NCBI GenBank assembly: GCA_964016885.1 | Contig: OZ024746.1 | Span: 75,206,001-75,270,000 of the forward strand | DNA from: Eledone cirrhosa | Lineage: Eukaryota | DNA: 64,000 bases | Direction: 5' to 3' | Part shown: positions 1 through 64,000 of the stretch, one piece after another | Layout of the letters: each line of letters begins with the position of its first letter | Numbering within the stretch: the first letter of the stretch is position 1 | The notes under the pieces: model-generated | The model's database searches: none | Told to the model about the DNA's origin: nothing | The model's input: only the letters and a program-made list of their open reading frames with translations | Position numbers and translations under genes: made by a program

Positions 1-221
1 GGGGAGGGGACATATAAAACAAGTGTTGATTAACAAGTGTAATTATTTATCTAAGGCGGCGATCTTGACAGAGTCGTCAGAACGTAGAATAGGATATTTT
101 GCGTTATTCGTTCCGACTCTCTGCGTTCTAGGTTCAACTTACCATTCACCATTTTAATGTTGACGAATTTGTACCAACCTACTATTGAGGTCAATTCTTC
201 CTTTATCCTCCCCTCCACTTT

Positions 222-288
<67 letters not shown>

Positions 289-339
289 TGAAAATTTAAG
301 TAAGTAAGTTAATATATATATATTTAAGTAAGTAAGTTA

Positions 340-439
<100 letters not shown>

Positions 440-506
440 AATTTAAGTAAGTAAGTTAATTTTTTTTTTAATTTTTTAAAAAAATTTTCTTATTTTACGT
501 CTTTTA

Positions 507-545
<39 letters not shown>

Positions 546-547
<2 letters not shown>

Positions 548-678
548 CGAAGGAAATGTGGTAAGGAACCAGGTGGACCATAACGCACCAAATTACTCAA
601 TGCTTAGGGTAGTAGAGTGGGTAATAGGAACGAGTAGGACCCCGACGGCTGAGCTCAGCCGTCGGGGCCCTACTCGTT

Positions 679-682
<4 letters not shown>
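546..682. mobile_element. Fold-back remnant in (TA)n, family C (Penelope-like pLTR, hammerhead stem III region)
   Basis: Homologous to 1001-1200, 3737-3785 and 60590-60732; folds back at GAGCTC (651-656); (TA)n on both sides. Confidence 0.55.
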
Positions 683-732
<50 letters not shown>

Positions 733-733
<1 letters not shown>

Positions 734-912
734 GTTATTCCGGGTTGAATCGGAGGTAACCACGGTAAGTAAGGTACTCAATACATTGCAGAGTATAAAG
801 GCTTTAATATAGATGAGATTCTACAGGACTAGAACTGTTTCATTCTTTAGAAATCATCAGAATTCCTGATGATTTCTAAAGAATGAAACAGTTCTAGTCC
901 TGTAGAATCTCA

Positions 913-916
<4 letters not shown>
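733..916. mobile_element. Fold-back remnant in (TA)n, family A (Penelope-like pLTR) with hammerhead motif
   Basis: Perfect inverted repeat of about 51 bp per arm (810-860 / 866-916); minus arm continues into ATTAAA; (TA)n flanks. Confidence 0.6.
862..908 (+). ncRNA. Type I hammerhead ribozyme-like motif
   Basis: Stem I ATTC/GAAT; core CTGATGA (866-872); stem II TTC-TAAA-GAA closed by a non-canonical U-U; GAAA (885-888); stem III ACAG/CTGT; cleavage triplet GUA (902-904). Confidence 0.55.
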
Positions 917-1000
<84 letters not shown>

Positions 1001-1002
<2 letters not shown>

Positions 1003-1200
1003 CAGGATCCGGACGGCTGAGCTCCGGCCGTTTCGACAACTAGATCCGAACAGATCTAGCGTTCGGATCTAGCTGTCGAAACAGCCGGAGCTCAGCCGTC
1101 GGGGTCCGGATTCTTTTCCTATTACCCACTCTACTACCCTTAAGTATCGAGTACTCTGGTGCGTTATGGTCCACCTGGTATCTTACCACACCTTCTTTGT
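1001..1200 (+). mobile_element. Family C fold-back remnant with the 3' half of a hammerhead in both arms
   Basis: Inverted duplication around about 1055; left arm reads GAAACGGC-cggagctca-GCCGTC on the minus strand (5-bp stem III, GUC site); flanked by (GA)n and (TA)n. Confidence 0.55.
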
Positions 1201-1201
1201 C

Positions 1202-1323
<122 letters not shown>

Positions 1324-1753
1324 TACTCCTTCACTCTCCTTCTCTGGAAGAAATCAGGCCTAGAGAGATGGTGGGATCTGATAGATTTAAAAATCCCATG
1401 ACACGCCGTATGTTGCTACAGCGTCCCTACAACTCCATCGGCAGTTACTTGTTAATACATGCACAATTGTTTATCTATGAGAAGTTCCCTAAAGAAAAAA
1501 AACTCCTTAAGTCAACTATAATTCGGGAGCTTATTAGCTGGAATAAATAAATCATGAGTAAATAAAATAAAGGAAACTAAGAAATTACCAAGTGTCAGTA
1601 AGCTATCTCATTATAGAGTTATCCAGCGTATATTCTAAGATACAGCAGAACTAAGAAGACATCTTATATAATTAGTCAATACTGACATCTAGGTATTAGA
1701 AGTCTATACATCACACACACACACAAACATACATACATATATATATATATATA

Positions 1754-1841
<88 letters not shown>

Positions 1842-1893
1842 TGTGTGTGTGTCTGTGTCTGTGTGTGTCTGTGTCTGTGTGTGTATGTGTGTC

Positions 1894-1937
<44 letters not shown>

Positions 1938-2014
1938 CACGTGCGTGTGTGTGTGTGTGTGTGCGTGTATGTGTGTGTGTGTCTGTGTGTATGTGTGTGT
2001 GTGTGTTGTGTGTG

Positions 2015-2122
<108 letters not shown>

Positions 2123-2619
2123 ATACGTACATATGAAAGATAAAGAATAATCCACTTAAAGTTATTCAAGTATACAAAAGAAATTTTATTCTCATATTAA
2201 GTATATATACTCAGATAAACTCGAAACAAGTCAATAGGATATTCTTTGCATAATCGCTTGAAATACAATGAGATTTCAAAACATTTTCTAGTTTTGTCAA
2301 ACTCACGCATTTGAAAGAATATAAAAACTTCGGCATACCTACTTTTACAATGCACCGAAATAAATTTACCGTACACACATATATATATATTTCTGATCAC
2401 GCTTATAACTAAATATCTATTATACTTAAAAATATGGTATGGTATGGTCCAATAACTCCTGATGGTGTCCGTAGGGGTGCCGTAGTGACATACGACATTT
2501 CTTGGGCATTTTAAACTTAGCAGAGCCCATCCCTCTCCGGGTCTGAATACAGAAGATTTCTTCCAGAGAAAGATAGAAAGTGAGAAATTGGAAATGAGAA
2601 AGAGATATAGAGGAAGAAT

Positions 2620-2775
2620 TGACCCCAGTATTAGACTGGTACTTTTTTTATCGACCTCGAAAGGATGAAAGGCAAAGTTGACCTCGGTGGGATTTGAACT
2701 CAGACAGCAGATAGGCGGAACGAATACCATAAAGCATTCTATCAGATGCTCTAACGACTCTGCCAATTCGCCACC
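2620..2775 (-). mobile_element. tRNA-derived SINE (older copy)
   Basis: A/B boxes plus the central GCCTTTCATCCTT..GGTCGATAAAA..GTACCAG block shared with the other copies. Confidence 0.75.
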
Positions 2776-2786
2776 TACCAAATATA

Positions 2787-3420
2787 TACGAGGGGGATCC
2801 AAAAAGTTTGTGGAAACAGTACATAGCTAAACATCATATGCTGGGATTTTGATCTCAATGTACCTGTAATATTCTATTACTAACGTGTCATAACTGTTTC
2901 TACTTTTGGCACAAGGCCAGCAATTATTCCAGTATATTACTGGTACTTTATTTTATCGACCCCGTAAGGATGAAAGGCAAAGTTAACCTCGGTTCTAACA
3001 TGAAACCTTAAATGCATGTTATAACGCGTCGCCACCAGTCGGAAGTCAGCACCCGCTCGAGCAACATGGCTTCCATCGAAACATCAAATTCATGGTGAAG
3101 CTAGGGTGGAAGAGCAACTAAATCATTGACGCTCTGGATCACGTTTATGAGGACAATGCCTCAAAGAAATCAACAACCGACAAGTGGATAAGTCGCTTTA
3201 GAAGTGGAAGAGATGAGGTTGAAGATGTAAAAAAAAAAGCTGCTTTGACATGGTTTAAATCGCATGGCCCTCGATTTTACACAAGTTGACTTACAGGCTG
3301 GTCTCAACGCCTGCAGAAGTATATTGACCTAGATGGAGCATATTTTGAAAAATAAACATAAGTTAAACCGTTTTTTTTCCAACTGCCCTTTTTTCCCCGA
3401 ACTTTTTGAAGCACCCTCTT
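2787..3420 (+). mobile_element. Internally deleted mariner (irritans/Hsmar2-like) with a nested SINE fragment
   Basis: TIR-like ends CGAGGGGGATCCAAAAAGTTTGTGGAAA and TTCCCCGAACTTTTTGAAGCACCCTC; transposase N-terminus NIKFMVKLGWKSN*IIDALDHVYEDNASKKSTTDKWISRFRSGRDEVED joined to C-terminus ALTWFKSHGPRFYTS*LTGWSQRLQKYIDLDGAYFEK*. Confidence 0.85.
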
Positions 3421-3668
3421 AGATATTCTCATAAAGGTTTCAGTAACAGGACAGTGGATATACTGGAGCATAGTCTTCGTGGAATTTAGTCGTATTTGTT
3501 TTCGTTAAAATCTGGTACTTATTATATCGATGTCTATTTGTTAAACTGCAAAGTTACAGGACATAAACAAACAGCAAACGTAGATACGGACACATATACA
3601 TACATATAAACATGTATACATATATCCATATATACATACAATATACATACATGTATATATGTGTGTGT

Positions 3669-3738
<70 letters not shown>

Positions 3739-3816
3739 CGAAGGAGGTGTGGTAAGGAACCAAATGGACCTGCCGTCGGGGTCACACATTTTCCCATATA
3801 TATATATATTTATATA

Positions 3817-3935
3817 TAGCTGAGTGGACAAGAGCAATATGTAATAAAGTGTCTAGCTCAAAGACACACTACTCCGCTGGGAATCGAGCTCACAACTTTA
3901 AGATTTTGAGCTGATTCCAATTAGCCACTTAGCCA
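3817..3935 (-). mobile_element. Second tRNA-SINE family (also about 32860-33000)
   Basis: AGCTGAGTGGAC..GAGCAA..TAAAGTGTCT.GCTCAA...GGAATCGA.CTCAC shared between the two loci; reverse-strand B-box-like motif. Confidence 0.55.
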
Positions 3936-4035
3936 ATGTGGCGTAGGAAACTATTTGTTTAATATGATTTACAGATATACCTACAGATAGAAATTTTACT
4001 TAAGAACAGTAAATAACATTTTAGTCAGGGTAGTT

Positions 4036-4113
<78 letters not shown>

Positions 4114-4457
4114 ACACGTGTTTGCTTGTGTATGTGTGAGTGTGTGTATAGGAAATGCCGCAGTAGTACTGTAAGGGATTTTAAAAAACAGTGCAAATTT
4201 AACGAAATTAGATAAAAGTTTAAATACACATATTTAGTCACACATGTATAAAGTACAGGCGCCTTGTCGTGTCTCTTATTAAAGTTTCATCAAGGTTTGC
4301 TTACATCACCTTTGTAATTAAATCTCAGCTGCCAATCTTGTAACATTCTGGGTGTAGTAGATGTAATTCGTCACCTGGTTTAACACCACCACCTGTTTTA
4401 TTTTTGTTTGGTTTTTTGTTGTGGTTTTTTGGGGGTTTTTTTTTGTCTTTAGCAAAC

Positions 4458-4465
4458 TTTTTATT
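4458..4465 (-). terminator. Candidate polyadenylation signal of the chitin-binding gene
   Basis: Minus-strand AATAAA about 170 nt downstream of exon 2. Confidence 0.4.
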
Positions 4466-4636
4466 GGAAATGACAAACATTTTGGGCTAGGTCTCCGGTT
4501 TGAAGACAATTTCCTTTTCTTCTTAAGATCTGGAAGGCCGTAAAAATATAGATGGCCGTAGGTACTACCGTTTCCTCTCTGAATAAATGGTACAAACACA
4601 GAGAAGAAAAAGAAATTATCAAGCAAATTTACTTAC

Positions 4637-4843
4637 AGACAACAACATGGCTTGGTATGACGCGGTTCTTACATTCTTCAGCTACCAAAAATCCTAGATC
4701 GCAGGTATAGTTCCTGGTAGAAAACAAAGTACTCTCTGGACATTGCATTGTGGCTACCACAGACCGGTTTGTGCAGGCCAAGAATTGAGCGCAGTTTTCT
4801 GGGTCTGGATTTATTCCATCAGGATTAATACAACGAGCATCAT
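4637..4843 (-). CDS. Exon 2 of the chitin-binding protein: second CBM14 domain (absent from the ORF track)
   Basis: Acceptor ttctcacatctttctag| at 4844; 207 nt, phase 1 to phase 1, in frame with exon 1: NDARCINPDGINPDPENCAQFLACTNRSVVATMQCPESTLFSTRNYTCDLGFLVAEECKNRVIPSHVVV; ends at GTAAGT (4636-4631). Confidence 0.88.
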
Positions 4844-5774
4844 CTAGAAAGATGTGAGAAAAAGAACAAATATAGGCATGGATTCAATTCATTGCGTTCA
4901 ATATATAATATAAGTGCAACAATGAGTTTTGTTGCAAGCAACTATTATTGTTTAGGTTAGATCTGATTGTATAGACCTGTGATCAAAGGGGGTGTAAATC
5001 ATAACACTGGATGAGAATCCCGAGAGCCTATAATATTGCAAAATGAGATCATTGATAGTTTGTAAAACCGAAAATCCAAGAGACAGAATATATACATCAG
5101 GAAAAAAGAAATTTTAAGAAGTAAATAAGGAATCATGTATGTCAGTTACAAATAATAAACACGTTATAGATGAAGTAATAAATTTAAACGGAATTGTCAT
5201 GGTTCTCATTTAAAGGAATGATCATCAACTGAGCAATATCATGTACCTCAAACATGAAATACAGATTCCTAAAATTAAATAATGACTTCTTACAATAAAA
5301 ATTCTTTTTGAGGTTTAGTAATTACTTCTAACATTGAATAAAGATTTCTAATACCGAATAAATTTTGTTGTGGTTAAATATTTTTAACGTTAAATAATAT
5401 TTTCTAAGATTAAATTATTATTTCCGAGATTTAATTATTATCTCCAGCATTAACTTGTTGAAATGAAACCACAGGTATATGTCCCCTGTATTAATATGTA
5501 TTAATAATTGTATACGGGATCAATTAAGTTATAATCCCGCATACAATTATTATCAGATTATGAGAAATCTATATTACTAAATACTTACAAATGCTTGATT
5601 ATTTTCAAAATCATTTATAGACAAGAGATAGTATCTTTCATGGGAAATATAGTAACGAAAGTATTAAATAATACTTTCTTATATTTAATAATGATATACA
5701 GCCTTAAATTATTGATCTTTACATTAAATAAAGTTTTTTTTTACATTAAATGACGATTTTTAATAGAAATAATG

Positions 5775-5813
<39 letters not shown>

Positions 5814-6414
5814 AAAAATCAATTGTATTCATGAAGCGTTGAGCAAGTTGTGAAATTTGAATGTGTATTGGTTTAACGGAAACTGCCTCAACATAAGTTT
5901 TTTTTTTAAATATAGAACATAGTCGAACAAGTTGGAAAGCAAGCAAACAACTAAATTTTGTAATTCTTCTGAAGCTCTACCATTCTTACCTCTACACCAC
6001 CTTTATTTTAAATGATGACATTGCCAAATTTTCCATGGGTTCCTTTTCCATGAAAAATATATCATTAAGTTTGGACTAACATAGTTCATGCAGTGAGTTA
6101 ATAAGCATGATTTATCAATTAAAAAGCGGGATTTATCAATTAAAAAACAGGATTTATCAATATAAAGATAAATATCATTAGCGTTAATGACAATTCTTGT
6201 AAAGAAGGCCAAGAGAGAGAACTCAAAATATAATTGATCAAAATTAAATGAACATAAATGTAGTAAGAACTGATTCAGAACCTTGGCAGTGACGGTGGCG
6301 ACTCCAGACATATGTTGGTCTTATTAACCGAAAAGATATAGTCTAACACCCAAGAATACCTAATATTGATAATAATTATCATAACTATAGTTATAATAAT
6401 GAAATCCAACTTAC

Positions 6415-6706
6415 TTATGGATGGCGTGGTAGGTGTTTGGTTACAGTCATCCCATTGTGACATGGGTATCACACAAGCATGACCTATGTTCGACCAAACT
6501 CGACTATCATTACAGTTTATCGACCAAATCTGTTTTCCTTGCACACAAAAATGCACCTTGGTGCAGTCATTTGGATCTCGTGTCCACTCAGATGTCCAAG
6601 GATCTCTACATCCTGGGTCAGCTCCAAAATTATCATCTTGGCTCTTGCTACACTGAACTAGTAATGAAACGAAAAATATGAAGAGTGAAGATTTCAAGTA
6701 TCGCAT
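6415..6706 (-). CDS. Exon 1 of a secreted chitin-binding (CBM14/peritrophin-A) protein: signal peptide plus first six-Cys domain
   Basis: ATG at 6706; hydrophobic leader MRYLKSSLFIFFVSLLVQCSKS; then CRDPWTSEWTRDPNDCTKVHFCVQGKQIWSINCNDSRVWSNIGHACVIPMSQWDDC, with six Cys and the DPxxC..F.C pattern of ChtBD2; PTTPS linker; phase-1 donor A|GTAAGT at 6414-6409. Confidence 0.88.
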
Positions 6707-6759
6707 GGTCTGTTAGGTTTGTCGTCTCAAATGAAAAGGCAGCTTCGTCAGATAGTTAC

Positions 6760-6770
6760 ACTATATATAG
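6760..6770 (-). promoter_or_regulatory. Candidate TATA box of the chitin-binding gene
   Basis: CTATATATAG about 55 nt upstream of the ATG, in non-repetitive sequence. Confidence 0.45.
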
Positions 6771-6879
6771 AAAGATAGAACGTCAATGTTCATAGTTCGT
6801 TTCTTCTTTTACTTAAGCAAATCACATATTTGTATTTCTGTAAATCTATATATTGCTCTATATATGTGTTGTTAATTTA

Positions 6880-6910
<31 letters not shown>

Positions 6911-6923
6911 TCCAGTATTCGCC

Positions 6924-6956
<33 letters not shown>

Positions 6957-7005
6957 TTATATACACACACACATATATATATAAACACACACACATATAT
7001 ATATG

Positions 7006-7130
<125 letters not shown>

Positions 7131-7327
7131 GTGTGTGTGTATGCGTATATATTTTTGTGTATATATGTATTTATATATATATATATTTGTGTATATACAT
7201 ATATATGTGTGTGTGTGTATATTCGTATATATTTTAGTGTATATATGTATTTATATATATATATATTTGTGTATATACATATATGTGTATGTGCACAGAG
7301 GTACATACACACGTCTGTTTGTAGTTT

Positions 7328-7378
<51 letters not shown>

Positions 7379-7545
7379 GTATATGTGTGTAAAACATTTG
7401 CTCACACTCACATACATATACACTAACACACGAACGCACACACATATTCACACACGCACGCACACACACACACACGCACACACACACACACACACACACG
7501 CACACACACACACACACACACATACACACACGCACACGCACGCGC

Positions 7546-7606
<61 letters not shown>

Positions 7607-8254
7607 TATACACACAAATATACACACAAATATATACACGACTGACAGAAAAGGAATTTCTCATGGTTATTTTTCATGTTTGTTGTGTCAGAAAAGTATA
7701 AAATATGTCTGACTTTTTTCCTTTTTTATAAATCTGCCCTACAGTTGTTGACGAAATTATCCAACATAATACCAAAGCCTCGCATCACAGTTTTGAGCAA
7801 GGCTATAGACGACTAACTAAACCCCAGTATATGACTGGTACATATTCTATCGACCTCCATTTCCACCCACAACCGAAGTATCAAATATGAGGAAATAAGC
7901 ATTCGATTATACCGAACCCAGTAGTTGTTTTGCAATATATTTACCGACCGCAGGGATTTCGTATCCTTTGTACGTGTAAAACCTAAGTTTTCCTTCTAAT
8001 ACGTTTATATACGAAGGTCAAGTGAAACATTCATAGGCTGACCAAGATACTCTCATGGAATGACCAAATGAGGTTTATTTGAATCCAGAACTTATGGAAT
8101 CGGAACAAATATTTCAAGGAATAATTTTGTCTGGCGCTCTACCAATTCTGCTATTACTACTAGCTAGGATAATGATAAAGAGGAACTTATGAAGGAAACT
8201 GATGAAGGCAGTGAATCTGAATAATGACGATATAAATGATGATGGTGATAATGA

Positions 8255-8410
8255 TAATTGTTTCTACTTTTGGCCCAAGGCCAGCAATTATCCCAGTGCA
8301 TTACTGGTACTTTATTTTATCGACTCCCGTAAGGATGACAGACAAAGTTAACCTCGGCGGGATTTGAACTCCGAACGTAAAGGGGCGTAACTCTATGCTA
8401 CAAAGCATGT
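8255..8410 (-). mobile_element. tRNA-derived SINE
   Basis: Same family consensus; AAT-rich tail at the left end. Confidence 0.75.
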
Positions 8411-8627
8411 CATGTCTCCCTATTTTATCTGACGAAAACGCAAATGTCATCGCATGATGATATTTGTTTTTGAAATGCGCATAATAAAATACATGGAACT
8501 CTTTTAACCATCTTTTGATCTTATATATTATTTATACTCCAGTCCTACAAACTGTAGAGTGCTACTTATTCGATATCTGCATTGCTTTATTGTACTACAA
8601 TAAAACTCACCTCCTACATATATATAT

Positions 8628-8681
<54 letters not shown>

Positions 8682-8931
8682 ATACTTTGGGAGGGTCATG
8701 TTGCCAATAAGAAACACACGCACCAGTTGCTTTCACTTCAATTTATTATAATAAATTTATAAATTTAGGAATTTACAAATTTCCGGTTGGTTGGTTGGTT
8801 CTACAACCAGATGATTGTTTATATATTGTCAAAATTCTTTCGTCACACATTCTGTGACCTCTTCAGTGACTGGGGATTCTTTTCTTTGTTTTTGTGCCTC
8901 TCCTTTGTTCTGTCCTACGCCATCTTGTTTT

Positions 8932-9018
<87 letters not shown>

Positions 9019-9805
9019 ATATGTATGTATGTTTGTATGTATGTATGCATGTATGTATCTTACCCCATGCCCCATACATTACTAGCCATGTCAGATGACA
9101 TATTCATCAGAATTATTATCATAATCATATTTAACATTACCACCACAATCACCATCACCATCACCTTCATTATAATGATTACCTCCGCCATCACCACCAC
9201 TACTACCACCACCATCATCATCATCATCATCAACATGACCATCATATTTCAGTTATATAAGTGTTCTTGACATGTTGGTGTCTCTGTACGTGATTCTCAG
9301 ATGTTGTATGTGGCTACCTGTGACTAAAGTTCAATAGGTTAACTACACCACACTGTGTACCTATAGAGTCACTGTCCTTTTCACAGATTCACAGACAACT
9401 GTACATAACTGAACACAGCATCTGTGTGGTGGTGGTGGTGGTGGTGGTGGTGGTGGCGGCGGCGGCGGCGCCGTCGGGGTGGTTGTGGTGATGGTGGTGA
9501 TGGTGGTGGCGGCGACGGTGTTGGTTATGGTGATGATAGTGGTGTCGTTTGTTATATTTTTTTTAATGATCCTCGAGTGTTTTTAGTGTGGTTTGCTCTA
9601 TTGAAAGTATCGGAACGAGATTTCTGATATGAGCAACGTACTCGCTTCGCTTCGTTCTCCTTCTTACCGAGGCACTGGAAAGGTTCCTGTGTGCCGCCAT
9701 TGCTCTTCTGACTAAAGAGTAAAAAATAAAAAAGGACCGCATTGATTTCACTTGTCTGAATATATTGGATATGTGATCTGCCCTGCCTCACTTAACTAAC
9801 TTCTA

Positions 9806-9806
9806 G

Positions 9807-9886
<80 letters not shown>

Positions 9887-9887
9887 C

Positions 9888-9920
<33 letters not shown>
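9806..9920. repeat. (GATA)n microsatellite at the 3' end of Tx1-like copy 1
   Basis: Directly abuts the element end, 7 nt after a minus-strand AATAAA; no poly(A). Confidence 0.95.
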
Positions 9921-9921
<1 letters not shown>

Positions 9922-10184
9922 GTTTCTTTTATTTGCCACTAGGGCATCAAAAGTGGGACAAGTACAAAGGGGGGAGTTTACACAAAAAGGCGTCCTCAAT
10001 AAGGAGGAGGCAATAACAAAATATAAAAATAAAATAAGATATAACAAAAAATAAAATTTTTAACAAAATCCTCAATAGAGAGGAGGCGCCTTGGGGGGTC
10101 GCACACACCCCCGAAAAAAGTGTGCAACCCTTTTCCTCAGGAGCACAGAGAGGGGGTGCTCCCTCGTTCCTTCCTCTTTTCCAC

Positions 10185-13100
10185 CTACAGGCTTATGTAA
10201 AGAGAAGGCCCATTCACACGGGCCATTCTCGCCACTTTCACCCACCTTTCATAAAAACGACTGGGGTGCCGCACCTCTCTCTCCATCCTGATCCTTCTTC
10301 CGAAATGATATCGGAAGAAACGGACCAGTTGTTGGCCAGAGAGAAAGGTGCCTGACCTCAGTCCTTTCAGACGCGTCCACCATACAACCTCTTTCGCCAT
10401 GGCTATTACGCACAGAAACACCGCCTCTGCTTCATCTTTGAAGGGGGGAGGCGGCTTGATCATTACAATAGACTCGGTGGTCAACCGGATCGGTCCCACC
10501 CTTGACAGCAGTTGTTCGACATAGCCCCACAGATCGGCTACGCCCGAGCAGTGTACCAATGCGTGTGCAACGGTTTCCTCGTCGCACACGCATCTGGGAC
10601 AGATCTTTTTGGCGGGGTCCCTACCCGGGCGCCCGTGTCTGTAGAGCCTTTCTCGAACGGGTAAAGCCCCTCGGTAGCACTGCCAGGCCAGGGACTTCTG
10701 GAAGTTGTCCATAGGTCCCGGGCTGAATGTCCTACCGAACAGGCCGGCCAGTTCGTCCTCCTCCATGTCTAGGGCTTCTCCGAGGGCGTCGTCGCACCTG
10801 CTGCGTACCAGCCCTCTATAGAATGTTGCGGTGGAATCTCCACTGATAACCGGATCCGCCTGCCAGAGGGCGGTGAGCGCCTGGGCACACTCAGTGTGCC
10901 AGGCGCCCAGTTTTCTCGGTCTTTGCTTGACCCAGGATTGCAGCTCGGTGAGTGAGACGAGTCTGGGAAAGGTTCGTCTCACAAACGAGGCCCACACCGG
11001 TTGTCCGGTGAGGAATACGTAGAGGTGCCGTAGCCTTAATGCGTGTTTACGCATCATTAGCCACGGCATCCCCAGCCCTCCTTTCGAAGGGTGTTGACAG
11101 CAGATGGATCTCCTCACCATAGGAGCCCGCCCCTTCCAAAGGAATTGGAAGAGCGCGCGCTCCATCTTGGTGAGGGTTTCCCTTGGGCAGGGCACTACGG
11201 TCAGGCGGTAGTAGATGACGGACGCTATATAAGTGTTCGCCACCTCCGCCCGACCTTTCAGGGATAGTTTGCAACTGGCCCACTTCTGGGTCAGTGCAAA
11301 CACCCTGTTCGTAACCTCCGCCCAGTTTTTCTCCACCTGGAGGTCCGGTCCGAACCAGACCCCGAGCAACTTCACCGGGCCCTCCGTCCAGCGTCCGACG
11401 ACGCCATCGGAGGGCATCGGTCTGCCCCTCCACGTGCCGAGTTGCAAACCGATCGACTTGTCCCGGTTCAGCTTAGCCCCTGTGAACATTTCGTACTCCT
11501 CCAGTAAGGTGCCGACCGCCTCGATTTCGGAGGCCGTCGACACCATTACTGTCACATCATCGGCGTAGGCTGACACCGCTTTCCGCAATCCCGGTTCCAA
11601 AGGGATGCCCTGCAACAACTCCAACTTCCGCAGTAGTGGCTCGAGAGTCAACACATGCAGAAGGGAGGAGAGAGGGCACCCTTGTCGGATGGACCGCGCG
11701 ATTTTGAACGGCTCCGAGAGGTAGCCGTTCACCTTGACCCTAGAGCAGATGCGGCTGCTGTGCATAGCAGTGATCCAGCCCCTGAAAACGGGTCCGAAGC
11801 CTGCCGCCGCTAGCACCGCAGCCAGGTAACCATGGTCGACCCTATCGAACGCCTTTGATTGATCCAAGTTGATCAGAGCCCCACCAAAGCCGGGTTCGTT
11901 CCCAACCCTCTCTATGATGTATCGCATGAGGTGGAGGTTGTCATGGATGGACCTGGACGGGATAGCGCATGTCTGCGCATCTCCCACCAGGTTGCCCACG
12001 ACAAGCGCCAACCTCTTTGCTAGCACCTTGGCCAAAATCTGTAACTCTGTATTTAGCAGAGTTATGGGCCTGAAGTTACTTATTTCGTCCCCCTTGTTCT
12101 CGTCCTTCCTCACTAGCGTGACTACGCCCTTGGTCACAGTACAGGGAATTCTCCCGTTCTGTTGCCAGTTGCAGTAGACCGCCTCGAGGAGATCGGGGAA
12201 CAAGTCCGGCATAGCTAGATATAATTCGTAAGGAAGACCATCGAGACCCGGGGATTTGCGTTTGCCGCATTGGCCCAGCACGTCCTCTATCTCAGCGGCC
12301 GAAATCGGCTCCTCGCAAGACTTCGCCTCCCTGTCCGAGAGGCGCGGCAGGCCGTCGAGGTATGGACCGAAGTCCACGTTTCCAACCGGCTCCCCGCCCC
12401 TCCCGAACAGTCGGGTAAAGTGCCTTTGAAAGGCCTCACACATCTGCTTAGGCTCAAGAATCGCCCGTCCATCCAGATCTCGCAAAGACCGGATGGTGGA
12501 TTTAGTTCCACTGTTGGCCTCTGTCACGCGGGCCCAGCTAACAGCTTTGGCCCCCTCGTTCCCTAGAGCACGTATTTTACTTCGGACAACGCAGCCTTCG
12601 TGCTTCGCGTCGAAAAACTGACTCAAAGCCGTTCTCGACGCTAGCACTCTGGCCACGTCGCCGCTTCTAATTGCCTCTTCTACTCTATCTATTAGCTCCC
12701 TTTCCTTCCTATTCCTATCCGCAGCTAGAACCTTACTAAATTCAATGGAGACTACTCTAATCTCTCTCTTTAGAGATACCCACCACCTGCTGTTGACGAT
12801 CGCTCCAGTCAACCGTTCCTTAACTAACGTACTAATCCGATTCCTGTAGGCTTTACTTGCCGGCAAGGACAAGTTGAGCTTCCAGTAACCGGGGCCCTGT
12901 CTATGCGTTCTATCAAGGTTGACCATGCAGGTCACCAACTTGTGGTCTGAATAGCCAACCATGAGCATTTCTGGACAACTTAAAAAGTCCCTGTCCTTAT
13001 TTCTAACTAAAAATCTGTCTAGGTACGATCTAGATGATCCGCTGCGATTTGACCAAGACCAGGTTGGCACCGTCGGAAAATCTAGTCGAAATCTATCGGC

Positions 13101-13622
13101 CAGGTCAAATCGGCCGAGTAACCCCTTGAGGCTGTTGCACCCCTCTCTATCGGGACATGCCCCTGCATAGTCCCAACGTGCATCCAGGATACCATTCCAA
13201 TCCCCCACTAAAAGCAGGGAACGGGGCGTCCCTAGAAAAGACTCCAGACGCTGGAAAAAGTCGGGCCGCTCTGTCCCAAAAGGGGCATATGCGGCTATCA
13301 GCCTAAGGGCTCTACCTTCACCACTGCCAAGGTCCAGCACCACCAGTCGACCCCCTGGGTCCAAGTGAACTATCTGTGTTGCAAGGCCCATATGTTTTTG
13401 CAGCAGAACGACAACCCCACCCCCACCTCCGGGCTGACAGAGAGATGCGTGCATCTCAAAGTCGTCAAAGGTGGGGGCTAGCTGTCGCATGCTGCTGATC
13501 CGGGCCTCGCAGATAACCATCACATTTATAGATTGTGACCTGAGGTCATTTAGAAGCATTGCTTGCTTCCAAGACGAGCCCAGGCCACGCGCATTTAGAC
13601 ACCCTACTCTTAGCACAGCCAT
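10185..13622 (-). CDS. ORF2: AP endonuclease, reverse transcriptase and C-terminal CCHC zinc finger (1145 aa from MAVLRVG)
   Basis: APE motifs LNARGL, ICE, VGDWN, YLDRF, SDH; RT motifs KSPGLDG, FRPITLLN, LDQSKAFDRVDH, IRQGCPLS, AYADD; CPRC..ETVAHALVHC; Kozak-like accaacATGG at 13622. Confidence 0.95.
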   Translation of the reverse strand: MAVLRVGCLNARGLGSSWKQAMLLNDLRSQSINVMVICEARISSMRQLAPTFDDFEMHASLCQPGGGGGVVVLLQKHMGLATQIVHLDPGGRLVVLDLGSGEGRALRLIAAYAPFGTERPDFFQRLESFLGTPRSLLLVGDWNGILDARWDYAGACPDREGCNSLKGLLGRFDLADRFRLDFPTVPTWSWSNRSGSSRSYLDRFLVRNKDRDFLSCPEMLMVGYSDHKLVTCMVNLDRTHRQGPGYWKLNLSLPASKAYRNRISTLVKERLTGAIVNSRWWVSLKREIRVVSIEFSKVLAADRNRKERELIDRVEEAIRSGDVARVLASRTALSQFFDAKHEGCVVRSKIRALGNEGAKAVSWARVTEANSGTKSTIRSLRDLDGRAILEPKQMCEAFQRHFTRLFGRGGEPVGNVDFGPYLDGLPRLSDREAKSCEEPISAAEIEDVLGQCGKRKSPGLDGLPYELYLAMPDLFPDLLEAVYCNWQQNGRIPCTVTKGVVTLVRKDENKGDEISNFRPITLLNTELQILAKVLAKRLALVVGNLVGDAQTCAIPSRSIHDNLHLMRYIIERVGNEPGFGGALINLDQSKAFDRVDHGYLAAVLAAAGFGPVFRGWITAMHSSRICSRVKVNGYLSEPFKIARSIRQGCPLSSLLHVLTLEPLLRKLELLQGIPLEPGLRKAVSAYADDVTVMVSTASEIEAVGTLLEEYEMFTGAKLNRDKSIGLQLGTWRGRPMPSDGVVGRWTEGPVKLLGVWFGPDLQVEKNWAEVTNRVFALTQKWASCKLSLKGRAEVANTYIASVIYYRLTVVPCPRETLTKMERALFQFLWKGRAPMVRRSICCQHPSKGGLGMPWLMMRKHALRLRHLYVFLTGQPVWASFVRRTFPRLVSLTELQSWVKQRPRKLGAWHTECAQALTALWQADPVISGDSTATFYRGLVRSRCDDALGEALDMEEDELAGLFGRTFSPGPMDNFQKSLAWQCYRGALPVRERLYRHGRPGRDPAKKICPRCVCDEETVAHALVHCSGVADLWGYVEQLLSRVGPIRLTTESIVMIKPPPPFKDEAEAVFLCVIAMAKEVVWWTRLKGLRSGTFLSGQQLVRFFRYHFGRRIRMEREVRHPSRFYERWVKVARMARVNGPSLYISL

Positions 13623-13646
13623 GTTGGTGGTAAAGAGAAAAGGCAC

Positions 13647-15293
13647 TTACCTCTCTGCGTCCCGGGAAACGGGCCGCTCAATTTCCATGCTGGTTGGGGA
13701 TGGGTTGTTGGGTGGGGTTGTGGTTTGTGGAAGTGAAGGGGCATCGGTGTGTTGTGGGGTTGGGGTGTTTGTCGTTGAGTGGGTGTCTGGGTGGGGTGGG
13801 GGGTGAAATTTTTTAGGAGGACGCGGTTGATTGGTTTGGCGCAGGGGGGGCCCACGTCCTCCGTGAAATTTATTTTCAGTGTTTTGTACAAGTGCATTGG
13901 GACTTTTATCATTTTCAAATGAGGTAGTCCCACAGCAGTTATAAAGTTTGGCCCTTCAGTTTGGACCGAAGGGTTTGCTGAAATTGTTTTCCGTAATTCT
14001 TTGTTGTCTGTGTTCATGTATGTGTATTGTAAGGTCTTTTTTTGTGTAGCAGTTAGTGTTGTGTGACAGGGAGGGGTGGTTTGTGTGTAGTTTGTGTTCT
14101 CTTGGGGGGGGGGTTAAAGTTAACATGTGTGTCTGTGGTGCGTCTCCTCTTCTTTCTTTTTACTTGTTGGAAGGGATCTTTTTCGTCTTGCGACGAAAGA
14201 GGTTCGTCTTCCTTGTTGGGTGGGAGGGGTATGTTTTCTGGTAGTGTTTGCGGTGTGCGTGTTTTTGTATTTGTTTTGGGTGGGGAGGGATTGGGTGGGA
14301 CAGTATTCTGTGTTATTTTTTCACGTGTTTGTTGTTGTTGTTGTTGTGGTGGTGGTGGTGGTGGGGTTGTTGGTTTTTGTTGTTGTTGTGGTTGTTTTTG
14401 TTGTTGTAGTTGGGGTGGTGTTGGTGTTGGTAGCAGTGTTTTTTTCTGTGTGAGCTGGGGACAGGCAGCCCTCAGGTGACCTCTATTGCCACAGAGGTAA
14501 CAGGAGGGACGCCTACCCTCCACAATAATGTTGAGGTGGGTACGGTCATCCAGCATGACGCGCTCAGGGATTTGGGCGATGCGTTCTGGCCTTATTTGGG
14601 TCAGAACTTCGAGGCTCGTTCCACTGAACGCGTCGCCGGATGCCTTCCCTATTGAGATGAGGTTGTCCTCGTCTAAATTGAGGAAACCGGTTAGTAACCA
14701 CCAGTAGTTTATGTTTGGGGTGATGGTGGTTATCCATATCCTCTGGGTTTTTTTACCCATGTAGGTGGGGAAGAAGGTGTAGTGTGTGGACCGAATTGGC
14801 GACACAGAGTATTTTTTTGCCGCCAATTCGTCTTTCATCAATATGGATAAACTCCCATAGAGTTTATCCTTTTGTATGAAAGTGATGTCTCTCATCGCGT
14901 CTTTCAAGACTAACTGAGTTTCTGCTTGAGATGGTTGCGCTGGTTTCTTTGTTTTATTTAAAATTGTTCGGAATACGACAGTTCGTAATTCCGTCTGTCT
15001 TTTTAGCTCCGGAGGTGAATGTATAGAAAACGATCCGTTTTCGCCAAAAGACACATATTTCTTGGCTTTTTCCAGCATTTCTTTTGCTTTTGAAATATCT
15101 TCCAGCACATAAGCGACTGATAATTTAGCCGTTTGTGCAAAAGATATTTTGTTTTCGTTTTGGATATTAGTATTGTTTTGTTTCTCGTCGTTTGAGTTGT
15201 TTTCATCTTTGTTGTTGTTGTTGTCTTTCTCGTTTCGTGTGTGGATACTTGTGACGTTTGTGTTGTTGTTGTTTTTGCTGTCTTTATTGTTGC

Positions 15294-15324
<31 letters not shown>

Positions 15325-15501
15325 GTTTTCAAATTCTTGTGTAGTTGTGGCTACATCTAGTGGTCGGTCAACAGGTGAAGACAATTCTTCCTCTCTCTGA
15401 CCTCTGCCTTTGGCATCTGCTGCTGTGACAGTGGCAGGGGGAAGCTGTGAGTATGACTTCCCCTTTCCTTCTTTGATTGATGGTGAAGATGCTTCAGCCA
15501 T
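13647..15501 (-). CDS. ORF1 (gag-like, CCHC knuckle), split by two apparent -1 frameshifts in C-rich low-complexity tracts
   Basis: ATG 15501; CYLCGNRGHLRAAC knuckle; the downstream segments YTYMNTDNKEL..KPINRVLL and HTD..PQTTTPPNNPS..MEIERPVSRDAER* align with copy 2, mostly through synonymous changes, so ORF1 probably ends at TAA 13649-13647. Confidence 0.8.
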
Positions 15502-15720
15502 TTTTCTCAAAATAGGGTTTTTCGAAGTTTTTCGAAAGATAAAATGTTCACAATACTATTTCGCCCAAAGGCGCAGAATATTTTGAGAGACCGACCAGAT
15601 CAAAATTTGACCTGGCAGTCCCTCTACAAAATGATACAAAAATGAAAGTTTACAGTTTACAATTTCCGTATGAATTTAAACAAAAACTTACCGAGCGAGC
15701 TCAGCACATGTGTCCATCGT

Positions 15721-15724
15721 AGAG

Positions 15725-15779
<55 letters not shown>

Positions 15780-15780
15780 C

Positions 15781-15843
<63 letters not shown>

Positions 15844-15844
15844 C

Positions 15845-15897
<53 letters not shown>
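15721..15897. repeat. (GATA)n microsatellite between tandem Tx1-like copies
   Basis: 5' flank of copy 1 and 3' flank of the fragment at 15898-16157. Confidence 0.95.
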
Positions 15898-16154
15898 TAT
15901 TTCTTTATTAGCCACAGGGGCACAAAAGAAGGGGACAAATACAAAGGGGGAAGTTTACATACAATAAAAACGTGTAAAATGTTATCACAGATGGAATTTA
16001 AAAGTTAGTCGATTTTCCCCAATAGAGGGAGACAGTTTATATGGGTAACACAGACCCCCGAAAAAAATGTGCAACCCTCATCTCCAGGAGTACGAAGAGC
16101 TTGTACTCCTTTCCTCTCCTCCTCCTTTTCCTCAACCTACAGGCTGATATAGAG

Positions 16155-16157
<3 letters not shown>
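15898..16157 (-). mobile_element. 5'-truncated Tx1-like 3' end
   Basis: ORF2 end (SLYISL*) and 3' UTR homologous to copy 1; (GATA)n on both sides. Confidence 0.88.
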
Positions 16158-16196
<39 letters not shown>

Positions 16197-16950
16197 TAAA
16201 GAAACACTGGCCAACCAGACGTCCAGTTAAGTAAAGACAGAGGTGTCGGGACAAAAAAAAAATGAAATTAATTCATAGAAATATCGCTGAAAATGAAACA
16301 CGAAAGAAAAGAGAAAAATTGATTGAGAAAAGAACGTATAAGAGATGGGGGGGGGGGGGGGGGCAAAAGAGAAAGACAGAAAGAGAAAAATTGGTTGAGT
16401 AGAGAGCGTATGACAGAGATTGTGGGGGTGGGAGAAAGACAGAAAGAAAAATAGACTGTGTGTATGTGTGTGTAACAGACAGCCGGACGCACAAGAACTA
16501 AGAGAGAGAAGTAAATCAGTTATAATATAGTGCGTATGCGAAGAGAGACTAATGCAAAGCCAATTGTAAAGAGAGTAGCCCACGTTGACATTTATTCCGA
16601 ATATTTCCGTTTGACAGGTTCTGTGGTTTGTTGTCTCAGTCGCCAAAGGAAGGTGACCTTTTGTTCTTTGTTGCAGCTGTCTAAACAAAGACCACGTACA
16701 AAAATGGGCTGGATTGTTGACTATTGAACCAGCAAAAGAAAACCAAACACGATAGTAATATAGAAAGAGATTATTCAGTGCAAAGGTCACTACCAGCAGC
16801 AACATCAACTACTACACGAACCAAGGAGGAAACCACTGTGGGGGTCATGTGGCCTGCTAGAAATAGCAGCCAACATCTTCTTAAGTCACATCCGAAGAAG
16901 AAGAAGAAGAAGAAGAAGAAGAAGAAGAAGAAGAAGAAGAAGAAGAAGAA

Positions 16951-17650
16951 TGTATTTGCCACAAGAGCACAAGGACACGATACAAACACACTTTAGTGGT
17001 GGGTTACGATTGTGTATAAATGAAATAAGAAACACAAAATTATAAATAATAACAACAAAGAAAATATCTCCAATATGGGTGACAGCTATCTAGAACCAAT
17101 CAAGGAAGCCCACCGAAGCCTGCCTCACCCTGTACACAAAAGGCTATCTCTCAGCTATCGTTTCCCTCCCTACAGATGCATGCTAAGATTCGGCTCATTC
17201 ACGCGGGTCATGTTTGCAACATTCGTCCACCTTTCAACAAATTTATTGGAAGCAGCATTTCCCTCTTTGCCCCTACCATCTTTCTTAAGTTGATGAAGGC
17301 TTGGTCAGTGAGAAATGTATCTCTCTTCGGTCTTCTGTAGTCTCGCCCACTACACAATTTCTTTTACTATCACAGGAAAACTCTCTGCCGTTGCCGATAA
17401 GATAAGGCGGCGGGGAAGGTTTCTGAATGGACACGACCGATAACCGGACGCACCCCAACACAAGGTAACAGCAATGCGCAGGTACTGAACAAGTACATGC
17501 AGAAAGGTTTCGGTGCCTTACGCTCATCAGAATCAGGGATTGCTGGCGGCACTTCTGTGCCTGTAGAGTGTCTCAAACCGGCTATGCCTCAGGGTAGCAC
17601 TGCCAGGCTAGAGATTTCTAGAAATTGTTCATGGTCCTCGGCCCGAAAGT
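16951..17650 (-). mobile_element. 5'-truncated, diverged Tx1-like copy ending in (TTC)n
   Basis: 17590-17640 aligns with copy 1 around 10670-10725 (KSLAWQCY); ORF2 end RVNEPNLSMHL* (CTGTAG); (AAG)n at 16895-16950 abuts the 3' end. Confidence 0.8.
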
Positions 17651-17802
17651 TCTCCAGAAATACCAGTTTCATTGAGAAATCGCGTTTTTTTATGCAGTAT
17701 AACATAGCCATCACCGTCCCCCTTTCTATTTAAATTCTAAACAATGACAAGTTATTTCATTGATAAAATGGAAGATATTTTTCAAAGCCTCCGGAAATAA
17801 TT

Positions 17803-18015
17803 GTTTCTTATATAGGCACAAGGCCAGCAATTGGGGGGGGGGGAGTCGATTAAATCAACCCCAGTGCGTGACTGATACTTTATTTTATCGATCCCGTAAG
17901 AATGAAAGGCAAAGTTAACCTCGGCGGGATTTGAACTCAGATCATAAAGGACCGTAACTCCATGCGTCAAAGCATGGCGTCCGGCCCTCTACCGATACTG
18001 CCAATCCACCGCCCT
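17803..18015 (-). mobile_element. tRNA-derived SINE with target-site duplication
   Basis: A box TGGCAGTATCGG, B box GAGTTCAAATCC; direct repeat AAAGCCTCCGGAAATAATT at 17784-17802 and 18018-18036. Confidence 0.9.
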
Positions 18016-21000
18016 TTAAAGCCTCCGGAAATAATTAAACAAAAAAGAGGAATATATCATGATTCATAGTTTATACTCAAACCGGAAAATTTAAATGATC
18101 TTATCTCTTTTTGGTCAAGTGAGGATGTTAAAACGGGAGATAGAGTACGGCAGTCATTAAATAGAACCTTGAAATAGAAGCAGATCAGTAGAAATGCTAT
18201 CGAGAATGATGATGGTTTCATTGTTATTGCACATCTTAATTAGTGACGTCTGCATGAACTTTATTAAACATATAGTTGCTTTTTTCGAGGATCTGCTGAC
18301 AACACTGGTTAACAGAAAACTGATGCAAAAATGTATTGCAATTATCAAATGGTAATGCAGATTGCTATTCTAAACGTTGTGTCTAAATATTAAAGAAAAT
18401 GTCTTGCTTCTTTTGATTTATAATATTGTTCTGTTAATTAAAGTTTATTTAAATAATAGAGATCAGCGATACATATTTAATAACGTCAACTGAATCTGTT
18501 GCCTCTGTATACAGGTGAAAATTACACATATTTAAATATTCAATAGTCAATATTTCAACAGATAAAATACTAAATTTACTCCACAGACACTTTTCATTAA
18601 TGATGATAATACGAAAATATTGAATACATAACTAGTTGGATTCATTTCTTATAATTTTCTTACATATGTATATATATATATCCGGTAGTTTTCTTTTCAT
18701 AACTAAAAGTGAGTTGTTTATTCTTAACTTCCCAGAATGTTTATTTGATCATGCTGGCTATATACAACGCTAATATAAGCCCATTAAGGACTCTTTTTCT
18801 CTCCTCCGTTTATCACCTCCAATATTTCAAATCTCCAAATAGTGTACTGTATACTTTTCTGAAGCCATTTTCGATACTTAATATCGCAGTAGAACAAATT
18901 ACCAATTTTGCTCTTTTTTCACCGAGCAGTCTGACTTAGACGTAGAGGGTCTGCAAATATATGTTAAACTCTGGTTCAATAGAACTAAATCATTTACTAG
19001 ATGCAACTGTACGAAAAAGCATAATATTCTTGCATTCCCGAGTGAAATAGAATTGTAGCGCACGAGATTGCCTTCAAACAAGGAATCTGATTCACTTTTG
19101 CTTTTTCTATGACTGTAACTCAAGCCTATGATCAAATATACTGGCGTATTACAAACAGAATGTATTTTCATTCATGTCTGTAAACGATATAAAGGATTTT
19201 CCAAATGTAGACCTACAAATTCTGGGCCTTTTTCAATGTCTGAATTCTCAAACTTCATAGAAAGCATATCTCTTGTCATATCAATCAAGCATTTTATTAG
19301 TCAAGAACGTTCTTTCCATCCGTCTTATTACACTATTTACTAGAAACAAGCAATATAATTCAATTTTAGGAAGACATAATTTCACCCAGAAGCTCTCAGT
19401 TTATAAATCTTAAACTCAATATGGTCACTGCTTCACCTCCTCAAATGAAATCCCTTTTCTGTTTTGTTTCTTTTATTTTATCGATGAATGTACTTCGTGT
19501 TTATAGTTTGTTTGCAGATTGTAATTGATGTTATTATGATCACCAATGCGTTTCTACTCTTGAGCATGATTCTAAGAAAATAAATTATTCCAAGAATAAA
19601 CGCTCAATTATAGAAACGTGTAAGTAAAATCTAAATATAATTTTTTGCTTGTATAGATTTTAGTTTAGAGGTAAGTGGGTCAATTTGGGAGAACTATGCA
19701 GGGAGAAAGAGTTATGTAAGTATTTATTAGGTGTGATTGTATATTTAAAGAAAGATAAAGAGAATAGAATTTTGATGTAGGGTAAAAACTGTCTGTATGT
19801 TCAATGGAAAATAGATGATAGCAATAACTGTTGAATGGACAAAGAAATAACACAGTCAATAAACCTCAAGTTCTTTTAATAATTGTAAACCATTATACCT
19901 AACATTTACTTACTTATATATGAATAAAACTGAAGATATTTAGGTGATAAGGATAGTAAAAGTACCATTCATACATTTAGATGATGTTTTGTGACATACG
20001 TGAAAAGAAAATGTTTTTTACTGGTTATGAAATCCATGTTAAGAATGGATATATTTATTTCACTTTTCGCCACAGTGTAATATGAAACGCCTACGCAAGT
20101 ATCTAAGTTGGCACATATACTTATCAAATTTTCCCATAATATTTATCATATGTTCTCATTTAATTTCTCATATCACATTCTTCTTCGAGGGAAATGGTGT
20201 CAGTGCTACAGGAGGCGTTTCGGTATATGGTCCGACTCTATGAGTTCTATGTTCAAATCCCACCATGGTCGAATTTGTATTTTATTCTATTTGAAGTAAG
20301 TATCACTCGGCATAAGTGTAAACGTTATGACCAAATGCACCTTGTCACAAACGGTGTGACTCGGTGCATTTGTTTCTGATATTTACACATCTTTTAATCT
20401 TGTCAATATTTTCTCAGATATGACCACTCAAGGGTATAGCATTATTATTTTTTTTTTTTAAGGGATTTAATTTTAACAATACCATGTTCTTCGGCAATAC
20501 ATCACATTTGTATGTAGAAACGGATATTCTAAAGACCAGAAACTCAGTACATCAGGAATATTTTACTTTCAACTGAGATAAGTTATATAATGAAATCAGC
20601 AATAATTCGGCTTCATTTCATATCTTTTGAGAAAAGAATCGACATTCATATACAGTGATTCCTCAACAATTCTTACAAGGATTTTCAAGATATTTGTTAT
20701 TCATTACATTACAGATCTAAGAATACGTGGATTACAACATGGCATTCTTTTCAAGGGCAATATAGAAGCAAATCTATCTTGTTCAAAAATAAATCAGACT
20801 TCACCTCACTACTGATTTATCATTTCAAATTCATATTCTTTACACAGACTGAACTTCCCACTATATAAATATACGTTAGCTATTCAAAAGTCGATAATTA
20901 TTTAGAAACACAAATACATATTATAATAATGTCTAGCCAACACATGTTTCGAAAAAGCGAATATGGAACCACAGTGCACTGATTGTATGAATAGATCTAT

Positions 21001-21676
21001 GTGCGACGAAATGCAGTTAAGAAATAAAATAAATAATGCTGATCTGTAAAGAATAGCTATAGAATGGATATATTATCATTTGTAAAGTATGCTATACTTT
21101 TATTAAATAATTATTACAGGTACCAGTCAATAACAATTACACTACTTTAGCAAATTTATCATAAATATTTTAAAGATTAGTGCCATATTTCAAAGTGGGG
21201 GAGTAAATAGAATGCAGTCTGGAATAATACTTATCGCTGTTACTATTTAATAAAGAGACACATTCCAATAAAACTGGAAATTTGCTGATTATATTTTGAT
21301 TTTTAAGCATAAGCTATAATACATTGCACTCGAAACACTATAACATTTTGATAAATAACAAGTCAAATAGGAAGCCGATATGTAGGCGTATATCCTGTGA
21401 ATCATATCAGTCAACACTTCCTAAAATCAGACCTTACCATCTTAAAACGTATGACATATTAGATAATATTGTCCTAGATCGGAGAAAACACAATAGGATG
21501 GTCACGGCTGGAATATCTTTGATTATAGATTCGCTAGATTAGGCCTGATTCTTGGCTAAACAACAAACACAACAAACACGAGTTAACTGTGGGGACACTG
21601 TATTCGCAAGACCTGCTAGAAATGTCATTTCTCATTATGCAGTCTTAAATCAAGAAGGATATAATATTGTTAGACG

Positions 21677-21885
21677 GGAGTGGATTGGCAGAATTGGTAG
21701 ATCGTCGGATAAAATGCCATTGTGGCATTTTTCTGGCTCTTTACACTCTGAGTACCAATCCCGTCGAGGTCAAATTTCCCTTTCATCATCCCAGGGTCGA
21801 TAAAATAAGGTATCAATCAAGTACTGGGTTAATTAATCAAAATTTGGCTTTCCCAAAAAATTTGCTGGCTTTTTGCCTAAACTAA
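21677..21885 (+). mobile_element. Degenerate tRNA-SINE
   Basis: Diverged match to the family consensus. Confidence 0.6.
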
Positions 21886-22099
21886 AAATCAATATTAATC
21901 AATATAGTTTTGGATGCGCACAGTTTGGCAATCGAAGGAGGGGTCACAGCTTGACCACCTTTTATGAAAAACTTAATCAAGACTGACATAGACTAAGTAA
22001 CAAAAACAATAATGTGTTATTCATTTTCAATCAAAATATCTCTTTAAAATTGAAATAATATTGTATTTTATCCATAATACCATAATATAATATTTACTA

Positions 22100-22380
22100 T
22101 TCTATTCTGGCATCCGTATGTCTCGGGAGACGATGAAGATTGCGTCATGGATGTCAGTTTGTGGTGGAACTGCAGTGCCTGCTGTGGCTGTAGAGCCCGA
22201 TCTTTAAACGTCAGATCCTGTTGTAGTTGCTGCATGTGAAGACGATGTCGTCCAAGGGTGCTGACTCTGTTCTCTGACGTCTGCGTGCTCTACTTTCTTC
22301 CCACCGCTCCTCTCTCCTCTACTCAATGGCCGACATCTTGGCAAGTAGGCAGCTGCTGCGGCCAGCTGCCCCCGTTTCAA
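22100..22380 (-). mobile_element. RTE-clade LINE 3' fragment
   Basis: FTCSNYNRI*RLKIGLYSHSRHC, a degenerate terminal zinc finger typical of RTE ORFs; short AATAG-type tail. Confidence 0.7.
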
Positions 22381-22387
22381 TTTAATA

Positions 22388-22566
22388 TTGTTTCTACTTT
22401 TGGCACAAGTCCAGCAAATACCCAGTGTATTACTGGTACTTTATTTTATGGACCCCGTAAGGATGAAAGGCAAAGTTAACCTCGGCGGGATTTGAACTCA
22501 GACCGTAAAGGGACGTAACTCTATGCTTCAAAGCATGGTGTCCGACGCTCTACCGATACTGCCAAT
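22388..22566 (-). mobile_element. tRNA-derived SINE
   Basis: Family consensus with A/B boxes. Confidence 0.8.
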
Positions 22567-22742
22567 ATTGATGATAAAACTACAATGTAGAAAATGTTAC
22601 ATGTCATCTTCACATGTTCAAAACGAGAAATAAAGATGTTATCATTTTAAAATCTGTCAACTTTTGCTTTCATCCTTTCGAGGTCCATAAAAAATATACC
22701 AGTCCATTACTGGTGTCGGCTCTTTTTCACTTTCTCTCTCTC

Positions 22743-22800
<58 letters not shown>

Positions 22801-22922
22801 TCCCTCTCCCTCTCTCTCTCTCTTTCTCTCTCTCTCGCTCTCTCTCGCTCTCTCTCTCTCTATATATATATATCACCCTCTCTTTATCTCTCTCTCGCTC
22901 TCTCTATGTGTGTGTGTGTGTG

Positions 22923-22957
<35 letters not shown>

Positions 22958-22964
22958 TATCTAT

Positions 22965-23170
22965 AAAGCTCTTCGTACTCCTGGAGATGAGGGTTGCACA
23001 TTTTTTTCGGGGGTATGTGTTACCCATATAAACTGTCTCCCTCTATTGGGGAAAATCGACTAACTTTTAAATTCCATCTGTGATAACATTTTACACGTTT
23101 TTATTGTATGTAAACTTCCCCCTTTGTATTTGTCCCCTTCTTTTGTGCCCCTGTAGCTAATAAAGAAATA
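22965..23170 (+). mobile_element. 5'-truncated Tx1-like 3' UTR inserted in (TATC)n with a 14-bp TSD
   Basis: Near-identical reverse complement of 15898-16102; TATCTATTATCTAT at 22951-22964 and 23171-23184. Confidence 0.9.
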
Positions 23171-24355
23171 TATCTATTATCTATCTCTTATCTATCTATC
23201 TATCTCTTTCCTACTCTGGAAGAAATTGGCTGTGTTCGGATATGGAGAGGGATGGGCTCCGCCAGGTTTAATATGTCTTAGACACGCTGTATGTCACGAA
23301 GGCTCCCTTACCGACTCCATCAGAAGTTACAGATGCACACATACATACATTTCAAAATGGTCAGATATTTAAACATCATGACTCTTTATGTTTTATGTTG
23401 ATATTTTTTTAACGAAGAAATAAATAATTACGATTTTGAATACGTTATTATACATTTAACTACTTTAAAATCATGAATAGCTGCTGAAATTCTTAAAAAT
23501 ACAGGGGGTTATATAATATTTGAAACCGTTTCAGAACCTAAGCGCGCGAAATACTGTTATTACATGTAACAGACTGCAATTACAAAACTGGTTTTCTTAA
23601 CATGTATTTCTTAGTTGAAATTGAGAATAACATGTTCGTTGTTTCTCATAAAATTAGCTTCTAACAATAATTTATGACAAAATCATAAAGTGATAATAAC
23701 AGTTATAGAGGAAAATAGACAACTAGGATATAATAAATCATCTTTTTGTTTTAAAATAGTGTCATACATGATTTATAGATATATATTTTGTTTGAATCTC
23801 TTAACGTGACTATGAAATAATGTATTTTCTTTCTCCTACCTTATCAATTAATATCAGTTATCCAACTTTAATAATTAGGAGATAGGTGTATTGGCAGAAT
23901 AGTAAGAACCTGTGAATTTTGATAAGGTCATTTCTTTACCTTTTGGGATCAGATCCCACCGAGATCGATAATATAAAGTATTTGTAAATTACAGGAATTG
24001 ATATAATCACTTTATCCGATCGTCTTCAATCATGTGATCTTGTACCTTATTTAGAAATCCATATTTTGACATCAAGATGAGGGAAAACATTTCAACGTAT
24101 ATTATAATTTGTTTACTCTAGTTAATCCCGCCGAGGTTAAATTTGCCTTTCATCCTTACGGGGTCGATAAAATAGAGTACCAGTAATACACTGGTTAATT
24201 GCTGGCCTTGAGCCTAACGTAGAAACAATTATAATTTTTTTACTCTAGACAGATAACTCCTAAACACATCGGTTTACAAATGTTTCTCTATATCTCTATT
24301 CCCCATTCTCTCAGTTTTAAGCATCACCTTGTGCATAGAGTCTCTGATAGAAAAT

Positions 24356-24394
<39 letters not shown>

Positions 24395-24895
24395 TCTTAG
24401 GAAATGAAGAAAATCTCGGATGCAGGAAGGCCCGATATTGACCGGAAATAGAATGAAAAATTAAAGACGAAATAGAAAGATGGAGGAGATTGTGCACGGG
24501 TAGAAACGAAAATATTGTCTTCGAGAAAAAAGAAGTCATTTCATTTTTCCATTCCATTGAGAACTGTTAATATCCGTATGTAGTTGACGGACCCGAACAA
24601 AGAGTAGTTAATACCGAAGTGATGTGAAATATTCATTTATTACGAGTAATGAGTCTTGCTACTGTGGAGTTTCACCGGTGCACTCGCAGAATCACCAAAT
24701 AATTATTTTGTACAAAAATATGTAAGTCTGTATTAACATGTATATATATATATATATTTAGGTTTGTTGGTTCACCACTGGATAGAATTGGTCATTCCGT
24801 ATGGTCAATCTCGATGTAATATTATGAAGAGTACTCAACGTAATGCAGCTCACCCGTCTTCGTTTGTGTAGTTAGTGGTGCGAGTACGGAGTTAA

Positions 24896-25938
24896 TCTAT
24901 ATATATAAAACTGTGGTTGTCTGTCTGTCTATCGATTTTTGGCACACATCTCCTCTTAGAATCTCTCACGGAATTGCACCGAAATTGCTATACTTGTACA
25001 TTGAGCCCTAGCGAAGACATCGGAAAAAAATATTTCAAATTGACCCGCCCTATCTGACGAAATCGAATATAATGTATCGATTTTTGAGCGTAAGTGATCA
25101 GTTATTTCCCTTTGTTCTGTTTACATTGAGCGTCTGCGTGCAAAAATTAAAAAAATTACGCTGGCTTTCTCAGCGTTTAAAATGACATTAACACACTGCA
25201 AAATTCATCAGTTCGAACACTAAGCTTCCGTTTTGCTTCATTTCCATTTAAAAGCCTTTTAAAACAATATTTTTACTTGAAAACAAGTCTATTTAAAGAC
25301 TACGTAAAACAAGCAAATATTTCGTAAAAAAAAGCAAAAATTATATAAGTTTATTTAAAATATATGTATCTGTAAATTTCGTTAGGCGTGCAGACAGACT
25401 TTAAGCCAAAAAAGAAACTTAACATTGTAACTTTAACACAGCTACTGAGCGACCCCGAGCAACGCCGGGCTGTATCTGTAAATTTCGTTAGGCGTGCAGA
25501 CAGACAGTCGTGCAGACAGATAGTCGTGCAGAGAGGTGATATACGCGTGCAGACAGATAGTCGTGCAGAGAGGTGATATACGCGTGCAGACAGACAGTCG
25601 TGCAGAGAGGTGATATAGGCGTGCAGACAGACATAACTGATAATTTGGTTACGCTAATGTTTTTCTCTGCGTTGCAGTGTTTACATTTTCGATCTTTGTT
25701 AATAAATAACCAGTGCAGTTTTTATCCCCAGCATCCTCTTTTGTTATAACATTCGGGTTATCGTTATGTTTTCTTAACTTCATAAGGCATATTGTTGGTT
25801 GAGGGAATATTAATCAAAAACACCACATGCAAGTCTGCACAGTAGACACTACAGTTTTTAAGCCAAAAAAGAAACTTAACATTGTAACTTTAACACAGCT
25901 ACTGAGCGACCCCGAGCAACGCCGGGCTTTACTGCTAG
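24896..25938 (+). mobile_element. Non-autonomous Helitron
   Basis: 5' TC (TCTATATATATAAAAC...CTGTCTGTC); 3' GC-rich hairpin CCCGAGCAACGCCGGG then CTAG; inserted between A and T with no TSD. Confidence 0.8.
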
Positions 25939-25939
25939 T

Positions 25940-26346
<407 letters not shown>

Positions 26347-26361
26347 CGTGTGTGTGGGTGT

Positions 26362-26429
<68 letters not shown>

Positions 26430-27074
26430 ATATTTGAGATGAAGTACAGAATGAAATGCCGTTTCGTTCGATCAGCCCTACACATATTGATAGATATACT
26501 AGTCAGGATGCATATTAATCATTGTGTAATAAGATTTATTTACACTTGCATTCCATAACTTAATGATTGGATAACATATGCATGTTATATCACGTTATAA
26601 CTATTTTCTTTTCCATCTTGACACAAAACATGTATATATATAAATCGTCAAAACATAATTTCACTTACTCACTTTGTTTGAAGACAAGTGAATATGTATG
26701 ATGCTAATTACTTATGAAAATCTGGCATCTTTCATACGACTGATGAGGTTGCCTATCAAGAAACTACATGAAGACATTAAAGTGATAAATGAAAAAAATT
26801 AACGTGAAATTCAAGGGAAGCAGCTTGAATAAAAATACAAACGGGTTATTTCCCTTCAAAAACTGCTCGCTGTCAAAAATGTTTATAGGAATTAAACAAT
26901 TGTACAATTATTAGATAGTACGATTTAATTGGCCGAAATTAATAATATAAAAACAATAAAAATTATAATCCGTAATAAAGATTGCTTTAATAGTTGCAAT
27001 TAAACTATTAAAAAAAAATCAACAAAGATGTAAAATTATCAATCAATAGACTTTTGGCCAATGTGAATAGTTGG

Positions 27075-28195
27075 TCAGCTGTGCCGGGACTCGACAATCT
27101 CCCTGCGTCTCTTTGCCAGACACTTAGCATAGATTTTACCGGGTAGGCTGAACAAGGAGATCCCTCTGTAATTGGAACAATCTCTCTTGTCTCTCTTTTT
27201 GAAAATTGGGATTATCACTCCCAATTGCCATTGCTTAGGTACCTTTCCAGAAATCCAGGCCACCCGGCACACATGAGTCTGCCAGAGAATACCTTCTATA
27301 TTTAAGGCTTTTAACATCTCGTGTCGGATTTCATCTTCCCCAGCGGCCTTGTCACATTTGAGCTCTTTAACTGCTCTTGTGATCTCGGCTTCTGAGACAT
27401 TAGTCACCGCTCCCACATGCACCTCGTGTGCATAAGAAGATGCTGTTGTGATCGGGTTTAGGAGATCAGCAAAGTATTCTCTCCACCTCGAGAGGATGAA
27501 CCTTTCTGAAAAGAGAAACCCTGATGCGTTCCTGATAACAAGTATGAAGATTGACTTATTATTATGAAATCGGTGGAACACTTCATTTGCTGATCTGAAG
27601 TTGGATTCCAGCTTAACCCCAAAGCCCTCCCATGTCTTAGCTTTGGACGCCTTTACTGTCTCTGCTGCGATTCTTCGTGCCTACTAGTACCGCAAGGGCA
27701 AAAAGAAGCACTTATTTCCAAGCCAAGCTTTGTAGGTCTCTTTCTTTGCTCTGATGGGATCTTTGATCTCATGATTGAACCAAGGGGTCCCCCCGGCCAT
27801 CCAGCCCCACACCAAGAATCTTTCGCCCACAGCATTTAACGGCTGAAGCAGGAACTGCCGAGCTGAACAAACTCAACGTCCTCAGTTAGCTCATGGAGTT
27901 CTCTGAATTTAGATGCAATAGTATCTTCATACCTGGTCCTGACTTCCTTATCCACCAATGCTTCCAGCTTTATCCTGTAGGTCAACCTCGATCTGCCAGT
28001 TTTCATTGGCTTTAGATAGTCTCAAGTTGCAGATAACAGGGTGGTGATCAGGTGAGAGCTCAGTCCCTCTCTCTAACGCGAACATCCATCACAGAATCAA
28101 GAGACAATAACAGAATCAGAGACAATAACAAATTCAATTATTGATCTCTATCCCTGATTCCCCTTGTACTATGTATATTTATGGATGCCTCTGGG
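27075..28195 (-). pseudogene. RTE (Rex3/Expander-like) LINE internal fragment
   Basis: RWREYFADLLN...KAAGEDEIRHEMLK...GKVPKQWQLGVIIPIFKKRDKRDCSNYRGISLFSLPGKIYAK; degraded APE region upstream. Confidence 0.85.
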
Positions 28196-28552
28196 CTTTG
28201 GTATCACTTTTGTAACAAGTAAGGAACCACCACCTCAACCACCATCACCAAACCACTACCACTACATCTACCACTACATCTACCACTACCACCACCAACA
28301 ACAGGTTAATTATTAAAATATAAACATTGATGGAATAAAAAACGCTCAGTTATTTCCCTTACAAACAAATGTTGCAAGGTAGATAACTGGGTAATATTTC
28401 ATTAACTATAAAGAGACGAGCAGTAAATTTTTTTAATAATAAAAAATCAATAATAAATAAATAAATAAATCATTATGTCTACAGTTGCTCTGCCAATTCT
28501 GTGATACACCTCCACCCGTACCAACAACTACACTACACTACTACTAATAATA

Positions 28553-28755
28553 ATTGTTTCTACTTTAGGCACAAGGCCAGCAATTATCCAGTACATTACT
28601 GATGGTTTCTGGTTTAGGCACAATACCAACAATTGGGGGGGGGGGAGGAGAGTCGATCAAATCGACCTCAGTGCTTTACTGGAACTTTATTTTATCGATC
28701 CAGTAAGGATGAAAGGCAAAGCTAACCTCGGTGGGATTTGAACTTAGAACGTAAT
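28553..28755 (-). mobile_element. tRNA-SINE fragments
   Basis: Two adjacent 3' ends plus the central block. Confidence 0.65.
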
Positions 28756-28759
28756 GTGA

Positions 28760-29175
28760 CACCTGCTGCAACAGCCACCCCGGCCTACGGGGTTCCTTCC
28801 TCGAATAGGATGCTGTCTTTCCGATTTTGCAGAAGAAAGCGGCAGTGCGGCAACCGAGGACACCAGTAGTCCCAACGGAGTAACAGTTAATGACGATAGC
28901 ATTTTTTCCAAGGGAAATAATTCTAAAGTACTTTAGGAAAAGTAAAATTTCTTTGTTACTGGGTTATATCCCTTGGCAGTTTTTTATCTTTTTTGTTTTT
29001 CACGAACAGTCTTTGACTCATGAATTTGAGTGCTGTTTAACCCTAGATTAACATTGAGAAAATCTGTGGTGAAAGAATTCTAAGCTTTTTACTGGATAGG
29101 TAAATTGCCTGATGCAAAGAGGGAATCTGGTGTTGGATTTGCTATTAGAGGTGATTTAGTAAAACAACTTTAGTT
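28760..29175 (+). pseudogene. Decayed RTE (BovB-like) 5'/APE fragment
   Basis: FYWIGKLPDAKRESGVGFAIRGDLVKQL near 29088-29170, preceded by a GC-rich leader. Confidence 0.55.
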
Positions 29176-29310
29176 GCTATGTCCCAACATCAAACCCACT
29201 AGAAATTTGCAACATCACGTCTTTACGTTAAAAGTATTAATGAAGTATTTTAGCTCTTTGCTATATAGTTTCGATATCTCCTCATATATTCCTTCACCGT
29301 TATTACAACA

Positions 29311-29497
29311 GGCTCTTGGCAGTATCGGTAGAGGGTCGGACGCCATGCTTTGACGCATAGAGTTACGGCCCTTGCCATTCTGAGTTCAAATCCCGCCGAG
29401 GTTAACTTTGCCTTTCATCCTTACGGGGTCGATAAAATAAAGTACCAGTAATGCACTGGGTAATTTGCTGGCCTTGTGCCAAAAGTAGAAACAGTTA
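29311..29497 (+). mobile_element. tRNA-derived SINE
   Basis: Family consensus. Confidence 0.85.
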
Positions 29498-29579
29498 TTA
29501 CAACTGGCTCTGCTCTTCGAAGGTTGCTGTACTCATGTCATCTCCACTCGAGCCACAGACCTACAGATCTTGTTGCCCT

Positions 29580-29851
29580 TCTCTGTCTCTTCTACTGCTC
29601 ACACAATAGTCTTTGTTATTTACAGGTTGCTGGTTTCATGTCACACCCCATCTTAACCTCTGTCTCCTCTCTTTCTTTCTCCCTACTCTCTCCCTAATTC
29701 TCTGTCTCTTTCTACTGCTCACACAATAGTCTTTGTTATTTACAGGTTGCTGGTTTCATGTCACACTCCATCTTAACCTCTGTCTCCTCTCTTTCTTTCT
29801 CCCTACTCTCTCCCTAATTCTCTGTCTCTTTCTACTGCTCACACAATAGTC
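29580..29851. repeat. 120-bp tandem duplication (about 2.3 units)
   Basis: Lines starting at 29581, 29701 and 29821 repeat almost exactly. Confidence 0.9.
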
Positions 29852-29999
29852 GTTGCTCTTCGGAACTCACTGGGCTCCTACCACCTCTACTGAGGCACAC
29901 CTAACTCACTCCTCTCTCTTTTTCTCATCACCAAGGTTGTGCCTAACCCCCTATGCCCCGCTCGAACTCCTATACCCAGTCCTTCCTGTCCAAAATGTC

Positions 30000-30053
<54 letters not shown>

Positions 30054-30060
30054 CTCTTTA

Positions 30061-30100
<40 letters not shown>

Positions 30101-30199
30101 CCTCCCTCTCTCCATCTCTCTTTCTCTCTGTCCGTGTCTTTCCAAAAAGGAGTCAATTTGCAACAATTTACATAGAATATCAACATCAACTTTTCTAGT

Positions 30200-30760
30200 C
30201 TCAGAGGAAACGTGAAGCTCACGAAAACCTCCCCTTTGGCCAGACCTACCTTCCGACAGACACGGTTGTGTACTGGAGAACTGTGGTTGGAATGTAGTGC
30301 TTTACTCTGTGGTGAGTTGTGGATTGGGAGATGTCATGATAAGGAGTTTCAGGTAGTTCAAAAGGAATTCCGAGAACTCGTTCTTGGTCTCAGAGACGTT
30401 TGATATATGAAAAGTCACACGCGCAGATGTTGCCAGAGAAACAGAGGCATACTTACTGCTATTGACGAGTCATCTCCCCTGATTATCGTTCAGCAGTGAG
30501 TGAGCCCGAAGGAAGTCTGCTCCAATGATAGGCTGATGGGCATCAGCAACGGTGAATATCCATGTATATTACTGTGAGCCTCTGTGGAGGAAGAGAGTAC
30601 GGTATCTGTAAGCTTTTATTGTAGAATCATTGGCAGCTGCCACTGACTCCCCTCTCTATAACGGAGGTCGTTTGCAGATTCCGAGATAACATTGACTTCT
30701 ACTTCTGTGTTCGATTAAGAATCTGACTGGAGATCTGATCATAGACATACAGGACAGTTG
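30200..30760 (-). pseudogene. Gypsy LTR retrotransposon pol remnant (protease to RT linker)
   Basis: Frameshifted FLI.T..EVNVI (degenerate FLIDTGAEVSVI), QPIIGADFLRAHSLLNDNQGR*LVN, HRVKHYIPTT..PVHNR...AKGE. Confidence 0.65.
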
Positions 30761-30869
30761 ATCATGTTTGCCGACCACCAGGGTGTTTATTGGTGGTTGA
30801 TCCTAGAGTTTCTCCCGGAGTCAATGATGAAGAGCTATTGAAGTTACATGGTTACTTGGTATCTTTTGC

Positions 30870-31060
30870 GGATCCCCTCCCCCCAAATAAAAAACGACGG
30901 ACCCCAAATAAAAAACGAGCCCTTCCCCCCAAATAAAAACCGGATAACCCCTAAAATAAGTAACGGACCCCCAAATAAAAAACGGAACCCCCCCCCCCCC
31001 CATCCCCCCATTAAAAAATCCGTTTTTTATGGGGAGTGGGCGTTTTTTATTTGGGGATCT
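30870..31060. repeat. Cluster of CCCCCAAATAAAAA motifs, direct plus inverted copies
   Basis: About five or six direct copies at roughly 25-bp spacing, then inverted TTTTTATTTGGGG. Confidence 0.7.
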
Positions 31061-31299
31061 TCCCGTTAAGGGTGAAAGCAGCGATTCTTTGCTTAAACTT
31101 TAATCTGTTATTTTAATAAATATTCGCCTTACGCGAATTCTGGTCCCAATAACTTTTTTTAGTTATTGCTCGCACCAACCTGAGGTATCTGATTTTTAAT
31201 GCGATGAAATACCAATGATGGTTGGAAAACCACTGACGAAGGACTATTTATATCATATGTAACCCATGTGCAAACCACGCAGTATTCTTCTTTCTTCTC

Positions 31300-31375
<76 letters not shown>

Positions 31376-31912
31376 TTCGGTTTGTCTAAGGGAATTTCAT
31401 TCCTTTGTCCCAAATTTCGAATTGACCGCCAAAATGGGGGTTACCTCCCTTTGGGAAAACCACGTGTGTATAGCGAAAATTACTGCTAGAAAATACACCC
31501 GTCGAGGCTATAGAACGCAAGACTAGTTGACGAAGTAAATCCTTTGTTCTGTCGTCAAAGGCCATTAACTTGCAGACCCCTGCAAGCGGAATTTGTCGAT
31601 CTCGGATTTACAGAAACCTAGCGTGGATGTTGTATGTTATATGTGATGTATGCTATACGTTATACGTTATGTGTTGCATTCGATGTACACGCGATGGTCC
31701 AGGTCAGTCAAAATATTTTCCTGAGTTCAGTTTTTTTTCGTTGCTATGGCAATACGGCCAGACTGTCGGTCGCTATATTTGATTTGCAAAGCTGTCTAAA
31801 CGTATTGTTATAACTTTGGGGGTAATATTCTCCATTCGAGTGGTAAGCTGCCTTCCGAATCTGCATTCGTTAGCTTGGCCGCAGCCAAAAGCTTCGTTGA
31901 TGCTGTACTAAA

Positions 31913-31964
<52 letters not shown>

Positions 31965-33420
31965 ATAGGGAGAAAAAGACGATTATTGGGAAAAGAAAAT
32001 TATTTTTTTTATTTTTATTTTTTTCTCTTTTTTCTGGGTTAGAAAATGTTTAAAACAAAATATTTTACTTTGTGTGAAGTGTTAAGGTATTAATTAATTT
32101 ATTTATTAATTAACAATTGTTTCTACTTTAGGCACAAGGCCAGCAATTACCCAGTGCATTACTATATATATAATGTATTCAAAGTTGAGTCTGCATGTAG
32201 TTTCTCGTTAACGGATTTTCATTTGATAAACTTGTACCTGTAGCAGTGCAGCTATGGAACCTAATCCTATGTACTATGCCTATTTCTTTCTATCTGTTCT
32301 AAAAGAAAATAGATACTGAAGTGCCTTCATCTATTGCTGGAATTTGAAACCTCTCAGAATATATGTTTTGTAGATCTTTTTAATCGCTTAAAGCATTGAC
32401 TCCCAGTGTAGGTGCTACTGCCCTCTTGTGGTCGATGGGAGACACAAGAGAAGAAATATAAGGATAGGGGCTATGGTAGGGGGTCATTGAAAGATGACGG
32501 GGCAAAGTTCAAAATTATTAATACAAATTGATACTTACTTCTAAAAGTGTCACCTAATTATAAAATAAATGCTTAGTTAAAATAAAAAGAATTATTGAAA
32601 TTTAATTTTCAATGTTTATTTAAAATCAATATTTATGTAGAGTCGTGCTGAAGTTGTAAACCGAAAAATATTTTTGAAACTGTAGCTCAGATTAAAGAGA
32701 AGGTTGATCCCATCGGTTGAGAACTTGAGTGTGTTCTTCAGGAACAGTGCAAAGAAGATACCAAAATATATCGGGATGAAATTAACGTGAGAGTGGTTGA
32801 GCATTCCACAGACGTCCATTTTAACATAGTTCTGAGGATGATTCAATGTGATATGATGTATGATAATGCTGGCCCTTTGAATTACAGGTACAATTCATTT
32901 TTGGCAGCTGGGTGGACTGGAGCAGCGTGAAATAAAGTGGCTTGCTCAACGACAAAATGTCGGGAATAGAACTCACGACTTTACGTGAGCCGAACACCAT
33001 AAACCTTCATAAAAAGATATTTTGCACCATTGTTAGTTAGCCTCAACCAATTCACCGCCTCTGAGAAAAAACAGTACGTAAATATAATAAATTAACATAA
33101 ATGTGTTTTGTAAGACTAGTTATCGAAACAGATTAAGACAGTAACAGCAGAGAACTGTGAGGAAAAGATAAAAAACATGATTAGGTCCTCTTCACTATTA
33201 GAAGAGAATAGTTGCAGGGTTATTCAGTAGTAACCTTTTACATTTTCATCTGGTGCTGATACGGCTACTGAAGCGGACTGATTACAATTCCATCTGCAGT
33301 GGAGAAGCCAATAGGATATCTATTGTATATAAAGGACACACGTATAGATGTGAGGGACGGCGACTAACCAGATCTTGCTCGTATTACAAATAGTTTATAT
33401 ATACCAAGAGAAACCTAAAA

Positions 33421-33800
33421 AACGTAGCGTCAGACACCATGCTTTGCAGCATAGAGTTACGTCCCTTGCCATTCTGAGTTCAAATCCCGCCGAGGTTAAC
33501 TTTGCCTTTTATCCTTACGGGGTCGATAAAATAAAGTACCAGTAATGTACTGGGTAATTTCTGGCCTTGTGCCTAAAGTAGAAACAATTATTATTATTGT
33601 TGTTATATAATCGTTTCTACTTTTGGCACACGGCCAGCAGTTACCCCAGTACATTACTGGTACTTTTATTTTATCGACCCCGTAAGGATGAAAGGCAAAG
33701 TTAACTTCGGCGGGATTTGAACTCAGAACGTAAAGGGCCATAAGTCTATGTTGCAAAGCATGGTGTCTGACGCTCTACCGATACTGCCAATCCACCGCCC
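33421..33800. mobile_element. Tail-to-tail inverted pair of tRNA-SINEs
   Basis: Plus copy 33421-33590 and minus copy 33612-33800. Confidence 0.88.
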
Positions 33801-34090
33801 TTATATTGTTATATAGTGGGAGCATCATGCAGCTAGTTAAAACACACACACAAACAAATAAAGAAACACAAACACAGTTTGATGTCTCACTTCGATTGTT
33901 TTCTAGTAATCAGGTAATTAATCCCTCTATCATTTGGTTAATCAGCCAATTAATTAATGGTCAAAATTCTTTTGTCATAATCTGTGATTTTATCGATGTA
34001 TCTTGCCCTCTGTCTCTTCTTCGTCACAACTTCAACTTGACTCCATCTTTTTTCTTATATGTCTGCGGGATGCGTATTATTATTATTACA

Positions 34091-34282
34091 GGGCGGTGGT
34101 TTGGCAGTATCGGTAGAACGCCAGGCACCATGCTTTGCAGCATAGTTACGGCTCTTTGCGTTCTGAGTTCAAATCCCGCCGAGGTTAACTTTGCCTTTCA
34201 TCCTTACGGAGTCGATAAAATAAAGTACCAGTAATGCACTGGGATAATTGCTAGCCTTGTGCCATAATTAGAAACAATTATT
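34091..34282 (+). mobile_element. tRNA-derived SINE
   Basis: Full consensus; (ATT)n tail. Confidence 0.88.
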
Positions 34283-34699
34283 ATTATTGCCGTTATTCCT
34301 CCTATTATCATTATTGCCCTCTTTGTTATTACTATTGTTGTTGTTGCCACTATTATCGTCATTATTAATGTTATTATTATCATAGCTTATCGATAAAACG
34401 AAGCCGCCTCAAAGGCAAACATTGAAATGTTATTTCTTAATCAATATACAACGAACCCCCACGAGATGGACTGTTTCTTTCAGAGCAACTCCCTATGTTT
34501 TAACTTGTCATTCACTCTGTGTTTTAACATATCCGCCATTTTGACCGCTGGAACCATGAAACCTTTACATGACATACTGTGAATTCCATTGTTTTGCTTT
34601 ATTTTACAAAAAAATTATACATCACAAATAAAGGATAACAGTGAAAAAATGAAAAACTGCATCAGGATTTTAATCGGACAATCGGTTAGCTAAGCTTCC

Positions 34700-34995
34700 A
34701 AAAACCTAAACCGTCGTTAAGATAAATATTTAATCCGCAGGTATGATAACAATAGTTTGACTCGTGGTTAAACTGCCAAACATTTGAGCCATTGTTACGT
34801 TTGCAAGCATTCAAACTTTAGTTAAACTGTCCAAACATCTAAATCGTGGTTAAACTGCAAATGATTTAACCCATGGTTAAGTTTCCAAACAGTTAATCCC
34901 CGGTTAAGATACCAAGTACTTAACACGTGGTTAAGATGTCAAACAATTAACTTGTGATTAAGACATTAAAGATTTAACCCGTGGTTAAGCTACCA
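34700..34995. repeat. Degenerate 27-bp tandem array with palindromic TTAAC-N5-GTTAA core
   Basis: Units such as TTTAACCCATGGTTAAGTTTCCAAACA, GTTAATCCCCGGTTAAGATACCAAGTA, CTTAACACGTGGTTAAGATGTCAAACA. Confidence 0.8.
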
Positions 34996-35947
34996 TTTGT
35001 TGTTCTGTGAAGAGGCTGATGTTGCGAAGTGAACAACTTGACCACACAACCACGAAAATGAAGACAGACTTGTAAAATAACATATTATAGATTAACCATA
35101 GCCGAATGGTTAAGGATTTCGCATCGCAATTTTACCATAGCGCCTAGTTAATCCATGCCTTGAGAGTGAAATTGGGAAGACAAAACCTTTTGGAAACCCG
35201 TCGAATGGACTGTGCCAGTCATTCGAAAGACTGTCATTGTTACACGCTATCATGCTGAATTTCCCTAAAAATTACGTTAAAGGTACACCTGTCAGTGGAA
35301 TGCTCTGTCATTTACATGTTAATTTCATGAGCAGACTGTTTGGTTGATCGGATAACTGGAACACTCGTCGCCGAATCTGACGGAGGTCCATTCCTGATTC
35401 CGTGAAAACATTCCAACGGAATTTGTGATTATATGTTGACTATTAAGAGTAAAAAAGCTATATATATATATCTCGAGAGAAAGGGAGGGGGGAGAAAGAC
35501 ATGTTATTTACAATGGACAAATAAGGAAGCTCTGTAAAAGGTGAGTATAGAGAGGGCAACTATAAATAGTGAAGTGTGATAGAATTAGATAAGATAAAGA
35601 AATCTAGTATAAAAGAAATATTTTAGACAAGAATAGTTCATAGAGTTGACGTTTCTATATAGTGTGAAATGGTGGTGGTGGTGGTGGCGGTGGTGGTCGT
35701 CGTGTTGGTGGTGGTGGTAGTGGTGGTGGTCGTCGTCGTCGTCGTGTTGGTAGTGGAGGGGGACATTGTTGCTTGTTTGTCGCAACAACGGACATGTCTT
35801 TCTCTTGTTGTGGTGATGTATGTAGAAAGGAGCAATACGGGAGTGGGATAGAAGAGATAGGAGGCGAAGAAGAAGACGAAAAGGAAGATGATGATGATTT
35901 GAGGAAGATGAGGAGATGACGAGAGGGATAATAATAATGATAATAAT

Positions 35948-36128
35948 AATTGTTTCTACGTTAGGCACAAGGCCAGCAATTACCCAGTGCATTACTGGTA
36001 CTTTATTTGATCGACCCCGTAAGGATGAAAGGCAAAGTCAACCTCGGTGGGATTTGAACTCAGATCGTAAAGGGACATAACTCTATGCTGCAAAGCATGG
36101 CGTCCGACCCTCCACCGATACTGCCAAA
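35948..36128 (-). mobile_element. tRNA-derived SINE within (AAT)n
   Basis: Family consensus; ATAATAATAATGATAATAATAAT on both sides. Confidence 0.88.
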
Positions 36129-36144
36129 TAATAATAATGATAAT

Positions 36145-36625
36145 AATAATGGTTTCTTTATTTCCACAAGGGCTAACATGAAGAAGAACATTACAGACGG
36201 CACAGAACGGTACAGGGCGATACAAAGTGGGTTTTGATCGTGTTAAAAGGTTATAACAAGAAAATAGAAATTTGTAAAAACAAATTAAAAATTCAAACAA
36301 AAATTCCCCAATAAGAGGGAAACCTCCGAGGATCACTCGTGGCGAAAACCACACAAAAGACCACGGCCACCCTGACCACCAGGGCAAACGCCCTCTCTGT
36401 TCTCCCACTCCTCTGTCAACAGGCGCATACTCAGAGCGGGCCTGTTTACTCGGACCAGACTTGCCACTTGATTTCTTTATTAGCCACACGGGGCTGACAT
36501 CGAGAAAACATTAAATATGCCCCAGGACGGCACAGGACATTACAAAATGGGCTTTTTCAGAAAACAAGAAAATGTAAAAATTTATAAAATAGTGAAAATT
36601 TCCTAATCGGAGTGAGACGTTCGAG
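36145..36625 (-). mobile_element. Two tandem 3' fragments of a third Tx1-like subfamily, the left one ending in (ATT)n
   Basis: VASLVRVNRPALSMRL matches the ORF2 end VARMARVNGPSLYISL; both 3' ends carry GTGG..AATAAAGAAA like the other copies. Confidence 0.7.
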
Positions 36626-37232
36626 GGTTACCCAAGCAAGTTTTGTATGGCGAACTGTTGCAAGGCAAACGCTTACGGTGCAAACCACACCAGCGCTTCA
36701 ATGACTACCTGAAAGATTCCTTGATGAAAGTCAACATCAACACGGAGACATGGGAAAATCTTGCAGCCGATAGAGCCCTGTGGCGAAATATCATAGCTGC
36801 TGGTGTTGTGGAATTTGAAAAGAAGCAGAGGGTCTATGCTGAAGCAAAGTTAGTAGAACGAGGTTTGAAAGTAACTCTTACCCGTGGAAATGGGGGCATG
36901 TATGTATGTCAGAGGTTGGGCTACTAAACGATAGCAGACGTCATACTCATGGAAATAACACCTTTGAGTACCCCCATATACCTTGATTTTGCATGTGGCA
37001 TCTTCACCAAAATGTGCCACTCTACAAGTGGGCTAATACGGCACCGCAGGGCGTGCCATATCAACCAGACTCAAGCAAGTCGGAAACTTAACTGCACTCT
37101 GTGTGTTATGGTATGTAAGTTACTTCCTGGTTTGATTCACCATCTAAGGTGGCATCAACTTCAACATCAATAACATGTTTTGGGAGTTTTCTGTATGTCT
37201 TATGTGTTTCGTTCTGAGAAGTGGCCGTACTG
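36625..37232 (+). pseudogene. RTE LINE 3' fragment with (TATG)n tail
   Basis: LPKQVLYGELLQGKR...WENLAADRALWR followed by degenerate C2H2 fingers; ends AGTGGCCGTACT then (TATG)n. Confidence 0.8.
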
Positions 37233-37296
37233 TATGTATGTATGTATGTATGTATGTATGTATGTATGTATGTATGTATGTATGTATGTATGTATG

Positions 37297-37903
37297 TCAG
37301 GTCACCAGTTGGTGCTAGTAGTAACATGTATCCCAGTACAACCTGTCTCATGGTCGGGTCGTTGACGACTAAACTGGCAGCTCCACCAAGGTTTCTTGGT
37401 GAGGAGCGTGATTTGGACATCCTGCAGGACTAAAAACAAAACCTGTCAAAGGGCAAAGGAGCTCTTAAGAGTCAATGGCCATCCAAAATCACCGGGAGAG
37501 ATGACCCCTTAGCCTTTGTCAAGGCAGAATTCTAGGAGAAGGAAAACCCTGATATAACACTTGCAACCCTGATGGTATCCAATGATGTTGACTTGTTCTT
37601 CTTTTTGGTAAATATCATCTTGGTTAAGAGAGTGGGACTGGCTTTGTGCAGTGCCTTTGCTCACTATAAAAGCTTCACGGCACAGGCATTGCTTTATATC
37701 TGGAGATCTCTCTGCACTTGTCATCACATGGTACCATTGACCCAGCACTATGTGTCAATAATTGTCACAAGTGTAGTGTTTGTACCAGAGTTTTCAAGTC
37801 GCTGGCTGGACTAAAAAGTCACACTCGTTCAGCTCATCGGTAGAGGTTCTCCTACATGGATATAAAGTAGTGGCCGTACTCGAAAACGAGTTGGCAGCCA
37901 CCA
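37297..37903 (+). mobile_element. Non-autonomous RTE-derived element of about 600 bp, flanked by (TATG)n
   Basis: Highly similar to 43260-43897, 44257-44713, 55278-55570 and 61487-62096 (minus); 3' part reads CSVCTR.FKSLAGLKSHTR and contains AGTGGCCGTACT. Confidence 0.85.
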
Positions 37904-37953
37904 TGCATACATGCATGTATGTATGCATGCATTCATGTATATATGTACGTATG

Positions 37954-38002
<49 letters not shown>

Positions 38003-38308
38003 ATATATGTAAATATAAACTTGAAACTAGTACAGCGTTCCTTTGTCAGTGTTGAACAAACGAGCAACGATGGTTGCTAGACACTACGGCTTAATACGGG
38101 ATGTTTGTTTACAAGCACACCGAGCATTATAATAAATGTTCGGTGAATCCATACGTACATATATATATGTGTGCATGTATGTATATATATATACATACTA
38201 CTGTACGTCTGTATACATATATGTATGTACGTGTACATACTTATATTTAAGTAACAGCCGTACTAAGAGTGGGAAATGAAATTTCGTTTCATTTTTACCG
38301 TTTATATA

Positions 38309-38365
<57 letters not shown>

Positions 38366-38450
38366 TACTTTCCTTAAATATGGAGTACTAATTCGAATAA
38401 TGGTCTTACTAGTCTTAATTCTCTCTCCCACTCTCTCTCACACACACATA

Positions 38451-38594
<144 letters not shown>

Positions 38595-38827
38595 GGGGAA
38601 AGGGAGAGAGAAAGAGAACCATACGCTTTAGTATGCTATGTTTTGCGATGATGATGCGCGTAGCGATTGTGTTGACAAGATGGTGGTGTTATTGTTGTTG
38701 GGGTTGAAGGAAGCAATGTTTCTGATGAGGAAAACATTAGTGATGGCTATGATGGTGGTGGCACCGTCAGTGATTATGATGTTGGTGATAGTGGTAGTGG
38801 TTGTGGTGATGATGATGGCGTTCGTGT

Positions 38828-41800
38828 TATATTGGTGTTGGATATGATAGTACAAGGTATATTGGTGTTGGAGATGGTAGTACTAAGTGTATTGGTGTTG
38901 GAGATGGTAGTACTAGGTATATTGGTGTTGGAGATGGTAGTACTAATTGTATTGGTGTTGGAGATGGTAGTACTAGGTGTATTGGTGTTGGAGATGGTAG
39001 TACTAGATGTATTGGTGTTGGAGATGGTAGTACTAATTGTATTGGTGTTGGAGATGGTAGTACTAGGTGTATTGGTATTGGAGATGGTAGTACTAGATGT
39101 ATTGGTGTTGGAGATGGTAGTACTAGGTGTATTGGTGTTGGAGATGGTAGTACTAATTGTATTGGTGTTGGAGATGGTAGTACAAGGTATATTGGTGTTG
39201 GAGATGGTAGTACTAGGTGTATTGGTGTTGGAGATGGTAGTACTAGGTGTATTGGTGTTGGAGATGGTAGTACTAGGTGTATTGGTGTTGGAGATGGTAG
39301 TACTAGGTGTATTGGTGTTGGAGATGGTAGTACTAGGTATATTGGTGTTGGAGATGGTAGTACTAGGTGTATTGGTGTTGGAGATGGTAGTACAAGGTGT
39401 ATTGGTGTTGGAGATGGTAGTACTAGGTGTATTGGTGTTGGAGATGGTAGTACTAGATGTATTGGTATTGGAGATGGTAGTACAAGGTGTATTGGTGTTG
39501 GAGATGATAGTACAAGGTGTATTGGTGTTGGAGATGGTAGTACTAGGTGTATTGGTGTTGGAGATGGTAGTACTAGGTGTATTGGTATTGGAGATGGTAG
39601 TACTAGGTGTATTGGTGTTGGAGATGGTAGTACTAGGTGTATTGGTATTGGAGATGGTAGTACTAGGTGTATTGGTGTTGGAGATGGTAGTACTAGGTGT
39701 ATTGGTGTTGGAGATGGTAGTACAAGGTGTATTGGTATTGGAGATGGTATTACTAGGTGTATTGGTATTGGAGATGGTAGTACTAGATGTATTGGTGTTG
39801 GAGATGGTAGTACAAGGTGTATTGGTATTGGAGATGGTAGTACTAGATGTATTGGTGTTGGAGATGGTAGTACAAGGTGTATTGGTATTGGAGATGGTAG
39901 TACTAGGTGTATTGGTATTGGAGATGGTAGTACTAGATGTATTGGTGTTGGAGATGGTAGTACAAGGTGTATTGGTATTGGAGATGGTAGTACTAGGTGT
40001 ATTGGTGTTGGAGATGGTAGTACTAGATGTATTGGTGTTGGAGATGGTAGTACTAGGTGTATTGGTATTGGAGATGGTAGGACAAGGTGTATTGGTGTTG
40101 GAGATGGTAGTACTAGGTGTATTGGTGTTGGAGATGGTATTACTAGGTGTATTGGTATTGGAGATGGTAGTACAAGGTGTATTGGTGTTGGAGATGGTAG
40201 TACTAGGTGTATTGGTATTGGAGATGGTAGTACAAGGTGTATTGGTGTTGGAGATGGTAGTACTAGGTGTATTGGTATTGGAGATGGTAGTACAAGGTGT
40301 ATTGGTGTTGGAGATGGTAGTACTAGGTGTATTGGTATTGGAGATGGTATTACTAGGTGTATTGGTATTGGAGATGGTAGTACAAGGTGTATTGGTGTTG
40401 GAGATGGTAGTACTAGGTATATTGGTGTTGGAGATGGTAGTACTAGGTGTATTGGTATTGGAGATGGTAGTACAAGGTGTATTGGTGTTGGAGATGGTAG
40501 TACTAGGTGTATTGGTATTGGAGATGGTAGTACTAGGTGTATTGGTGTTGGAGATGGTAGTACTAGGTATATTGGTGTTGGAGATGGTAGTACTAGGTGT
40601 ATTGGTGTTGGAGATGGTAGTATTAGGTGTATTGGTGTTGGATATGGTATTACTAGGTGTATTGGTGTTGGAGATGGTAGTACTAGGTGTATTGGTGTTG
40701 GAGATGGTAGTACTAGGTGTATTGGTGTTGGAGATGGTAGTACTAGATGTATTGATGTTGGAGTTGGTAGTACTAGGTATATTGGTGTTGGAGATGGTAG
40801 TACTAGGTGTATTGGTGTTGGAGATGGTAGTACTAGGTGTATTGGTGTTGGAGATGGTAGTACTAGGTGTATTGGTGTTGGAGATGGTAGTACTAGTTAT
40901 ATTGGTGTTGGAGATGGTAGTACTAGGTGTATTGGTGTTGGATATGGTATTACTAGGTGTATTGGTGTTGGAGATGGTAGTACTAGGTGTATTGGTGTTG
41001 GAGATGGTAGTACTAGATGTATTGGTGTTGGAGATGGTAGTACTAGATGTATTGGTATTGGAGATGGTAGTACTAGATGTATTGGTGTTGGAGATGGTAG
41101 TACTAGGTGTATTGGTATTGGAGATGGTAGTACTAGGTGTATTGGTGTTGGAGATGGTAGTACTAGATGTATTGGTATTGGAGATGGTAGTACTAGATGT
41201 ATTGGTGTTGGAGATGGTAGTACTAAGTGTATTGGTGTTGGAGATGGTAATACTAGGTATATTGGTGTTGGATATGGTATTACTAGATGTATTGGTGTTG
41301 GAGATGGTAGTACTAAGTGTATTGGTGTTGGAGATGGTAGTACTAGATGTATTGGTATTGGAGATGGTAGTACTAGGTGTATTGGTGTTAGAGATGGTAA
41401 TACTAGGTGTATTGGTGTTGGAGATGGTAATACTAGGTGTATTGGTGTTAGAGATGGTAGTACTAGGTGTATTGGTATTGGAGATGGTAGTACTAAGTGT
41501 ATTGGTATTGGAGATGGTAGTATTAGGTGTATTGGTGTTGGAGATGGTAGTACTAGGTGTATTGGTGTTGGAGATGGTAGTACTAGGTGTATTGGTGTTA
41601 GAGATGGTAGTACTAGGTGTATTGGTATTGGAGATGGTAGTACTAGGTGTATTGGTATTGGAGATGGTAGTACTAAGTGTATTGGTGTTGGAGATGGTAG
41701 TACTAGATGTATTGGTGTTGGAGATGGTAATACTAGGTGTATTGGTGTTAGAGATGGTAGTACTAGGTGTATTGGTATTGGAGATGGTAGTACTAAGTGT

Positions 41801-42790
41801 ATTGGTGTTGGAGATGGTAGTACTAGATGTATTGGTGTTGGAGATGGTAGTACTAGGTGTATTGGTGTTGGAGATGGTAGTACTAGGTGTATTGGTATTG
41901 GAGATGGTAGTACTAGGTGTATTGGTGTTGGAGATGGTAGTACAAGGTGTATTGGTGTTGGAGATGGTAGTACTAGGTGTATTGGTGTTGGAGATGGTAG
42001 TACTAGGTGTATTGGTGTTGGAGATGGTAGTACTATATGTATTGGTGTTGGAGATGGTAGTACTAGATGTATTGGTATTGGAGATGGTAGTACAAGGTGT
42101 ATTGGTGTTGGAGATGGTAGTACTAGGTGTATTGGTGTTGGAGATGGTAGTACTAGGTGTATTGGTGTTGGAGATGGTAGTACTAGGTGTATTGGTGTTG
42201 GAGATGGTAGTACTAGATGTATTGGTGTTGGAGATGGTAGTACTAGGTGTATTGGTGTTGGAGATTGGTAGTACTAGTTGTATTGGTATTGGAGATGGTA
42301 GTACTAGGTGTATTGGTGTTGGAGATGGTAGTACTAGTTGTATTGGTATTGGAGATGGTAGTACTAGGTGTATTGGTGTTGGAGATGGTAGTACTAGGTG
42401 TATTGGTGTTGGAGATGGTAGTACTAGGTATATTGGTGTTGGAGATGTAGTACTAATTGTATTGGTGTTGGAGATGGTAGTACTAGATGTATTGGTGTTG
42501 GAGATGGTAGTCCTAGGTGTATTGGTGTTGGAGATGGTAGTACTAGATGTATTGGTGTTGGAGATGGTAGTACTAGGTGTATTGGTGTTGGAGATGGTAG
42601 TACTAGGTATATTGGTGTTGGAGATGGTAGTACTAGGTGTATTGGTGTTGGAGATGGTAGTACTAGATGTATTGGTGTTGGAGATGGTAGTACTAGGTGT
42701 ATTGGTGTTGGAGATGGTAGTACTAGGTATATTGGTATTGGAGATGGTAGTACTAGATGTATTGGTGTTGGAGATGGTAGTACTAGTTAT
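38828..42790. repeat. 30-bp minisatellite, about 132 units (ATTGGTGTTGGAGATGGTAGTACTAGGTGT)
   Basis: Exact 30-nt period with a +1 indel near 42264 and a -1 indel near 42446. Confidence 0.97.
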
Positions 42791-43211
42791 GACAGTGGTG
42801 GTGGTGTGATGGTGGTAGTGGTGGTTATGAACCTCTAGGTAGTCAGAAAAGAAGGAAGTCGGCGCCGAATTTGGCCCCGTACTTAAGGTCTGTTAGCGCC
42901 ACAGGGGCCAACGAGGGTCCCTATTGGGCTATTGTTACATCTGATGTTGATATGTTGTTCGTGGGGTGGGGTTAGATGTGTTTTAGGTGTGGTTACGTCA
43001 TTTTATTTATATAATGTATTCATGTATGTATGTATGTATGTATGTATGTATGTATCAATGTATGTATGTATGTATGTATGTATGTATGTATCAATGTATG
43101 TATGTATGTATGTATGTATGTATGTATGTATGTATGTATGTATGTATTCATGTATGTATGTATGTATGTATGTATGTATGTATCAATGTATTATGTATAT
43201 ATGTATGTATG

Positions 43212-43245
<34 letters not shown>

Positions 43246-43259
43246 TGTATGTATGTATG

Positions 43260-43897
43260 TCAGGTCACCAGTTGGTGCTACTGGTAACATGTATCCCAGT
43301 ACAACCTGTCTCATGGTCGGGTCGTTGGCGACTAAACTGGCAACCCCACCAAGGTTTCTTGGTGAGGAGAGTGACTTTGGACATCCTGCAGGACTAAAAA
43401 CAAAACCTGTCAAAGGGCAAAGGAGCTCTTAAGAGTCAATGGCCATCCAAAATCACCGGGAGAGATGACCCCTTTAGCCTTAGTCAAGGCAGAATTCTAG
43501 GAGAAGGAAAACTCTGATATAACACCTGCAACCCTGATGGTATCCAATGATGTTGACTTGTTCTTCTTTTTGGTAAATAGCATCTTGGTTAAGAGAGTGG
43601 GACTGGCTTTGTGCAGTGCCTTTGCTCACTATAAAAGCTTCACGGCACAGGCATTGCTTTATATCTGGAGATCTCTCTGCACTTGTCCTCACATGGGCCC
43701 AGCACTATGTGTCAATGATTGTCCTACCATGGGCCTAGCACTATGTGTCAATGATTGTCACAGGTGTAGTGTTTGTACCAGAGGTTTCAAGTCGCTGGCT
43801 GGACTAAAAAGTCACACTCGTTCAGCGCTTCGGTAGGGGTTATCATACATGGATGTAAAGTAGTGGCCGTACTCGAAAACGAGTTGGCAGCCACCAT
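43260..43897 (+). mobile_element. (TATG)n-flanked RTE-derived element
   Basis: Full copy with a short internal duplication near 43693-43760. Confidence 0.85.
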
Positions 43898-44093
43898 GTA
43901 TCAATGTATTATGTATATATGTATGTATGTATATATGAATGTATGTATCAATGTATGTATGTATGTATGTATGTATGTATGTATGTATGTATGTATGTAC
44001 GTATGTATGTATGTATGTATGTATGTATGTATGTATCAATGTATGTATGTATGTATGTATGTATGTATGTATGTATGTATGTATATATGTATG

Positions 44094-44127
<34 letters not shown>

Positions 44128-44177
44128 TGTATGTATGTATGTATGTATGTATGTATGTATGTATGTATATATGTATG

Positions 44178-44211
<34 letters not shown>

Positions 44212-44256
44212 TGTATGTATGTATGTATGTATGTATGTATGTATGTATGTATGTAT

Positions 44257-44713
44257 CAAAGGGCGAGGGAGCTCTTGGGAGTCAATGGCCATCCAAAATC
44301 ACCGGGAGAGATGACCCCTTAGCCTTTGTCAAGGCAGAATTCTAGGAGAAGGAAAACTCTGATATAACACCTGCAACCCTGATGGTATCCAATGATGTTG
44401 ACTTGTTCTTCTTTTTGGTAAATATCATCTTGGTTAAGAGAGTGGGACTGGATTTGTGCACTGCCTTTGCTCACTATAAAAGCTTCACGGCACAGGCATT
44501 GCTTTATATCTGGAGATCTCTCTGCACTTGTCGTCACATGGTACCATGGGCCCAGCACTATGTGACAATAATTGTCGCAAGTGTAGTGTTTGTACCAGAG
44601 TTTTCAAGTCGCTGGCTGGACTAAAAAGTCACACTCGTTCAGCGCATCGGTAGGGGTTCTCCTACATGGATATAAAGTAGTGGCCGTACTCGAAAACGAG
44701 TTGGCAGCCACCA
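44257..44713 (+). mobile_element. (TATG)n-flanked RTE-derived element, 5'-truncated
   Basis: Starts inside the (TATG)n tract that follows the previous copy. Confidence 0.85.
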
Positions 44714-45184
44714 TGTATGTATGTATGTATGTATGTATGTATGTATGTATGTATGTATGTATGTATCAATGTATTATGTATATATGTATGTATATATGTA
44801 TGTATGTATATATGTATGTATCAATGTATGTATGTATGTATGTATGTATGTATGTATGTATGTATCAATGTATTATGTATATATGTATGTATATATGTAT
44901 GTATGTATATATGTATGTATCAATGTATGTATGTATGTATGTATGTATGTATGTATGTATGTATGTATGTATGTATCAATGTATTATGTATATATGTATG
45001 TATATATGTATGTATGTATATATGTATGTATCAATGTATGTATGTATGTATGTATGTATGTATGTATGTATGCTTGTATGGATGAATGTATGTATGTATG
45101 GTTGGATGGATAGAGGGATGTGTATATTTATATGTATACACGAATAGAAACATGCCAACGTACACACATTCACACACATGCATG

Positions 45185-45243
<59 letters not shown>

Positions 45244-45398
45244 CGTACACACACATACACATCTATACATATATATGTACGTATGTATGCATGTATGTGC
45301 ATACACCCACCCACGAACACACACACATATATATATATATATATATGTATACATCTATATACACACACATAATATGCACACACATACACATACGCCAA

Positions 45399-45857
45399 GG
45401 CGGTGGATTGGCAGTATCGGTGGAGAGTCGGACGCCATGCTTTCCAGCATAGTTACGTCCCTTTACGATCTGAGTTCAAATCCCGCCGAGGTTGACTTTG
45501 CCTTTCATCCTTACGGAGTCGATAAAATAAAGTACCAGTAATGCACTGGGTAATTGCTGGCCTTGTGCCTAAAGTAGAAACAATTATGTTCATGTGCACT
45601 GTGTGAAGACATAAGGGTTCGTGTCTCAACGTTGTAAAGTCAACTCTACTATAGTATGACATTCAATATTTGTTTCTACGTTAGGCACAAGGCCAGCAAA
45701 TACCCAGTGCATTACTGGTACTTTAGTTTATCAACCCCGTAGGGATGAAAGGCAAAGTTAACCTTGGCGGGATTTGAACTCAGAATGGCAAGGGCCGTAA
45801 CTCTATACGTCAAAGCATGGCGTCCGACCCTCTACCAATACTGCCAATTCACCGCCA
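45399..45857. mobile_element. Inverted pair of tRNA-SINEs
   Basis: Plus copy 45399-45586 and minus copy 45668-45857; the minus copy has TSD TGACATTCAATATT (45657-45670 / 45862-45875). Confidence 0.88.
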
Positions 45858-47409
45858 TGTGTGACATTCAATATTGCATGATGCTTTAACACAGGTCTGC
45901 ATCATGGGGCTGCAATTACTTGTGCATCGGTGCACACTGACACACAGAATGTGCAATATGAACATCATTAACAACAGCAACAGTTACTAAATAGCTACAA
46001 TAAAACTATTATCAACAGCACCAACAACAACACCAACACCAACACCATCAGCACCACAACCTCTATAACCAACAATAACAACACTAACACCAACACACCA
46101 CCACTACCAACACCACCACCACCACTACCTACTACCATTACCACACCACCACCACTACCACCGCTACCATTACCATCACTACCACCACTACTACTACCAC
46201 CACCACCACCACCACCACCACTACATCCGCCGCCACCACTACCACCACTACCACCACTACCACCACCACCACCACCACCACTAGCAGCAACAACAACGCT
46301 AACACCAACACACCACCGCTACCACTACCACCACTACTACCACCACTACCACCACTACTACTACCACCACCACCACCACTACTGCCGCCACCACCACCAC
46401 CACCATCACCACTACCACTACCACTAGCAGCAACAACAACACACCACCATACCGCCACCACCTCTATCACCACCACCACTACCACCACTATCATCACCAC
46501 CACCACCACCACCACCACTAGCAGCAACACCAACGCTAACACCAACACACCACCGCTACCACTACCACCACTACCATCATCACCACAACTACTACTACCA
46601 CCACCACTACCACTACCACTAGCAGCAGCAACAACAACACCACTACAAACACCACAGCTACCACCACCACCAACAACAACAACAACAACAAAAACAACAT
46701 TACATAGATAAACCCAGACAATATGGTTGCTGTAACCTTGACAACTGATGTTATCAACATTATTATTGAGGTTAATCAGGGTGTAAAGACTGAGGAGGGG
46801 GGGGGGGGTTACTTGTTTTTGTAAACATCATCATCACAACCATCGTCATAGGCACTTTCGTCACCACCATCATCACCATCATTATACTCACCTTCGCCAC
46901 CATCATCATCACTATGTACATCACTATATAACCCAATTCCAGTTACAAGGCTTGTGTTTCCTCAAAGCTCTGTTAAAAACAGTTATTCAAGATGGGATGT
47001 AACTTCATGATTGCGAAAGGAACTTCTTAACCACTCAACCAAGGGCCTTGTTTTTGGAGGGTCCCAGGGGACAAGTCCCGCCACTTTTTCAAACGTCTAT
47101 ATTTTATTTTTTGCTTATTTGATACAATAAATTCTTTTTAAGCTTATTTTTTTATATCTGAACTTCATTTGAGTATATAAAATTTAATTAGAGTAACATT
47201 TTACTTATGTAATAGGGTCCGGGAAAGGCACCATAAGCAATTTAGACTCCTTTAAGAATCAACAAATGTTGGTTTGTCCCCCTAACATTTTAAAGGCAAA
47301 CGAGGCCCCTACACTCAGCTATCTCTGTGTTTACATAGAGTAGGAAGATTTGAAATAAAAGAGGATTTTGTAGTAGTGGTAGCATGGACAATGATGACAC
47401 CTTTGTGAT

Positions 47410-47790
47410 GTCAATTAACAGCAATCTCTTCCCCTCTTTATATCTACTAGACGGAACTCTCTCCCAACCTCTCTCTATATCAATTACCACCAAACTATCC
47501 CCCTCTCTATATATACCATACACCACTCTTTCTCATTCCCTCTTACTCTATCCATCACCACCAAACTTTCCCCCTCTCTATATCTATCAATATCTATCTC
47601 TATCAATCCTCTCAGTCTATTCATTACCACCAAACTCCCTTTCTACATCAACAATACAAAACTCTCTCCCAATCCCCCTCTATATATCTACTTTTCACCC
47701 CCCCCCCCACTCTCTCTATATCAAATAACACGAAACTCTCCCCCTCACTATATCTGCTACACGGAACTCTTTTTTAACCCCCTCTCTGGA
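47410..47790 (+). repeat. Degenerate CTCTCTATATC..ACCACCAAACTCTC minisatellite; inverted relative at 53380-53810
   Basis: Recurring motif of about 30-40 bp on opposite strands either side of LINE copy 2. Confidence 0.7.
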
Positions 47791-47814
47791 AAGAATTGTA
47801 AATGGTGAATTAAC

Positions 47815-47978
47815 AATATTGTTTCTGGCTTCGAGAAACTCTTCTTCTCAAGACTGCCGCTGAGGTAGTTTGCTATACAACCAAGTACTCTGAATAATTA
47901 CAGGTATAAACATAAGATATAGTCCAGGTGGAGTAACTGGTAATTTCTCATTTGTTCGGTATAGAGGTTTCACTAATC
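47815..47978 (-). pseudogene. Decayed R4/Dong-like endonuclease fragment
   Basis: Nucleotide similarity to 54400-54520 (ACAGGTATAAA...GGTGGAGTA...TTTCTCAT). Confidence 0.5.
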
Positions 47979-48139
47979 AGGGGCGGTGGAATTGGGGGTC
48001 CAGGTAGATAATACACCCCCCCCGCCCCCGAATAATTGTTTTTCCCCAAACTACCAAAACACGCATCTATTTGTATATGCGCTACAACTTATGTACATTT
48101 TATATAGAGATAGATATAAATGGGAGAGACAGATATAAA

Positions 48140-51100
48140 TTTCTATTTATTTGCCACCAGGGCATCAAAGATTGGGACAAATACAAAGGGGGGAGTTTAC
48201 ATACATTTAAAAAGACGTGTAAAAAACATATAACAAATTAAATTTAACAATCGATGTCCTCAATAGGGAGGGGTGTTGACATGGGTCGCACACACCCCCG
48301 AAAAAAATGTGCAACCCTCCTCTTCAAGAACACAAAGAGCGGGTGCTTCCTTCCTCTTCTCATTCTTCTCCTCTCTCACCTACAGGCTGATATAGAGAGA
48401 AGGCCCATTCACTCGGGCCATTCTCGCTACTTTCACCCACCTTTCATAAACCTTGCTGGAGTAGAGCACCTCTCTCTCCATTCTGATCCTTCTTCTAAAG
48501 TGGTACTTGAAAAAAAAGACCAGTTGTTGGCCGGAGAGAAAGGTGTCTGACCTCAGCCCTTTCAACCTTGTCCACCATACAACTTCTTTCGCCATAGATA
48601 TCACACAGAGGAAAACCGCCTCTCCTTCGTTTTTGAAAGGGGGAGGCGGTTTGATCGTGACAATGTTCTCGGTGGTCAACCGGATTGGTCCCACCCGCGA
48701 CAGTAGTCGTTCCACATAGCCCCACAGGTCAGCAACGCCCGGGCTGTGTACAAATGCGTGTGCGACGGTTTCCTCGTCACGCACGCATCTCGGGCAGATC
48801 TTCTTCGAGGGGTCCCTACCCGGGCGCCCGTGTCTGTAGAGCTTGTCCCGAACGGATAGAGCTCCTCGGTAACATTGCCAAGCCAGGGACTTTTGCGAGT
48901 GTTTTCTCTGGGCAAGGTACGACGGTCAAGCGGTAGTAGATGACGGACGCTATATAAGCGTTCGCCACCTCCGCTCGACCTTTCAGGGATAGTTTGTACT
49001 CGGCCCACTTCTGGGCGAGTGCAAACACCTTGCCCATTACCTCGTCCCAGTTTTTCTCCACCTGGAGGTCCGGTCCAAACCAGGCCCCGAGCAGCTTCAC
49101 CGGTCCCTCCGTCCAGCGTCCGACGATGCCGTCGGAGGGCATCGTTTTGCCCCTCCACGTCCCGAGTTGCAATCTGACGGACTTGTCCCGGTTCTGCTTG
49201 GCTCCTGTGAACCTTTCATATTCCTCCAGTAAGGTGCCGATCTGCCCGATTTCCGAGGCGCACGACACCATTACTGTCACGTCATCGGCGTAGGCCGACA
49301 CCGCTTTCCACAATCCCGGTTCCAAGGGGATGCCCTGCAACAGCTCCAGCTCGAGAGCCAACACATACAGGAGGGAAGAGAGAGGCCATCCCTGTCGGAT
49401 GGATCGCGGGTTTTGGAACGGCTACGAGAGGTAGCCGTTCACCTTGACCCTCGAGCAGGTGTTGCTGCTGTGCATTGCAGCAATCCAGCCTCTGAAAACG
49501 GGTCCGAAGCCTGCCACCGCAAGCACCGCATCAAGGTACCGATGGTCAACCCTATCGAACGCCTTAGATTGATCCAAGTTGATCAAGGCCCCACCAAAGC
49601 CGGGTTCGTTCCCTACCCTCTCTACGATGTATCGCATGAGGTGGAGGTTGTCGTGTATGGACCTGGACGGGATTGCGCATGTCTGTGCTTCTCCCACCAG
49701 GTTCCCGACGACAAGCGCCAACCTCTTCGCTAACACCTTGGCCAAAATCTTTAACTCTGTGTTTAGCAGAGTTATGGGCCTGAAGTTATCTATGTCATCC
49801 GCCTTGTTCTCGTCCTTCCTCACCAGTGTGACTACGCCCTTGGTCACAGAACTGGGAATTCTCCCGTTCTGTTGCCAGTTGCAGTAGACCGCCTCGAGGA
49901 GACCGGAGAACAAGCCCGGCATCGCTACATAAAGTTCGTATGGTAGACCATCGAGACCCGGAGATTTGCGTTTGCCGCATTGGCTCAGCGCTTCCCCTAT
50001 TTTAGCGGCTGAAATCGGCCTCTCGCAGGTCTTCCCCTCCCCGTCCGAGAGCCGCGCCAGACCGTCGAGGTATGGACCGAAATCCATGGCCCCACCCGGC
50101 CCGCCGCCCCTCCCGAACAGTCGTGCAAAGCGCCGTTGAAAGGCCGCGCTCATCCGCTCAGGTGCAAGGATCACGCGTCCATCCTGGTGCTTCAAAGACC
50201 CAATCGTGGACTTGTTTCCATTTTTTGCCTCTGTCACTCGGGCCCAGCTAACAGCTTTGGTTCCCTCGTTACCCAGAGCACGTATTTTACTCCTGACAAC
50301 GCAGCCCTCGTGCTTCGCATCAAAGAACTGGTCTAGGGCCGTTCTTGACGCCAGCACGCCGGCCACGTTGCCGCCACTCCTAATCGCCTCTTCTACTCTA
50401 TTTGTTAATTCCCTTTCAGTTCTATTCCTATCTGATGCTAATTCCCGACTAAAACCTATCGATTCTATTCTAATTTCTCTCTTGAGAGAGCCCCACCACC
50501 TGCTGTTGACAATTGCCCCCGTTAAACGCTGCTTAACTAGTGTGCTAATCCGCTTACTGTAAGCTTTGTTTGTCGGTAAAGACAAGTTTAGCTTCCAGTA
50601 ACCGGGTCCCTGTTTATGAGTTCTATCAAGGTTGACCACTCCGGTCACCAGCTTGTGATCCGAATAGTCAACCATGAACATTCGTGGACAGCTTAATATG
50701 TCCCTATCCTTATTTCTAACTAGGAACCTATCTAGGTACGACCTAGATGTTCCGCTAAGATTAGTCCACGTCCACAGTGGCACAGTCGGAAAATCTAGTC
50801 GATATCTTATCGGCCAGATCAAATCGGCCGATTAATCGTTTGAGGCTGTTACACCCACTCTATCGGAACATGCCCCTACATAGTCCCAACGTGCATCCAG
50901 GATACCATTCCAGTCCCCCACTAAAAGCAAGGAGCGAGACGTTCCCAGGAAATTCTCCAGCCGTCGGAAGAAGTCCGGTCGCGGTGTCCCAGATGGGGCA
51001 TACGCTGCCACCAGCCTGAAAGCTCCACCTTCACCACTGCCGACGTCTAAAATCACTAGTCGACCCTCCGGGTCCAGGTGTACCTCCTGTATGGCAAGAC

Positions 51101-53375
51101 CCAGGTATTTTCGCAGCAGAACGACAACCCCACCCCCACCCCTCGGCTAACAGAGAGATGCGTAGATCTCAAAGTCGTCGAAGATGGGGGCCAGTTGGCG
51201 CTCGCTGCTGATCCTGGACTCGCAAATAACCATTACATCCACTCTGTGCGACCTGAAGTCATTTAAGAGTTTGCCCTGTTTCCAGGACATTCCCAGGCCG
51301 CGTGCATTCACACATCCAACTCTTATATTGGCCATGTTGGTGCTGAAGAGTTAAAAAGGAAGAGGAAAGGAAATTACTTACCTCTTCGACTCCTGGGGAC
51401 CAGGCTGCACAATTTCCATGGGGGTGTTGGAAGGGTTGTTTGGTGGGGTGGTGGTTTGTGGTGGGGTGAGGACATCAGTGTGTGGTGGGATTAGGGTGTT
51501 TGGTGGGGTGTGGGTGGCTGGTGTGGGGGTGGGGAACATCTCAATAGGACGTGGTTAAGTGGTTTGGTGCAGTTGGTCCCCACATGCATTGGATGGTTCT
51601 TTTTCAAAGTTACATAGGTTTCCGTTGGGACCCTAATCATCATTAGGTGCGGTTTGTTCGCTGCGTAGGTGAAAGTGATCCCTTCGGTTTCCACCGAAGG
51701 GTTATTTTCTATTGCTTTCATCAACGTTTTATTGTTCTTGTTAATGTATGTATAGAGTTTTTGTTGTGTTGTGTTTGTTTTTGTTTGTTGTTCTTGTGCG
51801 TGTTTGCGTTTTGTAGTATGTGTTATGTTTTGGGGAGGGGTGGGTTTTTTTGTTTGTGATGTTTGTTCTGTTTGTGCTGGTGGTTGTGTGTTTGTAGCAT
51901 TTTTGTTAATGTGGTGCCTTTTTTTTCCTTTTCACCTGTTGAAAGGGTTCTCCCTCGTCGTCACTGGGTGACGTTGATACGGAGTCCTCTTCCGTGTTGT
52001 TGGGGAGGGGTATATTTGGGGTTTTGTTGTGGTTGCTTTTGTATTTGTTTTAGGTGGGGAGGGGTTGGGTGGAACAGTGTTTTGTGTTGTTATTTTTCCG
52101 TGTTGTTGTGGTTGTTGTTGTTGTGTTGGTGGTGGTGGTGGTGGTGGTGGTTGTGTTCGGGGTTGGCAGAAGAGCCTTTTTTTTTTTACTCGTTAATTGA
52201 GGACAGGCAGCCCTCAGGTGACCCCTGCTTAAGCAGTGGTAACATGACGGCCGCCTTCCCTCCACTGAAATGTTTATATAAGTTAGCCCGTCCAGAGGCA
52301 CGCATTGTGGGATATTCGCTATTCGTTCTGGGCTCATTTGCACCAGAACTTCTACGGTGGTCCCACCAAATACACCTCCGGAGGACTTTCCTATTGAAAT
52401 TATCTTGTCTTCGTCAAAGTTAATGATTCCACATAGTACCCACCAAATATTTACATTTGGTGTGATACTCATTATTTTTATTCTTTGTGTCCTTTTTCCC
52501 CTGTATGTGGGGTAAAAGGTGAAGCGGGGGGACACAATGGGTGCTACCGAGTACTTTTGTGCTGTTGACTGGTTGTTCATTAGCACCGAAATGCTACCAA
52601 ACAGTTTACCTTTTTGTATGAAGGTTAAGTCCTTCATTGCATCTTTTAGAACCAGCACAATTTCATTTTGTGATAATTGAGCTGGTTTTCTTGTTTCGTT
52701 CGATATTGTCCTGAAAACCACAGTTTTCAGGACAGCCTCTCTACGTAATTCCTGTGGATAATTGATGATAAAAGCACCGTTTTCGCCAAAAGTCACGAAT
52801 TGTTTTGCGTCTTGTAGTAGTTGTTTAGCATTTGTTATGTCTATTGGCGTGTATAGTTCGTTTTTTTTACAGTCTGTGCGAATGTTGTTTTGGTGTTGTT
52901 GTCTTTTTTGTTGCTGTTGTTGTTGTCACTGTTGGTAATATTGTTCATGTTTTCCTTGGTGTTGCTATTGTTGCAGTTGTTGGTTGTGGTGTTATTGTCA
53001 TTGTTCTTGTTGTTGGTGCTGGTATTATTTACCGGGTTTGGTTTCGTGGTTTCGATATTTTTAACGTTTTTCGATGATGGAGGGGGGGGGGGAAGGCTGC
53101 AAGCTTTGTACTCCTACCTTCCCTCCACCACTTTTCTTAGTGGGCGTGGCACTCACGACAGTGTGCGAGGTGGAAATGGCATCCATTGCCACCAAGTCTA
53201 CAGTTTTGAGATGGAAATTGAAAATTTCGCCCCAGAAAGGGACGAAAATTAGTTGACTCAACGTCTGACGGCCCAGGCAAGGGGTTAAACTAAACAATGT
53301 TATTAAATTGAGCAATAAACTCACAGTTTTTTTGACAATAATCCGTAAAAGTCCGAAGCGAAGTAAATCATGTCT
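48140..53375 (-). mobile_element. Near full-length decayed Tx1-like LINE, copy 2 (diverged subfamily)
   Basis: ORF1 from ATG 53186 with CYHCLSRGHLRAAC; ORF2 from ATG 51335 to TAG 48380 with frameshifts and a deletion of about 470 bp near 48893. Confidence 0.92.
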
Positions 53376-54064
53376 ATATCAAGTGGTAATTGATATAGAG
53401 GCGGGATTGGAAGAGAGTTCCGTGTATTAGATATAGAGAGGGTGAGAAATTGATATTTATTTATATATAGAGGAGGATTGGAACAGAGTTCGTGTAATAG
53501 ATATAGAGAGGGTGAGAGTTTGGCATTAATTGATATAGAGAGTGGTATTGGGAGAGAGGTACGGTTGATGTAGAGAGGGGGAGTTTGGTGGTAATGAATA
53601 GAGTGAGAGGATTGATAGAGATAGATATTGATAGATATAAACAGGGGGAGAGTTTGGTAGTGATGGATAGAGTGAGAGGGAATGAGAGAGTGTTGCTTGG
53701 TAGATATAGAGAGGGGAGTAGTTTGGTCGTAATTGATATAGAGAAGAGGAGAGTTCGGTGTCAATTGATATAGAGAGGTGTATAGGAAGAGTTCCGTGTA
53801 GTAATATGTGTTTTGTTTGTTTCTTCCCAAACTACCAAAAAACACATCTATTTGGATATGCGCCACAATTTATGTACATTTTATGTTTATTGCATATCGA
53901 AGTTTTCTGGCCATTTTAGAGTACAAAAAGCTAAACTAATCACTACAACTAAATTGTTCAATCCCCCCCCCCCCCCTCCCACCACCACCACCACCACCAT
54001 TCAGAAATGCTTCCACTGCATATGCTAATCGTTAACATTATATATGTACGTATGTACGTATGCA

Positions 54065-55235
54065 CGTAAGTATGTTCTTCTGGTTTTATAATTTCACAAA
54101 GTTTTACTAATAGAGAGAGAGTCGGTTTCTAACATAGACACAAGACTCTCTCATTGGAATTTACACATCAACTAGGTAGATATGTATGTATGCATGCATG
54201 TGTAGATATGAATGTTATTGTATGTGTGCATGTGTATATTCTTTGTATCTGTACATGTGTATATGCAGTTATTAGATACAACATTTTTGGAATGTTTTAC
54301 ATATTTTTACTGTTCCATTAATGGATTGTACTTGTAATTTCCTAACTAGTTGTGTTCTTTCTGTTCCTGTGAAACCTAGCTCTCAAGATTTGTATTGAGG
54401 CAGTTACTAACATATCCCAGTGCCCCAATAATCACAGGTATAAATCTGAAGGTGTAATTAGGGTGGAGTATCTGCAGATTTCTCATCAGTTCTGCATAAA
54501 TATTCTCCTTTTCACTAATCTTTGATATTATATTGACATCTGCTGGGCAGCTAATTTCCCCTACTGTGCATGATTTCTTCTCCCTGTCCTATATCATAAT
54601 ATCTAGTCTGTTATGCCTGCATTTTATTGGGGTTTTTACTGGAACATTCCACCAGTACTCTTTCATATTATGTACATGGATGTCTTCCACATTGTTGTAG
54701 CTTTTAATGTGTTTATTATCGGGCTATCTTTTTTACGAACTGCATTGTACAGTGTTTTGGCCACTTCATCATGCCTCATAGGTAGTTAGTACCGCGATGA
54801 CATCTTTGGAAAACTGCTTATGACATGGGTGATATCCTCGATGTTATTTCTGCAGAGTCTGCACTTGTTATCACATCTAGGTGTTTTGCCTGCATCCCTA
54901 TCTCTTTTGTGAATCAGGTATTTCGTGCTAATCTCCTGTTCCTGGATTGCAAAAGCGTATCCTTCAAAGTGGGAGCCAATATAGCGGTTGTTGGTCCAAG
55001 ATAGACTACTTTCCTTATCTATATTACTCACACTCTGGAGCTTCCTGGCAACATATCCATGGATTATTTTTTTGCTGATAGGCATGCAGTCTTTCAGCCA
55101 TGGATTCACTGCTGAGCGGCATCCCTGGGTGTGAGTTTTTGATTATCACACAGGGAATATCTCTCAAGTAGTTCCTTCCCAACTCTCATGATCTTATCTG
55201 TTTCATGCAGATAGACTTGCTTGAGAAACGGGCTC
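54065..55235 (-). pseudogene. R4/Dong-clade (restriction-like endonuclease) LINE 3' fragment
   Basis: EGYAFAIQEQEISTK, CRLCRNNIEDITHVISS, RHDEVAK, HNRLDIMI, EISCP, KENIY, PVIIGALG. Confidence 0.85.
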
Positions 55236-55277
55236 CTACGCTTCGAGTATGTATGTATGTATGTACGTATGTATGTA

Positions 55278-55570
55278 TATCATCTTGGTTAAGAGAGTGG
55301 GACTGGCTTTGTGCAGTGCCTTTGCTCATTATAAAGGCTTCACGACACAGGCATTGCTTTATATCTGGAGATCTCTCTGCACTTGTCGTCACATGGTACC
55401 ATGAGCCCAGCACTATGTGTCAATAATTGTCACAGGTGTAGTGTTTGTACCAGAGTTTTCAAGTCGCTGGCTGGACTAAAAAGTCACACTCGTTCAACGC
55501 ATCGGTAGGGGTTCTTCTACATGGATATAAAGTAGTGGCCGTACTCGAAAACGAGTTGGCAGCCACCATG
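55278..55570 (+). mobile_element. (TATG)n-flanked RTE-derived element, 5'-truncated
   Basis: 3' half of the family with TATG tracts on both sides. Confidence 0.85.
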
Positions 55571-55656
55571 TATGTATGTATGTATGTATGTATGTATGTA
55601 TATACGTATTGTATGTACGTATATATATGTATGTATGTACGTATGTATGTATGTAC

Positions 55657-56395
55657 GAGATTATCACCACTGGTGATGAGACATGGGTCTGTGTTTACGA
55701 CCCGGAAACCAAGTAGCAGTTCTCCCAATGGAAGTATCCGTCATCACCAAGGCCCAAAAATGCACGAACAGGGTCTCAACAATGTGAAGGTAACGTTGAT
55801 CTGTTTCTTTGACACCTGTGGTATTATGCATCATGAATACGCACCATAAGGCCAAACAATCAATAAGTCATACTACCTGGATGTTATATGTCGTCTTTGT
55901 GATACTGTGCGGCTAAAGTGGCCGGACATCTGGGCGGCGAACAATTGGCAATTCACCACGACAATGCGCCCGCTCTTTCCACCCACATAATCTAAGCTGT
56001 CCTTGACAATAACAACATACTACTTATATAATTATTTTATTTATGGAATATATCATATAAATACTTGTTCAACATGGTCCTTACTTTCCCGACTTGGCAC
56101 CGTATGACTTCTGGCTCTTCCCCAATCTGAAAACTACGCTGAAAGGGAAGCGAGAGGAAATAATGAGTCGCCAGAAGAAATAATGAGAAAAGCTACAGCG
56201 GAGCTGAGCACCTTATCATTTCAGATAAGGTATTCCAGAGGTGTTACCTGCAGTGACAGAATCGCTGGGAGAAGTGTGTGAACTCTCCAAGGGATGGTAT
56301 TTTGAAGGTGGTTAAACAAAATTTGTGAAATGTACAAAATTGTTTTTGTTTTTTTTTTATGCCTAAAGGTCGGATACTTTTTGAACGCACCTCGT
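55657..56395 (+). pseudogene. Mariner transposase catalytic-domain remnant with right TIR
   Basis: IITGDETWVCVYDPETK, FFDTCGIMHHEY, HHDNAPA, PYFPDLAPYDFWLFPNLK; ends GATACTTTTTGAACGCACCTCGT. Confidence 0.88.
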
Positions 56396-56417
56396 TGTAC
56401 GTATAGATGCATTCATG

Positions 56418-56450
<33 letters not shown>

Positions 56451-56597
56451 TTTTAGTTATGTTGGTTGTATACCAACACCTCAATATGCAGATTGGAGCA
56501 CTCGACGACGTGCGCAGGTTGGTTTGATTACTCCGGAGTAATGTAAAATAAAATAAAATAAATAAGTCAAATGTTTAAAATGTGGCTTCGTTTATTA

Positions 56598-56650
56598 CTG
56601 CTATATATATTTCGGTGACAGCCATCTTTGGCTATGACCTCTTCGGGAAG
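56598..56650 (-). ncRNA. Minimal type I hammerhead ribozyme-like motif (family B)
   Basis: CCGAAGA core (56646-56640); stem II GGTCATAGCCA-AAGA-TGGCTGTCACC; GAAA; palindromic TATATA stem III/loop; UA site; followed by AATAAA. Confidence 0.6.
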
Positions 56651-56994
56651 TCCGAATTAGTGTGGTAGAGACGAGTACACGTGTTGTTGAGGTGTATAAC
56701 TTTGTCAATACTCTGATATGCCCAGTTCTTGGTTGGGTTGTCATTTCACTGAGAAACTGGAATCATATGAATTCAAACAAACGAATTTCAGCGTCAAAGG
56801 GCCTCTTCTCCTCTCATTGGTCAGTTGTTAGAACATTCCTCTGTCAAAAGTCTATAGAAATTCGTTCTGGGGCAAGTCAATCTGTAGTTGTTGTTCTTGT
56901 TATTGTTAGGTACATCTGACCTCTATCCTTGTGTTGGTAGTGGTGTTATTGTTGGAGTCAGATAAAAAAGAAAAGTGATAAAGTGGTATTTTAT

Positions 56995-57106
<112 letters not shown>

Positions 57107-58279
57107 CACATACATTTTAAAGGTCGGTACATAAACGCACAAACAAACAATTCAACGCACATAAATATCCACACAAACATACACACACACACGCGCACAT
57201 ATTTATATATACATGTGTGTTTATGTGTGTGTGTGTGTGTGTGTATTAAATACAACTTAAAAACTCATTCAACATTCGCCCAAGTTGACGTGCTCGGGTG
57301 GAGCCGTGTGTTGAGGGAGGTATGGAGGTGTAAAGGTAGAGGAGATGGAGTGTTAGACGATATGTGATTGTGGCTAGTGATGTAAGTCAGGGGTGGAAAC
57401 GGGGTATTTATACGGGTGGAGCATCAGAAATACCACAATGATACCGATCTCTGTTACTTAATAAAACATATTATCTAATTTTAGTAACACCTGCTCTACT
57501 TTAGAAGTTGAGCAGCTCTCCATGTTGTCGATGGTGGCGTTGTTGTTCTTCTTTTTGTTGTAGTAGTAGTACTAGTGGTGGTGGTGGTGGTGGTAGTAAT
57601 GGTGGTGGTGGTGGTGGTGGTGGTGGTGGTGTAGCCGCGGCAGCAGCAGTAGCAGTAGCAGTAGTAGTAGTAGTAGTAGTGGTAGTGGTGGTGGTGGTGG
57701 TGTAGCGGCGGCGGCAGCAGCAGTAGCAGTGGTGGTGGTGGTGGTGGTGGTGGTGGTGGTGTAGCGGCGGCGGCAGCAGCAGCAGCAGCAGTAGCAGTAG
57801 TAGTAGTGGTGGTGGTGGTATTAGAACGTGTTGTTTTTGTTGTTTAACGCTAGGTCAGTCAAAATTGTCCAAAAGTGTTTTCTTTTTAAGATGGCGGGGA
57901 AAATTTAACTTTGAGCGACCGCATAAAGGCCTTGTCATTGTAGTAGGTGTGAGACCGTTGGGGTAATGTTATTATTGTTGTTGTTGATGATGGTGGTGGT
58001 GGTGGTGGTAGTGGTGGTGGTGGTGGTGCTACTTGTGTCATTGTTAAATGTATAAAGCCGCATCTCCAAAGTAGGCCAGCTTGGGGCAAATCTACAGTCC
58101 TGAAAACCTCAGAAACGTGTATGTCAATCCAGTTAGAAGTATCAGCTTGACAGAGTCTCTACATTAGAGATCGCCAAGGGCGTCGATATCGATCCCCAAA
58201 GGCTGACTTGATGACCCAGTAAGTTGAATTTGGGGACAAAACCTGACATTTATATAAAATATAAAAATGCGTAAAATAA

Positions 58280-58505
58280 TGGTTTCTGATTTAGGCGCAA
58301 GGTCAACAGTTTTGAAGGAGGAGGAAAGCCGATGAAAGTCGATCAAATCGGCCCCAATGCATTACTGGTACTTTATTTTATCGACCCCATAAGGATGAAA
58401 GGAACAGCTAACCTCGGCGGCATTTGAACGCAGACCGTAAAAGGCCGTAACTCTATGTCACAAAGCATTTTGTCGACGCTCTACCGATACTGCCAATCCA
58501 CCGCA
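58280..58505 (-). mobile_element. tRNA-derived SINE
   Basis: Family consensus. Confidence 0.8.
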
Positions 58506-58529
58506 ATAATACATTAGATTATTAGTTGC

Positions 58530-59150
58530 ATAAATTTACACCATCTGGAGAGACCTTTCTTTCAGCCTAAGCTTCAAGAGGCAAATCTTCCCTCTCAATG
58601 GAATCCAGTCCATATCCCATTCCTCAACTGGTTCCTGCTCTTTACTTGTAAGGGTTGTGACATTTTAGTTGCAAATCGTTAACGTTTGCTCCCATCTGGA
58701 CCTTCTTTGGGGTTTCGGTACCTATCCAACGACACCACTGACAGGTTGCAGACACATCGGCAGTCTTTTCAACATTAGGTGGAGACTAAAAGGCTTCTCA
58801 ACCTAAGGCCCAAACGTGTCCCTTGTTACCCACCACACACTCACCTCGCGCGAAGAAACATGCGGTATTACTGCATTCATTGAATCTGGCCATAACTTTG
58901 ATAGGTTTCGGCCAGTATTGGCCCAGGCCATGTCTAACTTAATAGCACCATCTGGCTCTAGGTTTTTGTAGTCTTATTTGTGCTAGTCACCAAATTTGTA
59001 ATTGTCTCAGACCTACGAAGATTAGGCTTTTTTAGAAGCCACCTTAACACGCATCGTCGTAACTACATCGCTGAGTCGTGGGAGTTTCCTGGAAGTTAAC
59101 AGTGTCACCATTGCTCCATTTCCCCTAGTAGCTTACCGGTGTTTGGTTCG
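58530..59150 (-). pseudogene. Decayed RTE (Expander-like) 5' UTR and APE start
   Basis: NVTTLTSKEQE.VEE and PLRGKICLLKLRLKERSLQMV*IYA resemble RTE APE segments. Confidence 0.55.
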
Positions 59151-59379
59151 GGGCTGATTATTCCTCCGACAGGAGCCTATTTACATTGAAACTAACTGGT
59201 GGTGGCCGTATCGCTAACAGCGACATGCAATCCACTAGCAGAACAGCTCTGTTTGTCTATCCGTTTTTCTGTTTAGCTGTCTATCTGTCTATCTGCAAGT
59301 CTATTTATCTATCTCTGAATCTCTCTCTCTAATTGTCTATCTAATTAAATAACTAACTGTCTGTCTATTTGCCTGTTTG

Positions 59380-59505
<126 letters not shown>

Positions 59506-59622
59506 TGCCTCTCTGTTTTGTTCCCGTTCAATTTTTCACTATATATATATACACAGGGTGTCCCCAAAAATGTTTACACATATTTATTAGAATGTTCACA
59601 CTCTGTACATGTACATATACAT

Positions 59623-59867
<245 letters not shown>

Positions 59868-59983
59868 CATATATATATATACATACATATCAAAATAAAT
59901 ATCCGAAGGCATTGTATAAATTTCCAATCATTTTAATCACGACACATGTTTCAATAAGAGATAGATCGATCGGGCGGCCATAT

Positions 59984-60070
<87 letters not shown>

Positions 60071-60221
60071 GGTCAACGTAATAGACGGCAAGGGTTGATG
60101 CCTTCATAACAGTGGAAGATGTTTCCACTCTTCCGATATACCTGATAGATGGATAGTTCGATGGACAGATAGACAAATAATAGATACAAAGAGAGAAAGA
60201 GAGATAGCTAGCCATAGATAA

Positions 60222-60259
<38 letters not shown>

Positions 60260-60266
<7 letters not shown>

Positions 60267-60442
60267 CGAAACATAAGTCAATTGCATGAACTCATAATCC
60301 TTTATTTACTGCTATATATAGTTCGATGATAGCCATTGAATGGCTATGACCTGATGAGGTCATAGCCATTCAATGGCTATCATCGAACTATATATAGCAG
60401 TAAATAAAGGATTATGAGTTCATGCAAGTGACTTATGTTTCG

Positions 60443-60448
<6 letters not shown>
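60260..60448. mobile_element. Near-perfect fold-back of about 190 bp, family B, centred on CTGATGA
   Basis: Inverted arms of about 92 bp; plus arm CTGATGA-GGTCATAGCCAT-TCA-ATGGCTATCATC-GAAC-TATATATA-GCAGTAAATAAA; (TA)n flanks. Confidence 0.65.
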
Positions 60449-60502
<54 letters not shown>

Positions 60503-60507
60503 TCCAG

Positions 60508-60567
<60 letters not shown>

Positions 60568-60589
60568 CAGAATTATATATATATATATA

Positions 60590-60728
60590 TTAGTCCAGAA
60601 TTAGCCGTCGAAACGGCTTGAGCTCAGCTGTCGGGATCTTACTGGTTCCTATTACCCACTCTACTACCTCAAGTATTGAGTACTTTGGTGCGTTATGGTC
60701 CACCTGGTTCCTTACCACATTTCCTTCG

Positions 60729-60732
<4 letters not shown>
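60590..60732 (+). mobile_element. Family C remnant with hammerhead 3' half
   Basis: GAAACGGCT-TGAGCTC-AGCTGTC|GGGATC; reverse-complement homolog of 546-660. Confidence 0.55.
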
Positions 60733-60775
<43 letters not shown>

Positions 60776-60807
60776 CGAAACATAAGTCAATTGCATGAAC
60801 TTATAAT

Positions 60808-60881
<74 letters not shown>

Positions 60882-61486
60882 TATATATATATATATTTAT
60901 TTATTTATTTATATATGGCTAGCTAGCTATCTGTCTCTCTCCTTGTATCTATTATTTGTCTATCTATCCATCGAACTATCCATCTATCAGGTATATCGGA
61001 AGAGTGGAAACATCTTCCACCGTTATGAAGGCATCAACCCTTGCCGTCTATTACGTTGACCACAATGTAATCGATCCGTGTCTATTGTATAGGGGGGCGA
61101 GGTATACATTAGGGTAGCGCAGTAATTGGAGGTCGTCAAATTATCACGAATTTCGTGACGTACCATATATATACTGCTGCACCCACCGCCTCCCATGCAC
61201 CACAACACCGCCACCATATCATCGCCTGAAATATCAACATCAAACACACCAACACCCCAAAATACCTCACCAATATCGCCACAAACATCATAATTATCCC
61301 TCACCCACTCGCACCACCGCCACCACCATCACCGCCACCATTTCTATCACTATCCACTCCGCCACCACAACACCTCCTCAACCATCGCCCTTGCTACCTA
61401 ATATATATATATGTGTATGTGTGTGCGTGTGTGTTTATATATATGTTTATATATATATGTTTATATATATATATATGTGTGTTTAT

Positions 61487-62096
61487 ATGGTGGCTGCCAA
61501 CTCGTTTTCGAGTACGGCCACTACTTTATATCCATGTAGGAGAACCCCTACCGATGTGCTGAACGAGTGTGACTTTTTAGTCCAGCCAGCGACTTGAAAA
61601 CTCTGGTACAAACTCTACACCTGTGACAATTACTGACACATAGTGCTGGGCCCATGGTACCATGTGACGACAAGTGCAGAGAGATCTCCAGATATAAAGC
61701 AATGCCTGTGCCGTGAAGCTTTTATAGTGAGAAAAGGCACTGCACAAAGCCAGTCCCACTCTCTTAACGAAGATGATATTTACCAAAAAGAAGAACAAGT
61801 CAACATCATTGGATACCATCAGGGTTGCAGGTGTTATATCAGAGTTTTCCTTCTCCTAGAATTCTGCCTTGACAAAGGCTAAGGGGTCATCTCTCCCGGT
61901 GATTTTGGATGGCCATTGACTCTTAAGAGCTCCTTTGCCCTTTGACAGGTTTTGTTTTTAGTCCTGCAGGATGTCCAAAGTCACCCTCCTCACCAAGAAA
62001 CCTTGGTGGGGTTGCCAGTTTAGTCGCCAACGACCCGACCATGAGACAGGTTGTACTGGGATACATGTTACCAGCAGCACCAACTGGTGCTACTGG
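61487..62096 (-). mobile_element. RTE-derived non-autonomous element, minus copy
   Basis: Reverse complement of 43260-43897; flanks are TA/TG-rich rather than pure TATG. Confidence 0.85.
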
Positions 62097-62150
62097 TTTA
62101 TATATATATATGTGTTTATATAGATATATGTGTTTATATAGATATATGTG

Positions 62151-62208
<58 letters not shown>

Positions 62209-62968
62209 GTACAACGCACACGTTTTTATGTTTTTATATGTATGTATGCATGTTTGTATGTTTGTATATATATATGTGTATGGTTCTTTCTCTCTATTTA
62301 CACACACAAACACACACACTCACACACATTCAGCTATCAACATACTCGACCACACATTCACATACACATCTACTATGGGTGTATATACTAACACACCCAC
62401 ATCAAACACCTCATACCAACACATTTACACCTGTGTTTCTACCCCGAACACGTCCACATAAAACACATGTCTATATACTCAACCGCATATACCATATAAA
62501 TATACCCCTACATCATACCCTCATATACATATACCCCACCCTGAACATGGACATCCACCCCGTATACAGATACCCAATTTAGAGAAATGGCAGGTGAAAA
62601 GTAAGACAAACCTCAAGAATTTCCTGTATCTAAGGAATATGAGTGCAGGTGCGATGGCCTCGGGTGTCGTCATTCACTCTGTAGCTTTCACTAAGATCAA
62701 TGGACATAAGGGTGGATTAGTCATTACATATACATTGTTAGTTGATTTTCGGGTGGACTGTAAAACAATTCCATGCCAGGTGCGGTGTATGTAAGTAGAG
62801 ATCTGTGACGGGTGGTCGGGTAGATGGGTGGATGGGTGGACGGGTGGACGGGTGGATGACTGACATGTCAGTGTGAGTGTGTGTTTGTTTATCTGTGTGT
62901 GTATATATATATATATATAAATATATATATGTAGGTGTGTGTGAGTGTGTGTGTGTGTTTGTTTATCA

Positions 62969-63007
<39 letters not shown>

Positions 63008-63303
63008 GGTGTGTGAGTGTGTGTGTGTGTTTGTTTATCAGTGTGTGTATATATATATATATATATATGTAGGTGTGTATGAGTGTGTGTGTGTGTGTGT
63101 GTGTTTGTTTATCTGTGTATGTATATGTATATATATATATATATATGTAGGTGTGTGTGAGTGTGTGAGTGTGTGAGTGTGTGAGTGTGTGTGTGTTTAT
63201 CTGTGTGTGTATATATATATATATGTATGTAGGTGTGTGTGAGTGTGTGTGTGTGTGTGTGTTTATCTGTGTGTGTATATATATATATATAAATATATAT
63301 ATG

Positions 63304-63401
<98 letters not shown>

Positions 63402-63761
63402 TGTGTGTGTACACGTGTGTGGAACTGTTTGCGGAAGTGAGCGTCATCTATACAGCAATAGGTGTGCGTGTGGATGTGCTATTAAACGAATGCATGTGCG
63501 CGCCGTATATATAGATATACATACGTATATATATATATATAATATATACATATATATATATATATATACATACATATATATATACATACATATATATATA
63601 TACATACATATATATATATATATAATATATACATATATATATATATATATACATACATATATATATATATACAAACATATATATATATATATACATACAT
63701 ATATATATATAATATATACATATATATATACATACATATATATATATACATATATATATAT

Positions 63762-63801
<40 letters not shown>

Positions 63802-63884
63802 ATATATATGTATGTATATATATATATATATGTATATATAAGAACGAGGAAGTTTCGTTTACATGTATCATATTTTCATTGTGT

Positions 63885-63930
63885 TTCGACCTGTTACACG
63901 CGTTTCGCAGAGGATTGGCTCAGGGTCACC
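63885..63930 (-). ncRNA. Degenerate minimal hammerhead-like motif (family E)
   Basis: CTGA-GC...GC-GAAAC-GCGT-GTA; the core lacks NGA; next to a long (TA)n tract. Confidence 0.35.
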
Positions 63931-64000
63931 CATAAGTATTATGGACCTGACACTATTATCGATCTGCTCTTCAGACTGGCGATGTGACAAAAAGAAATCG

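Follow-up and report, generated by a model that had tools for sequence, protein, structure and literature searches.

Candidate splice signals around ORF2 of a Tx1-like LINE in the octopod Eledone cirrhosa may give rise to an ORF1-only mRNA

The window analysed here, 64,000 nucleotides of the Eledone cirrhosa assembly GCA_964016885.1 (contig OZ024746.1, positions 75,206,001 to 75,270,000), holds a full-length two-ORF LINE of the L1 group (copy 1), a decayed second copy and shorter fragments (Table 1). ORF2 of copy 1 is open and combines an N-terminal AP-type endonuclease, a reverse transcriptase and a C-terminal zinc-binding region, as in the L1 group and Tx1; Pfam matches it to Exo_endo_phos and RVT_1 and, with a score under the cut-off of that family, to zf-RVT. 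The best solved match is human L1 ORF2p (E 2e-47), with R2 at 2e-18, and the nearest named match of the LINE is an octopod. A separate ORF1 with a zinc knuckle also agrees with this group. (TATC)n surrounds copy 1 as well as two fragments (16140 and 22968), in keeping with the target preference of the Tx1 clade, while the fragment at 17170 ends in (TTC)19 and the flanks of copy 2 are degraded. The name Tx1-like is based on structure and target preference, the reverse transcriptase phylogeny being a quick tree without named Tx1 references. ORF1 of copy 1 is interrupted by a stop at 14055-14053 and copy 2 is decayed, so neither copy is intact. A search of viral contigs found no relatives. Tx1 families such as Kibi, Koshi and crocodilian microsatellite families likewise have two ORFs, an AP-type endonuclease with a reverse transcriptase and insertion into microsatellites, and (TTC)n is the target of Koshi; in the accessible text of that report, however, (TATC)n is not among the named targets and splice architecture is not mentioned (PMC4494074).

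Table 1. Features of the element and its relatives in the window (positions within the 64,000 nucleotides)
Feature	Positions	Strand	Remarks
Copy 1	9925..15720	-	full-length LINE
5' UTR intron-like segment	15624..15691	-	68 nt; TCG|GTAAGT donor (15691) and T-rich acceptor whose last bases are TTTGTAG (15624)
ORF1, N-terminal part	14053..15501	-	482 codons; CX2CX4HX4C zinc knuckle; premature stop at end
ORF1, C-terminal conserved domain (frame A)	13610..14113	-	open through donor; overlaps ORF2 start
ORF1, alternative tail (frame B)	13647..13955	-	ends in TAA inside donor
Donor D1, copy 1	13645..13652	-	AG|GTAAGT; GT at 13650-13649
ORF2, copy 1	10185..13622	-	1145 aa; AP-type endonuclease, reverse transcriptase, zf-RVT; TAG stop
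Candidate acceptor, copy 1	10184..10209	-	pyrimidine tract and CTGTAG|G on ORF2 stop
3' UTR, copy 1	9925..10184	-	purine-rich start, predicted hairpins; AATAAA at 9933-9928
(TATC)n microsatellite, 3' end of copy 1	9807..9920		likely target
(TATC)n microsatellite, 5' end of copy 1	15720..15897		common to neighbouring fragment
5'-truncated fragment	15900..16157	-	inside (TATC)n; CTGTAG|G retained
Diverged subfamily fragment	16950..17659	-	(TTC)n tail; CTGTAG|G retained, without pyrimidine tract
3' UTR-only fragment	22968..23173	+	within (TATC)n
Copy 2	48130..53380	-	decayed; internal ORF2 deletion; 76-79% identity to copy 1
Donor D1, copy 2	51376..51383	-	AG|GTAAGT
Pre-ORF2 site, copy 2 only	51343..51367	-	pyrimidine tract and CAG; 8 nt before ORF2 ATG, 39 nt from D1; rank 1/93
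Acceptor at ORF2 stop, copy 2	48379..48404	-	CTGTAG|G; rank 2/93

The zinc knuckle of ORF1 was read from the translation, and a Pfam search of ORF1 gave no match. ORF1 of copy 1 is homologous to that of two related families, A and B (E 1e-14 and 2e-10), and a word-index search retrieved one full-length ORF1 relative. The C-terminal part can be read in two frames. In frame A, which in copy 1 stays open across the donor to a stop at 13612-13610, the domain shows 12 synonymous changes against 1 and matches the ORF1 relative P0053 (E 3e-6). Sequence comparison does not separate frames A and B in the tail region, and searches at 91-293 aa found no relative of the C-terminal domain. An earlier note on this DNA had the donor overlap the ORF1 stop and the last Arg codon rebuilt across the junction; this holds in frame B only, the conserved domain lying in the frame that is open through the donor. 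P0053 ends in QGK, which would fit the donor in frame A, a hint only.

Copy 1 carries the donor where the earlier note placed it, and its ORF2 stop (10187-10185, then G) does supply a candidate TAG|G acceptor; the interval is 3466 nt. Both signals persist in copy 2, from donor 51381 to acceptor 48380, an interval of 3002 nt that a deletion of about 470 nt in ORF2 has shortened. By home-made consensus counts, which are not trained models and compare donors with the U1 consensus, D1 is the strongest sense-strand donor in either copy (8 of 9 positions), and the stop-codon TAG ranks first of 112 YAG sites downstream of D1 in copy 1 and second of 93 in copy 2. The top-ranked acceptor of copy 2 is the pre-ORF2 CAG, a site that reads AC in copy 1; a 39-nt intron from D1 to this CAG, which would fuse ORF1 to ORF2, was discarded, since its length is probably insufficient and copy 1 lacks it. 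The minus strand of the window contains AGGTAAGT at two places, each an ORF1 end, and the motif is at chance frequency (3 matches against 2.94 expected), unusual only in position. Identity between the copies at fourfold sites is 0.70, so two copies carry little weight by themselves; the chance that both keep the 5-7 free sites by descent is 0.08-0.17.

The sequence CTGTAG|G had also been noted in two neighbouring fragments and is confirmed there, at 16142 and 17175, and a loose-end subfamily (run X5) has CTG TAG G in exact register between unrelated flanks. The pyrimidine tract reported with it stands in copies 1 and 2 (13-14 of 18 positions) but is missing from the 17170 fragment and from a loose-end subfamily in run X5, two octopod subfamilies in all. 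Seven nucleotides upstream of the acceptor TAG lies a competing AG, as AAG or CAG, with CAG in about 62% of X1 depth, and no CTRAY branch point was clearly visible by eye in copy 1. The sequence beyond the acceptor is indeed purine-rich at its start, as proposed for a splicing enhancer, but it pairs with the pyrimidine tract in predicted hairpins and is lost in two subfamilies. Predicted hairpins have z scores of -1.7 and -2.4 over the acceptor and -2.1 over the copy 2 donor; the one over the copy 1 donor does not outdo shuffled sequence (z 0.6), and there is none in the 17170 fragment. The junction peptide proposed for copy 1, WKKRKERGSTPSLCS, fails because four A, not five, follow the acceptor. 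The frame used in the note reads WKRGRNEG..., and the proposed copy 1 junction probe is therefore wrong. Copy 1 also contains the 68-nt intron-like 5' UTR segment, absent from the earlier note, whose acceptor is the top of 36 in the 5' part of the copy; some family A 5' UTR types carry TCG|GTAAGA with TTTCAG|G.

Related lineages provide the stronger comparison. ORF2 of family A (L090) is 40% identical to that of copy 1 and falls in the same 16-row clade (SH-aLRT 100, quick tree). At the end of its ORF1 every copy (65 of 65) has TAA G|GTAAGT, and the two bases that follow are variable. This donor, again the strongest of its element, lies one base past the ORF1 stop, in a register different from copy 1 and outside the stop codon, and thus is not a by-product of TAA. 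A second donor, GTRAGT, follows the ORF2 stop by about 15 nt in 61 of 61 copies, and 236-263 nt beyond it, about 260 nt into the 3' UTR, a variable pyrimidine tract ends in TAG (59 of 61 copies; rank 1 of 129 acceptors). The letters of the tract turn over while tract and TAG persist. Because the copies stand in tandem and share 87-100% of their sequence across ORF2 and 3' UTR, they count as one lineage. In family B (L081) CAG|GTAAGT comes after the ORF2 stop and is accompanied by the top-ranked of 131 acceptors, a 3' UTR pair only, the ORF1 stop of this family having no strong donor (score 5). L005 independently has GTAAGT shortly before its ORF1 stop and G|GTAATT on its ORF2 stop; its 3' UTR contains CTGAC together with TTTTCACAG|G. 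A further candidate for the close clade, L032, was rejected as lying outside it, and Rfam gave no RNA genes at the array spacers of L090 and L081.

Donors scoring 8 or 9 of 9 were seen at none of 47 distant L1-group ORF1 stops, at one of 61 ORF2 ends and in 0.65% of 21-nt ORF2 windows, and TAG|G ends only 2 of 64 distant ORF2s. With only families A and B counted, Fisher tests gave p 0.04 for D1 and p 0.0015 for the post-ORF2 donor. If any GTRAGT is accepted, a looser criterion, such a site is present at 3 of 52 distant ORF1 stops and the test for D1 falls short of significance (p 0.14).

Four contig-only runs, whose type is DNA or unrecorded, gave 391 joints, and the 15 of these that were listed do not include 10185-13651. 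No splice-site variants occur among the 40 listed of 1841 from these runs. Neither result carries weight in either direction. ORF1 depth in the contig runs is far below ORF2 depth, a measure that cannot rank the parts of the element. The check suggested earlier, for genomic copies lacking exactly the bracketed segment, found no copy without ORF2 or without a UTR intron in the family A arrays (36 regions of G001). Units of 3.1 kb in G001 C9, considered as ORF2-less copies, proved to be 5'-truncated.

The splice signals at the ends of ORF2 are real, rank at or near the top within the element, and recur in layout at 40% ORF2 identity. The original observation is thereby partly confirmed, and its reading as an ORF2-spanning intron is partly supported: the two-copy evidence first offered is weak, and the argument now lies in a donor at the ORF1 stop and an acceptor behind ORF2 in so distant a lineage, compared with none at the 47 distant stops. 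The tissue-specific silencing suggested in the note gains no support. We narrowly favor a model where regulated splicing of the ORF2-spanning interval gives an ORF1-only mRNA, as in copia, where removal of POL by splicing leaves an RNA for GAG alone (PMC5580714). The LINE likely borrows the host spliceosome for a second mRNA encoding only its packaging protein. In part of the element RNA, D1 and the ORF2-stop acceptor would be joined, and unspliced RNA would supply ORF2p and the template for retrotransposition. Splicing may in this way furnish the excess of ORF1p that a LINE particle needs. Nonsense-mediated decay follows a 50-nt rule, and a junction at or adjoining the ORF1 stop would avoid it. 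Cis-preference, by which ORF2-less RNA would not be copied, may explain why the signals persist; 5' UTR forms that had been spliced would lack a promoter and be dead ends, as human SpIREs are.

Several observations count against splicing. All family A copies (61 of 61) keep the 3' UTR intron, which fits poorly with the idea that RNA still encoding ORF2p is routinely spliced, and the ORF1 stop of family B lacks a donor. To these we add the competing AG, the tract missing in two octopod subfamilies, a predicted spliced C-terminus that differs between copies 1 and 2, and the terminal Leu of ORF2, which belongs to a hydrophobic protein end common to relatives. On a wider scale it is conceivable, at somewhat less than even odds, that a Tx1-like LINE lineage of octopods and at least one other host runs a retrovirus-like partial splicing, with near-consensus donors at the ORF1 and ORF2 ends, acceptors on the ORF2 stop or beyond it, and introns in the 5' UTR. 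A spliced mRNA would be dedicated to ORF1p and retrotransposition would use unspliced RNA only, hence intron-retaining LINEs that need export or selection of unspliced RNA.

The donors could instead be selected U1 snRNP sites whose main effect does not involve splicing; they would prevent premature polyadenylation or retain the RNA in the nucleus, and the acceptor at the ORF2 stop would be incidental. We consider this unlikely. It would explain why donors are more strictly conserved than pyrimidine tracts and why none of the 61-65 family A copies is intron-less, and it has precedents in the copia-type element EVD, where U1 binding suppresses premature termination (PMC5580714), and in human L1, which keeps a rarely used donor (PMC5860796). 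Yet every lineage also has a top-ranked acceptor behind ORF2, the family A tract and TAG outlast changes in the tract letters, and no AATAAA or ATTAAA that U1 could mask lies between D1 and the 3' end of copy 1.

Still less probable is coincidence combined with coding and RNA-structure constraint, whereby TAA and TAG give parts of the motifs, the terminal Leu gives CT, and purine and pyrimidine runs form hairpins for re-initiation or 3' end recognition. The chance-level motif count, the 0.08-0.17 chance that copies 1 and 2 keep the free sites by descent, the hairpins over the acceptor and the copy 2 donor, and the choice of a family for carrying the feature all sit well with it; the family A donor outside the stop codon, the non-coding position of that family's other donor and its acceptor, all kept, the 0 of 47 distant stops, and the poor or missing hairpins at the copy 1 donor and the 17170 fragment do not. 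Least probable, in our judgement, is that the sites serve other pairings: short UTR introns (15691-15624, and post-ORF2 in families A and B), a 5' UTR donor joined to a pre-ORF2 acceptor for an ORF2-only RNA, or D1 joined to the upstream CAG or to host exons. Bicistronic RNA spliced in its 3' UTR would on this reading be degraded, as a brake. UTR segments of 68, 144 and 236-263 nt do look like textbook introns, copy 2 has its best acceptor just before the ORF2 ATG and GTGAGT in its 5' UTR, and family B has the UTR pair without D1. The pre-ORF2 acceptor is missing, however, in copy 1 and family A, D1 is strongest in copies 1 and 2 and family A with no conserved nearby acceptor, and splicing to the upstream CAG would likewise take out practically the whole of ORF2.

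HAL1 (half-L1) elements were reportedly described by Bao and Jurka in 2010. The predicted spliced RNA would share their layout of 5' UTR, ORF1 and 3' tail, but HAL1s are genomic non-autonomous families (PMC5753468), and copies without ORF2 were seen neither in the 36 G001 regions nor among the 15 listed of 391 joints. Drosophila copia and the Arabidopsis Ty1/Copia element EVD offer the closest parallel in design, an intron of about 3 kb over the enzyme region that yields an RNA for the structural protein only, with U1 binding and avoidance of nonsense-mediated decay; both are LTR elements in which gag and pol form a single ORF and splicing is demonstrated experimentally, whereas here splicing is predicted for a bicistronic LINE (PMC5580714; 10.1101/2023.05.27.542554). 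Being non-LTR with two ORFs, our element may work alike and is not a member of that group. LINEs are generally taken to need a bicistronic RNA that is full-length and stays unspliced; that splicing harms them by accident is the conclusion of the SpIRE study (PMC5860796). Human L1 does have functional donors and acceptors in its sense RNA, including those of intra-5' UTR introns, and the spliced forms are evolutionary dead ends; its sites are cryptic, rarely used and located in the 5' UTR or ORF1, in contrast to the near-consensus sites at ORF boundaries that recur here at 40% ORF2 identity (PMC5860796). TART, another non-LTR element, has introns whose size and spacing recur across subfamilies, although they are antisense, non-coding and of a different clade (PMC1636488). 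Our literature search, with most subscription papers and Repbase Reports outside it, found no report of an ORF2-excising intron in a LINE, which does not prove novelty.

If the splicing model is right, these elements would solve the problem of ORF1p:ORF2p dosage in a second way, convergent with that of copia, with splice sites at their ORF boundaries kept across 60% protein divergence. It would also open a natural route to HAL1-like elements and give the host a control point through splicing, and it raises the question of how an element copied from RNA keeps its introns. In another octopod setting, 13 L1-Tx1 families are described as recently active in Octopus vulgaris (PMC13282606).

The ORF2 of copy 1 (1145 aa, with AP-endonuclease, RT and zf-RVT domains) has human L1 ORF2p as its best solved-structure match, and its nearest named relative, at 63%, comes from Argonauta hians, which makes an octopod the probable host. 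We use "Tx1-like" as a label for the element, placed in a tree built without named Tx1 references. (TATC)n surrounds copy 1 and two fragments, and (TTC)n ends one diverged fragment; targeting of microsatellites is likewise described for Tx1 families (PMC4494074).

LINE copies, putative splice signals and other features located in the window
Feature	Position	Strand	Basis or remark
Copy 1, full-length two-ORF LINE	about 9925-15720	minus	window sequence
Copy 2, decayed relative of copy 1	about 48130-53380	minus	76-79% identity to copy 1
Donor AG|GTAAGT at ORF1 end (D1) and ORF2-stop TAG|G, copy 1	13650 (GT); 10185	minus	3466 nt apart
D1 and ORF2-stop TAG|G, copy 2	51381; 48380	minus	3002 nt interval
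5' UTR donor TCG|GTAAGT and best 5' acceptor, copy 1	15691; 15624	minus	68-nt segment
CACCAACATGG before/over ORF2 start	13620-13630; 51333-51343	minus	identical in both copies
Recurrent 3' UTR stems	10085-10165; 48280-48350; 16030-16110	minus	folding z-scores mixed, -0.7 to -2.7
Cysteine-rich frame	6275-6712	minus	signal-peptide-like start
Array of 30-nt unit	38676-42892		about 4 kb; several frames open on both strands
Frames resembling other non-LTR reverse-transcriptase proteins	27075-27680; 36616-36927; 54786-55142	minus; plus; minus	by eye

The earlier note had proposed that the whole of ORF2 is a single GT-AG intron. Both signals lie where it placed them and both are kept in copy 2, whose interval is shortened by a deletion of about 470 nt in ORF2. 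By a simple nine-position match to the donor consensus, D1 scores 8/9 and is the top sense-strand donor in both copies. AGGTAAGT is not enriched in the window (3 observed vs 2.94 by chance), and both of its minus-strand occurrences are ORF1 ends. Pyrimidine content and context served to rank the YAG sites downstream of D1: the TAG of the ORF2 stop comes 1/112 in copy 1 and 2/93 in copy 2, where first place goes to a CAG just 39 nt away from D1. CTGTAG|G recurs in the fragments at 16142 and 17175 as claimed; the pyrimidine tract is lacking in the latter and in one subfamily of sequencing run X5, a six-contig loose end that holds CTGTAG|G only, in exact register. The exact junction could shift, since 7 nt before the stop there is another AG, which reads CAG in about 62% of the depth of run X1. 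The surrounding pyrimidine and purine runs are predicted to fold into hairpins (z -1.7, -2.4). Stems also recur in the 3' UTR, one with both sides changed (GGAGCAC/GTGCTCC in copy 1, GGAGTAC/GTACTCC in the 16140 fragment), and are possibly an ORF2p recognition element.

The junction peptide given for copy 1 was wrong, an A run having been miscounted. The ORF1 tail frame behind it can be reached in either copy only through a frame shift, and neither frame is favoured by the tail region itself. The conserved C-terminal-domain frame (12 synonymous changes vs 1) passes through the donor in copy 1 and stays open to 13610. In both copies ORF2 is in frame with the donor's TAA, and CACCAACATGG is unchanged between them despite a spacer that differs by 18 nt.

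Scanning prokaryote genome contigs revealed tandem LINE arrays in one MAG (G001), with ORF2s 40% identical to the window's. Filed as a bacterium, it holds several hundred kb of head-to-tail arrays of mostly intact LINEs (contigs C3-C19; loci L081-L117, L121, L125), whose nearly identical ORF2s are joined to exchanged 5' UTR/ORF1 modules. They are evidently eukaryotic DNA binned with the MAG, probably host contamination. We sampled 36 regions from 17 contigs (C16 partially) and found two families, A (L090) and B (L081), with ORF1s homologous to the window element's; a quick tree puts all three into a single clade of 16 rows (SH-aLRT 100).

Family A, whose closely related copies we count as one lineage, carries AAG|GTAAGT one base past the ORF1 stop in 65/65 copies, and the two bases beyond vary among four states. 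As this donor follows the stop and does not contain it, it is not a by-product of TAA. Behind the ORF2 stop, 61/61 copies have another donor, GTRAGT, and 236-263 nt past this donor a pyrimidine tract of variable letters ends in TAG in 59 (TAA in one exception, no match in the other); this acceptor ranks 1/129. In several 5' UTR types TCG|GTAAGA occurs together with CAG acceptors that are T-rich. A perfect 6-bp hairpin (L090 8462-8477) holds the ORF2 stop of family A in its loop; in a minority of copies the loop is TTCG and ORF2 ends at the TAA inside the downstream donor. Family B lacks a donor at its ORF1 stop; its CAG|GTAAGT comes about 40 nt after its ORF2 stop, and the acceptor 144 nt beyond that ranks first. 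Its ORF2 contains strong donors, about 215 and 300 nt in (L142 6287, 6372), that are possibly the displaced equivalent of D1.

We lean, if only somewhat, towards a model in which splicing joins D1, in a fraction of the RNA, to an acceptor that coincides with the ORF2 stop or lies beyond it; the product would be an ORF1-only mRNA. ORF1p would be unchanged in family A; in the window family its last few residues would depend on the tail frame used. With the junction at or near the ORF1 stop, nonsense-mediated decay would be avoided under the 50-nt rule. Unspliced RNA would provide ORF2p and template, and cis-preference would exclude ORF2-less RNA from the genome. Copies spliced in the 5' UTR would be dead ends, as spliced human L1 elements (SpIREs) are described to be (PMC5860796). 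The tissue-specific silencing suggested in the earlier note found no support.

Chance, combined with coding and structure constraints, is an improbable source of these signals. In its favour, the agreement of copies 1 and 2 carries little weight, since fourfold sites are 70% identical (230/327) and 5-7 free sites would be kept by descent alone with probability 0.08-0.17. Against it stand distant L1-group loci (24-32% identity, some near-duplicates included): donor scores of at least 8 occur at 0/47 ORF1 stops, 1/61 ORF2 ends and 0.65% of ORF2 windows, and TAG|G terminates 2/64 ORF2s. With only families A and B counted, as unbiased, D1 gives p 0.04 (0.14 under the looser GTRAGT criterion, by which 3/52 distant ORF1 stops qualify) and the post-ORF2 donor p 0.0015. 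Donors that bind U1 without splicing have a precedent in the Arabidopsis Ty1/Copia-type element EVD (PMC5580714); given the ranked acceptors we consider this unlikely, if the foremost of the alternatives. That the sites serve in other pairings, for which the UTR pairs and the D1-proximal CAG of copy 2 offer partners, is the most doubtful. The splice architecture of this Tx1-like lineage, as read from sequence, is real and probably selected, and it is broader than the earlier note described.

Removal of ORF2 by splicing is what we infer from these sites. The 10185-13651 joint was absent among the 15 of 391 joints listed from four contig runs, and no family A copy in the sampled G001 regions lacked ORF2 or the 3' UTR intron; short units considered as ORF2-less copies proved to be 5'-truncated. 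Full retention of that intron may mean that it is rarely spliced, that spliced bicistronic RNA is degraded or that a cis-element lies within it.

In its mode of action the window LINE would resemble the subgenomic RNA of copia, although it is not a member of the copia group. The ORF1-only half-L1, HAL1, resembles only its predicted spliced RNA, and cryptic L1 splicing differs in site strength, position and recurrence. In the literature searched, outside subscription papers and Repbase Reports, we found no LINE described as having an intron that removes ORF2. The paper on TART, a non-LTR element with antisense introns (PMC1636488), names introns in L1, Tad, kangaroo-1, Penelope and Athena transcripts, and PMC13547354 reports many isoforms of Arabidopsis LINEs.

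One of the three GTRAGT-qualifying controls, L005, also has an ORF2 stop that resembles a donor, and its 3' UTR contains a branch point plus acceptor; L040 has the same junction; L005 hints that the layout may extend beyond the 16-row clade. Another distant L1-group element, L118, is flanked by U1 snRNA genes (3036-3199, 9961-10137; Rfam E 6e-41, 2e-22), which suggests association with U1 arrays. Elsewhere in the window, the cysteine-rich frame, whose cysteine-rich stretch we take to resemble a chitin-binding domain, is probably a host exon, and the 30-nt array is either a minisatellite or a mucin-like exon.
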